A stretch of DNA of 64,000 nt, taken from contig JAFGVU010000202.1 in NCBI GenBank assembly GCA_016937855.1, positions 12,135-76,134 on the forward strand, read 5' to 3'. The notes below the pieces were generated by a model. It did no database searches. It was not told the origin of the DNA and saw nothing but the letters and a program-made list of their open reading frames with translations. The DNA comes from Bacteroidales bacterium. GTDB taxonomy: Bacteria > Bacteroidota > Bacteroidia > Bacteroidales > ML635J-15. Position numbers and translations under genes: made by a program. Below, one piece after another: positions 1 through 64,000 of this stretch. Positions within the stretch are counted from its first letter, which is position 1. Every line of letters starts with the position of its first letter.

Positions 1-2
1 CT

Positions 3-344
3 CATATAAACAAGTCGAGTCAGAGTTTTGACAAACTTGCTTTTTTAAATGATTATTATATTTTTACTAATGTTATCGATTCGACAATAGGTTTGCTACA
101 ATTTAATAAAACTGAACGTTTTGACCTTAAGTTTGTAAAATTCAACAAGCTATCCTACGAAATAATGTTTAATATCGATTTTGTCGGATTTCCACGCAAA
201 CAAAACCCGAAATATTATGAGCAGTGTAAAATCATTACCGGTAATTTTTTTGGTGATGATAATATGGAAGTAATTATTTTTCAGGATAATTACCAAAAAG
301 TTGATTGGTTAACTCAAAAAGTTGAAATCTATAGTTTTGATTAG
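3..344 (+). CDS. hypothetical protein, 5'-truncated by the window edge
   Basis: The frame of the listed 93..344 ORF stays open back to base 3 with no in-frame stop, so the TTG start at 93 is probably artificial. No recognisable motif. Confidence 0.35.
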   Translation, partial: HINKSSQSFDKLAFLNDYYIFTNVIDSTIGLLQFNKTERFDLKFVKFNKLSYEIMFNIDFVGFPRKQNPKYYEQCKIITGNFFGDDNMEVIIFQDNYQKVDWLTQKVEIYSFD

Positions 345-347
345 TTT

Positions 348-2276
348 ATGAAAAGAAATACAATATTATTATTATCATCTCTCTTTCTCTTAAGTGTTTT
401 TTATTCCTGCAACAATAAACCGGCAGTAAATAAAACTTCTGAAATTTCCATAGAGCAAGTTCACCTCTTTACGAACTATATGCAAAAAACTATATGGATG
501 GATTATCAGGACGCTATAAATACAGGTTTTATAATTCCCTCTGCAAATCAGACAGAAAACGGTTTGTTTGATTTTGATTTTACTATTACTAATAATTCGA
601 AAACTGAACAAGAGTTTTTTTACAAGATATATTATCAGAACGAGTCATATAAATGGTCTGAGTTTGATCCAAATGATAGTAGCAAACAACACGAGTTTGC
701 TCATGAAAATTTTTATGGAAGCTGGGAGGATACAGATATTGGGTTTAAATCATGTGGAAAAATCACATCCGGGGAAAGCCTAAAAATTAATGACTCTTTT
801 CGTATAGTTGGAAATCCACGTAACGAAGACATGTATTTTTACGATGGCGAAAATGACAGATGGAAACGCAACCCACGTGTAGGAGATTATAGTTTTCTTA
901 TTGTTGTAGTTAGTTCCGATGCATTAAAATCTATTCCTGATTATATTAGCAATATAAAACTACAACACGAAGGGAGGTTTGTAAATCCATTTTTCTATTT
1001 TCTATATGGTGAAGGAAAAGCATTAGACAATTGCGAAACTAATTTTTATAAAAAAAGCATTAATGTAAAAGCTAGCCCCGATTTAGGGAATGGAGTATAT
1101 ATCGACAAACCAAAATTTGTCAATGCTTCAGACGAAGATTTTGGTGAGTTTTTTACTTGCAATTGCAACAACTCCGAAGACTTATACAATAATGCGCACA
1201 TTGCTCAATTTATACATTACATCGACGAATCAAGTCAGGTTGATAATGTTCCTGTTATTCAAGACTTTTTTGGAGGTGGATTTACTAAGGAAGAATACAA
1301 TTACTTGCGCGCCTTTTACAAAAAAGAAGACCGAATTAAAGTTCTGCCACAAACAGCATCTCATGGCTGTGAAACTGTTGCAAGCGACTCCATCGAGGAT
1401 AAAATCATAATCAGAAATCCTGCATCGGAGTATGGCAAATGGCAAAAACAAAATGTTGGAATGATTACAAGACATGGTTTTACTTATGGCAAGGTAACTG
1501 TTAAAGCCAAACTAACCGAGCTATTAAATGACGATAATGTATGGAATGGAATTACCAATGCAATTTGGTTAATATATCAGGGCGGACGAGGAACAAACGA
1601 AACCGGTTGGAATTTGCGCAGACCATGTAGAGAAAAAGGATATATGAAAACCTATTGGGGCGGAAGATTTGACGACAGAGTTGAAAGAGTTGCCTATAGC
1701 GAAATAGACTTTGAGATACTTAAAACTGTTCCTTATTGTCCGGGGAGCAAATTCCCTCCTGTTTACAGCAATTATGAGGCACACACCAACAAAGTAAAAG
1801 ACTGGAATACAAAGTTGCCCGAAGATGTTTTAAGAGATGACCCAAATATTGCTGTATGTTGTACCAACTGGGATATGGCTTGTTGGGAACCAAAGAATTT
1901 CTCATCAGGATGTCATGAAGTCAAACACGATGGAAAAACATATCTTGCTCATCGTTGGGAGGATTGCTACAGAGCAGTAACTACAAAATATATGGCTCCC
2001 GACGACGAGGTTTTTGGCAGCGATTACTATTATTTTCAGATTGATTGGCAGCCCGATAAAATTATCTGGAGAATTGGTCCTGAAAAAGACCAGCTATACG
2101 AAGTTGGCTATATCGATCAAACTATATCTATGATTCCTGACAATCAAATGGTACTGATAGTTACCCAGGAATTCCACAACACAGGATGGTGGCCCGGATC
2201 GCCATATCAACAAGAAAACATACCATTTCCTGCAAAGGATTACGTTGGTGAAATTTATGAAATCACAATGGAGTAA
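348..2276 (+). CDS. lipoprotein with C-terminal GH16-like (concanavalin-type) glycoside hydrolase domain
   Basis: Signal peptide ending in a lipobox-like LSVFYSC. The C-terminal half has an ExDxE catalytic strand (SEIDFEILK) plus NAIWLIYQG and FQIDWQPDKIIWRIG blocks typical of family-16 glucanases. Confidence 0.6.
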   Translation: MKRNTILLLSSLFLLSVFYSCNNKPAVNKTSEISIEQVHLFTNYMQKTIWMDYQDAINTGFIIPSANQTENGLFDFDFTITNNSKTEQEFFYKIYYQNESYKWSEFDPNDSSKQHEFAHENFYGSWEDTDIGFKSCGKITSGESLKINDSFRIVGNPRNEDMYFYDGENDRWKRNPRVGDYSFLIVVVSSDALKSIPDYISNIKLQHEGRFVNPFFYFLYGEGKALDNCETNFYKKSINVKASPDLGNGVYIDKPKFVNASDEDFGEFFTCNCNNSEDLYNNAHIAQFIHYIDESSQVDNVPVIQDFFGGGFTKEEYNYLRAFYKKEDRIKVLPQTASHGCETVASDSIEDKIIIRNPASEYGKWQKQNVGMITRHGFTYGKVTVKAKLTELLNDDNVWNGITNAIWLIYQGGRGTNETGWNLRRPCREKGYMKTYWGGRFDDRVERVAYSEIDFEILKTVPYCPGSKFPPVYSNYEAHTNKVKDWNTKLPEDVLRDDPNIAVCCTNWDMACWEPKNFSSGCHEVKHDGKTYLAHRWEDCYRAVTTKYMAPDDEVFGSDYYYFQIDWQPDKIIWRIGPEKDQLYEVGYIDQTISMIPDNQMVLIVTQEFHNTGWWPGSPYQQENIPFPAKDYVGEIYEITME

Positions 2277-3698
2277 ATGGTATTTAGCAGCAACATATTT
2301 TTACTGTATTTTCTTCCCATATTTTTGGGACTGTATTATCTTGCCGATAAAAAATATAAAAACTATATTGCTCTTCTTGCGAGTTTGATTTTTTATGCCT
2401 GGGGTGCTCCAAAGTTCATTTTTGTAGTGCTTGGGTCAATCATTGCCGACTTTTATTTAGTTCAGCAAATGTACACTTCGACAGGACGAAAACAAAAAAC
2501 ATTCTTAGTCTTATCAGTCATTCTTAATATTGGATTGCTCGCATATTTTAAATACGCTAATTTCTTTGTGGACAATGTTAATGTACTGCTCAATTTAACA
2601 GGAGCAGGCGAAGTACATCTTGCTAAAATCGTTTTACCTATTGGCATCTCGTTTTTTACATTTCAAAAATTTACATATACAATAGATGTTTATCGTGGTA
2701 AGCATAAGCCATTAAAAAAGATTAGCGATTTAATGCTTTATATTTTGCTATTTCCTCAATTAATTGCCGGCCCCATTGTTAGATACAGCGAAATTGCCGA
2801 TCAGTTAACAAACCGCGAGCAAAACGAAAATGCAGACAATCGACTAACAGGAATGTATAGGTTTATTCTGGGCTTAGCAAAAAAAGTTCTCATTGCAAAT
2901 GTTATGGGTGCTCAGGCTGATTTAATTTTCAAACTTGATCCAAACACCATATCAACAGCCACAGCCTGGATAGGAATTCTCGCTTATACTTTTCAAATTT
3001 ATTTCGATTTTTCGGGATATAGTGATATGGCAATAGGACTTGGGAAAATGATAGGATTCAAATTCCCCGAAAACTTTAATAATCCTTATGTTAGTCGGTC
3101 TATTAGCGAATTCTGGAGACGTTGGCATATCACACTCGGTCGTTGGATGAAAGATTATTTGTATATCCCTTTGGGCGGAAACAAAGTTAGTTCTGCCGCT
3201 CGCTTATATTTTAATCTTTGGTTTGTTTTCCTTATCTCAGGACTGTGGCATGGTGCTTCGTGGACATTTGTAGCTTGGGGTGCATTTCATGGTATATTTC
3301 TGATATTAGACAGATTATTTTTGTTAAAAGTTCTAAATAAATCAGGAAAGATAGTCTCAATTGCCTTTACTTTTTTAGTAACAGTTATCGGTTGGGTTAT
3401 ATTTCGATCCGAAAGCATGGGGTTTGCAATAGATTTTATTGATAAAATGTTTAGTTTCAATTCTGGTGCAGTTATCAAACCCGACACAGAGTTTTGGACA
3501 ATATTTGTTATTGCAGTTTTGTTTAGTTTCTTCACAGCAATAAAGCCGGGTTTTAAAATTGAACAAAAAGTATTTTATGGAGATTATACCTGGACAAGAT
3601 ACATAACTATGATAATTATTTGCATGGTTTTACTCGTTTTATCGGTTGCATCTATAACATCTTCAGGTTTTAATCCTTTTATTTATTTTAGATTTTAA
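2277..3698 (+). CDS. MBOAT family O-acyltransferase (AlgI/DltB-like)
   Basis: Polytopic membrane protein with FWRRWHITLGRWMKDYLYIPLGGN and SGLWHGASW (conserved His) blocks. Its ATG directly abuts the upstream stop. Confidence 0.85.
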   Translation: MVFSSNIFLLYFLPIFLGLYYLADKKYKNYIALLASLIFYAWGAPKFIFVVLGSIIADFYLVQQMYTSTGRKQKTFLVLSVILNIGLLAYFKYANFFVDNVNVLLNLTGAGEVHLAKIVLPIGISFFTFQKFTYTIDVYRGKHKPLKKISDLMLYILLFPQLIAGPIVRYSEIADQLTNREQNENADNRLTGMYRFILGLAKKVLIANVMGAQADLIFKLDPNTISTATAWIGILAYTFQIYFDFSGYSDMAIGLGKMIGFKFPENFNNPYVSRSISEFWRRWHITLGRWMKDYLYIPLGGNKVSSAARLYFNLWFVFLISGLWHGASWTFVAWGAFHGIFLILDRLFLLKVLNKSGKIVSIAFTFLVTVIGWVIFRSESMGFAIDFIDKMFSFNSGAVIKPDTEFWTIFVIAVLFSFFTAIKPGFKIEQKVFYGDYTWTRYITMIIICMVLLVLSVASITSSGFNPFIYFRF

Positions 3699-3797
3699 CA
3701 AAGTCAATGCTCCATATTCTATGCTACAAGTCCTCTATTTTAAAAGAAGCAAATTCAAATACTTATCTCATACCAGCCAAATAATTACGATTTAAGT

Positions 3798-3805
3798 TAT
3801 ATTTG
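3798..3805 (+). promoter_or_regulatory. Bacteroidota -7 box TATATTTG (TAnnTTTG)
   Basis: Exact TAnnTTTG match ending 4 nt before ATG 3810. Confidence 0.4.
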
Positions 3806-3809
3806 TAAA

Positions 3810-4571
3810 ATGAAAAACTTAAGTATTGTAATAATTACCAAAAACGAAGAAAGAAACATTGGCAGGTGTCTCGAATCAATAATCTCCTTAAGTGATGATA
3901 TTATTGTTGTGGATTCAGGCTCACAAGATAGAACCATGGAAATCTGTCAAAAACACAATATTAAGTTTATCGTAAACGATTTTCATGATTATAGCTCACA
4001 AAAGAATTTTGGTAATAATATTGCTAAATATGATTACATATTTTCTATCGATGCTGACGAAGCTTTGTCACCAGAGCTTTATGAGTCGATAAAATGTTTA
4101 AGTTTTGATTCCAATAAGAATATTGCATTTAGTTTTAATCGTTTAAGTTTTCATTGTAGTCAACCTATAAAACATGGAGGTTGGTATCCCGATAAAAAAA
4201 CGAGAATATGGAATAAGAATTTTGGTCAATGGCAAGGCGAAATACACGAGAAACTGATTTTCGACTCACCACCACAAATTGCACACTTAAATGGTGATTT
4301 ACTGCATTACACATATTATACTCGAGAAGAGCATATAAATCAGGCCAAAAAGTTTAGCTCGCTTAATGCTAAAAGCGACTTTGCAAAAGGGAAAAACTCC
4401 AATCTTCTTTTAGCTTATTTTAGTTTTGTGCTTAGGTTTATATCTGTGTACATCCTAAGATTGGGTTTTTTAGACGGCAAAATCGGATATTTTATAGCAA
4501 AAACAACAGCTCGTGCAACCTTTTGGAGAAAGAAAGAGTTATTAGATTTGAACAGAAGTAAAAAAAATTAA
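3810..4571 (+). CDS. family 2 glycosyltransferase
   Basis: N-terminal LSIVIITKNEERNIGRCLESI, VVDSGSQDRT and a DADE motif. C-terminal amphipathic/TM tail as in LPS-core GT2 enzymes. Confidence 0.8.
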   Translation: MKNLSIVIITKNEERNIGRCLESIISLSDDIIVVDSGSQDRTMEICQKHNIKFIVNDFHDYSSQKNFGNNIAKYDYIFSIDADEALSPELYESIKCLSFDSNKNIAFSFNRLSFHCSQPIKHGGWYPDKKTRIWNKNFGQWQGEIHEKLIFDSPPQIAHLNGDLLHYTYYTREEHINQAKKFSSLNAKSDFAKGKNSNLLLAYFSFVLRFISVYILRLGFLDGKIGYFIAKTTARATFWRKKELLDLNRSKKN

Positions 4572-4657
4572 AAAAATGCCATCAAATTAAAAAATAAATG
4601 TAATTTTGTGGCTAGCGAAAAAAAATTAAATAAATATTAATTTAAATTTAAATTGTT

Positions 4658-6619
4658 ATGAGAAAATTTACTATTTTATTGAGTTTAGTTCTTCTTGCAA
4701 CATTTGGATTTGCACAATTAAATGTAAATTCAAAAATTGTTGCACATAAAGGAGAAAAAACAAAAAAACAAATTTCTTTGCAAAAAGAAGATCCAGTATG
4801 GGAAGTAACTTTTGAAGAAGAAACACCAATTTGGACGATTGGAATGATTTCTGGCGAAAAGACATGGGCAATCGGAGATACAACTCCTGCTTTTGGTTAC
4901 ACTAATTCAAATTATCAAGGTGGAGCAGCTGAAGTACCACCATCATGGTTATTTATGTTGTGGAGATATGTTCACGACTTTTCTCCATCGGGTCAAAATT
5001 TCGCTTGGATCTCAGGTATCGAAGGTTTATTAGGAGTTGGAACATTGGGCGTAGAAATTTCTGAATCTTATATCCAATTTGACAACATTGATTTAACTGA
5101 ATCTTCAAATCCAAAATTATCTTTTTACCAAAACTACAAGGTATATAATTACGATGAGTGCTATGTTGATTTTAGCGCAGATGGTGGAACAACTTGGGAA
5201 AGCGTACGAGTCAATGAAAAGTTATCACTTGGTGGTGTTAATAAAGCAGGTGAAGACTACCTAGAAATCATTGCAACTGACTATATTGCTAATGTTGCTA
5301 ATGCTTCAATTAGATTTAGATGGGTATGTCCAAATGAAGACCCTGCTTATGGTAGTGGTTATGGATGGCAATTAGATGACATTCAAATTACAGAAACTCC
5401 ATTATATGACACAAAACTAGCACATGGTAGAATGAGTTTCTTTGATTATGTTGACTATACTTTACCAGAATATGCAGAATATAACGTTTATCAAATTTCC
5501 GGATATTATGGAAATATTCCTCAGGCTCAATTCGCTTCAGCTTATGCAAACTGCTGGTTTAATGTAGCTGCACAAAATGTAGGCGTTAATGATGTAACTC
5601 CTGTAGCTACAGTTGAAATATTTGATCCTGAAATGACTAGTATTTTCACTAACACTGTTACTGGTAGTGTTATTAGTACCAATGAGACTGACACTATTGA
5701 CCTAATTGAAACCGAATTTGCATTAGGTGCAGATCCTATGTTAGGAACATATACTGTTGTGTACACAATTGCTCTTGATGGTGCTGAAGACCTCGTTGCT
5801 ACTAATAATGCTGACACAGCTTACTTTAATATTACTCAAGACTACTATGGTCGTGATGTTGACGAACCAACTAGCATGCATAGCTTAAACAACAGCTCTT
5901 TAGGTGGTTTTGATGGCGAACAATTTGGTCAAACTTATATGTTCTTGTGGGATGCTCAGATTACTTCAATTGATGTTTTCATTGATGACAATACTAACGA
6001 TGGTACTAGTTTCATAATAAATGCATTACAATATGACAGTGAATCATCTCAATGGGTTCCAGTAAGCTCTTCTGCTCTTAACAATATTAATGCAGAGGAT
6101 TTAGGAACATGGAAAAATGTTGAGTTCACTGATGATGTTAATATTGTAATTGATCCTGAAGTAGGAGGACTTGAATTACTTATCACAATTGAGATGTATT
6201 ACAATGGTGATAATGAAATCTGGATTGGTTACGACAGATACAGTTATGTTGATGCTGTTCATAATCATGGTTTCTACACAAAATACGATGGCGATGAAAC
6301 ATGGTATTATGGTGGTTTAGAAGGTGGTTTAGGCTTACGCGTTAATTTCAACGATTACTATTATGGTATGAGCGTAGAAAATGAGTTTGCTACTAACTTA
6401 TCTATTTATCCAAACCCAACAACTGGCATGTTAAATATCTCTGGTATCGAAGGTGCTGACGTTCAAATCATTAATATGATGGGACAAGTTGTTGAGTCTG
6501 TTGAAAACTTAAACGAATACAACCAAATTGACATGTCAAAATATGCTAACGGAACTTATTTCGTTAAAGCTATCGTTGACGGTAACGTTGTTACAAGAAA
6601 AATCAATCTTATGAAATAA
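4658..6619 (+). CDS. secreted protein with type A T9SS C-terminal sorting domain
   Basis: N-terminal signal peptide. The C-terminal ~80 aa ([14 protein letters not shown]...[22 protein letters not shown]) match the Por_Secre_tail pattern. Confidence 0.75.
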
Positions 6620-6641
6620 GAATTGAAAATAAACTTTTTTT

Positions 6642-6682
6642 AAAATGCTTGTGGACTATTCGTTCACAAGCATTTTTTTTTA
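6642..6682 (+). terminator. rho-independent terminator
   Basis: AAAATGCTTGTG (6642-6653) pairs with CACAAGCATTTT (6665-6676), followed by a T-run. It sits just after the stop at 6619. Confidence 0.7.
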
Positions 6683-6688
6683 TTTTTG
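6681..6688 (+). promoter_or_regulatory. -7 box TATTTTTG
   Basis: TAnnTTTG match 14 nt upstream of ATG 6703. Confidence 0.4.
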
Positions 6689-6702
6689 TCAAAAAAAACC
6701 TT

Positions 6703-7530
6703 ATGAACTACACACAATTATTTGAACAAATCAAAACAAAGAAAAGCTTCCTTTGTACCGGATTAGACAGCGACATAAAAAAAATCCCTCAGCATCTGTT
6801 AGCAACCGACTCGCCCCTATTTGAATTTAATAAAGCAATTATTGATACAACCGCAGAATATTCTGTAGCTTACAAACCAAATTTAGCCTTTTACGAAAGT
6901 CAAGGTATCGAAGGGTGGAAAGCCTTAGAGCTTACAGTTAATTATATCCGCAAAAACTACCCCGAGATATTTATTATTGCCGATGCTAAACGAGGCGATA
7001 TTGGAAACACATCAAATCTTTATGCAAGAGCCTTTTTCGAGAATATGAATTTCGATGCTGTTACTGTCGCACCATATATGGGCGAAGACTCAGTCAGTCC
7101 GTTTCTATCATACGAAAACAAATGGGTTATTCTCTTAGCGCTTACATCAAATAAAGGTGCAGACGATTTCCAATATTTTGCAGAAGGTGAAACCAAATTA
7201 TTTGAAAAGGTTCTGGTAAAATCGCAAGAATGGGCAGGTAAAGACAAAATGATGTATGTTGTCGGTGCTACAAGAGCTGAAATGCTTGCTGATATCCGTA
7301 AAATTGTTCCGGAACATTTTCTTCTCGTTCCGGGAGTAGGTGCACAAGGTGGAAGTCTGCAGGAAGTCGCAAAATATGGTTTGAATAGCAATTGTGGACT
7401 TCTGGTTAATTCATCACGCGGAATTATTTTTGCAGACAATACCGAAAATTTCGCAATAGTTGCCGGAGAAAAAGCTAAAGAAATTCAGCTCGAAATGGAA
7501 GAATTATTGAAAATGCATAACATTATTTAA
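6703..7530 (+). CDS. pyrF: orotidine 5'-phosphate decarboxylase (type 2)
   Basis: [11 protein letters not shown] active-site motif with [10 protein letters not shown] and VNSSRGI blocks. Start moved from 6649 to ATG 6703 because the first 18 codons overlap the upstream terminator and promoter. Confidence 0.9.
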
Positions 7531-7608
7531 TAGATTACTCCTACAAATCTGCCTTTTTGTCATATAGTAATATTCTGCACGATATGTGGACAAGTCACAT
7601 TAATTATG

Positions 7609-7616
7609 TAATTTTG
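7609..7616 (+). promoter_or_regulatory. -7 box TAATTTTG
   Basis: TAnnTTTG match ending 4 nt before ATG 7621. Confidence 0.4.
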
Positions 7617-7620
7617 TACT

Positions 7621-8301
7621 ATGACAGAAATTAGTGACTCGAAGACAGAATTAAAAAAAATGCTACTCGCCACAGTTATACCGGCAAGTTTCATTTTTTT
7701 ATTTTGGATGATATATTTGCTCGAAATTAGTTTAAACATTAGTTTTTCGGAATACGGTCTGAGGCCACGTGAAGTTTCTCAATGGTTTGGAGTTTTAACA
7801 ATGCCCTTTTTACATGGGGGGTTTGAACATATTATCGCAAATACTACAAGCTTTTTAGTTCTTGGATCACTTCTATTTTACTTTTATAATGATAATGCTA
7901 TTCAAATTTTCATCTGGTCGTACGTTTTAAGCGGAATATTCACCTGGCTGATAGGACGCGACAGTATTCATATCGGTGCCAGCGCAATGATTTATGCTTT
8001 TGCAGGTTACATATTTACTGCCGGAATTATCAGTAAAAACATAAGGCACATGGCCATTGCCCTTGTTGTAGTATTTTTATACGGCAGTATGATATGGGGG
8101 ATTTTCCCAATGAATAATAATGTTAGCTGGGAAGGGCATTTATCTGGTTTTGCTGTAGGAATAGGACTTGCGTTTATGATACGTCCGCCTAAGATTGTTG
8201 ATGAATTTACAACTTATTCAGAATTTGACGAAGATTGCGATTGTACCGAAAACGACGATGTGGAAATTAACTATTTTTATAAAGAAGATACTGACAAATA
8301 A
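7621..8301 (+). CDS. rhomboid family intramembrane serine protease
   Basis: Six predicted TM segments, a GASAMIYAFAG serine motif and HLSGF histidine motif, and an upstream FEHIIAN block. Confidence 0.75.
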   Translation: MTEISDSKTELKKMLLATVIPASFIFLFWMIYLLEISLNISFSEYGLRPREVSQWFGVLTMPFLHGGFEHIIANTTSFLVLGSLLFYFYNDNAIQIFIWSYVLSGIFTWLIGRDSIHIGASAMIYAFAGYIFTAGIISKNIRHMAIALVVVFLYGSMIWGIFPMNNNVSWEGHLSGFAVGIGLAFMIRPPKIVDEFTTYSEFDEDCDCTENDDVEINYFYKEDTDK

Positions 8302-8306
8302 TCCAG

Positions 8307-9254
8307 ATGGACAATAATTCTTTAAATAGTATTCCATGGAATGATTATTCATCTTATATAAAAGGTTTGTTTGGTACTCGTGTTCAAAAGATCTCTGTCG
8401 ATGCAGGTTTCACCTGTCCTAATCGCGATGGCACAAAAGGCACAGGTGCTTGTATTTATTGCACTAACAAAAGTTTTAGTCCATTTTATTGTAATGGCAA
8501 TTTGGGTATCAAGCAGCAGTTGGAAAAAGGCATTTCTTTTTTTAGTCCAAAATACAAAACTCAAAAGTATTTAGCCTATTTTCAGTCATACACAAACACA
8601 TACGACAAACTCGAAGTTCTTGAAGAAAAGTATCTTGAGGCACTTTCAGTTGAGGGAGTTGTAGGTTTGGTAATAGCAACACGTCCCGACTGCATAAATC
8701 AACAAACTTTGGATTTGATTAAACACATCGCAAAAAACAAATATGTCAGTATTGAGTTTGGTGCTGAATCAACAATAGACAAAACTTTAGATTTTATCAA
8801 TCGCGGACACTCTTATTCTCAAACAATAGATGCGGTTAAATTAACTTCAAAAACTGGAATAAACTGTGGTTTGCATCTTATTATCGGACTTCCGGGTGAA
8901 AATAAAAATGACTTTATGAATCATGCTTTGGAAATATCAAAACTGCCAATAAAAACACTCAAAGTTCATCAAATGCAAGTTCTAAAAGGAACAAAACTAA
9001 AACAGGTTTTTGATGAAAATCCCGAGTTATTTTACAATTTAAACTTGGATAATTATATAGATTTAATAATTGAGTTTCTTGAGAATCTAAATCCTGAGAT
9101 AGTTGTTGAAAGGTTTACAAGTGAATCTCCCAAAGAGATGATTGTATATCCTGATTGGAATGGAAAAAAGAATTTCGAAATTAGTAGTATGGTTCAGAAA
9201 AAAATGAACTTATTAAAAACATATCAAGGTAAAATCTATGAATCGAAAGTTTAA
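8307..9254 (+). CDS. TIGR01212-family radical SAM protein
   Basis: FTCPNRDGTKGTGACIYC cluster motif and overall length/architecture of the YhcC/TIGR01212 family. Confidence 0.8.
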   Translation: MDNNSLNSIPWNDYSSYIKGLFGTRVQKISVDAGFTCPNRDGTKGTGACIYCTNKSFSPFYCNGNLGIKQQLEKGISFFSPKYKTQKYLAYFQSYTNTYDKLEVLEEKYLEALSVEGVVGLVIATRPDCINQQTLDLIKHIAKNKYVSIEFGAESTIDKTLDFINRGHSYSQTIDAVKLTSKTGINCGLHLIIGLPGENKNDFMNHALEISKLPIKTLKVHQMQVLKGTKLKQVFDENPELFYNLNLDNYIDLIIEFLENLNPEIVVERFTSESPKEMIVYPDWNGKKNFEISSMVQKKMNLLKTYQGKIYESKV

Positions 9255-10188
9255 TTTTTTATGGGCTATTGTCGTTTTTACTATTGCGACAACAATGCAT
9301 TTTTCATGTTCAACTCCCAATTCAAAACAAGAAATGGTCGAAATTTATGAACTCGATCAAATCACCGGAGCATCCGGAGTAATTAATATTGACGAAGATA
9401 TTTTTATTGTTTGCGACAATTCCCCTTACTTGTATAAACTTGATAGGAATTTAAGGATAGTCGATAAAATTGCAATCTACGACACTTCAGGATTTATAAA
9501 TGGTGAAATTGCAAAAAAGGACAAACCTGACTTTGAATCGATGGAATTAATTGGCAATTGCATTTACATTCTAGGCTCAGGATCGAAATCACCGCAGCGA
9601 GATATTCTTGTTAAGGTATTACTCGACGACATGTCTGTTACAACATTTGACACAACAACTTTCTATAGCGATTTCGCTCTAATTCCGGAAATGAATAATG
9701 TTGAACTTAATATTGAGGGCTTAGCCTATTATAAGGAGAGTATTTTTCTTTTTAATCGAATGAATAACCTGATTGTTGCATTCGATTATATGGAATTCGA
9801 GAATGCCGTTACCAATGGTGGCAATTTTCCAAAATACAAAGCAGTTACTATAAAATTACCAACAATTAATGGAATAGAGGCAGGTCTCTCTGGAGCTACT
9901 ATTTCACAATCAACCGGAAAACTATACTTAACAGCTTCGGTCGAGAATACCGAGGACAGCTACAATGATGGAGAGATTTTAGGAAGCTTTGTGGCTAGTG
10001 TCCCTTTGTCTAGTTTGTATAATGATGACTCATTTAATATTATTCAAATAGATAATAATGGAGATCCTGTCAAAGCCGAATCTATTTGTATTCTTTCAAA
10101 TCAATCAGATAAAAACGACATTCTTGGTATTGTTACCGATAGTGATGGCGGGGAATCACTTTTCCTAAAGTTACAAACAAATAAATAA
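9238..10188 (+). CDS. hypothetical lipoprotein
   Basis: Signal peptide with lipobox (MHFSCS), a long ORF, and a 17-nt overlap with the upstream gene. No recognised motif. Confidence 0.5.
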   Translation: MNRKFNFLWAIVVFTIATTMHFSCSTPNSKQEMVEIYELDQITGASGVINIDEDIFIVCDNSPYLYKLDRNLRIVDKIAIYDTSGFINGEIAKKDKPDFESMELIGNCIYILGSGSKSPQRDILVKVLLDDMSVTTFDTTTFYSDFALIPEMNNVELNIEGLAYYKESIFLFNRMNNLIVAFDYMEFENAVTNGGNFPKYKAVTIKLPTINGIEAGLSGATISQSTGKLYLTASVENTEDSYNDGEILGSFVASVPLSSLYNDDSFNIIQIDNNGDPVKAESICILSNQSDKNDILGIVTDSDGGESLFLKLQTNK

Positions 10189-10193
10189 TTTCA

Positions 10194-12932
10194 CTAAATT
10201 ATTGGTTTTTTAAAACAAAAAACTAGAAATGACACAATAAATATCATCATTACAAGGCAAAAACCACCAAACCAGAAATTACTTATTGCATTTCCAAAAA
10301 CAATTGAATATGCACTAAAAAAGATGATCTGTTTTTGGTTATAATAAGGTGGCATATATGCTGACATAAACCTGCGCTCTATTTCGTTTGCTTTTATAAT
10401 AATTGGGTCGGCATAATACGTTTCGACAATCATTTTTATTCCTACATTTCTGTATCTTTCCTTATTGATATTGTTTGATAAGTGTTTCATCGACACCTCA
10501 TATTGCCGTTTATAATAATCTTTAAGAATTAATAATTGTGTCGTCAGGCTATGTCCATTACTTTTTGGCATAAAAAAATTCTTATTCTGTTCAGAATTAA
10601 TAATTTCAATTGCTCTACAAGTATCATTTATCGCTATTTCTTGAACAGCAGGAATAAAGAAATCGAGATAGTAAGCTGATTCGTAAAGTAATATCTTCTC
10701 TTCCATCAACTCTTGTTTTTTATCTTCTTGTAAATAGAACTCCGTCACAATAGAGTTTATTCCATGATAAGCCGGCACAAAAATCGAAATATATGGAACA
10801 GGATTATTACAGATTTTGGGATTAAATCTATCAAACTTAATCATCACTCCTGAGAATATCATATTAACAACAATTATAAGCGGAATTGTAAGGTAAACAA
10901 CATTGATTGATTTGGAAATTTTGCTTAAAAACAAACCGAATGCAGCTCCCCAAAAAGTAAGTAATGCTGAAAAAGCAAATAATTGAATAAAAAGAAACTC
11001 CATTTTAAGTATAAATATAGATGGCAGTAACAAAAACAAGGTTTGCAGTATTGATAAAACAAAATATTTGGACAGTTTAGCAAATACAAGTGAGAAGTTT
11101 TTATTTATCAAATAGTGCTCTGACTCGTGAAAATCGCGCATAAAAATAAACTCATTCCCTGCACTGACAAGCCCTGTAAATATTGCAGTAATAACAATCA
11201 TTAATATCCACACCGGAATATTGGGGTTGTCAAAAACCGAATAACTATCATTTGGACTATATTTTGCGATAAATGCAAACAAAATTCCTGATAATAAAGG
11301 AATCGCCAGAAGAAAAATTAGTCGAGAAGTATTCCTTAAATCAGTTTTAAAACTAAATGCAATCTGAGAAATTATTGATTTTGCAAAATTTGATTTATTC
11401 TTTCGATTAATTATGTAAGGTTTACCCAAACAGTCAAGAACATTGGAATCTGTATGAGCTAAAGGCAATTTATTATGCCAAAAATCAGATGAATTATTAT
11501 CTTTACCTCTTTGAACAAGGTCTAAGAGCAAAGAAGGATTTTTTGTCTCCTCAAATATTGATAATCGATCAACACTTTCGGTTTCATTACGCAAATACTC
11601 TACAGCCGAAACCGGATTACCCGAGTATAAAACATATCCCCCATCATCAACAATTATTATTCTGTCGAAAAGATTTAGACTATCATAATCAGGTTGATGA
11701 ACTGTTGCAACCACTAGCTTACCTTTGCTAGCAATTGTTTTTAATATGGAAAGAATTTTAAAAGAATCTATAGATGCAAGCCCACTTGTTGGTTCATCAA
11801 GCAAGAAGACATCAGGATTAGCCAACAACTCCATAGCTATCCTAAGTCGTTTTTTTTGTCCACCTGATAGTTGACCGGAATCTGAACGATTTTTAACAAC
11901 AATTTTGTCTAAATCATGCTCCAGTCCGACAGCATAGGCAACATTTAATAATCTTTCATGTTTGTCTATCCTTTTTTCTTGCAAAAAGTCTAATCTTTGT
12001 AAAAGATGTTCGCGTACCGAAAAAAATGGAATAAAACTGTATGATTGCTTAAGGTAACTGAAATTCAAATCCCTATCTCCTTCTTTTTTAACCAATAATT
12101 GCCCGCTAAAATGTTGATCGTCATGAGCTAAAACCCTTAATAAACTAGATTTTCCGGCTCCACTTTTTCCAATAATACCTACAAACTCGCCACTACTAAT
12201 TTGGAGATTGACATTATTGAGAATTTTTCTTTTTCCCTTAATTAAGCTTACATTTTGCGTACAAATACTAAAACCAACATCAGAAACCGTATCTATTCCT
12301 GCAATTAAGTCATTAAAATATAGTTTTAACTGATTTTTATAATTAATTACTGATGATTTAAGCGCAAAACAAACCGATTCGGGCAAAAATGGAGCAGTAT
12401 CAATTGTAAATTCTTTATCTGTATTATTCCTGACCGCATAAACCTTATTGCAAAAATGAATATAATCAAGCTTTTCGTTTTGAAACACATCAAACTGTCC
12501 TATATCTTTTGCCTTTTCGCCATTAAAAAAACATATCAAATTATCAATATCAGACAAGTCAATACCATACAAATCTCCAATTAAATAAACAAACTCAAAA
12601 GAATTAACTAAACCAGAGCTTGAGTATAACAATCTGATTAAATGAAAAAGCAGAATAGATTTCTCCTGAGGACTTAGAAAAGTTGCTGTTTCTTCGCAAT
12701 ATTTTATTAACTTAACTGAATTTAAGGAAAGCTTTTTTTCAGATATTTGTGAGGAATATTCGTTAATATAATTATCGAACAACAATAAAAAGCTAGCAAC
12801 ATATTTTGGGTCTAGATAATCTTTTAAAAACTTTTCGAAAAGGGCTCTGACTTCTGAATTATCTGAGTTTGGATTCCTATTAACAGCAATTGCAAAGAGT
12901 CTGACTAAAGTATCGAATAAATATTTTGTCAT
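10194..12932 (-). CDS. ABC transporter, fused ATPase + ABC-2-type permease with ~230-aa N-terminal extension
   Basis: Walker A GKSGAGKSS, signature LSGGQKKR and Walker B FLLDEPT, followed by a C-terminal multi-TM domain. Confidence 0.8.
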   Translation of the reverse strand: MTKYLFDTLVRLFAIAVNRNPNSDNSEVRALFEKFLKDYLDPKYVASFLLLFDNYINEYSSQISEKKLSLNSVKLIKYCEETATFLSPQEKSILLFHLIRLLYSSSGLVNSFEFVYLIGDLYGIDLSDIDNLICFFNGEKAKDIGQFDVFQNEKLDYIHFCNKVYAVRNNTDKEFTIDTAPFLPESVCFALKSSVINYKNQLKLYFNDLIAGIDTVSDVGFSICTQNVSLIKGKRKILNNVNLQISSGEFVGIIGKSGAGKSSLLRVLAHDDQHFSGQLLVKKEGDRDLNFSYLKQSYSFIPFFSVREHLLQRLDFLQEKRIDKHERLLNVAYAVGLEHDLDKIVVKNRSDSGQLSGGQKKRLRIAMELLANPDVFLLDEPTSGLASIDSFKILSILKTIASKGKLVVATVHQPDYDSLNLFDRIIIVDDGGYVLYSGNPVSAVEYLRNETESVDRLSIFEETKNPSLLLDLVQRGKDNNSSDFWHNKLPLAHTDSNVLDCLGKPYIINRKNKSNFAKSIISQIAFSFKTDLRNTSRLIFLLAIPLLSGILFAFIAKYSPNDSYSVFDNPNIPVWILMIVITAIFTGLVSAGNEFIFMRDFHESEHYLINKNFSLVFAKLSKYFVLSILQTLFLLLPSIFILKMEFLFIQLFAFSALLTFWGAAFGLFLSKISKSINVVYLTIPLIIVVNMIFSGVMIKFDRFNPKICNNPVPYISIFVPAYHGINSIVTEFYLQEDKKQELMEEKILLYESAYYLDFFIPAVQEIAINDTCRAIEIINSEQNKNFFMPKSNGHSLTTQLLILKDYYKRQYEVSMKHLSNNINKERYRNVGIKMIVETYYADPIIIKANEIERRFMSAYMPPYYNQKQIIFFSAYSIVFGNAISNFWFGGFCLVMMIFIVSFLVFCFKKPII

Positions 12933-13174
12933 AAGTGCTAATTATGATTGAGTGCATAAATATACTAATATTTTTCGAACAATGCATTTAGAAAAAATAA
13001 AACAAATTTTCGCATGTCTTTTCATATTATTACTACGACGATTATTGATAACACTCAGTTTTTTTAACTTTTTTTTAAGGAAAGACAATAACAAAAATAT
13101 AGACAAAGCGTTAAATTTGCGTATCTATATAACAAAGTTAAAACTTTTAGATTTTGTTTTTTGCAATTATCTGT

Positions 13175-13182
13175 TAATTTTG
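13175..13182 (+). promoter_or_regulatory. -7 box TAATTTTG
   Basis: TAnnTTTG match ending 5 nt before ATG 13188. Confidence 0.4.
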
Positions 13183-13187
13183 CAACA

Positions 13188-15056
13188 ATGAAAAGATGGA
13201 CTATGAGGAAGCTTACGACAACATTATTACTAGTTTTAACAGCTAGCCTACTTTTTGCAGATGGCATCAAATTCACTGCCAATGGTGCACCCAAAGCAGG
13301 TGTTGGGCAAAACTTTCAGGTACAATTTTCAATTAATCAAAAGCCCGAAAAGATTAATCCAGGAAACTACGATGGGTTAAAATTGATAAGTGGTCCCAGT
13401 GTTTCAACTAGTCAAAACATTAGCATTGTAAATGGAAATTATACGCAATCCAATACATACACATATACTTATGTATTTCAGGCTTCGCAAACAGGAACCT
13501 ATACTATCGGTGGTGCTACAGCAGTAGTTGATGGTCAAACCTACACTTCAAATAGCGTTAGCGTACAAATACAGCAAGAAGCAGTTCAGTCGGGCGGAAG
13601 ACGAGGTTCGAGAAATTATGATCCTTGGGCAGACTTTTACGACATGATGGGATATGGTAATAACAATGCGAATGCTCAACCAAAAGAAATAACCGCTGAG
13701 GATTTATTTGTTAAAGTTATTGTTGATAAAACAAATATGTACAAAGGCGAAAGCCTTGTTGCCACAATAAAGATTTATACTAAGGTAGATCTAATGGGTT
13801 TTGAAGACATCAGACTGCCTGCATTTAACGATTTTTATGCCGAAGAGATAGAAACTGCCGACCGAATTAATCTAGTTCGAGAAACATATAACAATCAAAC
13901 TTATAATGTTGGATTAATCAAAAAATACATTTTATACCCACGAGTTTCGGGTGATTTAACAATAGAACCTTGCGAAATTGATTGTCAGGTGCGACAACAG
14001 ACTCAGCAGGGAGGAATGGGCTTTTTCGGTTATTACGAAACCAAAACAAAATCGATTAAGAGTCCCGAAATTAAAATCAAAGTAAACAAATTACCTCAAG
14101 CTCCTTCAACATTTAATGGAGCAGTAGGAAAATTTACTTACAAAGTTGAAAAGTCGGAGGACACCGTTATTGTTAACGATGCTATTACGATAAAAGTAAG
14201 CATTTCCGGGAGTGGGAACTTTAATATGATCGAAACACCTAAATTCAATTGGCCCAAAGAATTCGAAGTTTATGATCCAATTGCATCGCAAAACACAGGT
14301 ATAGACGCATCGGGACTTAACGGAACAAAGTCGTGGGAATATACAATAATTCCACGTTACCCCGGTATATTTAATCTTGGTGCGCTTGATTTTACCTTTT
14401 TCGACACAAATACAAAACAATATAAAACTTTAAACTCCCCTGAGATTACAATCGCTGTTAAAAAGGACAAAAACGATACAAATTTCGGTGAAACTTCATA
14501 CAATTATTCGCAAAAAAGCATCGACTATATAGGCGAGGACGATATCAGATTTATCAATTATAAAAATCTTAATCTGACTCAAAACTATATCCCATTAGTT
14601 GCTATAGGGGGTTTCTACTTGTTCTTCATTATTCCGTTTCTTATTTTTATTGTAGTTATTATAGTTTTAAGAAAGAAAATTAAGGAAAATGCTGATATTG
14701 CAAAAGTTAAACAGCGCAAGGCTGGACGAACTTCGCAAATAAGATTAAAAACAGCGCGTAAGTTTATGAGGCAAAACTTAAAAGCTGAATTTTACAAAGA
14801 AATTATTTCGGCATTATGGGGATATTGTAGCGACAAACTTGAGATTCCTATTGCGACACTTACAAAAGATAGCACAGAGCAAAAGCTTAAAGAGATTGGA
14901 ATTGATGATATTACTATCAAAAATCTAATTGAGGTAATAAACAAGTGTGAATTTGCCCATTTTGCTCCGGCAACGGCCGAAACCGAATTAGCCTTTATCT
15001 ACAAAGAAACAGTTGATATTATAGAGAGACTTGAACAAAAGATTAAAACAAAATAA
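13188..15056 (+). CDS. batD: BatD-like (oxygen-tolerance family) membrane-anchored protein
   Basis: Signal peptide, a large beta-rich ectodomain and a single C-terminal TM (IPLVAIGGFYLFFIIPFLIFIVVIIVL). It is followed by a TPR/SH3 protein, as in the Bacteroides bat operon. Start moved from TTG 13161 to ATG 13188. Confidence 0.6.
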   Translation: MKRWTMRKLTTTLLLVLTASLLFADGIKFTANGAPKAGVGQNFQVQFSINQKPEKINPGNYDGLKLISGPSVSTSQNISIVNGNYTQSNTYTYTYVFQASQTGTYTIGGATAVVDGQTYTSNSVSVQIQQEAVQSGGRRGSRNYDPWADFYDMMGYGNNNANAQPKEITAEDLFVKVIVDKTNMYKGESLVATIKIYTKVDLMGFEDIRLPAFNDFYAEEIETADRINLVRETYNNQTYNVGLIKKYILYPRVSGDLTIEPCEIDCQVRQQTQQGGMGFFGYYETKTKSIKSPEIKIKVNKLPQAPSTFNGAVGKFTYKVEKSEDTVIVNDAITIKVSISGSGNFNMIETPKFNWPKEFEVYDPIASQNTGIDASGLNGTKSWEYTIIPRYPGIFNLGALDFTFFDTNTKQYKTLNSPEITIAVKKDKNDTNFGETSYNYSQKSIDYIGEDDIRFINYKNLNLTQNYIPLVAIGGFYLFFIIPFLIFIVVIIVLRKKIKENADIAKVKQRKAGRTSQIRLKTARKFMRQNLKAEFYKEIISALWGYCSDKLEIPIATLTKDSTEQKLKEIGIDDITIKNLIEVINKCEFAHFAPATAETELAFIYKETVDIIERLEQKIKTK

Positions 15057-15058
15057 TC

Positions 15059-15838
15059 ATGAAAACAAAAACTTTTGGAAACAAAATTAAATACATTATT
15101 TCTATTGCAATTATTATTGTTTTAAGTTTTTCAGCATCTGCAAAAAACAATAGTCCCATAGAGGATAGCGCTCAATTATATTACAATAAAGCCAATTATC
15201 AAAATGCTCTATACTTTTACGACAGTTTATATTCACAAAATTATTCGTCACCCGAGTTATTCTTAAACATGGGAAACTGCTACTTCCAAACAGGCGACAT
15301 TGCAAATTCTATTTATTTTTATGAGAAATCAATAAGTCTCGATCCATCAAACGCAGAGGCAATGCACAATTTGGAGATTGCAAAAACTAAACTCGAAAGC
15401 AAAGTCGAAGAGTTACCGGTAGCTTTTTACAAAAGGTGGTTTTTAGGAGCAATCTCAATTATGTCGAGCGACGCATGGGCTATTACTGCGATCATTTTGT
15501 TTATTTTAGGACTGATTTCATTCGCAATTTATCTATTTAGCAACAGACTAAGTCTTAGAAAAATGGGTTTTATAAGCTCTATTATACTTGTTGCTATTGC
15601 ATCATTGTCGATCATTTTTTCAACAAATCTTGCAAAGAGAATTACAAAAAATAATTGTGCAATAGTATTTGATAAATCCTTAGTCAAGTCTTCGCCAAAT
15701 CAGGAGAGCAATAATCTTTTTGAGGTAACACCCGGACTAAAGGTCGAAATAACAGATTCGTTAAACTTATGGTATAATATTAAGCTCTCTGATGGCAAAC
15801 AGGGTTGGATAGAGTCAGAAAATGTTAAAAGATTGTAG
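15059..15838 (+). CDS. batE: BatE-like TPR + SH3b membrane protein
   Basis: N-terminal TPR-like repeats, central TM helices and a C-terminal SH3b-like WYNIKLSDGKQGWIESENV block. Confidence 0.55.
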   Translation: MKTKTFGNKIKYIISIAIIIVLSFSASAKNNSPIEDSAQLYYNKANYQNALYFYDSLYSQNYSSPELFLNMGNCYFQTGDIANSIYFYEKSISLDPSNAEAMHNLEIAKTKLESKVEELPVAFYKRWFLGAISIMSSDAWAITAIILFILGLISFAIYLFSNRLSLRKMGFISSIILVAIASLSIIFSTNLAKRITKNNCAIVFDKSLVKSSPNQESNNLFEVTPGLKVEITDSLNLWYNIKLSDGKQGWIESENVKRL

Positions 15839-15916
15839 CTTAATACCGTTATTATTATTCACTTTTTTACTAAATTGCATAATATTTGATAATCCTTTGT
15901 TCGAAAAAATAAGTAA

Positions 15917-16336
15917 ATGAAAAAATCAATATTGGCAATTGTTATTCTCTTCGTTTTAAGCTCGTGCAGTTTATTCGAAAAGAGAATTTGTTCAGGGTAC
16001 GAAAGTGATGCTACAACTTTTCGAGCACATGCCAATGCAATAAGTACAGACACACAATTCGCTCAGGAAAAAGCATTATTTATTGCAAAACAAAATATAG
16101 CAGAGGAAGTTGACATTTACATTCTCGACAAGTTTGACTATCAAACTTTTTTAGCTGACCCACTATTTGAGCAAAAACTAACAACTGCCCGCAAAACTAT
16201 TTTGAGCGACATTTCAATCATCTGTAGCAAAACAATTCCTAAGAAAGAACTGTTTAAATCATATGTAGCAATAGAAATTAGTAAAGAAACTATTGATAGA
16301 GAATTAAAAAGACGTTTACAAGAAGAAACACAATAA
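15917..16336 (+). CDS. hypothetical lipoprotein
   Basis: Lipobox in MKKSILAIVILFVLSSCS. No other motif. Confidence 0.5.
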   Translation: MKKSILAIVILFVLSSCSLFEKRICSGYESDATTFRAHANAISTDTQFAQEKALFIAKQNIAEEVDIYILDKFDYQTFLADPLFEQKLTTARKTILSDISIICSKTIPKKELFKSYVAIEISKETIDRELKRRLQEETQ

Positions 16337-16337
16337 T

Positions 16338-16856
16338 ATGGATATTGTACTGATAATTTTAGGGTTTGTTCTTATTCTGGCCGGTATAGTTGGGTGTATT
16401 TTGCCTGTTATTCCTGGACCGCCACTCAGTTTTGCAGGTTTATTACTATTACACTTCACCGAACCTGTAGATTTGACAGCTTTTACACTGATTCTAACTG
16501 CTGTTTTAGCAACTGTTGCAACAGTTTTAGACTATATTGTTCCGGTTTGGGGAACTAAAAAGGCTGGTGGATCAAAATGGGGAACACGTGGCAGCGGTTT
16601 AGGACTTATTGTAGGATTATTTTTTGCTCCAATCGGAATATTTGTAGGACCGTTTATTGGTGCTATGCTAGGCGAATTACTATATCATTATACAAAAAAA
16701 GACAATCCGGACAATGATAGCGTAAAGTTTAATAAATCCCTTAAAGCTGCTTTTGGTTCATTTTTAGGATTAATGTTTGGCGTTGTTTTAAAATTAATTG
16801 TTTCGTGCTTTATCGCATTTATTTTCGTCAAAGAAGTAATTATTGAGGTGTTTTAG
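16338..16856 (+). CDS. DUF456-like small membrane protein
   Basis: Four TM helices with GCILPVIPGPPL and YIVPVWGTKKAGGSKWG blocks, as I recall for DUF456. Confidence 0.6.
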   Translation: MDIVLIILGFVLILAGIVGCILPVIPGPPLSFAGLLLLHFTEPVDLTAFTLILTAVLATVATVLDYIVPVWGTKKAGGSKWGTRGSGLGLIVGLFFAPIGIFVGPFIGAMLGELLYHYTKKDNPDNDSVKFNKSLKAAFGSFLGLMFGVVLKLIVSCFIAFIFVKEVIIEVF

Positions 16857-17157
16857 ATAACTCAAATAGTTATATAAAAATGTGGTAATTATTAAGGTTA
16901 TGGGAAGATTTGAGCCTTTTGGAATGCATTTTTGCAATATCACGGAGACTAAGTAGAAAGAAACAACATCTCGGCAACTAAAATTAAGAACTGTTCCACT
17001 TGTCCCGTAGGGACAATATATCAGCAAGGCCACTCGTGATAATACGTCAGCCGACAGAGAAGCATATCAAGAATTTCTTAGTTGCATCCACCTAAACAAT
17101 TACAAAAATGGAATAAAACCATTAGCTCTACTCCCATTTAAGATTTTTATTAGATTC

Positions 17158-18792
17158 TTATTTGTCAGAATTATATTTATATCTTTTAATTTTCTGAGTT
17201 GGCGTTTTTTCAAATGGATTTTTTTGAACTCTAATAATTTTAATATTTGAGAACTTATTTACTTTTGAGTTGATATATGCTTTTAAATCATTTGAGAGTT
17301 CCTCTATTTTACCATCGATTTCTCCCTTAAGATTATGATATTTCTTCTCTAGTTCTTCGCTATTAAAATGAACTAGTGCAACAAGTTTCCCCTTTTGTTC
17401 AACTACAAGAGATTCAGTTACAAAGTGGAAATTATTAATAATTGATTCTATTTCCTCGGGATAAATATTTTCGCCACTAGAACCAACAATCACGTTTTTA
17501 CTACGACCTTTAATGTAAACGAAATTATCTTTATCAAGAGTTGCTAAATCGCCTGTTTTAAACCAACCATCTTCAGTGAGTACTTCGGCTGTAAGTTGGG
17601 GTTCCTTGTAGTAACCTTTCATAATAGACGGACCTTTAACCCATATTTCACCTTCTCCTGTTTTTGGATTTATGTCGTTTAATTTCATCTCGAGACCTTC
17701 GATTATTGGGCCTGTAGATCCGTGTCGTACCGTTTGTGGGTTAACCCCTGCTACCAAAGGTGAAGTCTCAGTAAGTCCATACCCAATTGCGTATGGAAAT
17801 TTTGCTTCAATCAAGAATTTTTCGACAACCGGGTCGAGTTTTGCTCCACCAATACCAAAAAATCTGATTTTACCACCAAAGGTTTCGAGAAGTTTACGTC
17901 CTGCCAACGAGTTTAATAGTTTTCGTGTTGGTGGAATTTTATACATAAACTTTGTCAACTTCTTGGCATTAAAAGTAGGCAATATCTTATTTTTATAAAT
18001 TTTCTCGATAATTAGCGGAACCGACAACATAATTGTAGGTTTTACTTCTTGCATTGCAGGAATAAGAATAGCCGGAGTAGGAAGCTTACGAAGATAATAT
18101 ACCGAAGCACCATTGATCATAGGTAAGATCAGCCCCAAAGTATTTTCGTATGCATGCGACAAAGGCAAGAAAGATAAAAATCTGTCTTCAGGCACAATTG
18201 GTTGTAGTATCCCACAGCTCTTACCATTAGAACTTAGGTTTTTATGACTAAGCATAACACCTTTTGATTTTCCGGTAGTTCCGGATGTATAAATAATTAT
18301 AGCAGTATCTTCGGGATCTACCGAATACACATTGTCAGATTTTAAATTAAGTTTAAAACTAATATTTTCAGGTATATCAATAGCTGTAAAATCATTTATA
18401 CGAATCTTAGAAGTAAGAAATGGAGTTTCAATATCTTCAATTTTTGTCCTAAACAATTCGGCACAAAAAATTGATTTACTCTCGCTATGGATTAAAATAT
18501 TTTGAATCTCTTCAGAACTAAAATCAGGCAAAATAGGAACTGCAATAGCACCCATCGAAACAATTGCGAAATAGGTAATACCCCAATTAGGCATATTATT
18601 AGATAAAATTGCAACCTTATCGCCGGGTTTAACACCAAGATTCTCTAAAAACGCAATAACAGATCTCATTTCACTCTGCACTTCTGCATAAGTCTTTGGA
18701 GATTCATCTGAAAATCCTAAAAAATCGTTACCTGAAAATTTGTTAAAAGAATTCGTTAGTAGGTCAGGAATTGTCAAAAAGTTTGTTTGCAT
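17158..18792 (-). CDS. AMP-dependent long-chain acyl-CoA synthetase
   Basis: AMP-binding signature IIYTSGTTGKSKGVMLSH, with YGLTETS and GWFKTGD blocks. Confidence 0.85.
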   Translation of the reverse strand: MQTNFLTIPDLLTNSFNKFSGNDFLGFSDESPKTYAEVQSEMRSVIAFLENLGVKPGDKVAILSNNMPNWGITYFAIVSMGAIAVPILPDFSSEEIQNILIHSESKSIFCAELFRTKIEDIETPFLTSKIRINDFTAIDIPENISFKLNLKSDNVYSVDPEDTAIIIYTSGTTGKSKGVMLSHKNLSSNGKSCGILQPIVPEDRFLSFLPLSHAYENTLGLILPMINGASVYYLRKLPTPAILIPAMQEVKPTIMLSVPLIIEKIYKNKILPTFNAKKLTKFMYKIPPTRKLLNSLAGRKLLETFGGKIRFFGIGGAKLDPVVEKFLIEAKFPYAIGYGLTETSPLVAGVNPQTVRHGSTGPIIEGLEMKLNDINPKTGEGEIWVKGPSIMKGYYKEPQLTAEVLTEDGWFKTGDLATLDKDNFVYIKGRSKNVIVGSSGENIYPEEIESIINNFHFVTESLVVEQKGKLVALVHFNSEELEKKYHNLKGEIDGKIEELSNDLKAYINSKVNKFSNIKIIRVQKNPFEKTPTQKIKRYKYNSDK

Positions 18793-18943
18793 AATAAATA
18801 TTTAATTACAAAAATAACATTAAAATGTTATATATGTTGATGAAAAAGGATAAAACTATACCAACATCATTGTTAATAAGTTTAATAACAGTCTGATAAT
18901 CACACATTAATCATAATACATAAAAACTCAGCATTATATGCTA

Positions 18944-20320
18944 TCAGGAGAATTGTGTCGTATTTGGTATCATATTTCGGAGTTTCTTTACCATAAAAAC
19001 CATCATAAAAAAAGTTATAATTGCAGCAAGGAAATCGGCTGCAGGAAAAGAATACCAGATTCCATTCTCTCCCCAAAGCAAAGGAAATAACAAAACAAAC
19101 GGTATTAAAAATAGCAATTGCCTGGCCAAAGCCAAAAACAGCGAAGCTTTTGCTTTTCCTAATGCTTGATACAGTCCTGAGCCCACAACCTGAAATCCAA
19201 TAACCGGAAATGCAACAATAAAAATTCTCATTGCCTTTGACCCAATATCAAGCAACTCCGGCTCTGTTGTAAAAATCCCCAATAACTGTCTGGCAAAGAA
19301 AAAGAACACAAAAAATGCAACGAAACAAAAGAAAGTTGACCACACAATAGCTTTTTTCATTACGTCTAAAACTCTTTGGATATTTTTCGCTCCGTAATTA
19401 TATCCAGCAATTGGCATAAAACCTTGATTAATTCCAAACAGAGGCATAAAAATAAACATCGACAGTCTAAAAATAATTCCAAAAGCTGCTATTGCAGTAC
19501 TTCCACTATAAAACAGCAATGCATTATTTAGCACAATAGTCATAACAGAGGAGGCTATTTGTCGTCCAAACGATGAAGCTCCAAGTGCAAATGTTTCTTT
19601 AGTAATTTCTTTATTGGGTATAGACAGAATAACATCTGAGTGTAATCTAAGAACACTTTTTTTATTAATTGTATAATACCAAACGACAAAAACAAATCCG
19701 ACAAACTGACTTATAGTGGTTGCTAAAGCGGCTCCCATCATTCCCCAACCTAATACAAAAATAAATATAGGATCAATAATTAGATTTAAACTTGCTGCTA
19801 TCGTTTGCACTATCATTGGAAAACGAGCGTTGCCCTCTGCTCTGATAACATTAACAATAACAAACAGGAAATTTAAGAAAAATGTACCGGGTAAAGCCCA
19901 AACAGCATACTCGTATGCGTAAGGCATAATCTCATCATTAGCGCCAAATGTCTTTAACAAAGCACTTAAATTAAGATATGCTACCGTAAAAACAACAAAG
20001 TTGATTACTGTAATTATAGTTACAAGGTTGTTTAATGTTAAATTTGCTTTTGCTTTATCTTTAGCGCCTAATGCACGAGAAACAATTGATGCACCACCTA
20101 ATCCAATAGCATGTCCAAATGTGTTTATAGCCATCAGTAACGGAAGCGAGACAGATATCCCTGCAATCCCCAGAGTCCCTACACTACGTCCAATAAAAAT
20201 GGTATCGGCAAGATTATAAATTGTGATGGCCATCATCCCGAGAATAGACGGCAAAGACAAACTCCATAGCAGTTTACCTATTTTCTCCTCTCCTAACCTC
20301 TCCGATCTGTTCATATCCAA
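18944..20320 (-). CDS. MATE family efflux transporter
   Basis: Twelve-TM architecture, with N-terminal KLLWSLSLPSILGMM and ALGKAK blocks typical of MATE/NorM. Confidence 0.8.
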   Translation of the reverse strand: MDMNRSERLGEEKIGKLLWSLSLPSILGMMAITIYNLADTIFIGRSVGTLGIAGISVSLPLLMAINTFGHAIGLGGASIVSRALGAKDKAKANLTLNNLVTIITVINFVVFTVAYLNLSALLKTFGANDEIMPYAYEYAVWALPGTFFLNFLFVIVNVIRAEGNARFPMIVQTIAASLNLIIDPIFIFVLGWGMMGAALATTISQFVGFVFVVWYYTINKKSVLRLHSDVILSIPNKEITKETFALGASSFGRQIASSVMTIVLNNALLFYSGSTAIAAFGIIFRLSMFIFMPLFGINQGFMPIAGYNYGAKNIQRVLDVMKKAIVWSTFFCFVAFFVFFFFARQLLGIFTTEPELLDIGSKAMRIFIVAFPVIGFQVVGSGLYQALGKAKASLFLALARQLLFLIPFVLLFPLLWGENGIWYSFPAADFLAAIITFFMMVFMVKKLRNMIPNTTQFS

Positions 20321-21862
20321 CTATTTATTATCCTGTTGCTTATAAAGTTTTAATTCTGTAAAATCAAAATCAGGGTTTGGAATATCTATTTGCATTTCAA
20401 CGACATCACCATTTTTATCAGTAATAAAATTTACTGTACCTTGAGGCAGTGACGGGGTGTCGTCAAATTTCACGGTAAACGTTTCGTAATGCCAATGGTT
20501 TAACTCACCATGATAAATTGATGTGTGAGTCATTGTTACATATAGTTTCTGAGATTTTACTTCGACAATCACATCACCATAAACATCTGAATTATAAACG
20601 CCTGTATAATCTACCAAAGGATGAGCAGGTTTTGTATTTGCTACTCGTGCATCGATCCATGCTTGCTTTTCTTCCTTATCGTAATCGCTAATCCATTGTT
20701 CTATTCTCAGGAAATAGTCGCTCCATTTACTATCTATTTCTCCTTTAGTAATATAATCAAGAAGTTGACTTTGAACTACTGTATAAAACATCGACAAGTT
20801 ATTTGTTAATACGACAAAACCATAGTCTAGTTCGGGAATTAAAACAGTTTGTGAAATCATTCCGTCGAATCCTCCATTGTGAGTAACAATTAGATATCCA
20901 CTATAATCGTATAACCCCCAGCCCAAAGCATAAGCTTTAAGGTGAGTTGATGGATATACCGATTTAGAAAAAGCAGAGATGTCCTGTACTGTATGTGCTT
21001 TCCACATCTCATCAGCAGAGTTTTCGGTAAATATCTGCATGTCATTATATTTTCCGCGATTAAGTTGTAAGATTAACCATTTTGCCACATCGTGAACATT
21101 TGAGTTAATACTACCTGCAGGAGCAATATTATCCCAATTCACATAAGGTATAGGAATATTTTCCCCATCTACGTAGGCATGACAAGTTGCAACATTATCA
21201 AGCTTATTATTATCAATAATGCTTGTGTTTGTTCGTGACATTCCTAAGGGCTCAAAGATTCTGTACTTTAAAAAATCATCCCAAGTTGTATCGGTAACAT
21301 ACTCAACAATCTGACCGGCAGTGAGATACATAATGTTTGAATATCCGAACTTTTCGCGAAAACCATAGGTTGGCTCTAAGTATCTGGCACGTCTGATAAT
21401 TTCCTCACGCGAATGGTTAGAGCCATACCAAATTAAATCGCCGCTAAAAGTTTTTAAACCTGTTCTATGACACAATAAATCGCGAACTGTCATTTGGTTG
21501 GTTACAAACGGGTCGTAAAGTTCAAACCAAGGAATATACTTTGTAACCTTATCATCCCAGCTAATTTGATTTTGATCGACTAAAATAGCAAGTGCAGCAG
21601 AGGTAAAAGCCTTTGTATTTGATGCTATCGCAAAGTTTGTAAATTGATCTACCTTTGCTTTTTTCTGAACTTCCTGTACTCCAAAACCTTTTTCATAAAC
21701 AATTTCATCATTATGTACGATTGCTACTGCAAACCCCGGGATATTCCATGCATCGTAAGATTTTTGAAGCTCCTGATTTAATAAATCGACATCAACTTTT
21801 TCTAATTGGGAAAAGCTAAAAAACGGTAATAATACCAATAAAACAATAAATATTTTTCTCAT
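20321..21862 (-). CDS. serine hydrolase (beta-lactamase/peptidase S12 family)
   Basis: Signal peptide, SxxK motif (ASNTKAFT), a YSN motif (GYSNIMY) and a C-terminal lipocalin-like extension. Confidence 0.75.
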   Translation of the reverse strand: MRKIFIVLLVLLPFFSFSQLEKVDVDLLNQELQKSYDAWNIPGFAVAIVHNDEIVYEKGFGVQEVQKKAKVDQFTNFAIASNTKAFTSAALAILVDQNQISWDDKVTKYIPWFELYDPFVTNQMTVRDLLCHRTGLKTFSGDLIWYGSNHSREEIIRRARYLEPTYGFREKFGYSNIMYLTAGQIVEYVTDTTWDDFLKYRIFEPLGMSRTNTSIIDNNKLDNVATCHAYVDGENIPIPYVNWDNIAPAGSINSNVHDVAKWLILQLNRGKYNDMQIFTENSADEMWKAHTVQDISAFSKSVYPSTHLKAYALGWGLYDYSGYLIVTHNGGFDGMISQTVLIPELDYGFVVLTNNLSMFYTVVQSQLLDYITKGEIDSKWSDYFLRIEQWISDYDKEEKQAWIDARVANTKPAHPLVDYTGVYNSDVYGDVIVEVKSQKLYVTMTHTSIYHGELNHWHYETFTVKFDDTPSLPQGTVNFITDKNGDVVEMQIDIPNPDFDFTELKLYKQQDNK

Positions 21863-21949
21863 TTAACTATAATTTTACGTTGGATAATCCATCCAAATTT
21901 AATAAATGGACAACAAATATAACTGACTTCTAAATTTAATGTTCACTAA

Positions 21950-23899
21950 TTATTTATTACTGATAACTTTAAACTCCGTACGTCTATTTAGAGCTCGTCC
22001 CTCTTCGGTATCATTGTCGGCAATAGGAATAGAAAAGTCATACCCTTTATATGAAAGTCTATCAGCAGACACTCCTTTCTCAATCAAATAATTATATACA
22101 GATTTTGCTCTGTTTTGCGACAAGGCTTTATTATATTCTTTTGTTCCAACATTATCTGTGTGTCCACCAATTTCTATTTTCATTTTAGGATTGGAGTTCA
22201 TATAATCAACAACTTTATTTAGTTCAGTATAGGATTCTGGCAACAATTCGAATGAATTAAACTCAAAGAAAATATTTTTCAGGACTACAATAATTCCTTC
22301 TTCGATAGGTTTAAGTGGGATATTAATTACATAAGGTTCTTCGGGATTTTCGAGATTAGTTAGTGAAAAGTTTTCGGAATAGAATAAATAACCATCTTTA
22401 GAAACATTAAAAGCATAATCTTTGTCGATAGGAAGACAAACCATGTACTCGCCAGTTTCTGCTTCAGACATCATTTCTACTACGACATTTCCTGTTTCGA
22501 GATCAAGCATTTCGCATTGAGCCACGAGTCTGTCATTGGTTTTAATATCATAAACATAACCTTTAACATAAGTTACGGTTACAGGTTTTGCTTCTTCGGG
22601 AATTTCGAAATAATATATATCGAGGTCTCTTTTTGTAGTTGATGAAGCAAACATTGCAATATCACCCTTTGCATTAACAATCAAGCTTCTCTCCTCTCCG
22701 TTTGTATTAATTGGATATCCAACATTAACCGGATTTTTCCACTTATTATCTTCCCCCATGCGAGAATAGTACAAATCGAAATCTCCCATTCCAGGAAATC
22801 CATTCGATGCAAAATAAAGTGTTTTGCCGTCGGGATGAATAAATGGTGACAATTCTTCGTACTCAGTATTGATAACAGGGCCTAAATTTACCGGAGGGTT
22901 TTTAGCATTTCCATTTCTATCAATTTCAGCTTTCCACAAATCCGTTTTCCCATAACCACCGGCACGTCCACTAGAGAAATAAATGGTTCGACCGTCGGCA
23001 GACAAAGAAGGATTGCTATCCCATGATGCGGAATTCACTGTAAACAAGTTTTGAGGTTCTGTCCATTTACCATTTTTAAGAAACATAATATACAAATCGC
23101 AGCTACCTACTCCTCCGGGTCGATTACAAGCAGTAATTACCACAGTTTTTCCGTCAGCAGATACACATTGAGCACCTTCGTTTAAGCGTGTATTAACATT
23201 TCCGGGCATTGGTATTGCTTGGTCGTATTTTCCGGTTTCAGGATTACGAAAAGAAACAAAAAGATCTTCGTGCATACTTTCCTGACTGCGAGATGGTTTG
23301 TCGGGATTAATTGGAATTTGTCGTGTAAAAACCAACACATTTTCATCAACAGAAAGTGAAGGCCAATACTCATCAAAACCGGTATTTACACCTTCGCCAA
23401 CACTTTTGGGCTCAAATGCAACAGGATTTTTGAAAGCACTATCGGCAAAATAGATGTATTTTTTTAATCTATCGGTGTCGTATTTTTTAAATTTTTCGGG
23501 ATCACTGTTTTCGTAAAATGCATCAATATACTCTTTGGCCTCAGCATATTTACCAATGCGATATGAGTTAATTGCCAGTTTAAAACTTAAAGCAGGATCG
23601 TAATGGGGATCTATTTCGAAAACTTTTGCATAATTCTCAAAAGCTTCGAGGGACTCGCCCCAAAAATCGTAAATTTCGGCTTTAAGAAGATAAGCTTCCA
23701 GAAAACCGGCATCCTTCTCTATTGCACGATCTACTTCGGAAATTGCCATACTTTTTTGACCTCTTTCCATATACTCTACAGCCCTATTAAAACTTTTAAT
23801 TGCCGATTTATTCTTAGTATAATTCGACTTATTTTGAGCTTGACATGAAAAACTTAAAAATAAAGCAAAAAGGATGAAAATATATTTTAATTTTTCCAT
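21950..23899 (-). CDS. OmpA-family protein with TPR and TolB-like (PD40) repeats
   Basis: Signal peptide, TPR region, repeated PS.S.DG...F.S blocks and a C-terminal OmpA motif (GHTDNVGTKEYNKALSQNRAKSV...NRRTEF). Confidence 0.8.
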   Translation of the reverse strand: MEKLKYIFILFALFLSFSCQAQNKSNYTKNKSAIKSFNRAVEYMERGQKSMAISEVDRAIEKDAGFLEAYLLKAEIYDFWGESLEAFENYAKVFEIDPHYDPALSFKLAINSYRIGKYAEAKEYIDAFYENSDPEKFKKYDTDRLKKYIYFADSAFKNPVAFEPKSVGEGVNTGFDEYWPSLSVDENVLVFTRQIPINPDKPSRSQESMHEDLFVSFRNPETGKYDQAIPMPGNVNTRLNEGAQCVSADGKTVVITACNRPGGVGSCDLYIMFLKNGKWTEPQNLFTVNSASWDSNPSLSADGRTIYFSSGRAGGYGKTDLWKAEIDRNGNAKNPPVNLGPVINTEYEELSPFIHPDGKTLYFASNGFPGMGDFDLYYSRMGEDNKWKNPVNVGYPINTNGEERSLIVNAKGDIAMFASSTTKRDLDIYYFEIPEEAKPVTVTYVKGYVYDIKTNDRLVAQCEMLDLETGNVVVEMMSEAETGEYMVCLPIDKDYAFNVSKDGYLFYSENFSLTNLENPEEPYVINIPLKPIEEGIIVVLKNIFFEFNSFELLPESYTELNKVVDYMNSNPKMKIEIGGHTDNVGTKEYNKALSQNRAKSVYNYLIEKGVSADRLSYKGYDFSIPIADNDTEEGRALNRRTEFKVISNK

Positions 23900-23901
23900 A
23901 A

Positions 23902-24531
23902 TTATGGGATTTTAAGGAATTTATGTGTTTGTATGGATACGTTCCATTTTGGATTATTTTTAACGTAATCAACCACCATCTTGCCGGTTATTTCAAACCT
24001 ACTCCACTCAGGTTGAAGAAAGAGCACGCAATTATCGTGCACTTTTTGCGCGCACTCTTCTGCCCAGTCAAAATCAGACTCCTGATAGATTATAACTTTT
24101 AACTCATTAAGCTTATCGAAATATACTTGCTTTGGAGGTTTCTGTTTTTTTGGGGACAAACAAATCCAATCCCATTTGCCGCTAAAAACATGAGCTCCGC
24201 AAGTCTCAATCATCAATGTGAGGCCTTCTTCTTTTGCTTTTTCACAAAAATGGTCAAAATTATACATCAAAGGTTCACCTCCTGTAACAACAATAGTATC
24301 GGCAGCAGTTTTTTTCACTGCATCAAGAATTTGCCTAATTGGAACAAACTGATGCACTTCAGGTTTCCACGACTCACGCGAATCGCACCATCGACAAGCT
24401 AAATCGCACCCACCTGTACGCACAAAATATGCAGCTTTTCCGGTATTAAATCCCTCGCCTTGAATCGAATAAAACTCTTCGAGGATTGGAATTTTATCAT
24501 TATCTAATTCTTCTTTAAAAGCGTCTGTCAT
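23902..24531 (-). CDS. queE: 7-carboxy-7-deazaguanine synthase
   Basis: EEFYSIQGEG...FVRTGGCDLACRWCDS radical-SAM motif and a typical ~210-aa length. Confidence 0.8.
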   Translation of the reverse strand: MTDAFKEELDNDKIPILEEFYSIQGEGFNTGKAAYFVRTGGCDLACRWCDSRESWKPEVHQFVPIRQILDAVKKTAADTIVVTGGEPLMYNFDHFCEKAKEEGLTLMIETCGAHVFSGKWDWICLSPKKQKPPKQVYFDKLNELKVIIYQESDFDWAEECAQKVHDNCVLFLQPEWSRFEITGKMVVDYVKNNPKWNVSIQTHKFLKIP

Positions 24532-25760
24532 TTTTTTATAATCTTATCTAAAATAGGTCTTGCAGCATCGACATGAATCATATAATTCATCATTTTAAGC
24601 TTAATATAATCTTCGTGATAAAAACGATATCCTTTATTTCGTCCGTCAAATGCACCGCTCCCACTGTCCTTTATTAAATACCAATAAGCTTCTCCATACT
24701 TTTGATATCCCACAACATGAATACAATGATCGTCGGTAGTTGTTCCGTTACTTAGTCGCATTTGGCGAGAATCCTCGTTAATGTACTTCGATGGAATATC
24801 AAATGTAGGAACCACAGCTACTTCGCGATATTGATCATATCCAGGTTCAGACACATCACCACACAAACTAATTGTATATCCGGCTAAAATGGCATCGTTA
24901 AAAAGAGACATATAATCTTCCAATGAGATATTGTAATAATCTTTACAATGCCACCAATTATCGGGCTCAACCAATTCGTGTTTCTCATTATAAGGATATT
25001 CCATAGTTGACATAAAACTAAAATAATCGCCTGGATTTAATTTAAGATAGTCAGTCATAAAAGTCATTGGAGTATAAATTCGGCCTTCGTACTCAAATTT
25101 TTCAGGCGGTGTTCCAATGTATTGATCGAGTAATTTTTTAATATTTTCGACAACCTTTTTCTCGTCCCAGTCGGAAGTCATTTTAACCGATTGCAGGTAT
25201 CTCTCCATTTCCTCGAACATCTCTCTGTGATTGTTATAATTAAGTCCGTTCTTTAGTCCCGAATAAGCCTGATATGGAACCATACCATGATTTCGCATAA
25301 TTCGTCTGATTGCATTTGCCTCGGAGCCTTCTCCCAAATATGTTTCGCCCTTAGTTTGCACAAAGTGTTGAGCTCTTTCAACATAATCCCAATAAACTGT
25401 ATAAATCTCAGAGATATCAACTTTTATACTATTTAAACGAAATGCCTCTGATTCCATAAACGAAGTGGCCGAATATGCCCAACATGTTCCGCTATTTCCT
25501 TGTGATACAGGCAGACTATGGTAAAAAGCTTTGTATTTATCGATTTGAACAGGATAAATATTAATAGCAAAATCCATTGCAAAATATTTTTTTCCACTAA
25601 GGTCGGGCAATACAAAATTATCATCTCCAACAATATCACGCATTATAACTTTGTGATAAAATCCTGCACTTCGCTGCTTGAACTCAGATTTATCATATAT
25701 CTGACCAACTAACGACAAGCTGATTATCACAAGGGAAAGCAAAATGAATAATCTTCTCAT
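24528..25760 (-). CDS. C1-family cysteine peptidase (aminopeptidase C/bleomycin hydrolase-like)
   Basis: QGNSGTCWAYSATSFMESE catalytic Cys block and a downstream DDHCIHVVGY His block, with a signal peptide. Confidence 0.75.
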   Translation of the reverse strand: MRRLFILLSLVIISLSLVGQIYDKSEFKQRSAGFYHKVIMRDIVGDDNFVLPDLSGKKYFAMDFAINIYPVQIDKYKAFYHSLPVSQGNSGTCWAYSATSFMESEAFRLNSIKVDISEIYTVYWDYVERAQHFVQTKGETYLGEGSEANAIRRIMRNHGMVPYQAYSGLKNGLNYNNHREMFEEMERYLQSVKMTSDWDEKKVVENIKKLLDQYIGTPPEKFEYEGRIYTPMTFMTDYLKLNPGDYFSFMSTMEYPYNEKHELVEPDNWWHCKDYYNISLEDYMSLFNDAILAGYTISLCGDVSEPGYDQYREVAVVPTFDIPSKYINEDSRQMRLSNGTTTDDHCIHVVGYQKYGEAYWYLIKDSGSGAFDGRNKGYRFYHEDYIKLKMMNYMIHVDAARPILDKIIKK

Positions 25761-25865
25761 TATAGTAATATTAAAAAGGTTTAACTAGGCACAATAGCCT
25801 ATACAACACTATCATGCATTTTTTTTACAAAGTAAACAAAAATCAGATTAATACCAACAGTAATT

Positions 25866-28016
25866 TTAGATGCTAAAATACTTTTTAATAGTTTTTAATA
25901 AAACTTCAGGAACAATTGGCTTGATTATTAGCTCATCAAATCCACAATCATCGTTTTCGAAGGAGACATGCTCAGAAATAAATGCAGAATTAGCAATAAC
26001 AGGAATATTAGGTTTTTTTTCTTTAATAATTTTTGTTGCTTCACAGCCGTTAAGTTCAGGCATTTTAATATCCATAAGTATTAGTCCGATATTTTCGTTC
26101 TCTTCAACCATTTTTACCGCTTGATTACCGTTTGATGCTCTAATATGCTTATAGTTATAGATATTCAACAATTCAGAAATATAAAGATAATTAGATTCTT
26201 CGTCTTCACACACTAGAATAATTTTCTCGTCTATATTTTGTATTTTTTGAGTTAACTCCGGCACTGTCACATCAGCATTTTCTTCCTCGGAATGACTAAT
26301 TGGTAAACTCACAACGAAACTACTCCCTATGTTTGGTTCACTTGAAACAGATATCCTTCCATTTAGTAGTTTAACAAGTCCTTTTGTTATTGCCAAACCA
26401 AGCCCAGTTCCAGAAGAGCTTGTGTATTGGGCATTTTCAACTTGACTAAACCTATTAAATATGTTCTCAAGATGCTGTTTTGGAATTCCAATTCCGGTAT
26501 CTTTAACTTCAATTTCGAAATGAGATTTTTTTGCAGAATATGAAATGACTACTTGCCCCTCATGGGTAAACTTAATTGCATTTGTAACCAAATTTGTAAT
26601 AATTTGCTTAATTCTCAGGCAATCAGAATACATCACAAATTCGGAAACATCTTGATTAGTTTTTTTGATAAGCTGAATTTCTTTTTCGATAGCTTTTGGT
26701 TGATATTGGATAAAAACTTCGTCAATAATTGAAGCAAGATTACACTCCCTTATTTGAATTTTCAGTTGTTTGGCTTCAAGTTTTGCAATATCGAGTAAAT
26801 CGTCGATTAGCATTAGTAATTGATTACCATTACTGGTAATTAAATTTAAAAACATCTGTGTTTTTTCGTAGCCAGCATCTCTGGTTTTGAGCAAATTTGC
26901 AAACCCAAGTATGCCATTCATTGGGCTCCTGATTTCGTGACTTATATTTGCAAGAAAGGCTGATTTAAGTCGGTCGCTTTCCTCGGCTTTTTCTTTAGCT
27001 TTAAATAGTAAATCTTTTGCCTCAACTATATCATCAATATTTTTAACAAAAGATGCATATAAATCATTATCTATTCGAGCTGTACTAATTAAAGCAGTAG
27101 AAATCAAGTTGTCATTTCTGTAATACTTAATGGTATCCCTAAATACTTGACCATTTACAACTAAACTATCAACATTTGTATCTACGTCTGCCATGTATTC
27201 AGGAAGAATAAACTCACTAACTTTTAAACCTATAAGCTCACCTCTATCCTTACCAATCAGCAAAGCTCCTGCCGGATTAACATCTAATATTTCTCCTAAG
27301 TAATTAGTAATAAAGATTCCATCAGGAGAGTTATCAAGATATGCTTTCATTCTTTGTTGGCTTTTTATCAGACTCTCATCGGCTTGTTTACGAATTAGTG
27401 CATTTGCAGTAACTCCTGCAAATGCATACAATACCTCTTTATCGGGAATTGGAACAGCCTTTTTGCCAACTATAACAAATGTACCAAGAAATTTCTCTTT
27501 ATGTATCATTGCAATGCCAAGAAACCATCCAACTTTAAAAGTTTCTTCGATTATCACACCTACTGCTTTAGGAACTTTACCTAAACTTAATTCGTGAACA
27601 GAATATGCAATATGGACCTTGTCGTTCATTGCAGATTCGAGATGTTCATCAGTAAAAGGCACTCTCATTCCAATAATATCTCGTCCCATTAGAGCTTTTA
27701 AAACTTTTCGCTCCGTTTTTGACAGAGAAGTATGCTGAACGACTAGCTCCTTTGTATTTGGGTCATAAATTGAATAATGAACACTTTTTGCATCGATAAA
27801 CTCTGTTAGTTTTTGCAACCCTGTAACAAACACTTCATCAGACGGAACATTCATTAAATCCATCGAGTATTCGTTTATCAACAGTAAAAGGTTTTTGATT
27901 GAATCGTTTTTATAAATACTATCAGAAATAGAATTTTGACTCCTTTGTAAATCAGCCAATTGCTGCTTTAACAACTTATTTTCTTCTAATATTTTATTAT
28001 AATATTCCTGATTCAT
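25866..28016 (-). CDS. hybrid sensor histidine kinase / response regulator (GAF-PAS-HisKA-HATPase-REC)
   Basis: H-box SHEIRSPMNGILGF, G-boxes DTGIGI and GTGLGLAI, and a C-terminal receiver (LVCEDEE...MDIKMPELNG). Confidence 0.85.
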   Translation of the reverse strand: MNQEYYNKILEENKLLKQQLADLQRSQNSISDSIYKNDSIKNLLLLINEYSMDLMNVPSDEVFVTGLQKLTEFIDAKSVHYSIYDPNTKELVVQHTSLSKTERKVLKALMGRDIIGMRVPFTDEHLESAMNDKVHIAYSVHELSLGKVPKAVGVIIEETFKVGWFLGIAMIHKEKFLGTFVIVGKKAVPIPDKEVLYAFAGVTANALIRKQADESLIKSQQRMKAYLDNSPDGIFITNYLGEILDVNPAGALLIGKDRGELIGLKVSEFILPEYMADVDTNVDSLVVNGQVFRDTIKYYRNDNLISTALISTARIDNDLYASFVKNIDDIVEAKDLLFKAKEKAEESDRLKSAFLANISHEIRSPMNGILGFANLLKTRDAGYEKTQMFLNLITSNGNQLLMLIDDLLDIAKLEAKQLKIQIRECNLASIIDEVFIQYQPKAIEKEIQLIKKTNQDVSEFVMYSDCLRIKQIITNLVTNAIKFTHEGQVVISYSAKKSHFEIEVKDTGIGIPKQHLENIFNRFSQVENAQYTSSSGTGLGLAITKGLVKLLNGRISVSSEPNIGSSFVVSLPISHSEEENADVTVPELTQKIQNIDEKIILVCEDEESNYLYISELLNIYNYKHIRASNGNQAVKMVEENENIGLILMDIKMPELNGCEATKIIKEKKPNIPVIANSAFISEHVSFENDDCGFDELIIKPIVPEVLLKTIKKYFSI

Positions 28017-28215
28017 AACAAAAACTCATTATGTCTTGATATTTTGGCCATAAAAGTATAAAATATTTCTATAAAACAAATTATTTATCAAACAATTAAC
28101 AAGAAAATAACATGACAAAGAATTTGTATTTATATATATAGACAAAACAAAATCAGATTAGATATAGATTATAAAGCTGATAACTAAGATTTGAGCTAAT
28201 ACCTTAAATCCTGGT

Positions 28216-28713
28216 TTAATTCATTTCTCTTTTATCGCACTTATAAACTTGTGGAAGAATTCTTTGCAAAGCTTTAAGAAGTTTTAGCCAATTACCGGTT
28301 TCAACGTCAATTCCCCAGCTACCGGGCATAATTTTTTCGAGTTTAACCATAGTAAATAAAGCCTTTCGAATAAATGAAATATTGATTTGGTTTGACAAAT
28401 CTATATCACTTAACACAATATTCATATCCTTTATCCATAGCGAATAAGCAGATGCAGATTTGTATTGAAGTAAAAAATCGGTCATTTGTTTTGGTTCTTC
28501 GACCATTTTTGAATCGAATAGTGCTCTTATAAATGAATAAAACTGTGGAGTATATTCAAAAGTATTATCGTTATGATATACTATATAATCATCTTCGTTT
28601 GCTTCTTCGAGATATGGTAAGAAAGAGAGTAATTCACAATATAGTTTTATATCGTGATCATATTTATTTGGTTCTGACAGCATATTTTTAACAGGTTTGC
28701 TCGGGCTATCCAT
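28216..28713 (-). CDS. hypothetical protein
   Basis: 165-aa ORF between well-supported genes. No motif recognised. Confidence 0.45.
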   Translation of the reverse strand: MDSPSKPVKNMLSEPNKYDHDIKLYCELLSFLPYLEEANEDDYIVYHNDNTFEYTPQFYSFIRALFDSKMVEEPKQMTDFLLQYKSASAYSLWIKDMNIVLSDIDLSNQINISFIRKALFTMVKLEKIMPGSWGIDVETGNWLKLLKALQRILPQVYKCDKREMN

Positions 28714-28835
28714 TTATATTTTGTTTAAGGAAAAAACAGATATAGTAGTTATTTGTTCAAAAAATAATTTCGAGATCTCACTACTTTTATGTAAAATGTA
28801 TTTGATTATTGACAAATAAGAGCTCCTTCAGTCAA

Positions 28836-29837
28836 TTATTCCAAGGTGTAAGTTTCAAAGCCACTTGTTGCTATTGTTCTAACATTGCTATCTTGATCGA
28901 TATAAATAAAGTATGCCTCAATACCTTTAATCCCTTCAGCAATTTTTAATGATTCGTCTAAACCAGCAACCATAAAAGCAGTAGCATAAGCATCACATTC
29001 CATACAATTCTCACCAATAACCGAAACACTTAAAAGTTCATTTTGAGCAGGATATCCTGTTCGTGGATCGATTGAATGTCCATATTTTTCTTTTCCGTCT
29101 TCAACAAACTTTCGATAGTTTCCGCTTGTAGCAATTGCTTTGCCCGAAAGATTTATTATTATTTGATTTTCTCGATCTTGTTGTCCACTTCCTTCAATTG
29201 GTTTATCTATTCCAATTCGCCATGGTTCTTTTTTATTATTTACGCCAAAACAAAAAACCTCGCCCCCAATTTCAACAAGGAAGTTTCGCACACCGAGTTC
29301 AAACAAGTATTCTGAAACATAATCAACCGACAATCCCTGTGCAATTGCGTTTGTAATTATCATAGTTTGCGGATAGTCCTTAACTAGTAAATTATTTTCC
29401 AAACGAACTTTATTCATACCAACATACCTTAGAAGAGAGTCAATCTGCATTGAATCAGGTATTTGATTATTGTTGTCTCTAACCCATCCAAAACCCCAAG
29501 CATTAACAATAGGAGCTACAGTAATGTCAAAAGCGCCATTAGTATTATCATAAACTTTTTGGGCAGACTCTATCATTGCGACTACCAAGTCGTCTGTTTC
29601 GTTATTTAGGTTTTGGTTGAATTGCGAAATCTTCGAGTTAGGATCGTAATTTGAAAGCGATTTGTTAAAATTTTGCAACAAGCTATCAATTTGTCTTGCC
29701 AGGTCTTTGTCCCACTCATAAGTTATATGAAAAGTGGTTCCTTGAATCGGACCTTCGTAAAAATAAAATTCTTTCTCCCTTTTACTATTGCATGATATCA
29801 GCGACACACACAATACAGCAATCAAAAAATATTTCAT
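28836..29837 (-). CDS. apbE: FAD:protein FMN transferase
   Basis: Lipoprotein signal (SLISCNS), with GAFDITVAP, AQGLSVD and GHSIDPRTGYP blocks. Start moved from TTG 29855 to ATG 29837. Confidence 0.8.
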   Translation of the reverse strand: MKYFLIAVLCVSLISCNSKREKEFYFYEGPIQGTTFHITYEWDKDLARQIDSLLQNFNKSLSNYDPNSKISQFNQNLNNETDDLVVAMIESAQKVYDNTNGAFDITVAPIVNAWGFGWVRDNNNQIPDSMQIDSLLRYVGMNKVRLENNLLVKDYPQTMIITNAIAQGLSVDYVSEYLFELGVRNFLVEIGGEVFCFGVNNKKEPWRIGIDKPIEGSGQQDRENQIIINLSGKAIATSGNYRKFVEDGKEKYGHSIDPRTGYPAQNELLSVSVIGENCMECDAYATAFMVAGLDESLKIAEGIKGIEAYFIYIDQDSNVRTIATSGFETYTLE

Positions 29838-29852
29838 AGCAGCAATTTTGTG

Positions 29853-29860
29853 CAAAAGTA
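29853..29860 (-). promoter_or_regulatory. -7 box TACTTTTG (minus strand)
   Basis: The reverse complement of 29853-29860 is TACTTTTG, 15 nt upstream of ATG 29837. Confidence 0.4.
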
Positions 29861-30018
29861 CAAAAATTTAGTGTCGTTAATAAATGTTGACTAAGAAAAA
29901 TCTAAAAAAGAAATTGCTTAATAGAATGGCTAATTTTAGTGAAAAATAAGGATTCTAATTCTAAATATCGCATTTTATATGTATCTTTACAAAACGAAAC
30001 CTAATAACAAAAAGTTTT

Positions 30019-31056
30019 ATGAAAGGAATATTACTATTAATTTTCGTTGGACTAACAATTTTGTCAAATGCACAAACACAAAAGTCATTTTTTGTAGTAC
30101 ATTGCGATCCAAATGAAACTCAAAACTTTCCGAGTTTAGAGAGACTTATCGACTCCGCCAATTTTTATAATATAAAAGCAACTATTGAATTCACAAGTTT
30201 TTGGGTGGATTCAATAATCGATTATCCTGAAAGATTAAATAAGCTTTCTACATGGCAAACTCAAGGGCATGAAATAGCAATGCATCATCATGAAGTTCAA
30301 GCAAACGGCATGTGGGATGGCTTTTCAAATTTAAGTATGGCAGAAATACATGAAGCCGACAGAGACACATTAAAGTACAAGGGAACAACTGACAGTTTGT
30401 ACAATTACATACAACAAATAACACCAATCGAAATTGTTACATGTGGAACCGAAGATGATGGTGAACTTCCGGGAAACATCTTATATAAGACTTTTGGAAC
30501 TTCTGTAGATCAATCCTATTCAAATGCTGAGATTATTCTCGCCAATTCTAATTTTTATTGTAGCGCAAGTCATGCATTTCTTTATTCAATGGAAAATATT
30601 GTTCCATTACTTAACAATCTTTATAATATTTCAGAAGATTATAAAATTCTTGGAGCAAACACTCATGTATATAATTTCGTTACAAATCCGGAACCTGTAA
30701 TAGAGTACTTTAAGCTTATAAACAACCTTGGTTTAGAATCATTAACCATAAAACAAATTATGGCCTCAGAATGCAATTGTGGCACGATTGAAAAAGAGGA
30801 AAAGCAAAAGAATTTTGCGATATATCCAAATCCGTTCGAAAACCTTATTACGATTAGATGCAATTCTACAATTAGCGGGACTTCAGATTATGATATAACA
30901 AATGTAGAAGGATTGAAAATAAAGTCTGGCAGATTAACAAGTGTTGAAAACACAATTAACATTTCTCACTTAGAGACAGGAATATACTTTTTAAGAATAC
31001 AGTTTAAAGACAGTTTTGAGGTTTATAAATTGATTAAAGCCCAATCTTTACCTTAA
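30019..31056 (+). CDS. secreted protein with type A T9SS C-terminal domain
   Basis: Signal peptide. C-terminal FAIYPNPFENLITIRC...GIYFLRIQFKDSFEVYKLIK matches the Por_Secre_tail pattern. Confidence 0.65.
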   Translation: MKGILLLIFVGLTILSNAQTQKSFFVVHCDPNETQNFPSLERLIDSANFYNIKATIEFTSFWVDSIIDYPERLNKLSTWQTQGHEIAMHHHEVQANGMWDGFSNLSMAEIHEADRDTLKYKGTTDSLYNYIQQITPIEIVTCGTEDDGELPGNILYKTFGTSVDQSYSNAEIILANSNFYCSASHAFLYSMENIVPLLNNLYNISEDYKILGANTHVYNFVTNPEPVIEYFKLINNLGLESLTIKQIMASECNCGTIEKEEKQKNFAIYPNPFENLITIRCNSTISGTSDYDITNVEGLKIKSGRLTSVENTINISHLETGIYFLRIQFKDSFEVYKLIKAQSLP

Positions 31057-34000
31057 CAAAGTTACATTTCCTTTATGATTATAAACTTCTCCATTAAGAC
31101 ATCTTGCTTTTAGCCAAAACACATAAACATCTGTTGCTAACTTAGCGCCATTAAAAGTCCCATCCCATCCTTGAGAATTTAAGTCGGTTGTTTCATAAAT
31201 TACATTTCCCCAACGATCATAAACAGCAAAATACAACTCTGTAACAAGATTTATAGGATGATATGGCTTAAACATATCGTTTTTACCATCGGAGTTTGGA
31301 GTAAATGCATTCGGAACATATAAATATGGGTCACCACATATTACTTCTTTAACTTTAATGTAAACTGTATCTGTAGCAATACAATTATTTTCGTCCCTAA
31401 AAGAGACTCTAAAAAGAGTAGAATCATCAAGAACAGCAGTAGGATTTGGGATAAACGAATTATTAAGATAATGTCCATTATTCCAACTAAAAACACCAGT
31501 CATGTTTGAATATGCCAACAAGTTTACCTCTTCACCTGCAAAAACCTCATAACTACTAGCAACAGCCTCTAAATCAGGCACATACCCCTCGTTGATTATT
31601 GTAAAAGATTCCGACAATGTGCAGTTATTTGCATCTTTTAAAATCAATTCATAATCACCTTCGCACAGATTATCGGCATAATGCTGTACACTGCCATTAC
31701 TCCAATTGTAGTAATACGGTGGAGTTCCACCACTAACCTGAGAGTATATTTTTCCATTACATACATTATCACACAACATGTTAAACAAGCTTGTGTCCAT
31801 AGATATCTGAGGTGGTTGGATAAGTGTTACATTACTAACATCAACACACTCATTTGCATCTGTTACAGTTATAAAATATGCTCCAGCCTGCACATCATTA
31901 AGTTGATTTGTATTTTCACCTTGCGACCATTCGTAAGAATAAGGTTGTGTACCACCGCTTGTTTGAGCAAGCACATCACCAAGCTCGCCATAACACAAAA
32001 TTTCATCTACAACAATTGCCTGAGTAATCAATGTGTCGGGTTCTGAGATATAAATATACTGATGAGAGACACAATTATCAGCATCTAGCACAGTGCAGGT
32101 ATAAGGTCCGGCGCACAGATGACTAATTGTTGGCGAGTGTTCTCCATTTGACCAATTATAGGTATATGGCAGAGTTCCCAAGGTAGCAGAAACCGTAGCA
32201 CTTCCATCGCAATTTCCGTAACATTTTATCATTGAGTAAGAATCCATTGCAGATATTAAAGTGCCGGGAGGTGGCATATAAACACTAATAACGGTTTCGC
32301 AATCATGAGAATCAGTAATTGTAACAACATTATCACCAACTAAGCATTGATTATTGTATGATTGATTTCCGCCAAATTGCCAATGATATGTATATGGTGG
32401 TGTACCTCCCGAAGCATCAACAGTAGCCGAACCATATCCCACTCCATCACATTGTGGAACGATTACATTTTCAAAATCAGCTATCAACAGCGATGGATGG
32501 TTAACAACAACCTCTGAATTTGCTGTACAACCATGATTATCAGTTACTGTAACCGAATATGTATTAGCACACAGATTCTCGAGATTACTCCCTGTTTCGC
32601 CATTACTCCAGATAAAATTATATGGAGCAATGCCAGAAGCTGTAATACTAATTGTTCCATCACAATCCCCAAAACATAAATTGTGACCAACAGCAGGTGA
32701 GTTTAGCATAACATTATCAATTGTAACTAAAACCTGATCGTTTGTTTCACATCCCATTTGATTGGTAATAGTTACATAATAAGTAGTTGCAGATGATGGC
32801 GAAACTACTGGTGAGTTTGTTGTTGCACCACTAAGAATCGAAGATGTTGGTGACCAATTATAACTTAACACATCAGAGGAATTTTGATTTGTGATTGTTA
32901 CAGAAGTACTTCCACCCGGACAAATTATATATTCCGGTGCTAAATTGTAATTGAATTGGTGTATGCTAACAGTAACCTGTTCTGTCACATAAGTGTTACA
33001 AACATTTTCTCTTGCTCTCACATAATATGTTGTATTAGATGTTGGAGAAACTGTTAATTGTGTTGTAGAAGATAAAGTATTTGTGAATGATGGACTAGAC
33101 GACCATTGCCATGAACTAACAGTTCCTGTAGAACCAGAGAATAAATTAACCTGATCACCTTCACAAATCAATGTGTCATTTGATGCAAAGATATCGATAT
33201 CCGGCTCATAAATACTAACTTGTTGCCAAACGCTATCAACGCAGACTCCCGTTGCGATAAGCAGGTAATCGGTTGTTTGTGATGGAGATGCCACGGGATT
33301 TTGTATCTGATAATTGTTTAGGTTTGTGCCTTCTACCCATTGAAAAGTAGTTCCGGCAGGATATGTTCCGGTTGGTCCAACAATAACATTTTCTCCGGGA
33401 CAAATTTCGACATCAGGCAAAAACGATTGTCCCGGTTCGACAACATTAATTACACGTGTAATAGTGTCGAAAAAGTTACAACTAGCAGGATCACCCACTA
33501 TTAAGCTTACAGTATATTCTCCCCCCTCAGTATATGTATGGCTAGGACTAAATTCTGTTGAATTTGGCGATCCATCACCAAAATTCCACAGAAATGTTGT
33601 TCCTTGCGAGTTGTTCTGAAAATCGACTTCATAAGGCGCACAGCCAACCGGTACCGGGTCGAAATTAGCTTGTGCCAGATTTTCGATTATTCTAATTTTA
33701 AAAACAGCATTATTACAGTTTGTAGCATTATTAGAAGTTGACCACACCCCGGGATCGGGATCGGTAGGAAATTCCTGGCACCCGCCACAACTAGCGCAAA
33801 CCGATTGAATTACATGTCCTTTTTTATCAAATCGGCTGGTACCACCATCAACGTGATCGTGTCCTGAGTATCCGCAACCGGCATAGTGAACTTCGCCAAA
33901 GAAACTAGCATATTCCAGATTGCTTGCATCTTCATTCAGCACTAACACATAAAAGTCCTGGCCGTCGGTTGCAGTCTGTATTGCATCACTTGTAAGCGGC

Positions 34001-36075
34001 ATCCCTTTGGTTCCATATTGGTCGTCCCAAGTATAATAATTTCCTTGAGCATTATAATATGAGTAAACCCATTCTCGTCCCCATCCCGAAAGATAAACTC
34101 TATCACAAACATCAACTGCAAATGCAGTTATGGAGATATTTGGACGCCCATTTCCTGTTCCAAAAACTGTTGACCAAACAACATCTGTTAAGTCGTTATT
34201 AAATTTTGTAATAAACTGTCCGCTATTGGGGACAGAATAACCAGCATTTTGAATGAGTGTACTACCAGTTGCTTTTGTTTGCCCACAAATAAAAATATTA
34301 TTATATCTATCGGTACGGACAAAAAAGGCATTATCATAAGTATTTGAACCAAAAAATGTTGATGCAAGCAATTGATTTCCATCCATACTTATTTTTGAAA
34401 CGAAAGCATCAGTAGATCCACCATTATGCGAAGTATTATAAGCTCCGGAAGTTATAGGAAAATTTGAAGATACTGCTCCTCCGGCAACTATAACATCCTC
34501 ATTTTCAGTTAGCGACAAACTAAATATTGCGTCATCTTCATCCCCGCCCATATAACTCGACCAAAACATTTGGGATAAATCCTGATTAAATTTAAAAACA
34601 ATACCATCCTGGCCACCACCACTCGCAGTTTGAAAACCTGGATTCATTCCTTGTGGAAAATCACTAGAGAAAGTATTTGTTCCGACATAAACCATTCCTT
34701 TTCCATCTGCGATAATTTCGCCTCTTGCACCATCGCCGTAATTATAATACAATGAATCGTTGCCATGCATTGAAACAAAGTTAATCCCAGTTGTTGGGTC
34801 AGCCTCACTAAAGTGCACCTGATAATTTAAACCGTCATTTTTAGATCCACCCACATAAGTACTTCCAAGTAATTGCGATCCATCTTCGCTAAGTTTTGTA
34901 ACAAATACATCAACACCGCCGGCAAAACCTATAACATTATCATAAACAATACTATCACCACCGGCAAAAGTTGATTGATACGCATTAGCCGACACAGGAA
35001 AATCGGGTGCTCCTGTAGTCCCCATAATAAGCAAATCATTATCCTCTGTAACCACCAAGCTATGAGGCATTTCCTGTCCACCGGCGCCTCCGAGATATGT
35101 GGCATATAATCTCTGAGTACCATCCTCATTATACTTAATTATTCCCACATCACAACCTCCGGCATAATATGTACTACCAGGAATTGGTGGAGTCCCGCCT
35201 GCAAAATCTATTTGATATGCTCCGGTTGTTGTTGGATATCCTACTGCAAAAACAATCCCGCCTGAGTAAACATTGTCAGCATAATCCCAAGTTGCAGTAA
35301 AGCCCCAATTATCACCGGTAGAACCGGAATATGTAGAGAAAACTAACGAAGGATCAATTACCAAATCAAGATTTCTGTCATAATCGTCATCAATTGTGAA
35401 ACTAATTTGATTTCGTTTTAATAAATAATGACAAGCTATTTCGACAGTATCTCCCTCGATAATTTGATATGCAAAAGGTTTGAATTCAGTTACTTCACTA
35501 ACGGTTGTTGAAACGACAAGATTACCATCAATAAGAACAATATTGTCGGCACCAATATACTCGAAAGCAATATCCTTTGCATTTGCACCCGGCTTAACAA
35601 TTAAGTCGTATTTCATTCCATGACCCAACGCCACAATGCTTAAGTCGATTCCATCATACAAATCTTTATAGTAAATCTTTTCGTATTTTCGCACATAAGA
35701 TGCCCACTTTGAGCGATCGTTCCCAATATAATAATTACAATAATCAGATTTTATGCTTGAACTAATAATTTCGGGAAATTTATTAGATCTAAGAAAATTC
35801 ATTTTGTATGCATGAGCAGCTTTAAGTAAGGAATGCGAGGAGCCTTCGGCACCGTGATGAGCTGAAGAATAGTGCATTTCTTCAGGATTGATAAAATTAT
35901 AAGTAATACAATTATTTTCAAGAAATAGAGCCCCGTTATGCAACTCCATTTTATAATTGACATTCTCGTTCCATTGCCCTTTGTTTTCGATAAACTCAGA
36001 TTGAGCATTCAAACACAACGATAGTGATAAAAATGCAGAAATAAGTAATAACATTAAATAAAATTTATTTTTCAT
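31048..36075 (-). CDS. giant T9SS (type B CTD) surface protein: beta-propeller repeats + PKD + SprB/HYR-like Cys repeats
   Basis: Signal peptide, SBBP-like repeats (GG...D....V.....V.GTT.S.DFP), PKD (WNFGDGS...HTY) and repeated C.G.CDG....SGGT.PY.Y.WS.G modules. C-terminal PNAFTPNSDGKNDMFKP is the gliding-motility type B CTD. Confidence 0.85.
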   Translation of the reverse strand: MKNKFYLMLLLISAFLSLSLCLNAQSEFIENKGQWNENVNYKMELHNGALFLENNCITYNFINPEEMHYSSAHHGAEGSSHSLLKAAHAYKMNFLRSNKFPEIISSSIKSDYCNYYIGNDRSKWASYVRKYEKIYYKDLYDGIDLSIVALGHGMKYDLIVKPGANAKDIAFEYIGADNIVLIDGNLVVSTTVSEVTEFKPFAYQIIEGDTVEIACHYLLKRNQISFTIDDDYDRNLDLVIDPSLVFSTYSGSTGDNWGFTATWDYADNVYSGGIVFAVGYPTTTGAYQIDFAGGTPPIPGSTYYAGGCDVGIIKYNEDGTQRLYATYLGGAGGQEMPHSLVVTEDNDLLIMGTTGAPDFPVSANAYQSTFAGGDSIVYDNVIGFAGGVDVFVTKLSEDGSQLLGSTYVGGSKNDGLNYQVHFSEADPTTGINFVSMHGNDSLYYNYGDGARGEIIADGKGMVYVGTNTFSSDFPQGMNPGFQTASGGGQDGIVFKFNQDLSQMFWSSYMGGDEDDAIFSLSLTENEDVIVAGGAVSSNFPITSGAYNTSHNGGSTDAFVSKISMDGNQLLASTFFGSNTYDNAFFVRTDRYNNIFICGQTKATGSTLIQNAGYSVPNSGQFITKFNNDLTDVVWSTVFGTGNGRPNISITAFAVDVCDRVYLSGWGREWVYSYYNAQGNYYTWDDQYGTKGMPLTSDAIQTATDGQDFYVLVLNEDASNLEYASFFGEVHYAGCGYSGHDHVDGGTSRFDKKGHVIQSVCASCGGCQEFPTDPDPGVWSTSNNATNCNNAVFKIRIIENLAQANFDPVPVGCAPYEVDFQNNSQGTTFLWNFGDGSPNSTEFSPSHTYTEGGEYTVSLIVGDPASCNFFDTITRVINVVEPGQSFLPDVEICPGENVIVGPTGTYPAGTTFQWVEGTNLNNYQIQNPVASPSQTTDYLLIATGVCVDSVWQQVSIYEPDIDIFASNDTLICEGDQVNLFSGSTGTVSSWQWSSSPSFTNTLSSTTQLTVSPTSNTTYYVRARENVCNTYVTEQVTVSIHQFNYNLAPEYIICPGGSTSVTITNQNSSDVLSYNWSPTSSILSGATTNSPVVSPSSATTYYVTITNQMGCETNDQVLVTIDNVMLNSPAVGHNLCFGDCDGTISITASGIAPYNFIWSNGETGSNLENLCANTYSVTVTDNHGCTANSEVVVNHPSLLIADFENVIVPQCDGVGYGSATVDASGGTPPYTYHWQFGGNQSYNNQCLVGDNVVTITDSHDCETVISVYMPPPGTLISAMDSYSMIKCYGNCDGSATVSATLGTLPYTYNWSNGEHSPTISHLCAGPYTCTVLDADNCVSHQYIYISEPDTLITQAIVVDEILCYGELGDVLAQTSGGTQPYSYEWSQGENTNQLNDVQAGAYFITVTDANECVDVSNVTLIQPPQISMDTSLFNMLCDNVCNGKIYSQVSGGTPPYYYNWSNGSVQHYADNLCEGDYELILKDANNCTLSESFTIINEGYVPDLEAVASSYEVFAGEEVNLLAYSNMTGVFSWNNGHYLNNSFIPNPTAVLDDSTLFRVSFRDENNCIATDTVYIKVKEVICGDPYLYVPNAFTPNSDGKNDMFKPYHPINLVTELYFAVYDRWGNVIYETTDLNSQGWDGTFNGAKLATDVYVFWLKARCLNGEVYNHKGNVTLLR

Positions 36076-36164
36076 AGCATTTTTGGTGTAAATTCCTGAG
36101 TATAAAGATACTAATTTTTTTAATACAAGACAAATTACATCAAAATTTCGTTGTTTTTCGCAAA

Positions 36165-37628
36165 CTATTTTGCTTTCAGATTCTTCAAATTATTTTTGTA
36201 ATATAAGTACCAAATAACGCTAATACCGAAAGTAACCGATAATCCTAAATAAATAGACAGTTCTTGAGATAAGTTCATGCCTCCGGCTTTTACAGGAGCA
36301 ACAAAAATATAGGTTATGCAAATCAATGTCAAAAAGATAGCCGGTAAAGAAATAAACCAATGCTGCTTTTTGTTGACAGCAAAATACATTGCTATTGTCC
36401 ACAAGGTTATTGCTGCAAGAATTTGATTAGAAATGCCTACAAACTTCCAAATTGTTGCAAATTGGCTACTCAAAACAAATGTCAACAAAATACCGACAAC
36501 AAAAATTGGAATTGATACCGCAAGACGGTTTGTTACTTTTTTTTGATCGATTTTAAAAGAGTCGGCAATAGTTAGTCGAGCAGAGCGAAAAGCAGTATCT
36601 CCTGTGGTTATAGGACAAAACACAACTCCTAATATTGCAATCACTGCTCCTATTTTTCCGAACCAAGTAGTGCTAATTTCGTTCACAATCCATGCCGGGT
36701 CGTGAATGGGATTGCTAAGAGTAAAATTTAGGTCATCAACAGTACCAAAATAGTTCATGGCAGCTGTAGCCCAAATTATAGCCACAATACCTTCGGCGAT
36801 CATTGCTCCGTAAAAAGAAAATCGTGCTTGTTTTTCGTTAGTTAAACACCTAGCCATCATAGGCGATTGTGTAGCATGAAATCCTGAAATTGCACCACAT
36901 GAAATAACGACAAACATCATAGGAAAAAGAATGTTTGACTCCGGATTATGATGAAAATTTTTAAAATCAGAAAAACTCAGTTCATGCAAAACCATAGCAC
37001 CGGAAAAATGCTTAACAATCATCATAATCATCACCATTAGCGCCATCAAAATCAAAACAGCACCAAAAAAAGGATAAATTTTCCCTATAATTTTTTGTAC
37101 TGGAAACATTGTCGCAACGAAATAATACCCAAAGATTACAATCAGCCAAAAGTTTAAGTCAAGGGAAGTTAAAACAGTTAAAAGTTTTGCCGGACCACTA
37201 ACAAAAGCAACACCAACAAATATAAGTAAAATAAGAGTAAAAAATCGTAGAAATGCCCTTGTCCCCTTTCCCAAATATTTTCCTACTAATTCGGGTAAGC
37301 TTGCACCTCCGTTACGCAAGGACAGAACACCGGCAAAATAATCATGAGCAGCTCCCATAAAGACACACCCTAAAACAATCCACAGATAAGCCATTGGTCC
37401 ATAAGCAGCTCCAAGTATTGCACCAAATATTGGGCCTAATCCGGCAATATTAAGAAATTGAATCATAAATATTTTCCAGACAGGCAATGGCGTATAATCT
37501 ACACCATCATTTATTTGTAAAGCAGGAGTTTGGTTGTTTTCATTTATACCAATAAAACGATCAGCAAAACGACCATAAGTAAAATAGCCAAATAGAAGTA
37601 TCCCTATTGAAAGTACAAGTGTAATCAT
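36165..37628 (-). CDS. cstA: carbon starvation protein A family transporter
   Basis: Polytopic protein with QFLNIAGLGPIFGAILGA and HDYFAG blocks typical of CstA. Confidence 0.8.
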   Translation of the reverse strand: MITLVLSIGILLFGYFTYGRFADRFIGINENNQTPALQINDGVDYTPLPVWKIFMIQFLNIAGLGPIFGAILGAAYGPMAYLWIVLGCVFMGAAHDYFAGVLSLRNGGASLPELVGKYLGKGTRAFLRFFTLILLIFVGVAFVSGPAKLLTVLTSLDLNFWLIVIFGYYFVATMFPVQKIIGKIYPFFGAVLILMALMVMIMMIVKHFSGAMVLHELSFSDFKNFHHNPESNILFPMMFVVISCGAISGFHATQSPMMARCLTNEKQARFSFYGAMIAEGIVAIIWATAAMNYFGTVDDLNFTLSNPIHDPAWIVNEISTTWFGKIGAVIAILGVVFCPITTGDTAFRSARLTIADSFKIDQKKVTNRLAVSIPIFVVGILLTFVLSSQFATIWKFVGISNQILAAITLWTIAMYFAVNKKQHWFISLPAIFLTLICITYIFVAPVKAGGMNLSQELSIYLGLSVTFGISVIWYLYYKNNLKNLKAK

Positions 37629-37637
37629 TTCATTTTC

Positions 37638-38447
37638 CTAAGAAAAAATAATTATATCTTTGACTCTGTCATATTTCTCTTTCTCTAAATAAGCAATAAA
37701 ATCGGGGGTCCTTAGACTTTCTGAATTATAAACGACTTCATTACCTGTCATAACATTTATTACACGCCCGCCTGCCGAACGCAAAACAGCATGCCCTGCC
37801 GCAATATCCCATTCAGAGATTGCTCCTATTCGTGGATAAATATGAGTTTGTCCTTCTGCAATACTGCAAAACTTGAGAGAACTCCCCACATTAAAAAGAC
37901 ATAAGTCAGAGATATTAGCTTTAAGTTCGTTAATAAAACTCTCGGTTCCTTTATTCATGTGTGATTTACTAGCAATAACTCTAAAACCTGTGGCCGACTT
38001 TAATAACAGTTTTTGAACCGTGACCTCGCTCCCATTATAATCATACAAGAATGCTCCCTCTGAAATATTTCCGTAATACAGCTTTTTTAATGCAGGAGCA
38101 TACACAACTCCTTCTACCGGTGAGTTATTTTTTATTAGAGCAATATTAACCGTAAACTCATTTTCGTTATTGACGAATTGTTTTGTACCGTCAAGAGGAT
38201 CAACCAACCAATATTCCGAAAGATTTTTTCGTCTTTCGAAATCAATCAACCTTGACTCTTCACTTACAATTTCTAATTTAGTTTGTTCGAGCCCACTAAT
38301 AATAATTTTGTTAGCAGATATATCGGCAATAGTAACAGGCGAGTTGTCAGTTTTATACTCAGTAATATAATCTTTACAAAAATATTTCAAAATCTCGTCG
38401 CCAGCTTTTAAAGCCAAAGGAACTAATATTTCTTTATAATTCTGCAT
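37638..38447 (-). CDS. cysQ: 3'(2'),5'-bisphosphate nucleotidase (inositol monophosphatase family)
   Basis: WLVDPLDGTKQF and EWDIAAGHAV motifs. Confidence 0.7.
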   Translation of the reverse strand: MQNYKEILVPLALKAGDEILKYFCKDYITEYKTDNSPVTIADISANKIIISGLEQTKLEIVSEESRLIDFERRKNLSEYWLVDPLDGTKQFVNNENEFTVNIALIKNNSPVEGVVYAPALKKLYYGNISEGAFLYDYNGSEVTVQKLLLKSATGFRVIASKSHMNKGTESFINELKANISDLCLFNVGSSLKFCSIAEGQTHIYPRIGAISEWDIAAGHAVLRSAGGRVINVMTGNEVVYNSESLRTPDFIAYLEKEKYDRVKDIIIFS

Positions 38448-39205
38448 TATATTTTAATCACATTTGTTGCATTTGCTTGAGCAGTAGGAGTAACAATCAT
38501 ATCATTAACACATACGTGTGAAGGTCTTGATATGACATACAAAACTGCATCTGCAATATCTTCGGCATAAAGTGGAGTAAGGCCTTTGTAAACATCATCG
38601 GCTTTCTGCTTATCGCCATGAAAACGAACAACAGAAAACTCTGTTTCCACCAAACCGGGGGCAACTTGTGAAACTTTAATTCCGTGGGGCAACATGTCAA
38701 TTCGCATTCCTTTTGTTAAAGCATCAACTGCATGTTTTGTTGCACAATATACATTTCCGTTTGGATAAACTTCTTTACCTGCAATTGAACCTATATTAAC
38801 AATATGACCCGATTTTCTTGCAATCATTTGTGGCGTTAAAGCTCTTGTAAGATATAATAAACCTTTAATATTAGTATCAATCATTTTTTCCCAATCATCA
38901 ATATCGCCATTTTGAATTGCACCTAATCCAGAAGCTAAACCAGCATTATTAATAAGAATATCGATATTTTTAAAATCATTTGGCAAACTTGAAATAGCAT
39001 TAAAAACTTCTTCTTTACTTCTAACATCAAAGCACAAAATTTGGACTCGGGCGTCAGTTATTTTTTCTATCTCTTTTTTTAATTCTACAAGTCGAGGTTC
39101 TCTGCGTCCTGTTATAATAATATCAAAATCATTCTGTGCCAACAGTTTTGCAGTAGCCTCACCAATGCCGGCAGTTGCTCCGGAAATAAATGCGATTTTT
39201 TTCAT
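38447..39205 (-). CDS. SDR family NAD(P)-dependent oxidoreductase
   Basis: SGATAGIGEA cofactor motif, NNAG, and the YCATKHAV catalytic YxxxK. Confidence 0.85.
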   Translation of the reverse strand: MKKIAFISGATAGIGEATAKLLAQNDFDIIITGRREPRLVELKKEIEKITDARVQILCFDVRSKEEVFNAISSLPNDFKNIDILINNAGLASGLGAIQNGDIDDWEKMIDTNIKGLLYLTRALTPQMIARKSGHIVNIGSIAGKEVYPNGNVYCATKHAVDALTKGMRIDMLPHGIKVSQVAPGLVETEFSVVRFHGDKQKADDVYKGLTPLYAEDIADAVLYVISRPSHVCVNDMIVTPTAQANATNVIKI

Positions 39206-39495
39206 AATATTAAATGTTTAGGTTGGTAAAGATAAATGAAAGTTTTGATTTTTCAAATGACATTTATACAACAGACTAAGTCAGATACTATTCACTTTGC
39301 AAATTTCTTAAATAGATATAGAATTAAAATAATATTGTATAGGTCTAAATAGACTTTTAACAATTTATTCTACTAATACATCCAACTTTACAATAATTTA
39401 ACAAATATTTTCTCCAAAAATTCTATGAGAATACAAATATTCACTATTTTTGTAAAAACAACAAGACTAAATTAATACAAACTAAAAACAATAAC

Positions 39496-42400
39496 ATGAA
39501 AACAAAATCTAGCAATTCAATTTATAGTTATTGCAAAAAACTAATTTTAGTTTTTTCAGTAATAACTTTTTCTCTGGCAAGTATTGCACAAAACATTTCT
39601 CCTTACACAAACTTCTATAGCTTAGAAGACCCAAATGATGTAAGTTTTGCTATTGAGTGGGGTGAATCGTCTACAATTACAAATGTTGTCTTTTTTTACT
39701 GGGATGAATTTGATGAATATCAAGAAACAACTCTAAATTCTCCTGCAGATTATCAGGTTTCGGGCAACGAATTAACAATCACACAAACTTTTTTGAATGG
39801 CTTATCACCTGAGAATGGTTGGGAGCTAAGATTTTATGCACAATTTAACTCAGGACCAGATGCTTTCTTTGATATTAGAGTTGTGCAAACAATAATCCCA
39901 TATATTTTTGAGGACTCTAAAGAATATGACTTGAGCAACCCTGATGACGTTTTCGCAACTATTGGCTGGGCACTTGGCGAGGATGTTACAGAAGTTAGTG
40001 TTGGTGGCACTCCCCTTTCGTCAGCTGACTATGAAATTATTGGAGATTATCTGATATTCAAAAACACATATCTTGCAACTATTCTAACAGGTGTTGGAAA
40101 CAGCATAACTGCTACAATAACTTTTGACACTGACGACACAGATACTTTTGTGATAGAAGCCGTTCAATCAGGTATTGTTGCTCCTGAGTTTAGTCAATCA
40201 CAATTTGACATTAACATGGTTGAAATGCCTGAGTATGTCGAAACAATTGTTACTTGGAATGGTGCAAGCTCTATCACAGGCATGACAGTAACAATGGCCG
40301 AAAATTCAGGTTTTCCTGAATCGATGCCATACGAAGACTACACAGTAACTCCTATTGACGGACAAACTGCAACACTAAGAATTAACCTTGGCGGTGGCGG
40401 AAAAGCAACAAAAGAAATGGAATATTTCTTTGTGTCAATTGAAGTGAATTTTAATGTTGGTATTCCTCAATACATATTTTTAGGGATGTTTTACGAATAT
40501 TTCATTGTTGACATAAACCCTAGTCCCGATTATGCAGGATATGTTAGCGGAGGCGGAGAATACGAAGAGGGCGAAGAAGTAATAATAGAAGCGTTTTACA
40601 ATCCAAATTATAGCTTCGTCAAATGGATCATCGACGGCAGTGTCGAAGAATTTCAAAATCCATATTCTTTTAGCATGCCCGGCAATAATGTAAATATTGT
40701 TGCAGAATTCCAATCAGATTATCCTGAAGTAATATCATCTTTCCCTGCAAATAACCAATTTGGAATTGATCCGGAATCGTTTATTCAAATAACTTTCGAC
40801 AGAAACATTATCGAAGGTACAACTTTTAACGGATTTGACGACATTGGAATGGAACAAGGCGGTATGGATTGGCCAATTTCTGACATTTACATAGAAGAAG
40901 GTAACAAACTAATAATAGAGCCAAATAGTCCAATGAATATGAACACTCATTATTATTTGACTATACCTGCTGAGTCTATTGAAGATGCCGGTAACCCCGG
41001 CAATTATATGGCTCAGTCATATTTCCTTGAGTTTACAACAGGAATGGGAAGTTTTACTCCTGGAGAGATATCTCCCGAAATGAATGTTTTTAGTGTAATG
41101 GAACCCGGAAATGTAGATTTCTACATTGATTGGGGAGATGAAAGTTCAATAGAACATATCTATTATTATTATTACGATGAATTTGATGTATATCACGAAA
41201 CTGAATTAACTCTGACAACAGACTATACAATAGATGGAAATATTTTAACAATTAATCAAAGCTTTATCGAAGGTTTAAGCCTAGATCCAGGTGATAGTCA
41301 TTGGTTTTATGCAAATTTTAACAGCGGATTCAATAGCTACTTTGGAATTTACATTATTGAAACAACTATCCCAACAGTTTCGCCAGATGCATTAAGCTAT
41401 GATTTAAATAATCCGGATGATGTTTTTACAAATATTCTGTTTAACATGGCCGAATCTGTTAGCTCTGTCGAAGTAAACTCTGTTGCGTTAGTTGAAAACA
41501 CTGACTACCATATTGAAGGAATATGGCTATTTATCCATAATTCTTATTTACAGACTGAGCTAACCGCTGTTGATGATTTTGTAGAAATAGACGTTGAGTT
41601 TAATACCTCAGATGTTTCAACACTAACAATTACAGCAATTCAATCAGGAATTACAAATGCAACTATTAACCCTGAATCCGGCACATTCGATTTAAGCGAA
41701 ATGCCCGAAACACTTGAAACAGTGATAACATGGAATAGTGCATCATCTGTCGAAAGCCTTACAATTTACAGTTTAGAAGATGGGGTTATGGTTGAATATG
41801 ATTATCCATATTATACAGTTACACCAATTGACGCAAATACTGCAACTCTATCCATCGATTTAACAGAAGGTGGCAAAGGTTTGAATAATACTAAAACAAC
41901 TGACACTTACTACGCAACAATAAAAATTGAGTTCGATTTAGGTGCAGAAGCATTTTATTATCTTACTATGACCGAAGAATACTATGAGGTTTTTGTAGAT
42001 GTCAATCCTGCTTTCACCGGATGGGTCGAAGGTGGCGGTGAGTTTTATATCGACGAGGAAGTAGAACTCGAAGCGTTTGCAACACCAGGATATGTTTTCC
42101 AAAATTGGAGAATTGACGGCACTGTTGTTAGTGATCAAAATCCTTACATTTTTACTATGCCCGACTATGACATAAATATCACCGCTTATTTCATTCCCGA
42201 AACTGCTCCAACATTTACTTTGAGTCTTGTTGCGGATCCTATCGCAGGGGGTACTGTATCAGGTGGTGGCGATTTTATTCTTGGCGAAAGTGTAACCGTT
42301 ACTGCAATCCCCGAAACTGGATATGCCTTTATAAACTGGACAGATGAGTTAGATAACATTGTATCCACTTCGGCAGAATACACTTTTACAATGCCTGAAA

Positions 42401-42687
42401 GTAATTTAACACTTACTGCTACTTTTAGCGACGCTAGTTTTGTAAATCCATCGACACTTAATAATGTGGAGTTATATCCTAATCCATTCTCTGATTTTAT
42501 ATATTTTGAAAACTACAATTCAATCGAAAAGGTTAGTATTATTAGTGTGACTGGCCAAATAGTTATGACTTTTGATAACATTCAAAACAATATGATTAAC
42601 ACTTCAGACCTAAATAATGGATTCTACTTCATTAGCATCGAAAGCCATGATGGAGAAACTATTGTTAAGAAAATGCTTAAACAATAA
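39496..42687 (+). CDS. T9SS (type A CTD) surface protein with duplicated ~370-aa module and InlB-type B-repeats
   Basis: Signal peptide and three B-repeat units (GG.V.GGG.Y..GE.V...A....GY.F..W......NPY.F.MP..N....A.F). C-terminal VELYPNPFSDFIYF...GFYFISIESHDGETIVKKMLKQ. Confidence 0.8.
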   Translation: MKTKSSNSIYSYCKKLILVFSVITFSLASIAQNISPYTNFYSLEDPNDVSFAIEWGESSTITNVVFFYWDEFDEYQETTLNSPADYQVSGNELTITQTFLNGLSPENGWELRFYAQFNSGPDAFFDIRVVQTIIPYIFEDSKEYDLSNPDDVFATIGWALGEDVTEVSVGGTPLSSADYEIIGDYLIFKNTYLATILTGVGNSITATITFDTDDTDTFVIEAVQSGIVAPEFSQSQFDINMVEMPEYVETIVTWNGASSITGMTVTMAENSGFPESMPYEDYTVTPIDGQTATLRINLGGGGKATKEMEYFFVSIEVNFNVGIPQYIFLGMFYEYFIVDINPSPDYAGYVSGGGEYEEGEEVIIEAFYNPNYSFVKWIIDGSVEEFQNPYSFSMPGNNVNIVAEFQSDYPEVISSFPANNQFGIDPESFIQITFDRNIIEGTTFNGFDDIGMEQGGMDWPISDIYIEEGNKLIIEPNSPMNMNTHYYLTIPAESIEDAGNPGNYMAQSYFLEFTTGMGSFTPGEISPEMNVFSVMEPGNVDFYIDWGDESSIEHIYYYYYDEFDVYHETELTLTTDYTIDGNILTINQSFIEGLSLDPGDSHWFYANFNSGFNSYFGIYIIETTIPTVSPDALSYDLNNPDDVFTNILFNMAESVSSVEVNSVALVENTDYHIEGIWLFIHNSYLQTELTAVDDFVEIDVEFNTSDVSTLTITAIQSGITNATINPESGTFDLSEMPETLETVITWNSASSVESLTIYSLEDGVMVEYDYPYYTVTPIDANTATLSIDLTEGGKGLNNTKTTDTYYATIKIEFDLGAEAFYYLTMTEEYYEVFVDVNPAFTGWVEGGGEFYIDEEVELEAFATPGYVFQNWRIDGTVVSDQNPYIFTMPDYDINITAYFIPETAPTFTLSLVADPIAGGTVSGGGDFILGESVTVTAIPETGYAFINWTDELDNIVSTSAEYTFTMPESNLTLTATFSDASFVNPSTLNNVELYPNPFSDFIYFENYNSIEKVSIISVTGQIVMTFDNIQNNMINTSDLNNGFYFISIESHDGETIVKKMLKQ
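39598..40715 (+). repeat. intragenic module copy A
   Basis: Aligns by eye with 41071-42195 through shared blocks: DEFD.Y.ET.L, GN.LTI.Q.F..GLS, NSG...F.I....TIP, YDL.NPDDVF, YTVTPID..TATL.I.L..GGK and the final B-repeat. Confidence 0.7.
41071..42195 (+). repeat. intragenic module copy B
   Basis: Diverged duplicate of 39598-40715, sharing the blocks listed for copy A. Confidence 0.7.
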
Positions 42688-42711
42688 ATAAAACTTAAAT
42701 AAAAAAAGAAA

Positions 42712-42740
42712 CTGCTCAAACTTTTGGGCAGTTTTTTTTT
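42712..42740 (+). terminator. rho-independent terminator
   Basis: CTGCTC (42712-42717) pairs with GGGCAG (42726-42731, one G-U), followed by T9. Confidence 0.65.
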
Positions 42741-42782
42741 GTATAAAATGTGTCTAATAATAAGGCACATAGATTACGACAA

Positions 42783-43112
42783 TTAAAAAATTGAATTGAT
42801 TATTTTTGTACTTATTTCTGTAAAATATGGCTCTTTAATTTTACAAACTTTTCTAATAACATCTCTATGCGTGTAGCCTGATATGATATGGCAAATCACA
42901 TAGCTTTGTTTCGACAACTCTTTACTTAACATATCATTATTAAGTTTGTAAGTATATTTTGAATTATAATTTTTTGAGGAAATCAAAGCAATATAAAAAA
43001 AATCTTCAGCCTCACTAATTTCATCATTAGAAATAATAACAGCCATATGTGGTTTAAAGGAACCGTCTGGGAATAAGAAATTCACCTCAACAATATCTTT
43101 CTGCTTATACAT
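42783..43112 (-). CDS. PemK/MazF-like type II toxin
   Basis: KDIVEVNF...KPHMAVIIS and SYVICHIISGYTHRDVIRKVCKI follow the MazF/PemK SH3-like fold pattern (GDIv.v.f...RPavViS; S.v.c.qi.ti....l). Its ATG overlaps the stop of the upstream small ORF. Confidence 0.6.
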   Translation of the reverse strand: MYKQKDIVEVNFLFPDGSFKPHMAVIISNDEISEAEDFFYIALISSKNYNSKYTYKLNNDMLSKELSKQSYVICHIISGYTHRDVIRKVCKIKEPYFTEISTKIINSIF

Positions 43113-43309
43113 TATAAATATTTTGAGATAACACCAGACATTGATCTCTTTGAGTTTGCAAAAAATATTTCAGCTTCTTGTTTAGCACTTAAATCAACCT
43201 GCTTCTTAATAAAAATACCTTTACCAGTAGATGCTAATAGTTTTGCAATTTCCAATAAAGCTTTCCCAGCTTTTGTTCTTGCATTTACCTCTATAGTTAC
43301 TGTTGACAT
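43112..43309 (-). CDS. putative antitoxin (65 aa)
   Basis: Small ORF translationally coupled to the MazF-like gene (1-nt stop/start overlap at 43112). Family not recognised. Confidence 0.45.
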   Translation of the reverse strand: MSTVTIEVNARTKAGKALLEIAKLLASTGKGIFIKKQVDLSAKQEAEIFFANSKRSMSGVISKYL

Positions 43310-43400
43310 TTTTTATTTTGTTTATAATGCAAAGATAGCTAATTACTAAATAATTTGCAAGTTTTATTGCAATATATAATTACAGTTGAATATTTCACTT

Positions 43401-43649
43401 TTAGGAAAATATTACGAGGATGATCCAGATCGGACTCGGGTGAAACAAGACAGAAAGGTTTTGAAATCAAAACCTGTTTTATCGTATATATGGTCTTATT
43501 GATGCGAGCATATAATATCGCGGATTATCCTCGTAAAATTCTTAGGAATTTTACGGGATGATCCAGTCTGGACTCGGGTGAACCAAGACAGAAAGGTTTT
43601 GAAATCAAAACCTGTTTTATCGTATATATAGTCTTATTGATGCGAGCAT
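43401..43649. repeat. tandem direct repeat, 2 units of ~108 bp (43401-43510 and 43542-43649)
   Basis: The units are near-identical by eye, and each contains the hairpin AGGTTTT-GAAATC-AAAACCT (43456-43475; 43594-43613). Unit 1 is closed by a 15-bp inverted repeat at 43412-43426 / 43522-43536. Confidence 0.85.
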
Positions 43650-43669
43650 CATAAGACCACATATACGAT

Positions 43670-43690
43670 AAAAGCCCGGCTTTGCCGGGC
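43670..43690 (-). terminator. terminator of the original (displaced) tRNA-Val 3' end
   Basis: GCCCGGC (43674-43680) pairs with GCCGGGC (43684-43690). On the minus strand it is followed by TTTT, immediately downstream of the tRNA 3' fragment. Confidence 0.7.
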
Positions 43691-43698
43691 TTTCTGTC

Positions 43699-43744
43699 TT
43701 GTGAGTCATGCTGGATTCGAACCAGCGACCCCTAGCCTGTCAAG
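43699..43744 (-). repeat. attL: displaced 3' part of tRNA-Val (anticodon loop to 3' end + 3 nt)
   Basis: 45 of 46 bp are identical to 57000-57045 (offset 13301 bp). The single difference, C43718 vs T57019, lies in the T-loop. Confidence 0.9.
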
Positions 43745-43806
43745 TGTATTTAAAAATATCAATACAAGCCATAATATCAAAGGGTTTAAGCTAGTTTTCA
43801 CAATTA

Positions 43807-43874
43807 TCATTTGCATGGTATTTGCAATTTAAAAATTGTTTTATAACATATTTGCTATCATAAAAACATTTGCC
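43807..43874 (+). promoter_or_regulatory. cluster of four ATTTGC(A) boxes inside the left end (candidate arm-type sites)
   Basis: TCATTTGCAT 43807, GTATTTGCAA 43818, ATATTTGCTA 43848 and ACATTTGCC 43866. The same motif, in the same orientation, is clustered at 56809-56870. Confidence 0.45.
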
Positions 43875-43979
43875 TAATTCCCATTAAACTCTAATCTTTT
43901 TAATGAAGTAAAAATACAAATATTTCACACAATCCCAATAGATAAAAGCCCAAATATTTGATATAATTAGAATCTTTTT

Positions 43980-43987
43980 TAACTTTG
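43980..43987 (+). promoter_or_regulatory. -7 box TAACTTTG for the cargo operon
   Basis: TAnnTTTG match 20 nt upstream of ATG 44008. Confidence 0.45.
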
Positions 43988-44007
43988 AAGACAAATTTTT
44001 AAAGATT

Positions 44008-47000
44008 ATGAATCTACAAACTTACATTTCCAATATTAATAGTCGTTATAAACTTGGAAACGCAACCGAACATACTTTTCGTGGCGACCTGCAGCAATTG
44101 TTCGAGGCATTGTTACCAGGAATAAAAGCCACCAACGAACCTAAACGGCAGGCTTGCGGTGCGCCCGATTACATCCTCACAAAAAAAGATATTCCGATTG
44201 CTTTTGTTGAGGCAAAGGACGTTGGTGCAGACCTTAACAGCAAATCATACAAGGAACAATTCGACCGCTACCGGAATTCGCTTAACAATCTTATTATTAC
44301 CGATTATTTAACATTCCAGTTTTTTAAAGATGGCAGCAAAGTTGACGAAATAAGTATTGCAGAAATATCTGAAAAAGGAATTATTGCAAAAGTCGAAAAC
44401 TTTGAAAAATTTGAGCTTTTACTGATTGAATTTTGCAAAAAAGTTGGTCAGACAATAAAAAGCCCAAAAAAACTTGCCGAAATGATGGCAGGTAAAGCAA
44501 GATTACTGGCTGATGTTATTGAAAAGGCTTTACTTAGTGATTCGGATAATTCCGAAGACAGCACACTCAAAGACCAGCTAATTGCTTTTCAACAAATACT
44601 AATACACGATATTTCTCCAAAAGCATTTGCTGATGTATATGCTCAAACAATTGCCTACGGTATGTTTGCTGCACGTTTGCACGATTCTACTTTGGATGAT
44701 TTTAGCAGACAGGAAGCTGCGGAACTGATCCCAAAATCAAATCCGTTTTTACGCAAACTGTTTGGCTACATTGCAGGACCGGACATTGACGACAGAATTA
44801 AATGGATTGTTGACAATCTTGTAGAAATATTCCTAGCTTGCGATGTTGCAAAGATTTTGGATAATTACGGCAAAGAAACCAAAACCGAAGACCCAATAAT
44901 TCACTTTTACGAAACATTTTTGAGCGAATACGATCCAAAACTGCGTAAAGCAAGGGGAGTTTGGTACACTCCTGCACCGGTTGTAAGTTTTATTGTGAGA
45001 GCTTTGGACGAAATTCTAAAAACAGAATTCGATTTACCAAACGGACTTGCCGACACATCCAAAACAAAGATAAAAGTAAATATGCAGGGCAAAATGGTTG
45101 AGCAGGAAGTACACAAAGTACAAATTCTCGATCCTGCAACTGGAACCGGAACATTTTTAGCCGAAACAATTAAGCATATTCATAAGAATTTTGAAGGACA
45201 ACAAGGAATCTGGAGTAATTATGTTGAAAATCATTTAATTCCTCGCCTTAACGGTTTTGAGTTGCTGATGGCAAGTTATGCAATGGCACATCTAAAACTC
45301 GAATTGCTATTAAAAGAAACAGGATTTAAACCAAGCTCAAACCAACGATTAAGAGTTTATTTAACCAACAGCCTCGAAGAGCACCACCAAGATACCGGAA
45401 CTTTATTTGCAAACTGGCTAAGTACCGAAGCAAGCGAAGCAAACAGAATTAAACGAGACACTCCGGTTATGTGTGTGATTGGAAATCCGCCGTATAGTGG
45501 CGAGAGTGCCAACAAAGGTGAATGGATAATGAAGTTGATGGAAGACTACAAAAAAGAACCAGGCGGAAAAGAAAAACTCAAAGAACAAAACTCAAAATTT
45601 ATCAATGACGATTATGTCAAGTTTTTGCGATATGGACAGCACTTTATAGAAAAAAATGGAAGCGGGATATTAGCATTTATTAATCCGCATGGCTTCATAG
45701 ATAATCCGACTTTTCGAGGCATGCGCTGGCATTTATTAAAAACTTATGATAAAATTTATACGTTGGATTTACACGGAAATGCAAAGAAAAAAGAAACTGC
45801 ACCAGATGGTTCTGCAGATGTTAATGTTTTTGATATAGAACAAGGCGTTTCAATAAATATCTTTATAAAAACTGGTAAGAAAAAACTTAATGAATTGGGA
45901 AGCATATTTCATTATGACTTGTACGGTAAAAGAGAATTAAAATATGATTTTCTTGCTGAAAATTCTTTAAAAAACGTAAAATATAAAAAGCTCGAACCAT
46001 TTGCTAACAGTTATGTTTTCAAAGAAATAGATGAAACTGCCCATTATAATTATGACAAAGGAATAAACCCAACCGAACTTTTTAAAATCAATGTAATGGG
46101 GTTTCAAACGCACAGAGATAACTTTTGTATTGATGAAAAGAAAAATATTTTATTTGATCGTTTATCACAATTTGCGCATTTCAATTTTGATGAAGATGAG
46201 ATTTTTAAAACATTTGGAATCAAATCAACAAGCGATTTTGATATTAGTAAAGCTAAATCAGAATTGTTAAAAGTTAATATTGAAAATGAAATAATAGAAT
46301 GTGCTTATCGACCTTTTGAGTGTAAATTTATTTACTTTGACAAAATAGTTGTTGATAGACCAAGAAAGGAACTTATAACTCATTCAAAGCATAGAGAAAA
46401 TCTATTACTAGGTATCGGTAGACAAGGTTTAGCAGTTGGAGATATACAATGGTGCCTGACAACCATTTCAAAACAACCAGTAGATGCAAATATTTTTAGA
46501 CGTGGGGGTGTGAATCTCTTCCCATTATATTTATATCCAGAAACAGATTCAACACAAAGCCTAAAATTAGATTCTATTCGCACTCCGAACTTGAATCAAG
46601 AAATTGTCTCACAAATTGCCGACAAGCTCAATTTAACTTTCACCAACGAAAAAGAGGCAACCGACAATACTTTTGCACCGATTGATATTCTCGATTACAT
46701 TTATGCAGTTTTACATTCGCCAACATACCGAGAGAAATACAAAGAGTTTTTAAAGATAGATTTTCCGAGAGTACCATATCCAAAAGACCAGGACACATTT
46801 TGGAAACTTGTAAAACTTGGTGGAGAAATACGGCAGATACATTTGCTCGAAAGTGAGATAGTAAACAAATACATCACAAGCTATCCGGAAGAAGGCGACA
46901 ATACAGTTACCAAACCAAATTACAACAGAGAATTGCAAAGAGTTTACATCAACGCAAACCAATATTTTGAAGGAGTTCCCGAAGTAGCATGGCATTTTTA

Positions 47001-47154
47001 CATCGGTGGCTATCAACCAGCCCAAAAATGGCTAAAAGATCGTAAAAATAGAGTTTTAGAATTTGATGATATTCTGCATTATCAAAAAATCATCGTTGCA
47101 CTTGCGGAAACAGATAGGTTGATGGGGGAAATTGACAAAATTGAAATTGAGTAG
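44008..47154 (+). CDS. single-chain restriction-modification enzyme: N-terminal PD-(D/E)xK-like nuclease + gamma-class N6-adenine MTase + Type ISP/IIG-like C-terminal domain
   Basis: Candidate nuclease motif GAPDY...(14 aa)...VEAKD, motif I ILDPATGTGTFL and motif IV GNPPYSGES. C-terminal blocks YAVLHSPTYREKYKEFLKIDFPRVPYP and GGYQPAQKWLKDRKNRVLEFDDILHYQKII. No helicase motifs. Confidence 0.75.
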   Translation: MNLQTYISNINSRYKLGNATEHTFRGDLQQLFEALLPGIKATNEPKRQACGAPDYILTKKDIPIAFVEAKDVGADLNSKSYKEQFDRYRNSLNNLIITDYLTFQFFKDGSKVDEISIAEISEKGIIAKVENFEKFELLLIEFCKKVGQTIKSPKKLAEMMAGKARLLADVIEKALLSDSDNSEDSTLKDQLIAFQQILIHDISPKAFADVYAQTIAYGMFAARLHDSTLDDFSRQEAAELIPKSNPFLRKLFGYIAGPDIDDRIKWIVDNLVEIFLACDVAKILDNYGKETKTEDPIIHFYETFLSEYDPKLRKARGVWYTPAPVVSFIVRALDEILKTEFDLPNGLADTSKTKIKVNMQGKMVEQEVHKVQILDPATGTGTFLAETIKHIHKNFEGQQGIWSNYVENHLIPRLNGFELLMASYAMAHLKLELLLKETGFKPSSNQRLRVYLTNSLEEHHQDTGTLFANWLSTEASEANRIKRDTPVMCVIGNPPYSGESANKGEWIMKLMEDYKKEPGGKEKLKEQNSKFINDDYVKFLRYGQHFIEKNGSGILAFINPHGFIDNPTFRGMRWHLLKTYDKIYTLDLHGNAKKKETAPDGSADVNVFDIEQGVSINIFIKTGKKKLNELGSIFHYDLYGKRELKYDFLAENSLKNVKYKKLEPFANSYVFKEIDETAHYNYDKGINPTELFKINVMGFQTHRDNFCIDEKKNILFDRLSQFAHFNFDEDEIFKTFGIKSTSDFDISKAKSELLKVNIENEIIECAYRPFECKFIYFDKIVVDRPRKELITHSKHRENLLLGIGRQGLAVGDIQWCLTTISKQPVDANIFRRGGVNLFPLYLYPETDSTQSLKLDSIRTPNLNQEIVSQIADKLNLTFTNEKEATDNTFAPIDILDYIYAVLHSPTYREKYKEFLKIDFPRVPYPKDQDTFWKLVKLGGEIRQIHLLESEIVNKYITSYPEEGDNTVTKPNYNRELQRVYINANQYFEGVPEVAWHFYIGGYQPAQKWLKDRKNRVLEFDDILHYQKIIVALAETDRLMGEIDKIEIE

Positions 47155-47157
47155 AAT

Positions 47158-48078
47158 ATGGAAACGAAAAGTACAGACACTGGAATCGAAGAAAAGCAAA
47201 ATATTTTTGTAAAGGTTATTATAATTATTGCAGTTATTGTTTTTGCTTTTGGAGTTTATATTGCATTTTTCCCTATTGCAAAATGGGGCATACATTACAG
47301 TAATGACGGCTTTGTTAGTGCTATTTTCTCACTTATTGGTGCAGTACTTTTCTTTGGCGCATTGGTTTACCAAATTAAAGAATATCAAAATCAGCTAACA
47401 GAATTAAAACTCTCAGTTGAAGCACAAACAGCATCAAGCATAGCAATGCAAGAGCAAAAAGAAATAATGCTTCAGGCAAATAATAGAGAGTTAATTTTGA
47501 GTTTAATTGATAAGTTGATAGATTATATGGAAAATAATAAAATTAATGGTTTTATAGAATCTACATTAAACAATTGCTTTAAATCTACTTACGTTTCGCA
47601 AACAAATATATCAAATTCAGATGTAAATGATTATGAAACCATTGACACAGCAATGAATAGTTTTTATAAGTCTTTCAAGGAATCTTTCAATAAAAACCAT
47701 GAAGATAATAAATTTAAAATAAGAAGTTTTATTATTCAAATCGAAGGGATACTAAATATAATTAAAAATATAAAAGAGATAGATGAAAAGGTTGCATTGA
47801 CTCAATTACTCATGTCAAACATAAAGGTTGTTGGGATTACGTACTATCTCACCTGGAGAATGAACAAAATGAGCTTTAATAGAATTTCTTTTGAGTGGCA
47901 AAAAACTGCATCCTCATATTTATTTAATAGTATAGATAAAAGCTACATAAACTTCAAAGCGTATTCAGTTAAAGATCAAGAAAATATCGAGATGCTTGAT
48001 AAGGAGTTAAAGCAACAATTCATAAATAATGGGATATTTGTTCTCTATCAAGAACAAGAACTAAGAAAAAATCATTAA
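47158..48078 (+). CDS. 2-TM membrane protein with coiled-coil, AbiC-like architecture
   Basis: Starts 4 nt after the MTase stop. It has two N-terminal TM helices, then YQIKEYQNQLTELKLSVEAQ, which resembles the TM-plus-Q/E-rich helix layout I recall for putative AbiC (PF16872) proteins. Confidence 0.4.
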   Translation: METKSTDTGIEEKQNIFVKVIIIIAVIVFAFGVYIAFFPIAKWGIHYSNDGFVSAIFSLIGAVLFFGALVYQIKEYQNQLTELKLSVEAQTASSIAMQEQKEIMLQANNRELILSLIDKLIDYMENNKINGFIESTLNNCFKSTYVSQTNISNSDVNDYETIDTAMNSFYKSFKESFNKNHEDNKFKIRSFIIQIEGILNIIKNIKEIDEKVALTQLLMSNIKVVGITYYLTWRMNKMSFNRISFEWQKTASSYLFNSIDKSYINFKAYSVKDQENIEMLDKELKQQFINNGIFVLYQEQELRKNH

Positions 48079-48134
48079 ATTAGCAAAATAGCTATATCCA
48101 GTTGGGTGGTAGGTCACGAAATACCGTAACAAAA

Positions 48135-48875
48135 ATGCAAGAATATATGGAAAGTCAAGAAAACATGCAAAATAAAAAAATACTCACTTTTAAAATTACT
48201 ATATCTTCAATTGCAATAATCTTATTAGTATTTCATTTAATATTTCCAACATTTTTAAATGACAATTTCTCTTTTATTCTATTACTCCTAATCTTGCTGC
48301 CCTGGATAAATATTATCGTAAAAAAAATAGAACTATTCGGAGTTTCGGTTGATTTAAACCCTCCTGATGATGCAAAGCAATCATACCCAGTTGAAACATA
48401 TGACAGTAACGGAACAAATGAGAAAAACAAATTAGTTATTATCAATTTTAAGGAATCTAAAAATTTTTATTTTGATCACACTTCAAAAAATATTTTGTTT
48501 ATAAATGCAAGAATAAATCATCCTCAAGAAGCTGGCGCTGGTGCTTTAATTAAAATTACTGTAAACAAAAAAGTTTTAACTGACAAGAACTTGTTATCAA
48601 AGCCGAATGAAAGAATAATTGGTGATGGACGTACATCGTTATGGTATAATGCTCGAAAAGAATCATTCATCATTCCATATAGCCCTGATTTTAAAGCGAA
48701 TTACTTTAGTGATAAATATAGAGTAATAAATGGTGATGCATACAACTTTAAATTCAATATTTCTCAAATCGTTTCTGATAATGGAAAATATTGCGTTCAA
48801 ATTGTCCATACTGGTGATAGTACAGAAGACCAATATAAAAATGCCATTATAATAAGGGAAATTGGAGTTGAGTAA
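48135..48875 (+). CDS. 2-TM membrane protein with unknown beta-rich C-terminal domain
   Basis: Same strand, less than 60 nt after the previous gene. It has two TM helices and no recognised motif. Start placed at ATG 48135 rather than TTG 48102. Confidence 0.5.
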   Translation: MQEYMESQENMQNKKILTFKITISSIAIILLVFHLIFPTFLNDNFSFILLLLILLPWINIIVKKIELFGVSVDLNPPDDAKQSYPVETYDSNGTNEKNKLVIINFKESKNFYFDHTSKNILFINARINHPQEAGAGALIKITVNKKVLTDKNLLSKPNERIIGDGRTSLWYNARKESFIIPYSPDFKANYFSDKYRVINGDAYNFKFNISQIVSDNGKYCVQIVHTGDSTEDQYKNAIIIREIGVE

Positions 48876-48958
48876 AAGTTATAGGTAACTTAAAATCTCA
48901 CTGATGGGCATATACAAGCCATTTAAGAAAAGAATATCGGCATCGCTGTTAATTGACA

Positions 48959-49942
48959 CTATTCCAAATCTTCCTTACTTTTCTTCTTTTTTACGACACC
49001 ATTCTCAAATTCATTTTCTACATCTCTTTTATAATACAGGTATTCATTATTGTTTTCAGGATTGATAATGTGTCTAATTTTGCTTTCTTGTCTAACAGTA
49101 TGCAAGTCTTTTTCGGAACAAGCACCATAAATAGACATCAGTTCTTGATTGTTTAGCCAATCATTCCTATCAAAGCTATTCTTTAATTCTTCAATAGGTA
49201 TCCGATTATTAATTTTAAAATTTACTCGAGTATTAGAAATAATAGGATGCAAATTTCGTGATAATTCTGCAATAATTGATTTTATTGCACGACTATCCAA
49301 AACTCCGACTTCAAAAAGCCATAAAATAAATGGACTTTCTTCTGTATATTCTACAAATCGTTTTTCCCTTTCCTCAATATCACCTGCTAAGGATTCAAGC
49401 ACATCATCAGTTAATGGAGAAAAGTAAGTTTCAAAAAAATCATTTAATCTTAAAGGATGAACCCAAGCTTCATCAGGATAAATATCATTCCCAATTGCAT
49501 CAGTCATGTAAAAATCAAAATACTTGTTCTGTGTAATGCTATAAACAATACTTTTGTTAAGGTGCAAACACTCAAACAAACCAGGTTTAAGATACATCAT
49601 GTCTAAATATATATACCCTAATCGCTCTATAAAAAAATCATAATCGAAGTTACTAATCAATTCGCTTATTTCTTGATTCGAGTTTTGTTTGGTTAGAAAA
49701 TATAGTAAATCGGATTGAAAATCTGCAATTGAAGTATTGATAAATATAGTTGGATTAACTTCTAGTGCATCCGAAATTTTTAATAATGTTGAAATCTTAG
49801 TGTCACCACTTTTAATTATATTGGTTATTCCTTGTCTTGTTACTCCAGATTCTTTTGCTAAAGTTTCAATATTCATGTTTTTCTCTTTCAGCAACAAATT
49901 CATTATTTGACCTATTTTACTCATAATCAGCATTTTAGACAA
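48959..49942 (-). CDS. XRE-family HTH regulator with large C-terminal extension ending in a second (HTH_17-like) DNA-binding motif
   Basis: N-terminal MNIETLAKESGVTRQGITNIIKSGDTKISTLLKISDAL is an XRE-type HTH. C-terminal ELMSIYGACSEKDLHTVRQESKIRHIINPENNNEYLYYKRDVENE resembles excisionase/MerR-type HTH. It is divergent from the Xis-like gene. Confidence 0.6.
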   Translation of the reverse strand: MSKMLIMSKIGQIMNLLLKEKNMNIETLAKESGVTRQGITNIIKSGDTKISTLLKISDALEVNPTIFINTSIADFQSDLLYFLTKQNSNQEISELISNFDYDFFIERLGYIYLDMMYLKPGLFECLHLNKSIVYSITQNKYFDFYMTDAIGNDIYPDEAWVHPLRLNDFFETYFSPLTDDVLESLAGDIEEREKRFVEYTEESPFILWLFEVGVLDSRAIKSIIAELSRNLHPIISNTRVNFKINNRIPIEELKNSFDRNDWLNNQELMSIYGACSEKDLHTVRQESKIRHIINPENNNEYLYYKRDVENEFENGVVKKKKSKEDLE

Positions 49943-50002
49943 TTCATTTATATTTATTTTATATTTTTCTTAGTTTTTCTTGTCATTTTTAGCAATTTTA
50001 CT

Positions 50003-50010
50003 TACATTTG
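50003..50010 (+). promoter_or_regulatory. -7 box TACATTTG in the divergent regulatory region
   Basis: TAnnTTTG match 59 nt upstream of ATG 50070. Confidence 0.35.
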
Positions 50011-50069
50011 TATCGTAAACAGAATGTATTTTACGCAAATATAGTAATAATTAACTAAATAATAAATTT

Positions 50070-50327
50070 ATGAAACAAGAATTAGTCATTATGACAAAAG
50101 ATGAATTTAGAGACTCAACCATTGCGATTGTAAGGCAAACTGTAAGAGAGTTAGAGAAAGGCAAAACCGCAAGCAAACTTTTTTATAAAAGTCAAGTAGC
50201 AAGGCTCTTAGGAAAGTCTCACAACACCATTAAAAAACTATGCGAAAATGGTTTTATAAAAACAACAGCTTCAGGCATGATAACGCAGGCAGCACTGGAC
50301 GAGTATTTAAATAGTGAGAATAAATAA
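50070..50327 (+). CDS. excisionase-like HTH_17 DNA-binding protein
   Basis: YKSQVARLLGKSHNTIKKLCENGFIKTTASGMITQAALDEYL matches the helix-turn-helix excisionase pattern. First gene of the rightward module. Confidence 0.55.
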   Translation: MKQELVIMTKDEFRDSTIAIVRQTVRELEKGKTASKLFYKSQVARLLGKSHNTIKKLCENGFIKTTASGMITQAALDEYLNSENK

Positions 50328-50455
50328 ATAGTTAAATCATCTTTTGTCGGAAAAGCATAAAAAAAGAGGCTTCCCACCACAAGACCACCTCTTTTTTTAA
50401 AGCAATAAAAGCATTGTAACCGCTTTTCTAGTACAAAGATACAAAAATTAAAATT

Positions 50456-50716
50456 ATGGCAAAATTTAAAGTAGTAGAATTTAGTGAAATGTTAATTCAC
50501 AGTGAATGTAAAGTGTCGTTTAATCTCGAAGATTTGGTTGATATGTCCAATGGCTTATCAATCATAATCGCTAATGCTATGCCCCAAATAGCATCCAACG
50601 GAATAATTGATAATTCACAATCTTATGATTTATCCGCAGTGTTAAATTTTAAAGCCGCCCTAGACAGGTTTTGTATGGAAACGCTTTGCAGTAATAATAA
50701 TAAAATAAATGAGTAA
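50456..50716 (+). CDS. hypothetical protein
   Basis: 86-aa ORF in the rightward module, with its stop 2 nt before the next start. Confidence 0.4.
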   Translation: MAKFKVVEFSEMLIHSECKVSFNLEDLVDMSNGLSIIIANAMPQIASNGIIDNSQSYDLSAVLNFKAALDRFCMETLCSNNNKINE

Positions 50717-50718
50717 CT

Positions 50719-51216
50719 ATGAAAATAAATAGGAATTACATAAAACTGATTTTTTTCTTAAAGCTAATACAGCACAATGAAAATCAACAGAATGAACGCA
50801 CAAAGCTAAAAGGAGAGCACATAGCATTTTTTAATTACGATTTGCTTGATGATTACGACTATGGAAATGACAACATTATTAAGTTAGATGATAAAATTGG
50901 GTTCTCTCTCTCTCCCCTAAATGCCAATCGTACAAGGAGAACCATTTACAATTATGTAAAAAGAATGACAAATGCACAAATATTTGAAAATCAAATTAGA
51001 TTGGGACGAAATGGCTCAATTTTGATTTTGAGTAATGATTTTCTAATCAAAAAAGATGCATCCGGAGAAATAGATCTTCCAAACTTTTTGAAAGGGAATT
51101 CAGAGGCTGCCGAGATTTGGCAAAAATTCAAGAATAAAAGATTATTTACGCTCTTTCAAATCGAAAATCTTTATAAGGAATTAAAAATCAAAAACACATA
51201 TCAAAACAACTATTAA
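50719..51216 (+). CDS. hypothetical protein
   Basis: 165-aa ORF, tightly spaced. No motif. Confidence 0.45.
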   Translation: MKINRNYIKLIFFLKLIQHNENQQNERTKLKGEHIAFFNYDLLDDYDYGNDNIIKLDDKIGFSLSPLNANRTRRTIYNYVKRMTNAQIFENQIRLGRNGSILILSNDFLIKKDASGEIDLPNFLKGNSEAAEIWQKFKNKRLFTLFQIENLYKELKIKNTYQNNY

Positions 51217-51270
51217 AATTAACAGGTGTCAATTTTGACACTATCAAAACAACTATTAAAAACATAAATT

Positions 51271-52083
51271 ATGGGACTATTCACAAAAAGAAATGAGCTG
51301 CAAGATATCGAAAATGTCTTTATGCAACTAGCGACAGAACAGAACTATTCAAAAAACGAGATTGCAGTTTATCTGTACTTATTACATAAGTGTAATCCTG
51401 ACACATTAAAAACAAATTGCTCCCTGGACACTTTATCTACGGAACTTAAAATAGCAGTAAATACTGTTAAATCTTGCCGAGATGGTTTACATGATTACAA
51501 TTTACTTACTTATGAGAAGTATGAAAACACTCCTACTACATACTTCATTAGAGATTTAGTAAAAGACCCGATTACAAACACGGAACCTGCCGACCAGGAT
51601 CAGATTTGGGACGTGCAAAATGTTGATGATTATAAAGTACTAAACGAAAGCTCAAACGAAACAAAAACAGAACACAGCAAAACTGCATCTTTTTTGGATA
51701 TAGACCTTTCATTTGTCGAACCTGACTTATTACCTGCATACAAAACACTCATTTACAACAAATCAAAACATAAAATTCCTTATTCTCAAGAGAGTACACT
51801 CGAGCTTTATTCTCGAATATCATCTTCAATAAGCATTGATGAACACAAAAAAATGATTTTCAATATGATTAGTAGCATTATTGAGGGTAATGTTTTTTCT
51901 GTTTTAGATGATTATGATTTGAGTTTTGTTGAAGATGAATTGTACGAAGTTTTTACTAAGCATATTATTGACGAAATTGCTTTCGGTAATACTTTTTCAC
52001 AATCGCAGCTAATTGACATGTATTCGGAGGCATTAGCTAATTCATTTGGAGATATAGAGGAATTTGAAAAAAAATTAAAATAA
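51271..52083 (+). CDS. hypothetical protein with N-terminal winged-helix-like region
   Basis: NEIAVYLYLLHKCNPDTLKTNCSLDTLSTELKIAVNTVKSCRDGLHDYNLLTY resembles a DnaD/replication-initiator-type wHTH. It sits directly upstream of the primase-helicase. Confidence 0.45.
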   Translation: MGLFTKRNELQDIENVFMQLATEQNYSKNEIAVYLYLLHKCNPDTLKTNCSLDTLSTELKIAVNTVKSCRDGLHDYNLLTYEKYENTPTTYFIRDLVKDPITNTEPADQDQIWDVQNVDDYKVLNESSNETKTEHSKTASFLDIDLSFVEPDLLPAYKTLIYNKSKHKIPYSQESTLELYSRISSSISIDEHKKMIFNMISSIIEGNVFSVLDDYDLSFVEDELYEVFTKHIIDEIAFGNTFSQSQLIDMYSEALANSFGDIEEFEKKLK

Positions 52084-52089
52084 ATAGTT

Positions 52090-54285
52090 ATGTCGTATTT
52101 GCAGCAAAGGTTAAAAGAAATGAATATTACGCAGAAAGATAATACTTTTACTGCGACTAATATTGAGCATACTAATCAAAGATTTAGTTTTTTTTCAGAG
52201 GATGCCGATGGTAATATAATTATAAGTTACCTCTCTCCTGATGGTTTTATAGAATATTATACTCCTGACAATAAGAAGTTCCTGCCTTTTAATCGGATTA
52301 GATACAAATCGCCTGATGACAACAAAAGAAAATATAAACAAGCCTTTGGGACAGAGGTAATTCCGTTTTCAACTCCTAGAATTATAGAATCTTTTCAGAA
52401 AAAAGAAAAGGTAAAAACACTTTATATAACTGAAGGTGAGTTTAAATCTTTTTCGCTTAGCAAAGAGGGAATACATTGTATGGGTATTGGAGGGATACAC
52501 AATTTCAAGAACAAGGATAAAGACAAGTTACACCAATACATAATTGATTTCATTAAAACTTGTCAGGTGGAAAACATAGTTTTATTGTTTGATGCAGATT
52601 GCTTAAAAGTAGAGTGGAAAGAAAACGAAGATTTAACAACTCGATTGAAACAATTCCATTCAGCTGTTTCAACATTTAACGAATTGCTTAAGCCTTTTGA
52701 CGTTACGATGTATTTTGCACATATTGACGTAAATAGTGAACATAAAGGCATCGACGATTTACTTAATGCTGTAAAGAACAAAAAAGATGTACTAGATGAA
52801 CTAACCTCATTTACTAGTGGTTCTGAAAATCGCAAATATATCCATACATATAAAGTTTCAGGAGTCTCACCTTATAATATTAAGCGGATATTTGGATTAG
52901 ATAGCGTACAAACATTCTTCGAGAAAAACTTTTCCCTTTTACAAGATAAGGAATTTATTTATTATAAAGACCCATATTATTGTGATGCAAATGGAAAATT
53001 AAGCGTTAGTTGGAAAGGCGAACAAAACAATTACATAAGAATTGGCACAGATTACTTTAAAAAGGTTATAGAAACATCTCCAAATAAACAAACAGAAATA
53101 AATTTAAAGCGTTGGACAATAACTACAATAAAAGCGGACTATAACAAATCTAATATTTTTATCAATAAAATACAAAAGTGCGATAGTTTCACAAACATTC
53201 CCGAAAACGATCCTAAAGAATATAAACAAATTGTTCATTCTGAAAAAAATGGAATAAAATCAGTATTATACAATCGTTATGAGCTTGTTTCTCACATCCC
53301 ATCAGAAGGAGACTGGTCAAATATTGACAATCTGTTACATCATATTTTTGATTATCAAAACTGTTCAGGAGAGCCGTTATATGAGTTTGCTTTAGACTAT
53401 TTACAAATTCTCTACAAATCTCCTGTCACCAAACTGCCGGTATTGTGTTTAGTCAGCAAGGAAAACGGCACAGGAAAAACAACATTCCTTGAATTTTTGA
53501 GAGCAATTTATGTTGAGAATATGCGAATTTTAGACTCCGATAGAATTAGCAGTAAGTTTAACGGCAGTTGGGCAGGTAAGTTAGTTGTTGCCATTGATGA
53601 ATCTTTAATTGCTATGGATAAGGATACTGTCAAGAACCGGATTAAAATGATAGCGACTAATAAAACAATACCATTAGAAGAAAAAGGTTTAGAAGCTCGT
53701 GAAATCCCGAATTTTGCAAAACTTATTATGTGTAGTAATGATGAAAACAACTTTATGCGAATAGACCAGGAAGAGAACAGATATTGTATAATAAAGGTTC
53801 CTGCAATTCCTCTTGACAAAAGAGATAACAAGCTATATGATAAAATGATTAAAGAGATACCGGCATTTCTATATTTCTTAAAAAACAGAAAACTGCATTA
53901 TCCTGATGTTTCTCGTTTGTACTTTGATGAAAGAATCTACACAACTCCTGCACTTAAAAAAGTAAAAGAAAGAACAGAAGCTCCACTAATTAAACACATA
54001 AAAGACGTTATTCGAGGTCAGTTTGAAAAAAGCAATACTGATTACGTTAGACTATCTCTTAAAGCTTTATACGATTTGGTAAAACTACAATATGCTTATG
54101 CAGATAGACTTAAAATTCAAGAATGGCTCAACGATAATAACTATAAGACAAGTTCAGCATCAAACATTGAGTATTATTTGCCTGATAACGATGAACCTAT
54201 TAAGACTAAAGCTAAATATTACGAGTTTGAAATAAACAACTTCTTTTCAGAGGAAGAGTTAGCAGACCTTTTAGTAAATGGCTAA
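52090..54285 (+). CDS. primase-helicase (Toprim-like N-terminal region + SF3/D5-P4-type NTPase)
   Basis: Toprim-like acidic motifs (LYITEGEFKS ... IVLLFDADC), Walker A SKENGTGKTTF and Walker B VVAIDES, in a 731-aa protein. Confidence 0.7.
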   Translation: MSYLQQRLKEMNITQKDNTFTATNIEHTNQRFSFFSEDADGNIIISYLSPDGFIEYYTPDNKKFLPFNRIRYKSPDDNKRKYKQAFGTEVIPFSTPRIIESFQKKEKVKTLYITEGEFKSFSLSKEGIHCMGIGGIHNFKNKDKDKLHQYIIDFIKTCQVENIVLLFDADCLKVEWKENEDLTTRLKQFHSAVSTFNELLKPFDVTMYFAHIDVNSEHKGIDDLLNAVKNKKDVLDELTSFTSGSENRKYIHTYKVSGVSPYNIKRIFGLDSVQTFFEKNFSLLQDKEFIYYKDPYYCDANGKLSVSWKGEQNNYIRIGTDYFKKVIETSPNKQTEINLKRWTITTIKADYNKSNIFINKIQKCDSFTNIPENDPKEYKQIVHSEKNGIKSVLYNRYELVSHIPSEGDWSNIDNLLHHIFDYQNCSGEPLYEFALDYLQILYKSPVTKLPVLCLVSKENGTGKTTFLEFLRAIYVENMRILDSDRISSKFNGSWAGKLVVAIDESLIAMDKDTVKNRIKMIATNKTIPLEEKGLEAREIPNFAKLIMCSNDENNFMRIDQEENRYCIIKVPAIPLDKRDNKLYDKMIKEIPAFLYFLKNRKLHYPDVSRLYFDERIYTTPALKKVKERTEAPLIKHIKDVIRGQFEKSNTDYVRLSLKALYDLVKLQYAYADRLKIQEWLNDNNYKTSSASNIEYYLPDNDEPIKTKAKYYEFEINNFFSEEELADLLVNG

Positions 54286-54302
54286 CAAATTAGTATCACT
54301 TG

Positions 54303-54360
54303 TTTTTTCGATACTTATCGACTTTTTTCGACACTTATCGACACTTAACGGCTTTTTTCG
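54303..54360 (+). repeat. iteron-like direct repeats downstream of the primase-helicase
   Basis: TTTTTTCGATACTTATCGAC, then TTTTTTCGACACTTATCGAC, then ACTTAACGGC-TTTTTTCGGC in tandem. Confidence 0.6.
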
Positions 54361-54408
54361 GCAACTAAATGGAAACAATTAATAAATTTAACAAAAAAAA
54401 ATTTTACA

Positions 54409-54945
54409 ATGAAAACACAAAAAGGAAAAAATCTAATAGTTGGCGCTCTTGGTACTCTTGGGATCGCTACTTTGTTTATTGGTGGCCAAGCATTTAGACT
54501 GAACAAATGGCTCAATCAACTATCTGTTAAACAAACTGGTAATATTATTGGTGTACGCGATGATAAAATCATATTGAAGTATCAAACAATAATTGAAAAT
54601 TCAAAAGGAATTGAGAGGATTATAAGCAAGCCGACAATAACAATTTTTAATCAAGGTGAAAGAATCGCAATGTTCACTTCAAAAAATGATAAAATCAAAA
54701 TTAGCAAACACACTATTACACGTATAGACTATGAATTTTCAATTTCAAAATCATACGGGAATATTTATAAAACTCTTTTGAACTCCAGTAATGATGCAGA
54801 TAAAAAGATAGACTATATTATTAAGAGATCTTTTTTCACCAGCAGAAATTCACCTGTTGTGTTCGGAGTTGAACTTGATGTTGAAATAGAAATGAAAATT
54901 GGTTTTGGTTTAAAAAGACGTGTAAAAGTCAAAATGATTATCTAG
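54409..54945 (+). CDS. hypothetical single-TM protein
   Basis: N-terminal TM (LIVGALGTLGIATLFIGG). No motif. Confidence 0.45.
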   Translation: MKTQKGKNLIVGALGTLGIATLFIGGQAFRLNKWLNQLSVKQTGNIIGVRDDKIILKYQTIIENSKGIERIISKPTITIFNQGERIAMFTSKNDKIKISKHTITRIDYEFSISKSYGNIYKTLLNSSNDADKKIDYIIKRSFFTSRNSPVVFGVELDVEIEMKIGFGLKRRVKVKMII

Positions 54946-54987
54946 CTATCTGTTGTTTCTTATTTTTTCTCCACATATACTTTAAAA

Positions 54988-55015
54988 ACAGGCTCATGAC
55001 GAGTCTGTTTTTTTT
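54988..55015 (+). terminator. rho-independent terminator
   Basis: ACAGGCTC (54988-54995) pairs with GAGTCTGT (55001-55008, one G-U), followed by a T-run. Confidence 0.65.
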
Positions 55016-55049
55016 ATCAAATTATAAAATTGTATGGTAGTGATTATGT

Positions 55050-55274
55050 CGGATATCAAAATTCAAATAAATTAGGTAGATTTAGTTGATTTGGTAGATA
55101 TTGCGATTAAAGCATTGCTATTACTATATTTATATTATTTTTTAATAAAGTAGATAAAGGTAGATAAAGTATATAAATAAAAAACTATCTACCATTACCT
55201 ACCAATTGATTTTCAAACATCTACCTTGTAACCATTTGAAAAACAAACACTTATACAAAATCTACCAAATCAAC
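55050..55274. promoter_or_regulatory. symmetric array of GGTAGAT / ATCTACC boxes around an AT-rich core (candidate ori or recombination-directionality site)
   Basis: Forward boxes lie at 55075, 55093, 55153 (GTAGAT) and 55159. Reverse boxes lie at 55187, ~55197 (ACCTACC), 55219 and 55260. There is a perfect 15-bp inverted repeat GTTGATTTGGTAGAT (55085-55099) / ATCTACCAAATCAAC (55260-55274). Confidence 0.55.
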
Positions 55275-55582
55275 GTGGTTTTGTAAAAATTGTCACACAT
55301 TTTTTTGATTTTTACGCTTTTTTGATTTATCTTTGTGGTAATAATCTCTTGTACTTAGGACGCTGTTTTTTACAGATTTTGCCTTTAATCCTACAAGAGA
55401 TTTTTTTTGTCATGTTGAAATATTGTGTGTTTTTGCATAAGTATTCTTTTGCGATTGGGATGCTGATTTCAGACTTCGCCCGAAACACCGTAAAAGAATA
55501 CTTCTTAAAATATAGCTATGCACACCTGTCGCAATTGATGCTTCGGTCACTGCATAGTTTTTTATTTTAGAATGTAATTAGG

Positions 55583-56806
55583 CTACAATTTCAAAGCTGC
55601 GATAACCTTTTCATTAGCATCATCAATCAAATCGTCATCATAATCAATATAAACAGCCGTTACATCATTATTTGAGTGTCCTAGTGCAAGTCTAATTATA
55701 TCGTAGTCAATACCTATTTTCCTAGCAATTGTAGCCCAACTATGTCGAGCATAATAAGTTGACAATTCAACATTTATTTCCAAATCTTTAGCTATATTTT
55801 TTAGGTGTTTATTTGTCGTTTTAATTACATCAGAGTGCAATTCTGTTTTTCTCTCGGTATTATATTTTTTAAGCTTTTTCTCCAATATGTCAATCAAAAA
55901 TTTATCTCCTCGATACTTTTTAATGATATTTTTAGCTTCAGCAACTATTTTAATACTCATTCCCTTTTTAGTTTTAGACCGATAAAACTCTATCCTATTA
56001 TTGTAAATATCAGTTTGTTTCGCATAAAGCAAATCTTTAAAATTCATCCCTATAAGGTAAAAGCTTAATTTAAACAAGTCTAGTGCTTTATTTTCAGCCC
56101 TGGTCCCGGAGTAATTAAACAATTTAACCATATCATCAATACTTAAAGCTCTATGTCTAGTTTTTTCTGTAACAATCTTAAAGTTTTTAAATGGATATTC
56201 GTTGTATGTGATATATGAGTTTTTTATTGCATAGTTAAACACAGCTCTAATATTTCTCAAGTTAATGGAGATGTAATTAGTTTTATTATTATTATTTCGC
56301 AAATAATCAACTAACTTTTGTAAGAAACTAGGATCAATCTCTCGTAAAAGTATTTTTCTGTTTTTACTAAACTTCTCCAAAATTGTTTTAGTATTTTCAT
56401 ATAGCCTGTAAGTACCGGATTTAGGGTTTTCCTTTTTCTTCAAAAGTATAAATTCATCGAGAATGTCATTAAAATAAATGGATTTCTCTTTTGTCATGTG
56501 CTGTAAAAACAACTGTTTAATATCAACCGCTTTATAGACATTTATATTTTCTCTTGCAACCAAAGCAAATAAGAACTGCTCAAAGTTTTGTTTGTATTCC
56601 AGTAACAGTATATTTTCTCGATCAATATGATAATCTGTGCATGATTTCTTAATTTTACACTTAACGTCATCCCAATCACTTTGCTTTAAATTGTAAGGCA
56701 AGGCAATATATGCTACTGTTGAATTATGTGAAATTCTTAATTTCAAAGGGAACTTATTGTTTGCAATAGCCCTTCTAGTATCTAATAAAATTGTAGATTT
56801 TGCCAT
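55583..56806 (-). CDS. int: tyrosine recombinase / integrase (Bacteroidota type with N-terminal arm-binding domain)
   Basis: Catalytic blocks ARHSWAT, LGHS and the terminal AVYIDY tyrosine. The N-terminal KFPLKLRISHNSTVAYIALPYNL resembles an Arm DNA-binding domain. Start placed at ATG 56806 (MAKSTILL) rather than GTG 56818. Confidence 0.85.
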   Translation of the reverse strand: MAKSTILLDTRRAIANNKFPLKLRISHNSTVAYIALPYNLKQSDWDDVKCKIKKSCTDYHIDRENILLLEYKQNFEQFLFALVARENINVYKAVDIKQLFLQHMTKEKSIYFNDILDEFILLKKKENPKSGTYRLYENTKTILEKFSKNRKILLREIDPSFLQKLVDYLRNNNNKTNYISINLRNIRAVFNYAIKNSYITYNEYPFKNFKIVTEKTRHRALSIDDMVKLFNYSGTRAENKALDLFKLSFYLIGMNFKDLLYAKQTDIYNNRIEFYRSKTKKGMSIKIVAEAKNIIKKYRGDKFLIDILEKKLKKYNTERKTELHSDVIKTTNKHLKNIAKDLEINVELSTYYARHSWATIARKIGIDYDIIRLALGHSNNDVTAVYIDYDDDLIDDANEKVIAALKL

Positions 56807-56808
56807 AA

Positions 56809-56870
56809 TTATTTGCACACTATTTGCACGATTTTCTTACAAAAATACATTATTTGCACATAATTTGCAA
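56809..56870 (+). promoter_or_regulatory. cluster of four TATTTGCA(C) boxes at the right end (candidate arm-type/operator sites)
   Basis: TTATTTGCAC 56809, TATTTGCACG 56821, TATTTGCACA 56851 and TAATTTGCAA 56861, followed by tandem AAGGAATAAA x2 (56878-56897). Confidence 0.45.
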
Positions 56871-56940
56871 TTTTTTAAAGGAATAAAAAGGAATAAAAAG
56901 GAACGTAAACGAACATAAAAAACTAATACAAGGCTAAATA

Positions 56941-56995
56941 AAAAGCTTAATATTACTTTGTTTGAACTCTACAAACATCATAATATCAAGCTTTT
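56941..56995 (-). terminator. element-encoded terminator for the reconstituted tRNA-Val
   Basis: A 15-bp inverted repeat (56941-56955 / 56981-56995). Its single mismatch is a G-U only on the minus strand. The minus strand continues with a U-rich tract, but the loop is long (25 nt). Confidence 0.5.
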
Positions 56996-57002
56996 ATTTT
57001 TG

Positions 57003-57077
57003 TGAGTCATGCTGGATTTGAACCAGCGACCCCTAGCCTGTCAAGCTAGTGCTCTAAACCAACTGAGCTAATGACTC
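57003..57077 (-). tRNA. tRNA-Val (anticodon GAC)
   Basis: Manual cloverleaf: acceptor GAGTCAT/ATGACTC, D arm GCTC-AGTTGGTTTA-GAGC, anticodon arm CTAGC-TTGACAG-GCTAG, T arm GCTGG-TTCAAAT-CCAGC, discriminator A. 75 nt, with no encoded CCA. Confidence 0.9.
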
Positions 57078-57107
57078 TTATAATTAAATTCTAAATAGAA
57101 ACACATA

Positions 57108-57287
57108 AGTGCTCTAAACCAATCCCGAAAAATCATAAAATTTATTGAAATTTTATAATATTTTTCGAGGAGTCTCGATTTTTAACGAAAAATCTATTCT
57201 CCTTATAAAATCCAAATCTTTCAAAAAACTTATCACTCTTTTCAGGTAGATTTTTCTAAAAATCGGACCTGAGCTAATGACTCTTAT
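57108..57287 (-). pseudogene. split pseudo-copy of tRNA-Val leader + nt 1-28, interrupted by 146 bp in the D-loop
   Basis: 57108-57122 is identical to 57048-57062, and 57269-57287 is identical to 57063-57081. The insert spans 57123-57268. Confidence 0.8.
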
Positions 57288-57347
57288 TTCGGAATGCAAA
57301 AATATTAAAAATTTAAACTTTACAAAAAATATTTTTGAGACTTAAAA

Positions 57348-58145
57348 TTAATCTATCTGACGTTCAATAAGAAATGATTTACGACCATTGCGAATCTCAA
57401 CTTTTGTAATCCAATTCCCTTTATCATCGTACTCATATTCGTACTCATAAACATCTTTAATATTGCTATCGTGTTCAGTTACAATTCTCTTCTCAAAAGC
57501 TCCCGAATCGTCATAATAATACTCTACTACAGTACAAATCCCCTGAGATTTATCCTCAAATTCACTCTTTATAAGTTTATTGTTTTCATCAAAAAATTTA
57601 GTCGTAACAACCGATGCTTCGTTTTCCCCTCTTATAAACATCTCAAGTTTAGTAGGATTATTGTTTGAATCATAAGTTATCACTTCAACTGTATGCATAT
57701 CGCCGTCTGCTAAATAGTTTTCAGTTGTCATCAATAAACCCAATTCATTATGAAAATACTTTTTATATCCATCGAGTTTCCCTTCTTCTTTAAAGATTTG
57801 GCTCGAATCACGCAAGTTATCCTCTCCGTAGAAATTTACAGTTTTTGAAATCAAATAGTTTTCGGAACCAAAATACTCAACACTCTCAACAAATCCTTTG
57901 TCATTGTAAGAAGTTCTATGTCTGGTTTCCAAATCTCCTTTCCCAAGAATTGAATCAGCATTATAATCGTAATAATAACGTCTTTCGTCAATTGATTTGA
58001 TTTCACCTTTTAAACTAGATTTTTCGAGGTCACTAATAACATTAGGTTTTTGAGAATTATCATCTTTCTCTTGATTTACTGAAGCCGAACAAGAGCTAAT
58101 AATTACCGCGAGTATCAGAGCAGAAAATAGCAATAAATTTTTCAT
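57348..58145 (-). CDS. hypothetical lipoprotein with short Y/D/E-rich beta-hairpin repeats
   Basis: Lipobox (VIISSCS) and repeated Y.YD..G motifs. Confidence 0.5.
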   Translation of the reverse strand: MKNLLLFSALILAVIISSCSASVNQEKDDNSQKPNVISDLEKSSLKGEIKSIDERRYYYDYNADSILGKGDLETRHRTSYNDKGFVESVEYFGSENYLISKTVNFYGEDNLRDSSQIFKEEGKLDGYKKYFHNELGLLMTTENYLADGDMHTVEVITYDSNNNPTKLEMFIRGENEASVVTTKFFDENNKLIKSEFEDKSQGICTVVEYYYDDSGAFEKRIVTEHDSNIKDVYEYEYEYDDKGNWITKVEIRNGRKSFLIERQID

Positions 58146-58240
58146 ATTCTAAAATTGTTTGATTTAAAAACAAATATACAAATTTAAAACTAAAATAGAT
58201 AAAAAAATATTGCGATGAAATGAAAATTTATTTTGGGATA

Positions 58241-58274
58241 AAAACAAAAACGACACCCCATCCCTGAGGTGTCG
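58241..58274 (-). terminator. rho-independent terminator of the minus-strand operon
   Basis: CGACACC (58251-58257) pairs with GGTGTCG (58268-58274). The minus strand continues TTTTTGTTTTT. Confidence 0.7.
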
Positions 58275-58306
58275 CACCTACATCTTCAAATCCAAAAACT
58301 TGAAAA

Positions 58307-59101
58307 CTAAACTTTTACTAATAATTCCTTTGCAATTGCCTCAAATGTTTCCATTGGAATTTTATTTGATTGGTTAAAAACGCTTTTACCCTCTTCTGCT
58401 GCAAGACCAACTTCAGCAACTAAAGGCACTTGTCCTAAAAGAACAGAATTACATTCATCTGCCAGTGTTTTGCCTCCCCCCTGACCAAAAATAAAGTATT
58501 TTTCATCAGGATGTTTTTCGGGTGTAAACCAACTCATATTCTCGATTATTCCTAAAACAGGAACATTTAAGTCTGAGTTAAGAAACATTGACGCAGCTTT
58601 TCGAGCATCATTAACTGCGACTTCTTGGGGTGTTGTAACAATAATTGCACCTGCCAACTTAACTTTCTGTATTGTTGTTAACTGAATATCGCCAGTTCCG
58701 GGAGGGAAATCTACAAAAAGATAATCCAACTCGCCCCACACTGTATTTTCGAATAATTGTGTGATTGCTCCGGCAGCTTTTGGTCCTCTCCAAATAAGTC
58801 CTTGAGATTTATCGACAAAAAAACCGATAGACATAATTTTAACTCCGTATTTTACAATTGGAGTCATATACTCTTTCTCTTCAACAATCTCGATTTGAGG
58901 TCTGGCATTTTCAACACCAAACATTTTTGGCACAGATGGTCCATATATATCCGCATCTACCAATCCAACTTTATAACCATTACGTGCTAATGCAATTGCT
59001 AAATTAACAGAAACTGTTGATTTCCCGACTCCACCTTTACCTGATGCCACGACAATTACATTTTTAACTGCCGGCAAGTTTATTTTATCAAATAATCCCA
59101 T
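58307..59101 (-). CDS. Mrp/ApbC/NBP35-family Fe-S cluster carrier ATPase
   Basis: Deviant Walker A ASGKGGVGKST, and DFPPGTGD with downstream family blocks. ATG 59101 lies 1 nt after the upstream stop, and the listed 59131 start is TTG. Confidence 0.8.
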   Translation of the reverse strand: MGLFDKINLPAVKNVIVVASGKGGVGKSTVSVNLAIALARNGYKVGLVDADIYGPSVPKMFGVENARPQIEIVEEKEYMTPIVKYGVKIMSIGFFVDKSQGLIWRGPKAAGAITQLFENTVWGELDYLFVDFPPGTGDIQLTTIQKVKLAGAIIVTTPQEVAVNDARKAASMFLNSDLNVPVLGIIENMSWFTPEKHPDEKYFIFGQGGGKTLADECNSVLLGQVPLVAEVGLAAEEGKSVFNQSNKIPMETFEAIAKELLVKV

Positions 59102-59102
59102 A

Positions 59103-60464
59103 CTATTTTCTATTTCTATGTTTAATTGCAATTATTTCGGCAGCTTTAATCAAAGGATATGCAGCAGGAGATGCTGTTAACATTGGGTGCGTTCCAATTT
59201 GCATTGTCAACAGTGAGTTAACCGACATTCTATTTTGTATTGCTATACCAATTACATTAGTAAGTTCACCTGCTTCGGGGCCACCAATAACCTCTCCGCC
59301 GATAATAACACCAGAGTTTTTAGCTGCAATAAGTTTAACAGTTTGTTTATGCGAACCTGGCAAACATCCAGGATGTCGATCAACTCCTTCAAAAAGTCCG
59401 GTAATTGTCGATATCCCTTCCATTTCGGCAGCATATTCAGTTACACCTGCTGTACCAAATCCATTATCATCAATAGCAGTAGAATAGATTGCAATTGTAC
59501 CGCTAAAAGTTTTTACTACTTGTAAGTCGAAGAGATTCATACCACAAACTCGGGCCTCGGCACAAGCAGTAGAAGCCAACATTGTAGATACCGGACGTCG
59601 AGTTACAAAATCTCTTTTTTGCGCACAGTCGCCAACGGCAAAAATATCATCACTATATGTTCTTAGATATTCATCAACAATAATAAAACCACGATCATCT
59701 ACCGGGATACCGGCAATCTTTGCTAAATCAGAATTAGGTTTATAGCCGACCGATAAAACAACGGCATCCATGTCCATAATTGTACCATCTTCTAGCTCAA
59801 CTTTTTCAACAGATGACTGTCCATGAATTTTTTTAATTCCCTTACCTGTTACAACCTTTACACCACGTCCTTCAATAAGCTCATGAACTTTAATCGAAAT
59901 CTCCGGATCAAAAGCAAGATTAAGAATATGCGGCAATTTTTCGATTAGAGTAACATCATATCCTTTTTTATTTAGCTCGTCAGACAGCTCTACTCCAATA
60001 AACCCAGCACCAATTACAGCTATTTTCTTTTTGCCTTCTAACTTAGATGCCATTTCGTCGAGATATTGCCTATCCTTTGGAATAGTAAAAACACCATCAA
60101 GATCCGCACCATCTAACCATTTTGGCACAACTGGTGTTGAGCCGGTAGCAATAACCAATCGATCGTATTGCATAGTTTCACCATCAGCAAACTTTACGTA
60201 ATTTTCATTTGAAAAGATTTCTGTCACTTCTCCAACTATCGATGTAATTTCATTTTTTTCCATCATCATATCCACAGGCATCAGATTCTTTTCTGAATTA
60301 TTCATTGTTCCAAAAATATATGGTATTCCGCATGGAACCATCACGTCTTTTGTTTTTTTAACAATTACAAAATCCTTATTTGGAAAATTCATTTTTCCGG
60401 TCAATGCAGTTACCATACCTGCTGCACTTCCACCAATAATTAACACATTTGTTTTTTTCATCAT
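59103..60464 (-). CDS. pyridine nucleotide-disulfide oxidoreductase (CoA-disulfide reductase / NADH oxidase family)
   Basis: FAD motif LIIGGSAAGM, NAD motif AVIGAGFIGVELSDE, and a single redox Cys in VPCGIPY (cf. NCGLPY). Confidence 0.75.
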   Translation of the reverse strand: MMKKTNVLIIGGSAAGMVTALTGKMNFPNKDFVIVKKTKDVMVPCGIPYIFGTMNNSEKNLMPVDMMMEKNEITSIVGEVTEIFSNENYVKFADGETMQYDRLVIATGSTPVVPKWLDGADLDGVFTIPKDRQYLDEMASKLEGKKKIAVIGAGFIGVELSDELNKKGYDVTLIEKLPHILNLAFDPEISIKVHELIEGRGVKVVTGKGIKKIHGQSSVEKVELEDGTIMDMDAVVLSVGYKPNSDLAKIAGIPVDDRGFIIVDEYLRTYSDDIFAVGDCAQKRDFVTRRPVSTMLASTACAEARVCGMNLFDLQVVKTFSGTIAIYSTAIDDNGFGTAGVTEYAAEMEGISTITGLFEGVDRHPGCLPGSHKQTVKLIAAKNSGVIIGGEVIGGPEAGELTNVIGIAIQNRMSVNSLLTMQIGTHPMLTASPAAYPLIKAAEIIAIKHRNRK

Positions 60465-60540
60465 TTTAGTTTTTTAGTTCTACAACTCTATATTTCTGTG
60501 TGTTTTTAAAATCATAATCAATAGCCTTCTTTTCTTTTTT

Positions 60541-60622
60541 GTCCAACGCGCCCCTAAATCCCTCATTTCGACCTCCGATAAACATCGGAGCAATGACCTA
60601 GGGGGTGGCCTGCGCGCTCATC
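60541..60622. other. GC-rich ~80-nt extended imperfect hairpin, intercistronic
   Basis: Nested stems at 60545-50/60613-18, 60551-56/60599-604, 60563-67/60592-96 and 60573-79/60584-90. The base composition clearly differs from the surrounding AT-rich spacer. Confidence 0.6.
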
Positions 60623-60719
60623 AACTTTCAAATTATCGAGTTTCTTGAAAACTCACCTCTTTCTTTTCTTTTTTTCACTTTCTAAATTTTTTGAGTTTCT
60701 CGAAAAATTACCTTTTTTT

Positions 60720-61238
60720 TTATAACTCGATTCCAGCTCTAGCCTCTACTCCAGTATTATAATAGTGTTTTATTTCTTTCATCTCGGTAATTAAATCTGC
60801 ATATTGAAATAAGTCTTCGGGAGCATATCGTCCGGTTAATATCAACTCGATTTTATGGCTTTTCGACTTAATCATTTTTTTAATATCATCAGAAGAAATA
60901 AGGTTATAATATAGTGCAATAAAAATTTCGTCAAGTATAACGATATCATAATCATCAGTTGTAACGATTTTTTTTACTTCTTCGAATCCCTTTTCTGCAG
61001 CTAAGATATCCTCTATCACAGGTTCTTTCTCGATAAAACAATCGCGTCCATACTGTTTTAATTCAATAGTCTCGAGTAGTTTCACAGAATCTAACTCGGC
61101 ATAATGCATGCCTTTAACAAACTGAGCAATAAAGATTTTCTTTTTACAACCGGCAGCTCTTAGCGAAAGTCCTAAAGCAGCAGTAGTTTTGCCTTTGCCA
61201 TTTCCTGTATAAAAATGAACCATTCCTTTATTATTCAT
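60720..61238 (-). CDS. CobO/BtuR-type P-loop protein (ATP:corrinoid adenosyltransferase family)
   Basis: YTGNGKGKTTAALGLSLRAAG P-loop, LDE, and ~170 aa as in cob(I)yrinic acid a,c-diamide adenosyltransferases. Confidence 0.7.
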   Translation of the reverse strand: MNNKGMVHFYTGNGKGKTTAALGLSLRAAGCKKKIFIAQFVKGMHYAELDSVKLLETIELKQYGRDCFIEKEPVIEDILAAEKGFEEVKKIVTTDDYDIVILDEIFIALYYNLISSDDIKKMIKSKSHKIELILTGRYAPEDLFQYADLITEMKEIKHYYNTGVEARAGIEL

Positions 61239-62097
61239 AATTCAAAACTTTATCAAATGCAATTTTTATCTGTTTATGAATATCTGAATTAGGCAAAAAT
61301 TCGGGGATGGTCTTACAGTTTACCATTGCATTTACAACATCTGAGTTAAAAGGAATTTTTGCAAGAATTTCAATATCTTTTTCAATGCAGATCTTCTCAA
61401 TATTAAATGAGTTCTCGGAATTTATATCGAACTTATTAATAATGACCCACGACTTTAAGTTAAACTGTGTAGTCATTTGTAAAGTTCTACCTAAATCATG
61501 AATCCCTGATATTGTTGGTTCGGTTACAATTACTACATGATCTACACCTGTAATTGTTGAAATAACCGGGCATCCAATTCCGGGAGGCCCATCGATAATT
61601 ATAGTTTCGATATTGTTTTGCTCGGCAATGTTTTTTGCCTTATCCCGTACAAGATTAACAAGTTTTCCTGAATTCTCCTCACCCGGTCCAAGAATTCCAT
61701 AAACCATTTTACCATATCTGTAACTTGCAGTATATAAACGGCTATTTTTACTTTCGACCATTGATATAGCCTGAACCGGGCAAATATTTGCACACAAACG
61801 ACATCCATCACAGAAAACTTCATTTATAGTAACTTTCATTTCGACAAATGATATTGCATCAAATCGACAATATCTGCTACACAGTCCACAATTTGTACAA
61901 ATATCATAATCAATTACTGCTGATTCAGCACCAATAAAAACATCCTGAGTTTCAATTTGTGGATTAAAAAGCAAATGTAAATTTGCAGCATCCACGTCGC
62001 AATCCACTAACATTGTATTCTGGTAAAGACTTGCAAATGAAGCACTTATACTACTTTTACCTGTGCCTCCTTTTCCGCTAATTACTGCTATTTCCAT
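61231..62097 (-). CDS. MinD/ParA-type P-loop ATPase with inserted 2x[4Fe-4S] ferredoxin motifs
   Basis: SGKGGTGKSS P-loop, plus CTNCGLCSRYC and CDGCRLCANIC cysteine motifs. Confidence 0.8.
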   Translation of the reverse strand: MEIAVISGKGGTGKSSISASFASLYQNTMLVDCDVDAANLHLLFNPQIETQDVFIGAESAVIDYDICTNCGLCSRYCRFDAISFVEMKVTINEVFCDGCRLCANICPVQAISMVESKNSRLYTASYRYGKMVYGILGPGEENSGKLVNLVRDKAKNIAEQNNIETIIIDGPPGIGCPVISTITGVDHVVIVTEPTISGIHDLGRTLQMTTQFNLKSWVIINKFDINSENSFNIEKICIEKDIEILAKIPFNSDVVNAMVNCKTIPEFLPNSDIHKQIKIAFDKVLNYE

Positions 62098-62977
62098 ATT
62101 CTTTATAAATCATTTCAAACATTTCTATCAGTTTTTCCTTAAAATCAGGCATATACTCTGCTGCAATTTCAGCTTTGGAATAATGAACTGCTATTTCTCT
62201 GTTGTATGGAATTTCCAATAGCAAAGGAATATTATTCGATTCCAAATACTCGTAAATTTTACTATCACCTAAACCTGCTCTATTAATAACAACTCCATAG
62301 TTTTTACTCATTGTCTTTAAAGTTTCCACCGATTGCTTTAAGTCACTTAAACCAAATGGAGTTGGCTCAGTAATAAGAACCACAAAGTCGGCATTTGTAA
62401 CTGTCTGAATAAATGGACAAGAGGTGCCAGGAGGAGAGTCATACAAGATTATCCCCGAATTGCCAGCAATTTTCAAAGCATCTTTAATTACGTTAACGGG
62501 GGACATTACTCCTACTTTCATGCGAGCTTCGATTAATTTTCCTGAAGAGTTTTTGAGTAAAAATTCAGTGACCATACCCAACTCATAATCTTTTTCAATA
62601 ATTGCATTATCGTTGCAAGCGACAGTGCATGCGCCACAACCATGACAAAGCTCATCAATTACTTTGATAATTTTGGCCGGTGGTAAAATAAATATTGCAT
62701 TATAAGCGCAATAATCATGACATCTTCCACAAAATGTACAGAAATCTGTATCAATAACGGGAACTTTCTGAGTAACGATTTGCTGATTTATAACACTTTT
62801 ATTAAAAAATATCCCTGAATTTGGCTCTTCGGCATCACAATCGACCAAATAAACATTATCATAAATTTTGTTTAAAACACTAAATAAAGATGTTGACAAT
62901 AAAGTTTTTCCTGTCCCACCTTTCCCGCTTGCAACAGCTATTTTTATATTTTTATTTTTCAAAACTCTCTCCTCCAT
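62078..62977 (-). CDS. MinD/ParA-type P-loop ATPase with inserted 2x[4Fe-4S] ferredoxin motifs (paralogue)
   Basis: SGKGGTGKT P-loop, plus CTFCGRCHDYC and CHGCGACTVAC motifs. Confidence 0.8.
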   Translation of the reverse strand: MEERVLKNKNIKIAVASGKGGTGKTLLSTSLFSVLNKIYDNVYLVDCDAEEPNSGIFFNKSVINQQIVTQKVPVIDTDFCTFCGRCHDYCAYNAIFILPPAKIIKVIDELCHGCGACTVACNDNAIIEKDYELGMVTEFLLKNSSGKLIEARMKVGVMSPVNVIKDALKIAGNSGIILYDSPPGTSCPFIQTVTNADFVVLITEPTPFGLSDLKQSVETLKTMSKNYGVVINRAGLGDSKIYEYLESNNIPLLLEIPYNREIAVHYSKAEIAAEYMPDFKEKLIEMFEMIYKEYGNSSN

Positions 62978-63848
62978 TTAAAACAATAAAACTCCCTTTT
63001 TCAACATTAAGAAGTTCGGCAATTACGTCACACTTAACCATTAAAAGAAAAAACAATCTATTATCGTTTTGATTTATAAGACCTTCTAGATTTCCTTGAC
63101 CTTTCGAAATTATTAAATCGGCATTATTATAATGTTCTATAAACTCAGGACTACATTTTTCTAATACCGTTGATGGTGCATCATACCCATTAGTAATAAC
63201 TTGAGCAACCTCTTTCATCCCAACTTCCTCAGCATCTTTAAGAGTAACATCATTTAGCACGGCTCCACCTTTAACAACATAAGTTACTTTATCAGACATA
63301 TTTGCCTCAATAAACAATTTATCGAAAACTATTTCGCCGGCATTATCACCAAGATAAAGAATGTTTGATGCCTCTTCTATTTTATCTTTCAACAAACATG
63401 AGTGATCAATAGCAAACTCAGCATGTAAAACTTTAATAATAACCGAATCGATATCGAAGTAATCTGATGCTCCATAATCCATAATATTTCCTGCGATTGC
63501 CAGTCGCAACGTTGTAGTAAAAGAGTCTGATTCAGCAAACACTATCGGATACCATTTGTTAAAAATATCCAATGCAACTTTATTGCTTTCTTGTTTTTCC
63601 TCAAAAAAGGGGTCATTAATACCGATTAAATCACAAAATGTTTTACTTAATTCACGCTGTATTTCGGGAGAAGAAAGATTTTGTGAATCCTCAACTATTT
63701 GATTGAATTTCTCCAGAAATAAGTTTTGATTATGTTCCTGCACTTTATATTTTTTAAATAAACGCACATAAGAACGCCTAAAACAATCAATGCAGCGTGG
63801 GTCTTTAAGCTTATTATTAGTGATTACAGTTGCCATGTTCGTGTCCAT
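62952..63848 (-). CDS. DUF89 (ARMT1-like damage-control phosphatase) family protein
   Basis: YLGDNAGEIVFD and SKGQGNLEGL blocks characteristic of DUF89. The start may be the second Met at 63836. Confidence 0.65.
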   Translation of the reverse strand: MDTNMATVITNNKLKDPRCIDCFRRSYVRLFKKYKVQEHNQNLFLEKFNQIVEDSQNLSSPEIQRELSKTFCDLIGINDPFFEEKQESNKVALDIFNKWYPIVFAESDSFTTTLRLAIAGNIMDYGASDYFDIDSVIIKVLHAEFAIDHSCLLKDKIEEASNILYLGDNAGEIVFDKLFIEANMSDKVTYVVKGGAVLNDVTLKDAEEVGMKEVAQVITNGYDAPSTVLEKCSPEFIEHYNNADLIISKGQGNLEGLINQNDNRLFFLLMVKCDVIAELLNVEKGSFIVLNGGESFEK

Positions 63849-64000
63849 GATCGTGATTACAATAGTTTGCTGTCAACGACAAGCGATTATTGATAAAATC
63901 TTCGACAAGTTCTTTTGCACCTTTAATAGGAGCTCCAACAAAAGCGTTAATGTTTTGCTGATTAAATAATTCGATAGCTTTCTGACCCATTCCACCGGCA
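63817..64000 (-). CDS. NifB/NifX-like (dinitrogenase Fe-Mo cofactor-binding domain) protein, 5'-truncated by the window edge
   Basis: My translation of the minus strand gives ...AGGMGQKAIELFNQQNINAFVGAPIKGAKELVEDFINNRLSLTANYCNHDHGHEHGNCNH*, whose GGMG..A...L....I pattern is typical of this domain. It ends in a His/Cys-rich tail. Confidence 0.55.
   Translation of the reverse strand, partial: AGGMGQKAIELFNQQNINAFVGAPIKGAKELVEDFINNRLSLTANYCNHDHGHEHGNCNH

Follow-up and report, generated by a model that had tools for sequence, protein, structure and literature searches.

NBU1 and NBU2 are Bacteroides elements of about 10 kb that integrate at the 3' end of tRNA genes and encode an integrase and the primase-like protein PrmN1. 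In SaPIs, the primase/replicase gene is closely followed by an iteron origin whose centre is AT-rich. The small terminase and capsid-morphogenesis functions are among the core components listed for PICIs, of which more than 99.9% of the catalogued members reside in Proteobacteria or Firmicutes (PMC10085698). Helper phages package the PICMIs of Vibrionaceae, whose defining genes are those for an integrase, alpA (PF12728) and a DUF5906 primase (PMC10803314). VEIMEs, which have int, primase/helicase, AlpA and R-M genes but none for a capsid, came from virions (PMC9618062), while tycheposons have been found in capsids and in vesicles (bioRxiv 10.1101/2020.12.28.424599).

We analysed a 64-kb stretch of Bacteroidales DNA (the window), in which 13,301 bp are inserted within tRNA-Val(GAC). 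The explanation we favour, at roughly even confidence, is an island that integrates site-specifically, replicates itself by means of a phage-type replicon and is satellite-like, of the PICI/PICMI/VEIME/tycheposon kind. With PICMIs it shares the trio of a tyrosine integrase (PF00589), an AlpA-type HTH protein (PF12728) and a DUF5906 primase, and it is likewise small, bounded by direct repeats, free of capsid and packaging genes and equipped with accessory anti-phage cargo. However, PICMIs integrate downstream of fis in Vibrionaceae, whereas the island occupies tRNA-Val in a member of the Bacteroidota. It measures 13.3 kb, while the PICMI115 prototype has only six genes, and the N-terminal part of its primase-helicase is DUF3854 instead of DUF3987. 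It also has a long XRE gene for a putative repressor and a DnaD-like gene, and its integrase gene is next to the origin, with the HTH_17 and XRE genes at the other end.

The island is similar to PICIs and SaPIs in its size class, att repeats on both flanks, integrase, divergent regulator pair and primase/replicase, in the lack of phage structural and lysis genes and, as regards SaPIs, in an iteron origin with an AT-rich centre. Three of the five PICI core components are present, but we found no small terminase or capsid-morphogenesis component in the island, and its integrase and repressor genes are at opposite ends. VEIMEs and tycheposons resemble it in their tyrosine integrase, AlpA/Xis protein, primase-helicase, R-M or other cargo and lack of capsid genes, and also in the partial tRNA copy at the far end and the repeated use of a tRNA locus as landing site (in the related genome L127, another integrase element sits in this tRNA-Val). 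Those elements have been seen in virions, capsids or vesicles, whereas nothing found here points to encapsidation or vesicle transport of the island; its host lineage (Marinilabiliales/Salinivirgaceae-like) and its primase-helicase family differ from theirs. As in satellite P4 and P4-like elements, an integrase gene beside a tRNA gene is combined with an AlpA-family HTH protein, a large Toprim and SF3 primase-helicase at its own origin and a position for defence cargo, but the island showed neither a cos site nor homologues of psu, delta, sid or epsilon, and the host phylum is another. NBU1 and NBU2 are similar as Bacteroidota elements of about 10 kb at a tRNA 3' end that encode a tyrosine integrase of the Bacteroidetes type and a primase-like protein. 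Unlike them, the island has no recognised Mob relaxase or oriT, and it carries a full primase-helicase and an iteron origin with relatives in phage-like elements.

The insertion site in tRNA-Val

The original prediction had placed precise att sites at a 46-bp direct repeat that begins in the anticodon loop and ends 3 nt beyond the tRNA 3' end, and our analysis agrees. The two copies (Table 1) are identical at 45 of 46 positions, with a start-to-start spacing of 13,301 bp, and there are exactly two matches to the 28-nt core pattern in the window (0.00 expected from shuffles). In tRNA orientation, the repeat extends from CTTGACAGG (the last anticodon-stem base and the anticodon loop) to 3 nt past the discriminator base. 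An intact tRNA-Val(GAC) was called at 57003-57077 on the minus strand (ARAGORN; Rfam tRNA, 70.1 bits). It overlaps the attR repeat, which bears out the prediction that the element supplies the functional 3' half. The sole mismatch, C at 43718 against T at 57019, corresponds to the predicted T-loops TTCGAAT (displaced copy) and TTCAAAT (intact gene). Two related genomes, L004 and L127, have tRNA-Val 3' halves that match the displaced copy at 100% identity.

The original chromosomal terminator (43671-43693), the same as that of L003, remains joined to the displaced attL fragment. The terminator hairpin that the element was predicted to bring along is also there (-24.2 kcal/mol, z = -6.6, followed by a U-run), yet a simple terminator scan did not call it. 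It is kept in L132, where an uninterrupted attP lies beside an integrase gene whose product is 89% identical to that of the island, and where the tRNA homology begins at exactly the same base.

A comparison with related genomes had been proposed as a check, and in L004 the same flanking genes meet at an intact tRNA-Val without the insert, so an empty site exists. The left-flank orthologue (54% identity over 1,070 aa) is found there on one side of the tRNA gene and the right-flank genes on the other. The integrated form is represented by a single metagenome contig spanning attR; neither a circular junction nor a restored attB was seen in the same population, and IMG/VR scans with the attP-side sequence and with the integrase gave no matches.

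The integrase gene adjoins the rebuilt tRNA. Its product matches a PHROG integrase (1e-30), and homologues at 96% and 89% identity are also 407 aa long. Residues K282, R358, H381 and Y390 are conserved, but N occupies the canonical Arg-I position and Y that of His-II, so that activity could be impaired. Both substitutions are also present in L104 (29% identical) and L127 (49%). Clusters of at least four same-strand ATTTGC copies within 70 bp occur just twice in the window, and 0 of 1000 shuffles yielded any. They lie at opposite inner ends of the island and have the 11/30 spacing in common, a layout expected of arm-type sites that would be bound by the arm-binding domain of the integrase. The P'-arm cluster overlaps the int start region, can be aligned with the attP of L132 and is followed by tandem AAGGAATAAAA repeats (56880-56915).

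Table 1. Features of the island in order of position in the window
Feature	Position	Strand	Evidence
attL core, displaced tRNA-Val 3' half (T-loop TTCGAAT)	43699..43744	-	repeat; identity to L004/L127
P-arm cluster, four ATTTGC arm-type sites (43809, 43820, 43850, 43868; spacing 11/30/18)	43809..43873	+	
Single-chain type IIG restriction-modification enzyme (N6 methylase and Type ISP C-terminal specificity domain)	44008..47154	+	PADLOC, Pfam
Two cargo ORFs, 306 aa and 257 aa, directly 3' of the R-M gene	47158..48875	+	translations
XRE-family regulator, N-terminal HTH_3 and ~250-aa C-terminal domain	48959..49942	-	Pfam HTH_3 3.9e-8; PHROG transcriptional repressor
HTH_17 protein, 85 aa	50070..50327	+	Pfam HTH_17 26.0 bits, cutoff 27
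Two small ORFs, 86 aa and 165 aa	50456..51216	+	Pfam and PHROG searches without annotation
Exact 20-bp direct repeat TATCAAAACAACTATTAAAA, two copies 43 bp apart, shortly before the DnaD-like gene	51199-51218, 51242-51261	+	
DnaD-like protein, 270 aa	51271..52083	+	PHROG phrog_186 8.6e-6, phrog_8102 2e-3
Primase-helicase, DUF3854 (Toprim-like) N-terminal and DUF5906/SF3 helicase C-terminal part	52090..54285	+	Pfam; PHROG DNA primase
Six tandem 10-bp repeats (TTWTCGACAC type)	54305..54363	+	directly past primase-helicase stop codon
178-aa ORF, hydrophobic N-terminal stretch, between primase-helicase gene and origin	54409..54945	+	translation
Candidate replication origin, convergent GGTAGAT iterons around AT-rich centre	55075..55266	.	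repeat count; relatives
Tyrosine integrase, 407 aa from ATG at 56806	55583..56806	-	Arm-DNA-bind_5, Phage_int_SAM_5 and catalytic domain (Pfam)
P'-arm cluster, four ATTTGC arm-type sites (56811, 56822, 56852, 56863; spacing 11/30/11)	56811..56868	+	
Element-supplied hairpin and U-run downstream of rebuilt tRNA-Val	56925..57003	-	folding
attR core, 3' half of intact tRNA-Val 57003-57077 (T-loop TTCAAAT)	57000..57045	-	repeat; tRNA call

Replication, regulation and cargo

The predicted gene content (an integrase, a Xis-like HTH protein, an XRE regulator and a Toprim/SF3 primase-helicase) was recovered by the profile searches, and the iteron-like repeats turned out to be more extensive than listed, with GGTAGAT in a 3+3 arrangement, six 10-mers and a 20-bp pair. 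The primase-helicase profile matches PDB 6k9c/6k9e 'Primase' (E 2.8e-16), and the Toprim and Walker residues E115-G-E117, D168/D170, G462-K463 and D503-E504 are invariant. Within the candidate origin, GGTAGAT is found on the plus strand at 55075, 55093 and 55159 and then on the minus strand at 55187, 55219 and 55260. These six copies are part of 13 in the window, where 4.25 are expected overall. The same convergent arrays directly follow the primase-helicase gene in L035, L069 and L074, and L031 has a variant iteron beside a primase-helicase 63% identical to that of the island. The DnaD-like protein weakly resembles helicase loaders and replication initiators of the DnaD type and has a 41% identical relative in L035; one weak PHROG hit suggests that it may act in replication.

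The XRE gene, whose true start is likely the one giving 321 aa, probably encodes a repressor and is transcribed divergently from the HTH_17 gene. Only one database homologue of the protein was found, and Pfam revealed no recognisable S24 self-cleavage domain. The HTH_17 protein, with a Pfam score just below the cutoff, is a candidate excisionase or AlpA-like factor. Its structural model is of modest quality, and the best local match, Pukovnik Xis, is not significant. A hairpin (50358-50399) lies downstream of its gene.

The type IIG R-M enzyme is matched by PADLOC REase_MTase_IIG (1177.5 bits, covering 3-1046) and by the Pfam domains Type_ISP_C (9e-87), N6_Mtase and Eco57I. The two ORFs behind it have a hydrophobic stretch in the N-terminal half of each translation and no match in Pfam, PADLOC or PHROGs. 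Altogether, five island ORFs remain without annotation in Pfam, PHROGs and NCBIfam; the 165-aa ORF has a relative in L035, and the 178-aa ORF has no homologue in the related islands. The original prediction spoke of a defence hotspot. The term overstates the case: the R-M gene is the one recognised defence gene here, and the cargo of the related islands gave one weak PADLOC match only.

Related islands and alternative explanations

Four other small islands (L031, L035, L074 and L084) share the backbone. In all of them the order is a long XRE gene on the minus strand, an HTH_17 gene on the plus strand, the primase-helicase gene and a minus-strand integrase gene, within about 7.7-13.5 kb. A minus-strand tRNA gene follows the integrase gene in three (tRNA-Lys in L031 and L074, tRNA-Gln in L084); none was detected there in L035. 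Phage-like contigs contain the primase-helicase and iteron module as well, for example L033 with a head maturation protease and a large terminase, L069 with a 72% identical primase-helicase, the same GGTAGAT array and an endolysin, and IMG/VR contigs of 34-49 kb. Relatives of the integrase are found next to holin and glucosaminidase genes (L131) or a Peptidase_M23 neighbour (L132). The locus might thus be a cryptic remnant of a temperate phage, a prophage with this primase-helicase family that lost its late region and at most excises and replicates, without spreading. We consider this unlikely. The five independent islands have one compact order with int after the origin, whereas int is on the other side, upstream of the regulator, in the phage-like loci with a visible integrase (L064, L094, L104, L111), and a simple late-region deletion would not produce such a layout. 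Among the sampled loci, the HTH_17 family is present in 5/5 islands and in none of the phage-like loci; long XRE relatives occur in all five islands and short ones in the phage-like loci. Also, four island primase-helicases group together in a neighbour-joining tree, the backbone genes are all full length compared with their homologues, the att repeat is nearly perfect and no structural-gene fragments were found.

A comparably low probability applies to a plasmid-like or tycheposon-like island that excises and replicates on its own signal (e.g. DNA damage) and needs no dedicated helper phage because it moves via vesicles, by natural transformation or now and then by generalized transduction. 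In favour of this reading, the modules for integration and replication are complete and no gene points to phage hijacking. Tycheposons carry cargo alongside a tyrosine recombinase that targets tRNA genes, an excisionase and a primase/helicase (bioRxiv 10.1101/2020.12.28.424599), and in cyanobacteria plasmids replicate autonomously by means of DUF3854 Rep proteins (PMC10079941). However, genes for partition or copy control, as a maintained plasmid typically has, were not found, the replicon has its closest relatives in phage-like elements and not in plasmids, and the XRE protein lacks a recognisable S24 domain for an SOS response. An integrative mobilizable element of the Bacteroides NBU type, transferred by a co-resident conjugative element through an unrecognised relaxase or an oriT alone, seems very improbable. 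The features of NBU1 and NBU2 and the five unannotated ORFs would fit it, but searches of the island for relaxase, MobC, coupling-protein and T4SS genes gave no match (Pfam, NCBIfam, PHROGs, E <= 0.01), and the minimal relatives (L084 and the L031 backbone) have no spare conserved ORF as a possible relaxase. As predicted, no capsid, terminase, relaxase or conjugation genes turned up inside the island or directly outside its borders.

Proposed life cycle of the island

The att sites, the integrase and the replication genes support the original reading as a phage satellite, PICI-like or integrative-replicative element, while its satellite behaviour is a resemblance only: a packaging determinant (terS, cos, pac), a capsid-remodelling gene or a helper phage was not identified. 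For a satellite-like island, the long XRE protein would repress the divergent early operon. On induction, the HTH_17 protein and the integrase would recombine attL with attR, which would restore tRNA-Val with its chromosomal terminator and release a circle. The iteron origin would then be fired by the primase-helicase, perhaps together with the DnaD-like protein. Since virion, lysis and conjugation genes are missing from the island, its copies would have to leave the cell by hitch-hiking, most probably in helper-phage particles, as described for PICMIs and VEIMEs; we infer that its transfer is phage-dependent. The island appears to be a well-defined yet fairly ordinary satellite-like genomic island, and its cargo, the type IIG R-M enzyme together with three unannotated ORFs (306, 257 and 178 aa), may be of benefit to the host.

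Insertion into tRNA-Val and the empty site of a relative

A 13.3 kb island has inserted site-specifically into the 3' half of a tRNA-Val gene and has reconstituted the tRNA. This tRNA-Val(GAC), the sole tRNA in the window, lies on the minus strand at 57002–57077 according to ARAGORN and at 57003–57077 according to Rfam (70.1 bits). Direct reading of the sequence gave a near-perfect direct repeat (43699–43744 and 57000–57045; 45/46 identical, start-to-start distance 13,301 bp), for which the repeat finder paired 43689–43744 with 56990–57045. The 28-nt core pattern occurs exactly twice in the 64 kb (0.00 expected). In the sense of the tRNA, the repeat starts with CTTGACAGG in the anticodon loop and ends 3 nt beyond the discriminator base. 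The lone mismatch (C at 43718, T at 57019) gives a T-loop TTCGAAT in the displaced copy versus TTCAAAT in the intact gene; T-loop position 57 is a purine in both. The original prediction of a 46-bp repeat covering the 3' half of tRNA-Val was correct in every detail.

A comparison of the Pyr_redox protein of the right flank with species-representative genomes gave Marinilabiliales, Bacteroidales and Salinivirgaceae MAGs as the nearest genomes (74–84% identity). An uninterrupted tRNA-Val locus, which the original prediction had proposed to look for in a relative, is present in the related locus L004 with both flanks conserved. There, Pyr_redox, a ParA-like ORF, tRNA-Val (TTCGAAT) and a terminator are followed 60 bp on by a gene for 1078 aa, the orthologue of the left-flank gene at 39496–42687 (54% identity over 1,070 residues). 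In L003, another related locus, CAAGACAGAAAGCCCGGCAACGCCGGGCTTT follows the tRNA; in the window, this same terminator stands behind the displaced fragment. The displaced copy matches the 3' half of the tRNA in L004 and in a further related locus, L127, at 100% identity and is therefore the chromosomal one. The A in the T-loop of the rebuilt tRNA would have been brought by the element or have arisen later. In the first case, strand exchange might have taken place between anticodon loop and T-loop (57020–57045), a weak inference because the attP of the related contig L132 has G at that position.

The element-side hairpin behind the tRNA (-24.2 kcal/mol, z = -6.6) was left unflagged by a simple terminator scan. 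In tRNA sense, the predicted restored attB reads ...TTGGTTTAGAGCACTAG-CTTGACAGGCTAGGGGTCGCTGGTTCGAATCCAGCATGACTCACAA-GACAGAAAGCCCGGCAAAGCCGGGC, and the predicted attP junction of the circle reads ...TTGTATTGATATTTTTAAATACA-CTTGACAGGCTAGGGGTCGCTGGTTC(A/G)AATCCAGCATGACTCACAA-AAATAAAAGCTTGATATTATGATG. Look-ups with the flanks returned only short contigs from one sample (SRR13394436) that end at repeats, with neither an empty site nor a circle. The only metagenome contig with the island backbone (L036, same sample) corresponds to 46725–57092 of the window. It begins within the R-M gene and stops 15 nt beyond the tRNA 5' end; strain differences, either in the cargo or in the repeat upstream, may account for these breaks.

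The stretch from a PemK-toxin/antitoxin pair (42783–43309) to the displaced tRNA fragment holds two 94-nt direct repeats on the plus strand (43418–43511 and 43556–43649; 95% identical, period 138 nt). Each contains a degenerate stretch resembling a tRNA 3' end, CAAGACAGAAAG, a GGTTTTGA/TCAAAACC hairpin and TTTTATCGTATATATGGTCTTAT..GATGCGAGCAT. In both, the final ~50 nt (from CAAGACAGAAAG, hairpin excepted) are an inverted mirror of the chromosomal flank of the displaced fragment at 43651–43702. The repeats have no Rfam match, and the empty site of L004 has neither the repeats nor the toxin-antitoxin pair; both may be debris of older integrations. Upstream of tRNA-Val, at 57108–57123 and 57269–57287, we noticed that the initial 34 nt of the gene region (ATAA + GAGTCATTAGCTCAG + TTGGTTTAGAGCACT) occur a second time, in a copy split in the D-loop by a 145-nt insert. 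This split duplicate is conserved in L004 (12517–12690, 77% identity), absent in L003 and L127, and without an Rfam match; with permissive settings, Rfam returned nothing but noise for the two flanks.

Integrase and attachment signals

The island carries a complete set of integration signals. The integrase gene lies at one end, the 46-bp att direct repeats flank the island, and a cluster of four ATTTGC copies stands inside the core on either side (see table). Clusters of at least four same-strand ATTTGC copies within 70 bp were found only at these two places in the 64-kb window, and in 0 of 1000 shuffles. This is the layout expected of arm-type sites, which the arm-binding domain of the integrase would recognise. 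We rejected ATTTGC as a genome-wide feature, since there are only two clusters and both are at the element ends.

The integrase retains K282, R358, H381 and Y390 (the K, Arg-II, His-III and Tyr nucleophile), while the canonical Arg-I is replaced by N (GMNFKDL) and His-II by Y (YYARHSW). Both substitutions are common to the related loci L104 and L127, which argues for a functional, clade-specific variant. IntDOT of Bacteroides, too, is known to lack Arg-I at the corresponding position.

A contig of a second sample (L132, SRR8925748) encodes an integrase 89% identical to that of the island, and ahead of this gene lie the P' arm and the hairpin known from the island together with a 46-bp core. 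Its tRNA-Val homology ends at exactly the same base, CTTGACAGG, and in place of the tRNA 5' half, a second arm of TTTGCA repeats stands upstream of the core. This site (700–1100) is an uninterrupted attP. The neighbouring genes (Peptidase_M23 and others) differ from those of the island, so the int-attP module is exchangeable between elements. In L127 (GCA_002919055.1, PPCM01000084.1; 9719–11275), the same chromosomal neighbourhood and tRNA-Val hold another element. Behind the tRNA we found a hairpin, ATTGCA arm repeats and a 49%-identical integrase, then two unannotated ORFs and, in our own reading of the translation, a transposase-like ORF. The tRNA-Val(GAC) gene is a landing site that has been used more than once.

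Gene content, replication module and related islands

Features of the 13.3 kb island and its 11 ORFs
Feature	Position	Strand	Remarks
ATTTGC cluster, P arm	43809, 43820, 43850, 43868	+	spacing 11/30/18; 65-130 bp inside core
Type IIG R-M enzyme	44008-47154	+	PADLOC 1177.5 bits; Type_ISP_C 9e-87
ORFs 306 aa, 257 aa	47158-48078, 48102-48875	+	no family match
XRE regulator	48959-49942	-	~250-aa unannotated C-terminal extension
HTH_17 protein, 85 aa	50070-50327	+	26.0 bits, cutoff 27
Perfect-stem hairpin, 12 bp	50358-50399		TAAAAAAAGAGG...CCTCTTTTTTTA
Small ORFs 86 aa, 165 aa	50456-50716, 50719-51216	+	
20-bp exact repeat	51199-51218, 51242-51261		
270-aa protein	51271-52083	+	weakly like DnaD-type loaders; phrog_186, 8.6e-6
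Primase-helicase	52090-54285	+	DUF3854 + DUF5906
Six tandem 10-mers	54305-54363		
178-aa ORF	54409-54945	+	no family match
GGTAGAT	55075, 55093, 55159	+	
GGTAGAT	55187, 55219, 55260	-	
Tyrosine integrase	55583-56806	-	Arm-DNA-bind_5, Phage_int_SAM_5, Phage_integrase
ATTTGC cluster, P' arm	56811, 56822, 56852, 56863	+	spacing 11/30/11; 131-189 bp inside core

An intact primase-helicase adjoins an iteron origin. The C-terminal half of the protein resembles a solved phage primase-helicase domain (6k9c/6k9e, E 2.8e-16), and in our own reading the invariant residues would fit Toprim (E115-G-E117, D168/D170) and Walker A/B (G462-K463, D503-E504) motifs. Between the 178-aa ORF and int lie 640 bp of non-coding DNA, in which GGTAGAT occurs three times on the plus and then three times on the minus strand around an AT-rich centre. 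These are six of the 13 copies in the window, with 4.25 expected in the whole window. The same convergent arrays stand ~100 bp behind the primase-helicase stop in L035, L069 and L074, whose primase-helicases are 71%, 72% and 63% identical to that of the window. In L031 (63%) the array has the same design with a variant iteron, TGTAGA(C/T). The conserved position and design, with a variant repeat beside a more diverged initiator, are good comparative evidence that the array would be the origin served by the primase-helicase. Homologues of the latter number in the hundreds in Bacteroidales-type metagenomes (48–71% identity); deposited phage genomes gave no full-length relative, the best match reaching at most 25% identity over the helicase part.

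A search of 5.8 billion proteins for homologues of the XRE regulator returned a single sequence (94% identity). Counterparts in L031 and L035 are ~27% identical (tblastn), and those in L074 and L084 were recognised by the family profile only. The regulator evolves very fast, and a sensory role of its long C-terminal domain is possible. For the HTH_17 protein, the single-sequence model was mediocre (pLDDT 68), and the best local fits in a fold search were Pukovnik Xis and BldC, neither of them significant. PDB sequence searches with the DnaD-like and HTH_17 proteins came back empty, and exact-protein look-ups gave no record of the integrase, the R-M enzyme or the 1063-aa protein of the left flank. 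The hairpin between the HTH_17 gene and the next ORFs may mean that the replication genes are expressed only by read-through or from a second promoter. In our own reading of the translations, the ORFs of 306, 257 and 178 aa all have a hydrophobic stretch in their N-terminal part. GC content is 28–31% in the backbone, ~34% in the surrounding chromosome and 35–38% in the R-M gene, which fits a mosaic origin.

There are two variable cargo positions. The one between the P arm and the XRE gene holds the type IIG R-M enzyme, the one recognised defence gene of the island, followed by the 306- and 257-aa ORFs; it is empty in L035 and taken by an unannotated 361-aa ORF in L031. Between origin and int, L031 has 7 kb of other genes (ATP-grasp, HEPN). 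PADLOC gave only one weak match in the cargo of the related islands, and we therefore dropped the term "defence hotspot" of the original prediction, which is not established.

Clustering of the ORFs of ~95 fetched loci yielded two architectures. Islands (class A) have the order long XRE(-), HTH_17(+), 0–5 small ORFs, primase-helicase, origin, none to several cargo genes, Int(-) and mostly a tRNA(-). They comprise the window (tRNA-Val, 13.3 kb), L031 (tRNA-Lys, ~13.5 kb), L074 (tRNA-Lys), L084 (tRNA-Gln, ~7.7 kb) and L035 (no tRNA detected, ~8.4 kb, no cargo, own arm repeat TTACGGACGG at both ends). Short direct repeats of 12–13 nt at the far end are plausible but weak in L031 and L084, and the repeat in L074 is ambiguous. 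Class B consists of phage-like contigs and prophages with other genes behind the primase-helicase, for example L033 (head maturation protease and large terminase), L069 (endolysin) and IMG/VR contigs of 34–49 kb.

Among the sampled loci, the HTH_17 family is confined to the five islands. A long XRE protein is present in all five, against one of ~100–125 aa in the phage-like loci. The integrase, where visible in class B, is upstream of the regulator and not behind the origin, and four island primase-helicases group together in a neighbour-joining tree. Because of these features, the small islands appear to be a separate lineage sharing its replicon with phages, not random prophage wrecks. A simple late-region deletion of the sampled prophages was rejected as the source of the island, as their integrase is on the opposite side. 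L069 (1483–1693 and 10715–11266) is the phage-like exception with an island-type replicon: this endolysin contig carries its 72%-identical primase-helicase and the same convergent GGTAGAT array. It suggests that phages and small islands exchange replicons, or possibly stand in a helper relationship.

Relation to known elements and significance

The island is a textbook-quality integrative and replicative element, and nothing in it is mechanistically unprecedented. It works like a PICI or PICMI and is a member of neither. Three of the five core PICI components listed in PMC10085698 are present, among them a regulation module (divergent XRE HTH_3 and marginal HTH_17 genes) and a primase-replicase module (DUF3854 and DUF5906 with the downstream iteron array). 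The small terminase and the capsid morphogenesis gene are missing: no terS family rose above noise, the sole match being phrog_57 (E 5.9e-4) on the HTH of the 85-aa protein, and no capsid morphogenesis gene matched in Pfam, PHROGs or NCBIfam. PICMI, which are packaged as concatemers, have int, alpA (PF05930/PF12728) and a DUF5906/DUF3987 primase as their defining genes (PMC10803314). The island has this co-located trio (PF00589, PF12728 (marginal) and PF19263 within 6.8 kb), but integrates in tRNA-Val and not next to fis, and its 13.3 kb, 11 ORFs and Bacteroidales-type host differ from the six genes and Vibrionaceae host of the prototype. The int, alpA and alpha primase-helicase trio of P4-like satellites is likewise matched, whereas psu, delta, sid and epsilon had no match in Pfam or PHROGs. 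With NBU-type IMEs the island shares tRNA 3'-end integration by a Bacteroidetes-type tyrosine integrase, but the Mob relaxase of these elements is lacking, as no relaxase or MobC family matched any of its ORFs. Tycheposons target tRNAs, replicate, carry cargo and are found in capsids and vesicles (bioRxiv 10.1101/2020.12.28.424599); the tRNA-targeting tyrosine recombinase, distal partial tRNA, replication module and cargo are shared. VEIMEs, whose hosts include Flavobacteria, combine int, primase/helicase, AlpA and R-M without capsid genes and were recovered from virions (PMC9618062). PICMI, VEIMEs and tycheposons are precedents for exactly such a minimal kit.

An intact prophage would have structural and lysis genes between its att sites, but there are no capsid, portal, terminase, tail or lysis genes within 43745–56999, and the flanks beyond are chromosomal genes conserved in L004. 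Nothing similar to a capsid, portal, terminase, tail, holin, relaxase or type IV secretion protein was found in the island with Pfam, PHROGs and NCBIfam. The original prediction, which reported no capsid, terminase, relaxase or conjugation genes and proposed a satellite-like or cryptic integrative-replicative element, was essentially correct; att sites, int, regulators, primase-helicase and iterons are all present. We suggest that the long XRE protein represses the island, that Int together with the HTH_17 protein would excise it, and that the excised island would replicate as a circle. Exit from the cell in helper-phage particles might follow and is less well supported than these steps; against it, we found no terS, helper phage or circular form, no non-coding block common to the island and the phage-like loci as a cos/pac candidate (BLASTN, all fetched loci), and no trace in IMG/VR. 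Scans of the latter with the core-plus-hairpin (attP) sequence and the integrase were negative, although this collection does not settle virion recovery.

Catalogued phage satellites are almost all from Proteobacteria and Firmicutes, with >99.9% of PICI in these phyla (PMC10085698). In the literature searched, we found no report of a phage satellite in Bacteroidales, nor of the host lineage and replicon family of the island. It is rather unlikely, yet conceivable, that the island is the first recognisable member of a Bacteroidales/Marinilabiliales phage-satellite lineage, marked by a long XRE, an island-specific HTH_17 and a DUF3854-DUF5906 primase-helicase next to int and tRNA, and sharing initiator and GGTAGAT with co-circulating phage-like elements (L069). 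Because of this shared initiator/iteron specificity, helper and satellite could fire each other's origins. If true, this would be replicon-sharing parasitism, a form not described for PICI, P4 or PICMI; if the island is merely cryptic, its value is limited to annotation.

The locus is a clean, fully delimited example, with attL, attR, arm-type sites, origin, the empty site of a relative and a related attP, and it shows a restriction enzyme moving on a self-replicating island. It is a moderately interesting entry point to satellite-like elements in Bacteroidota and could seed a search model for such islands in Bacteroidota of gut, rumen and sediment.
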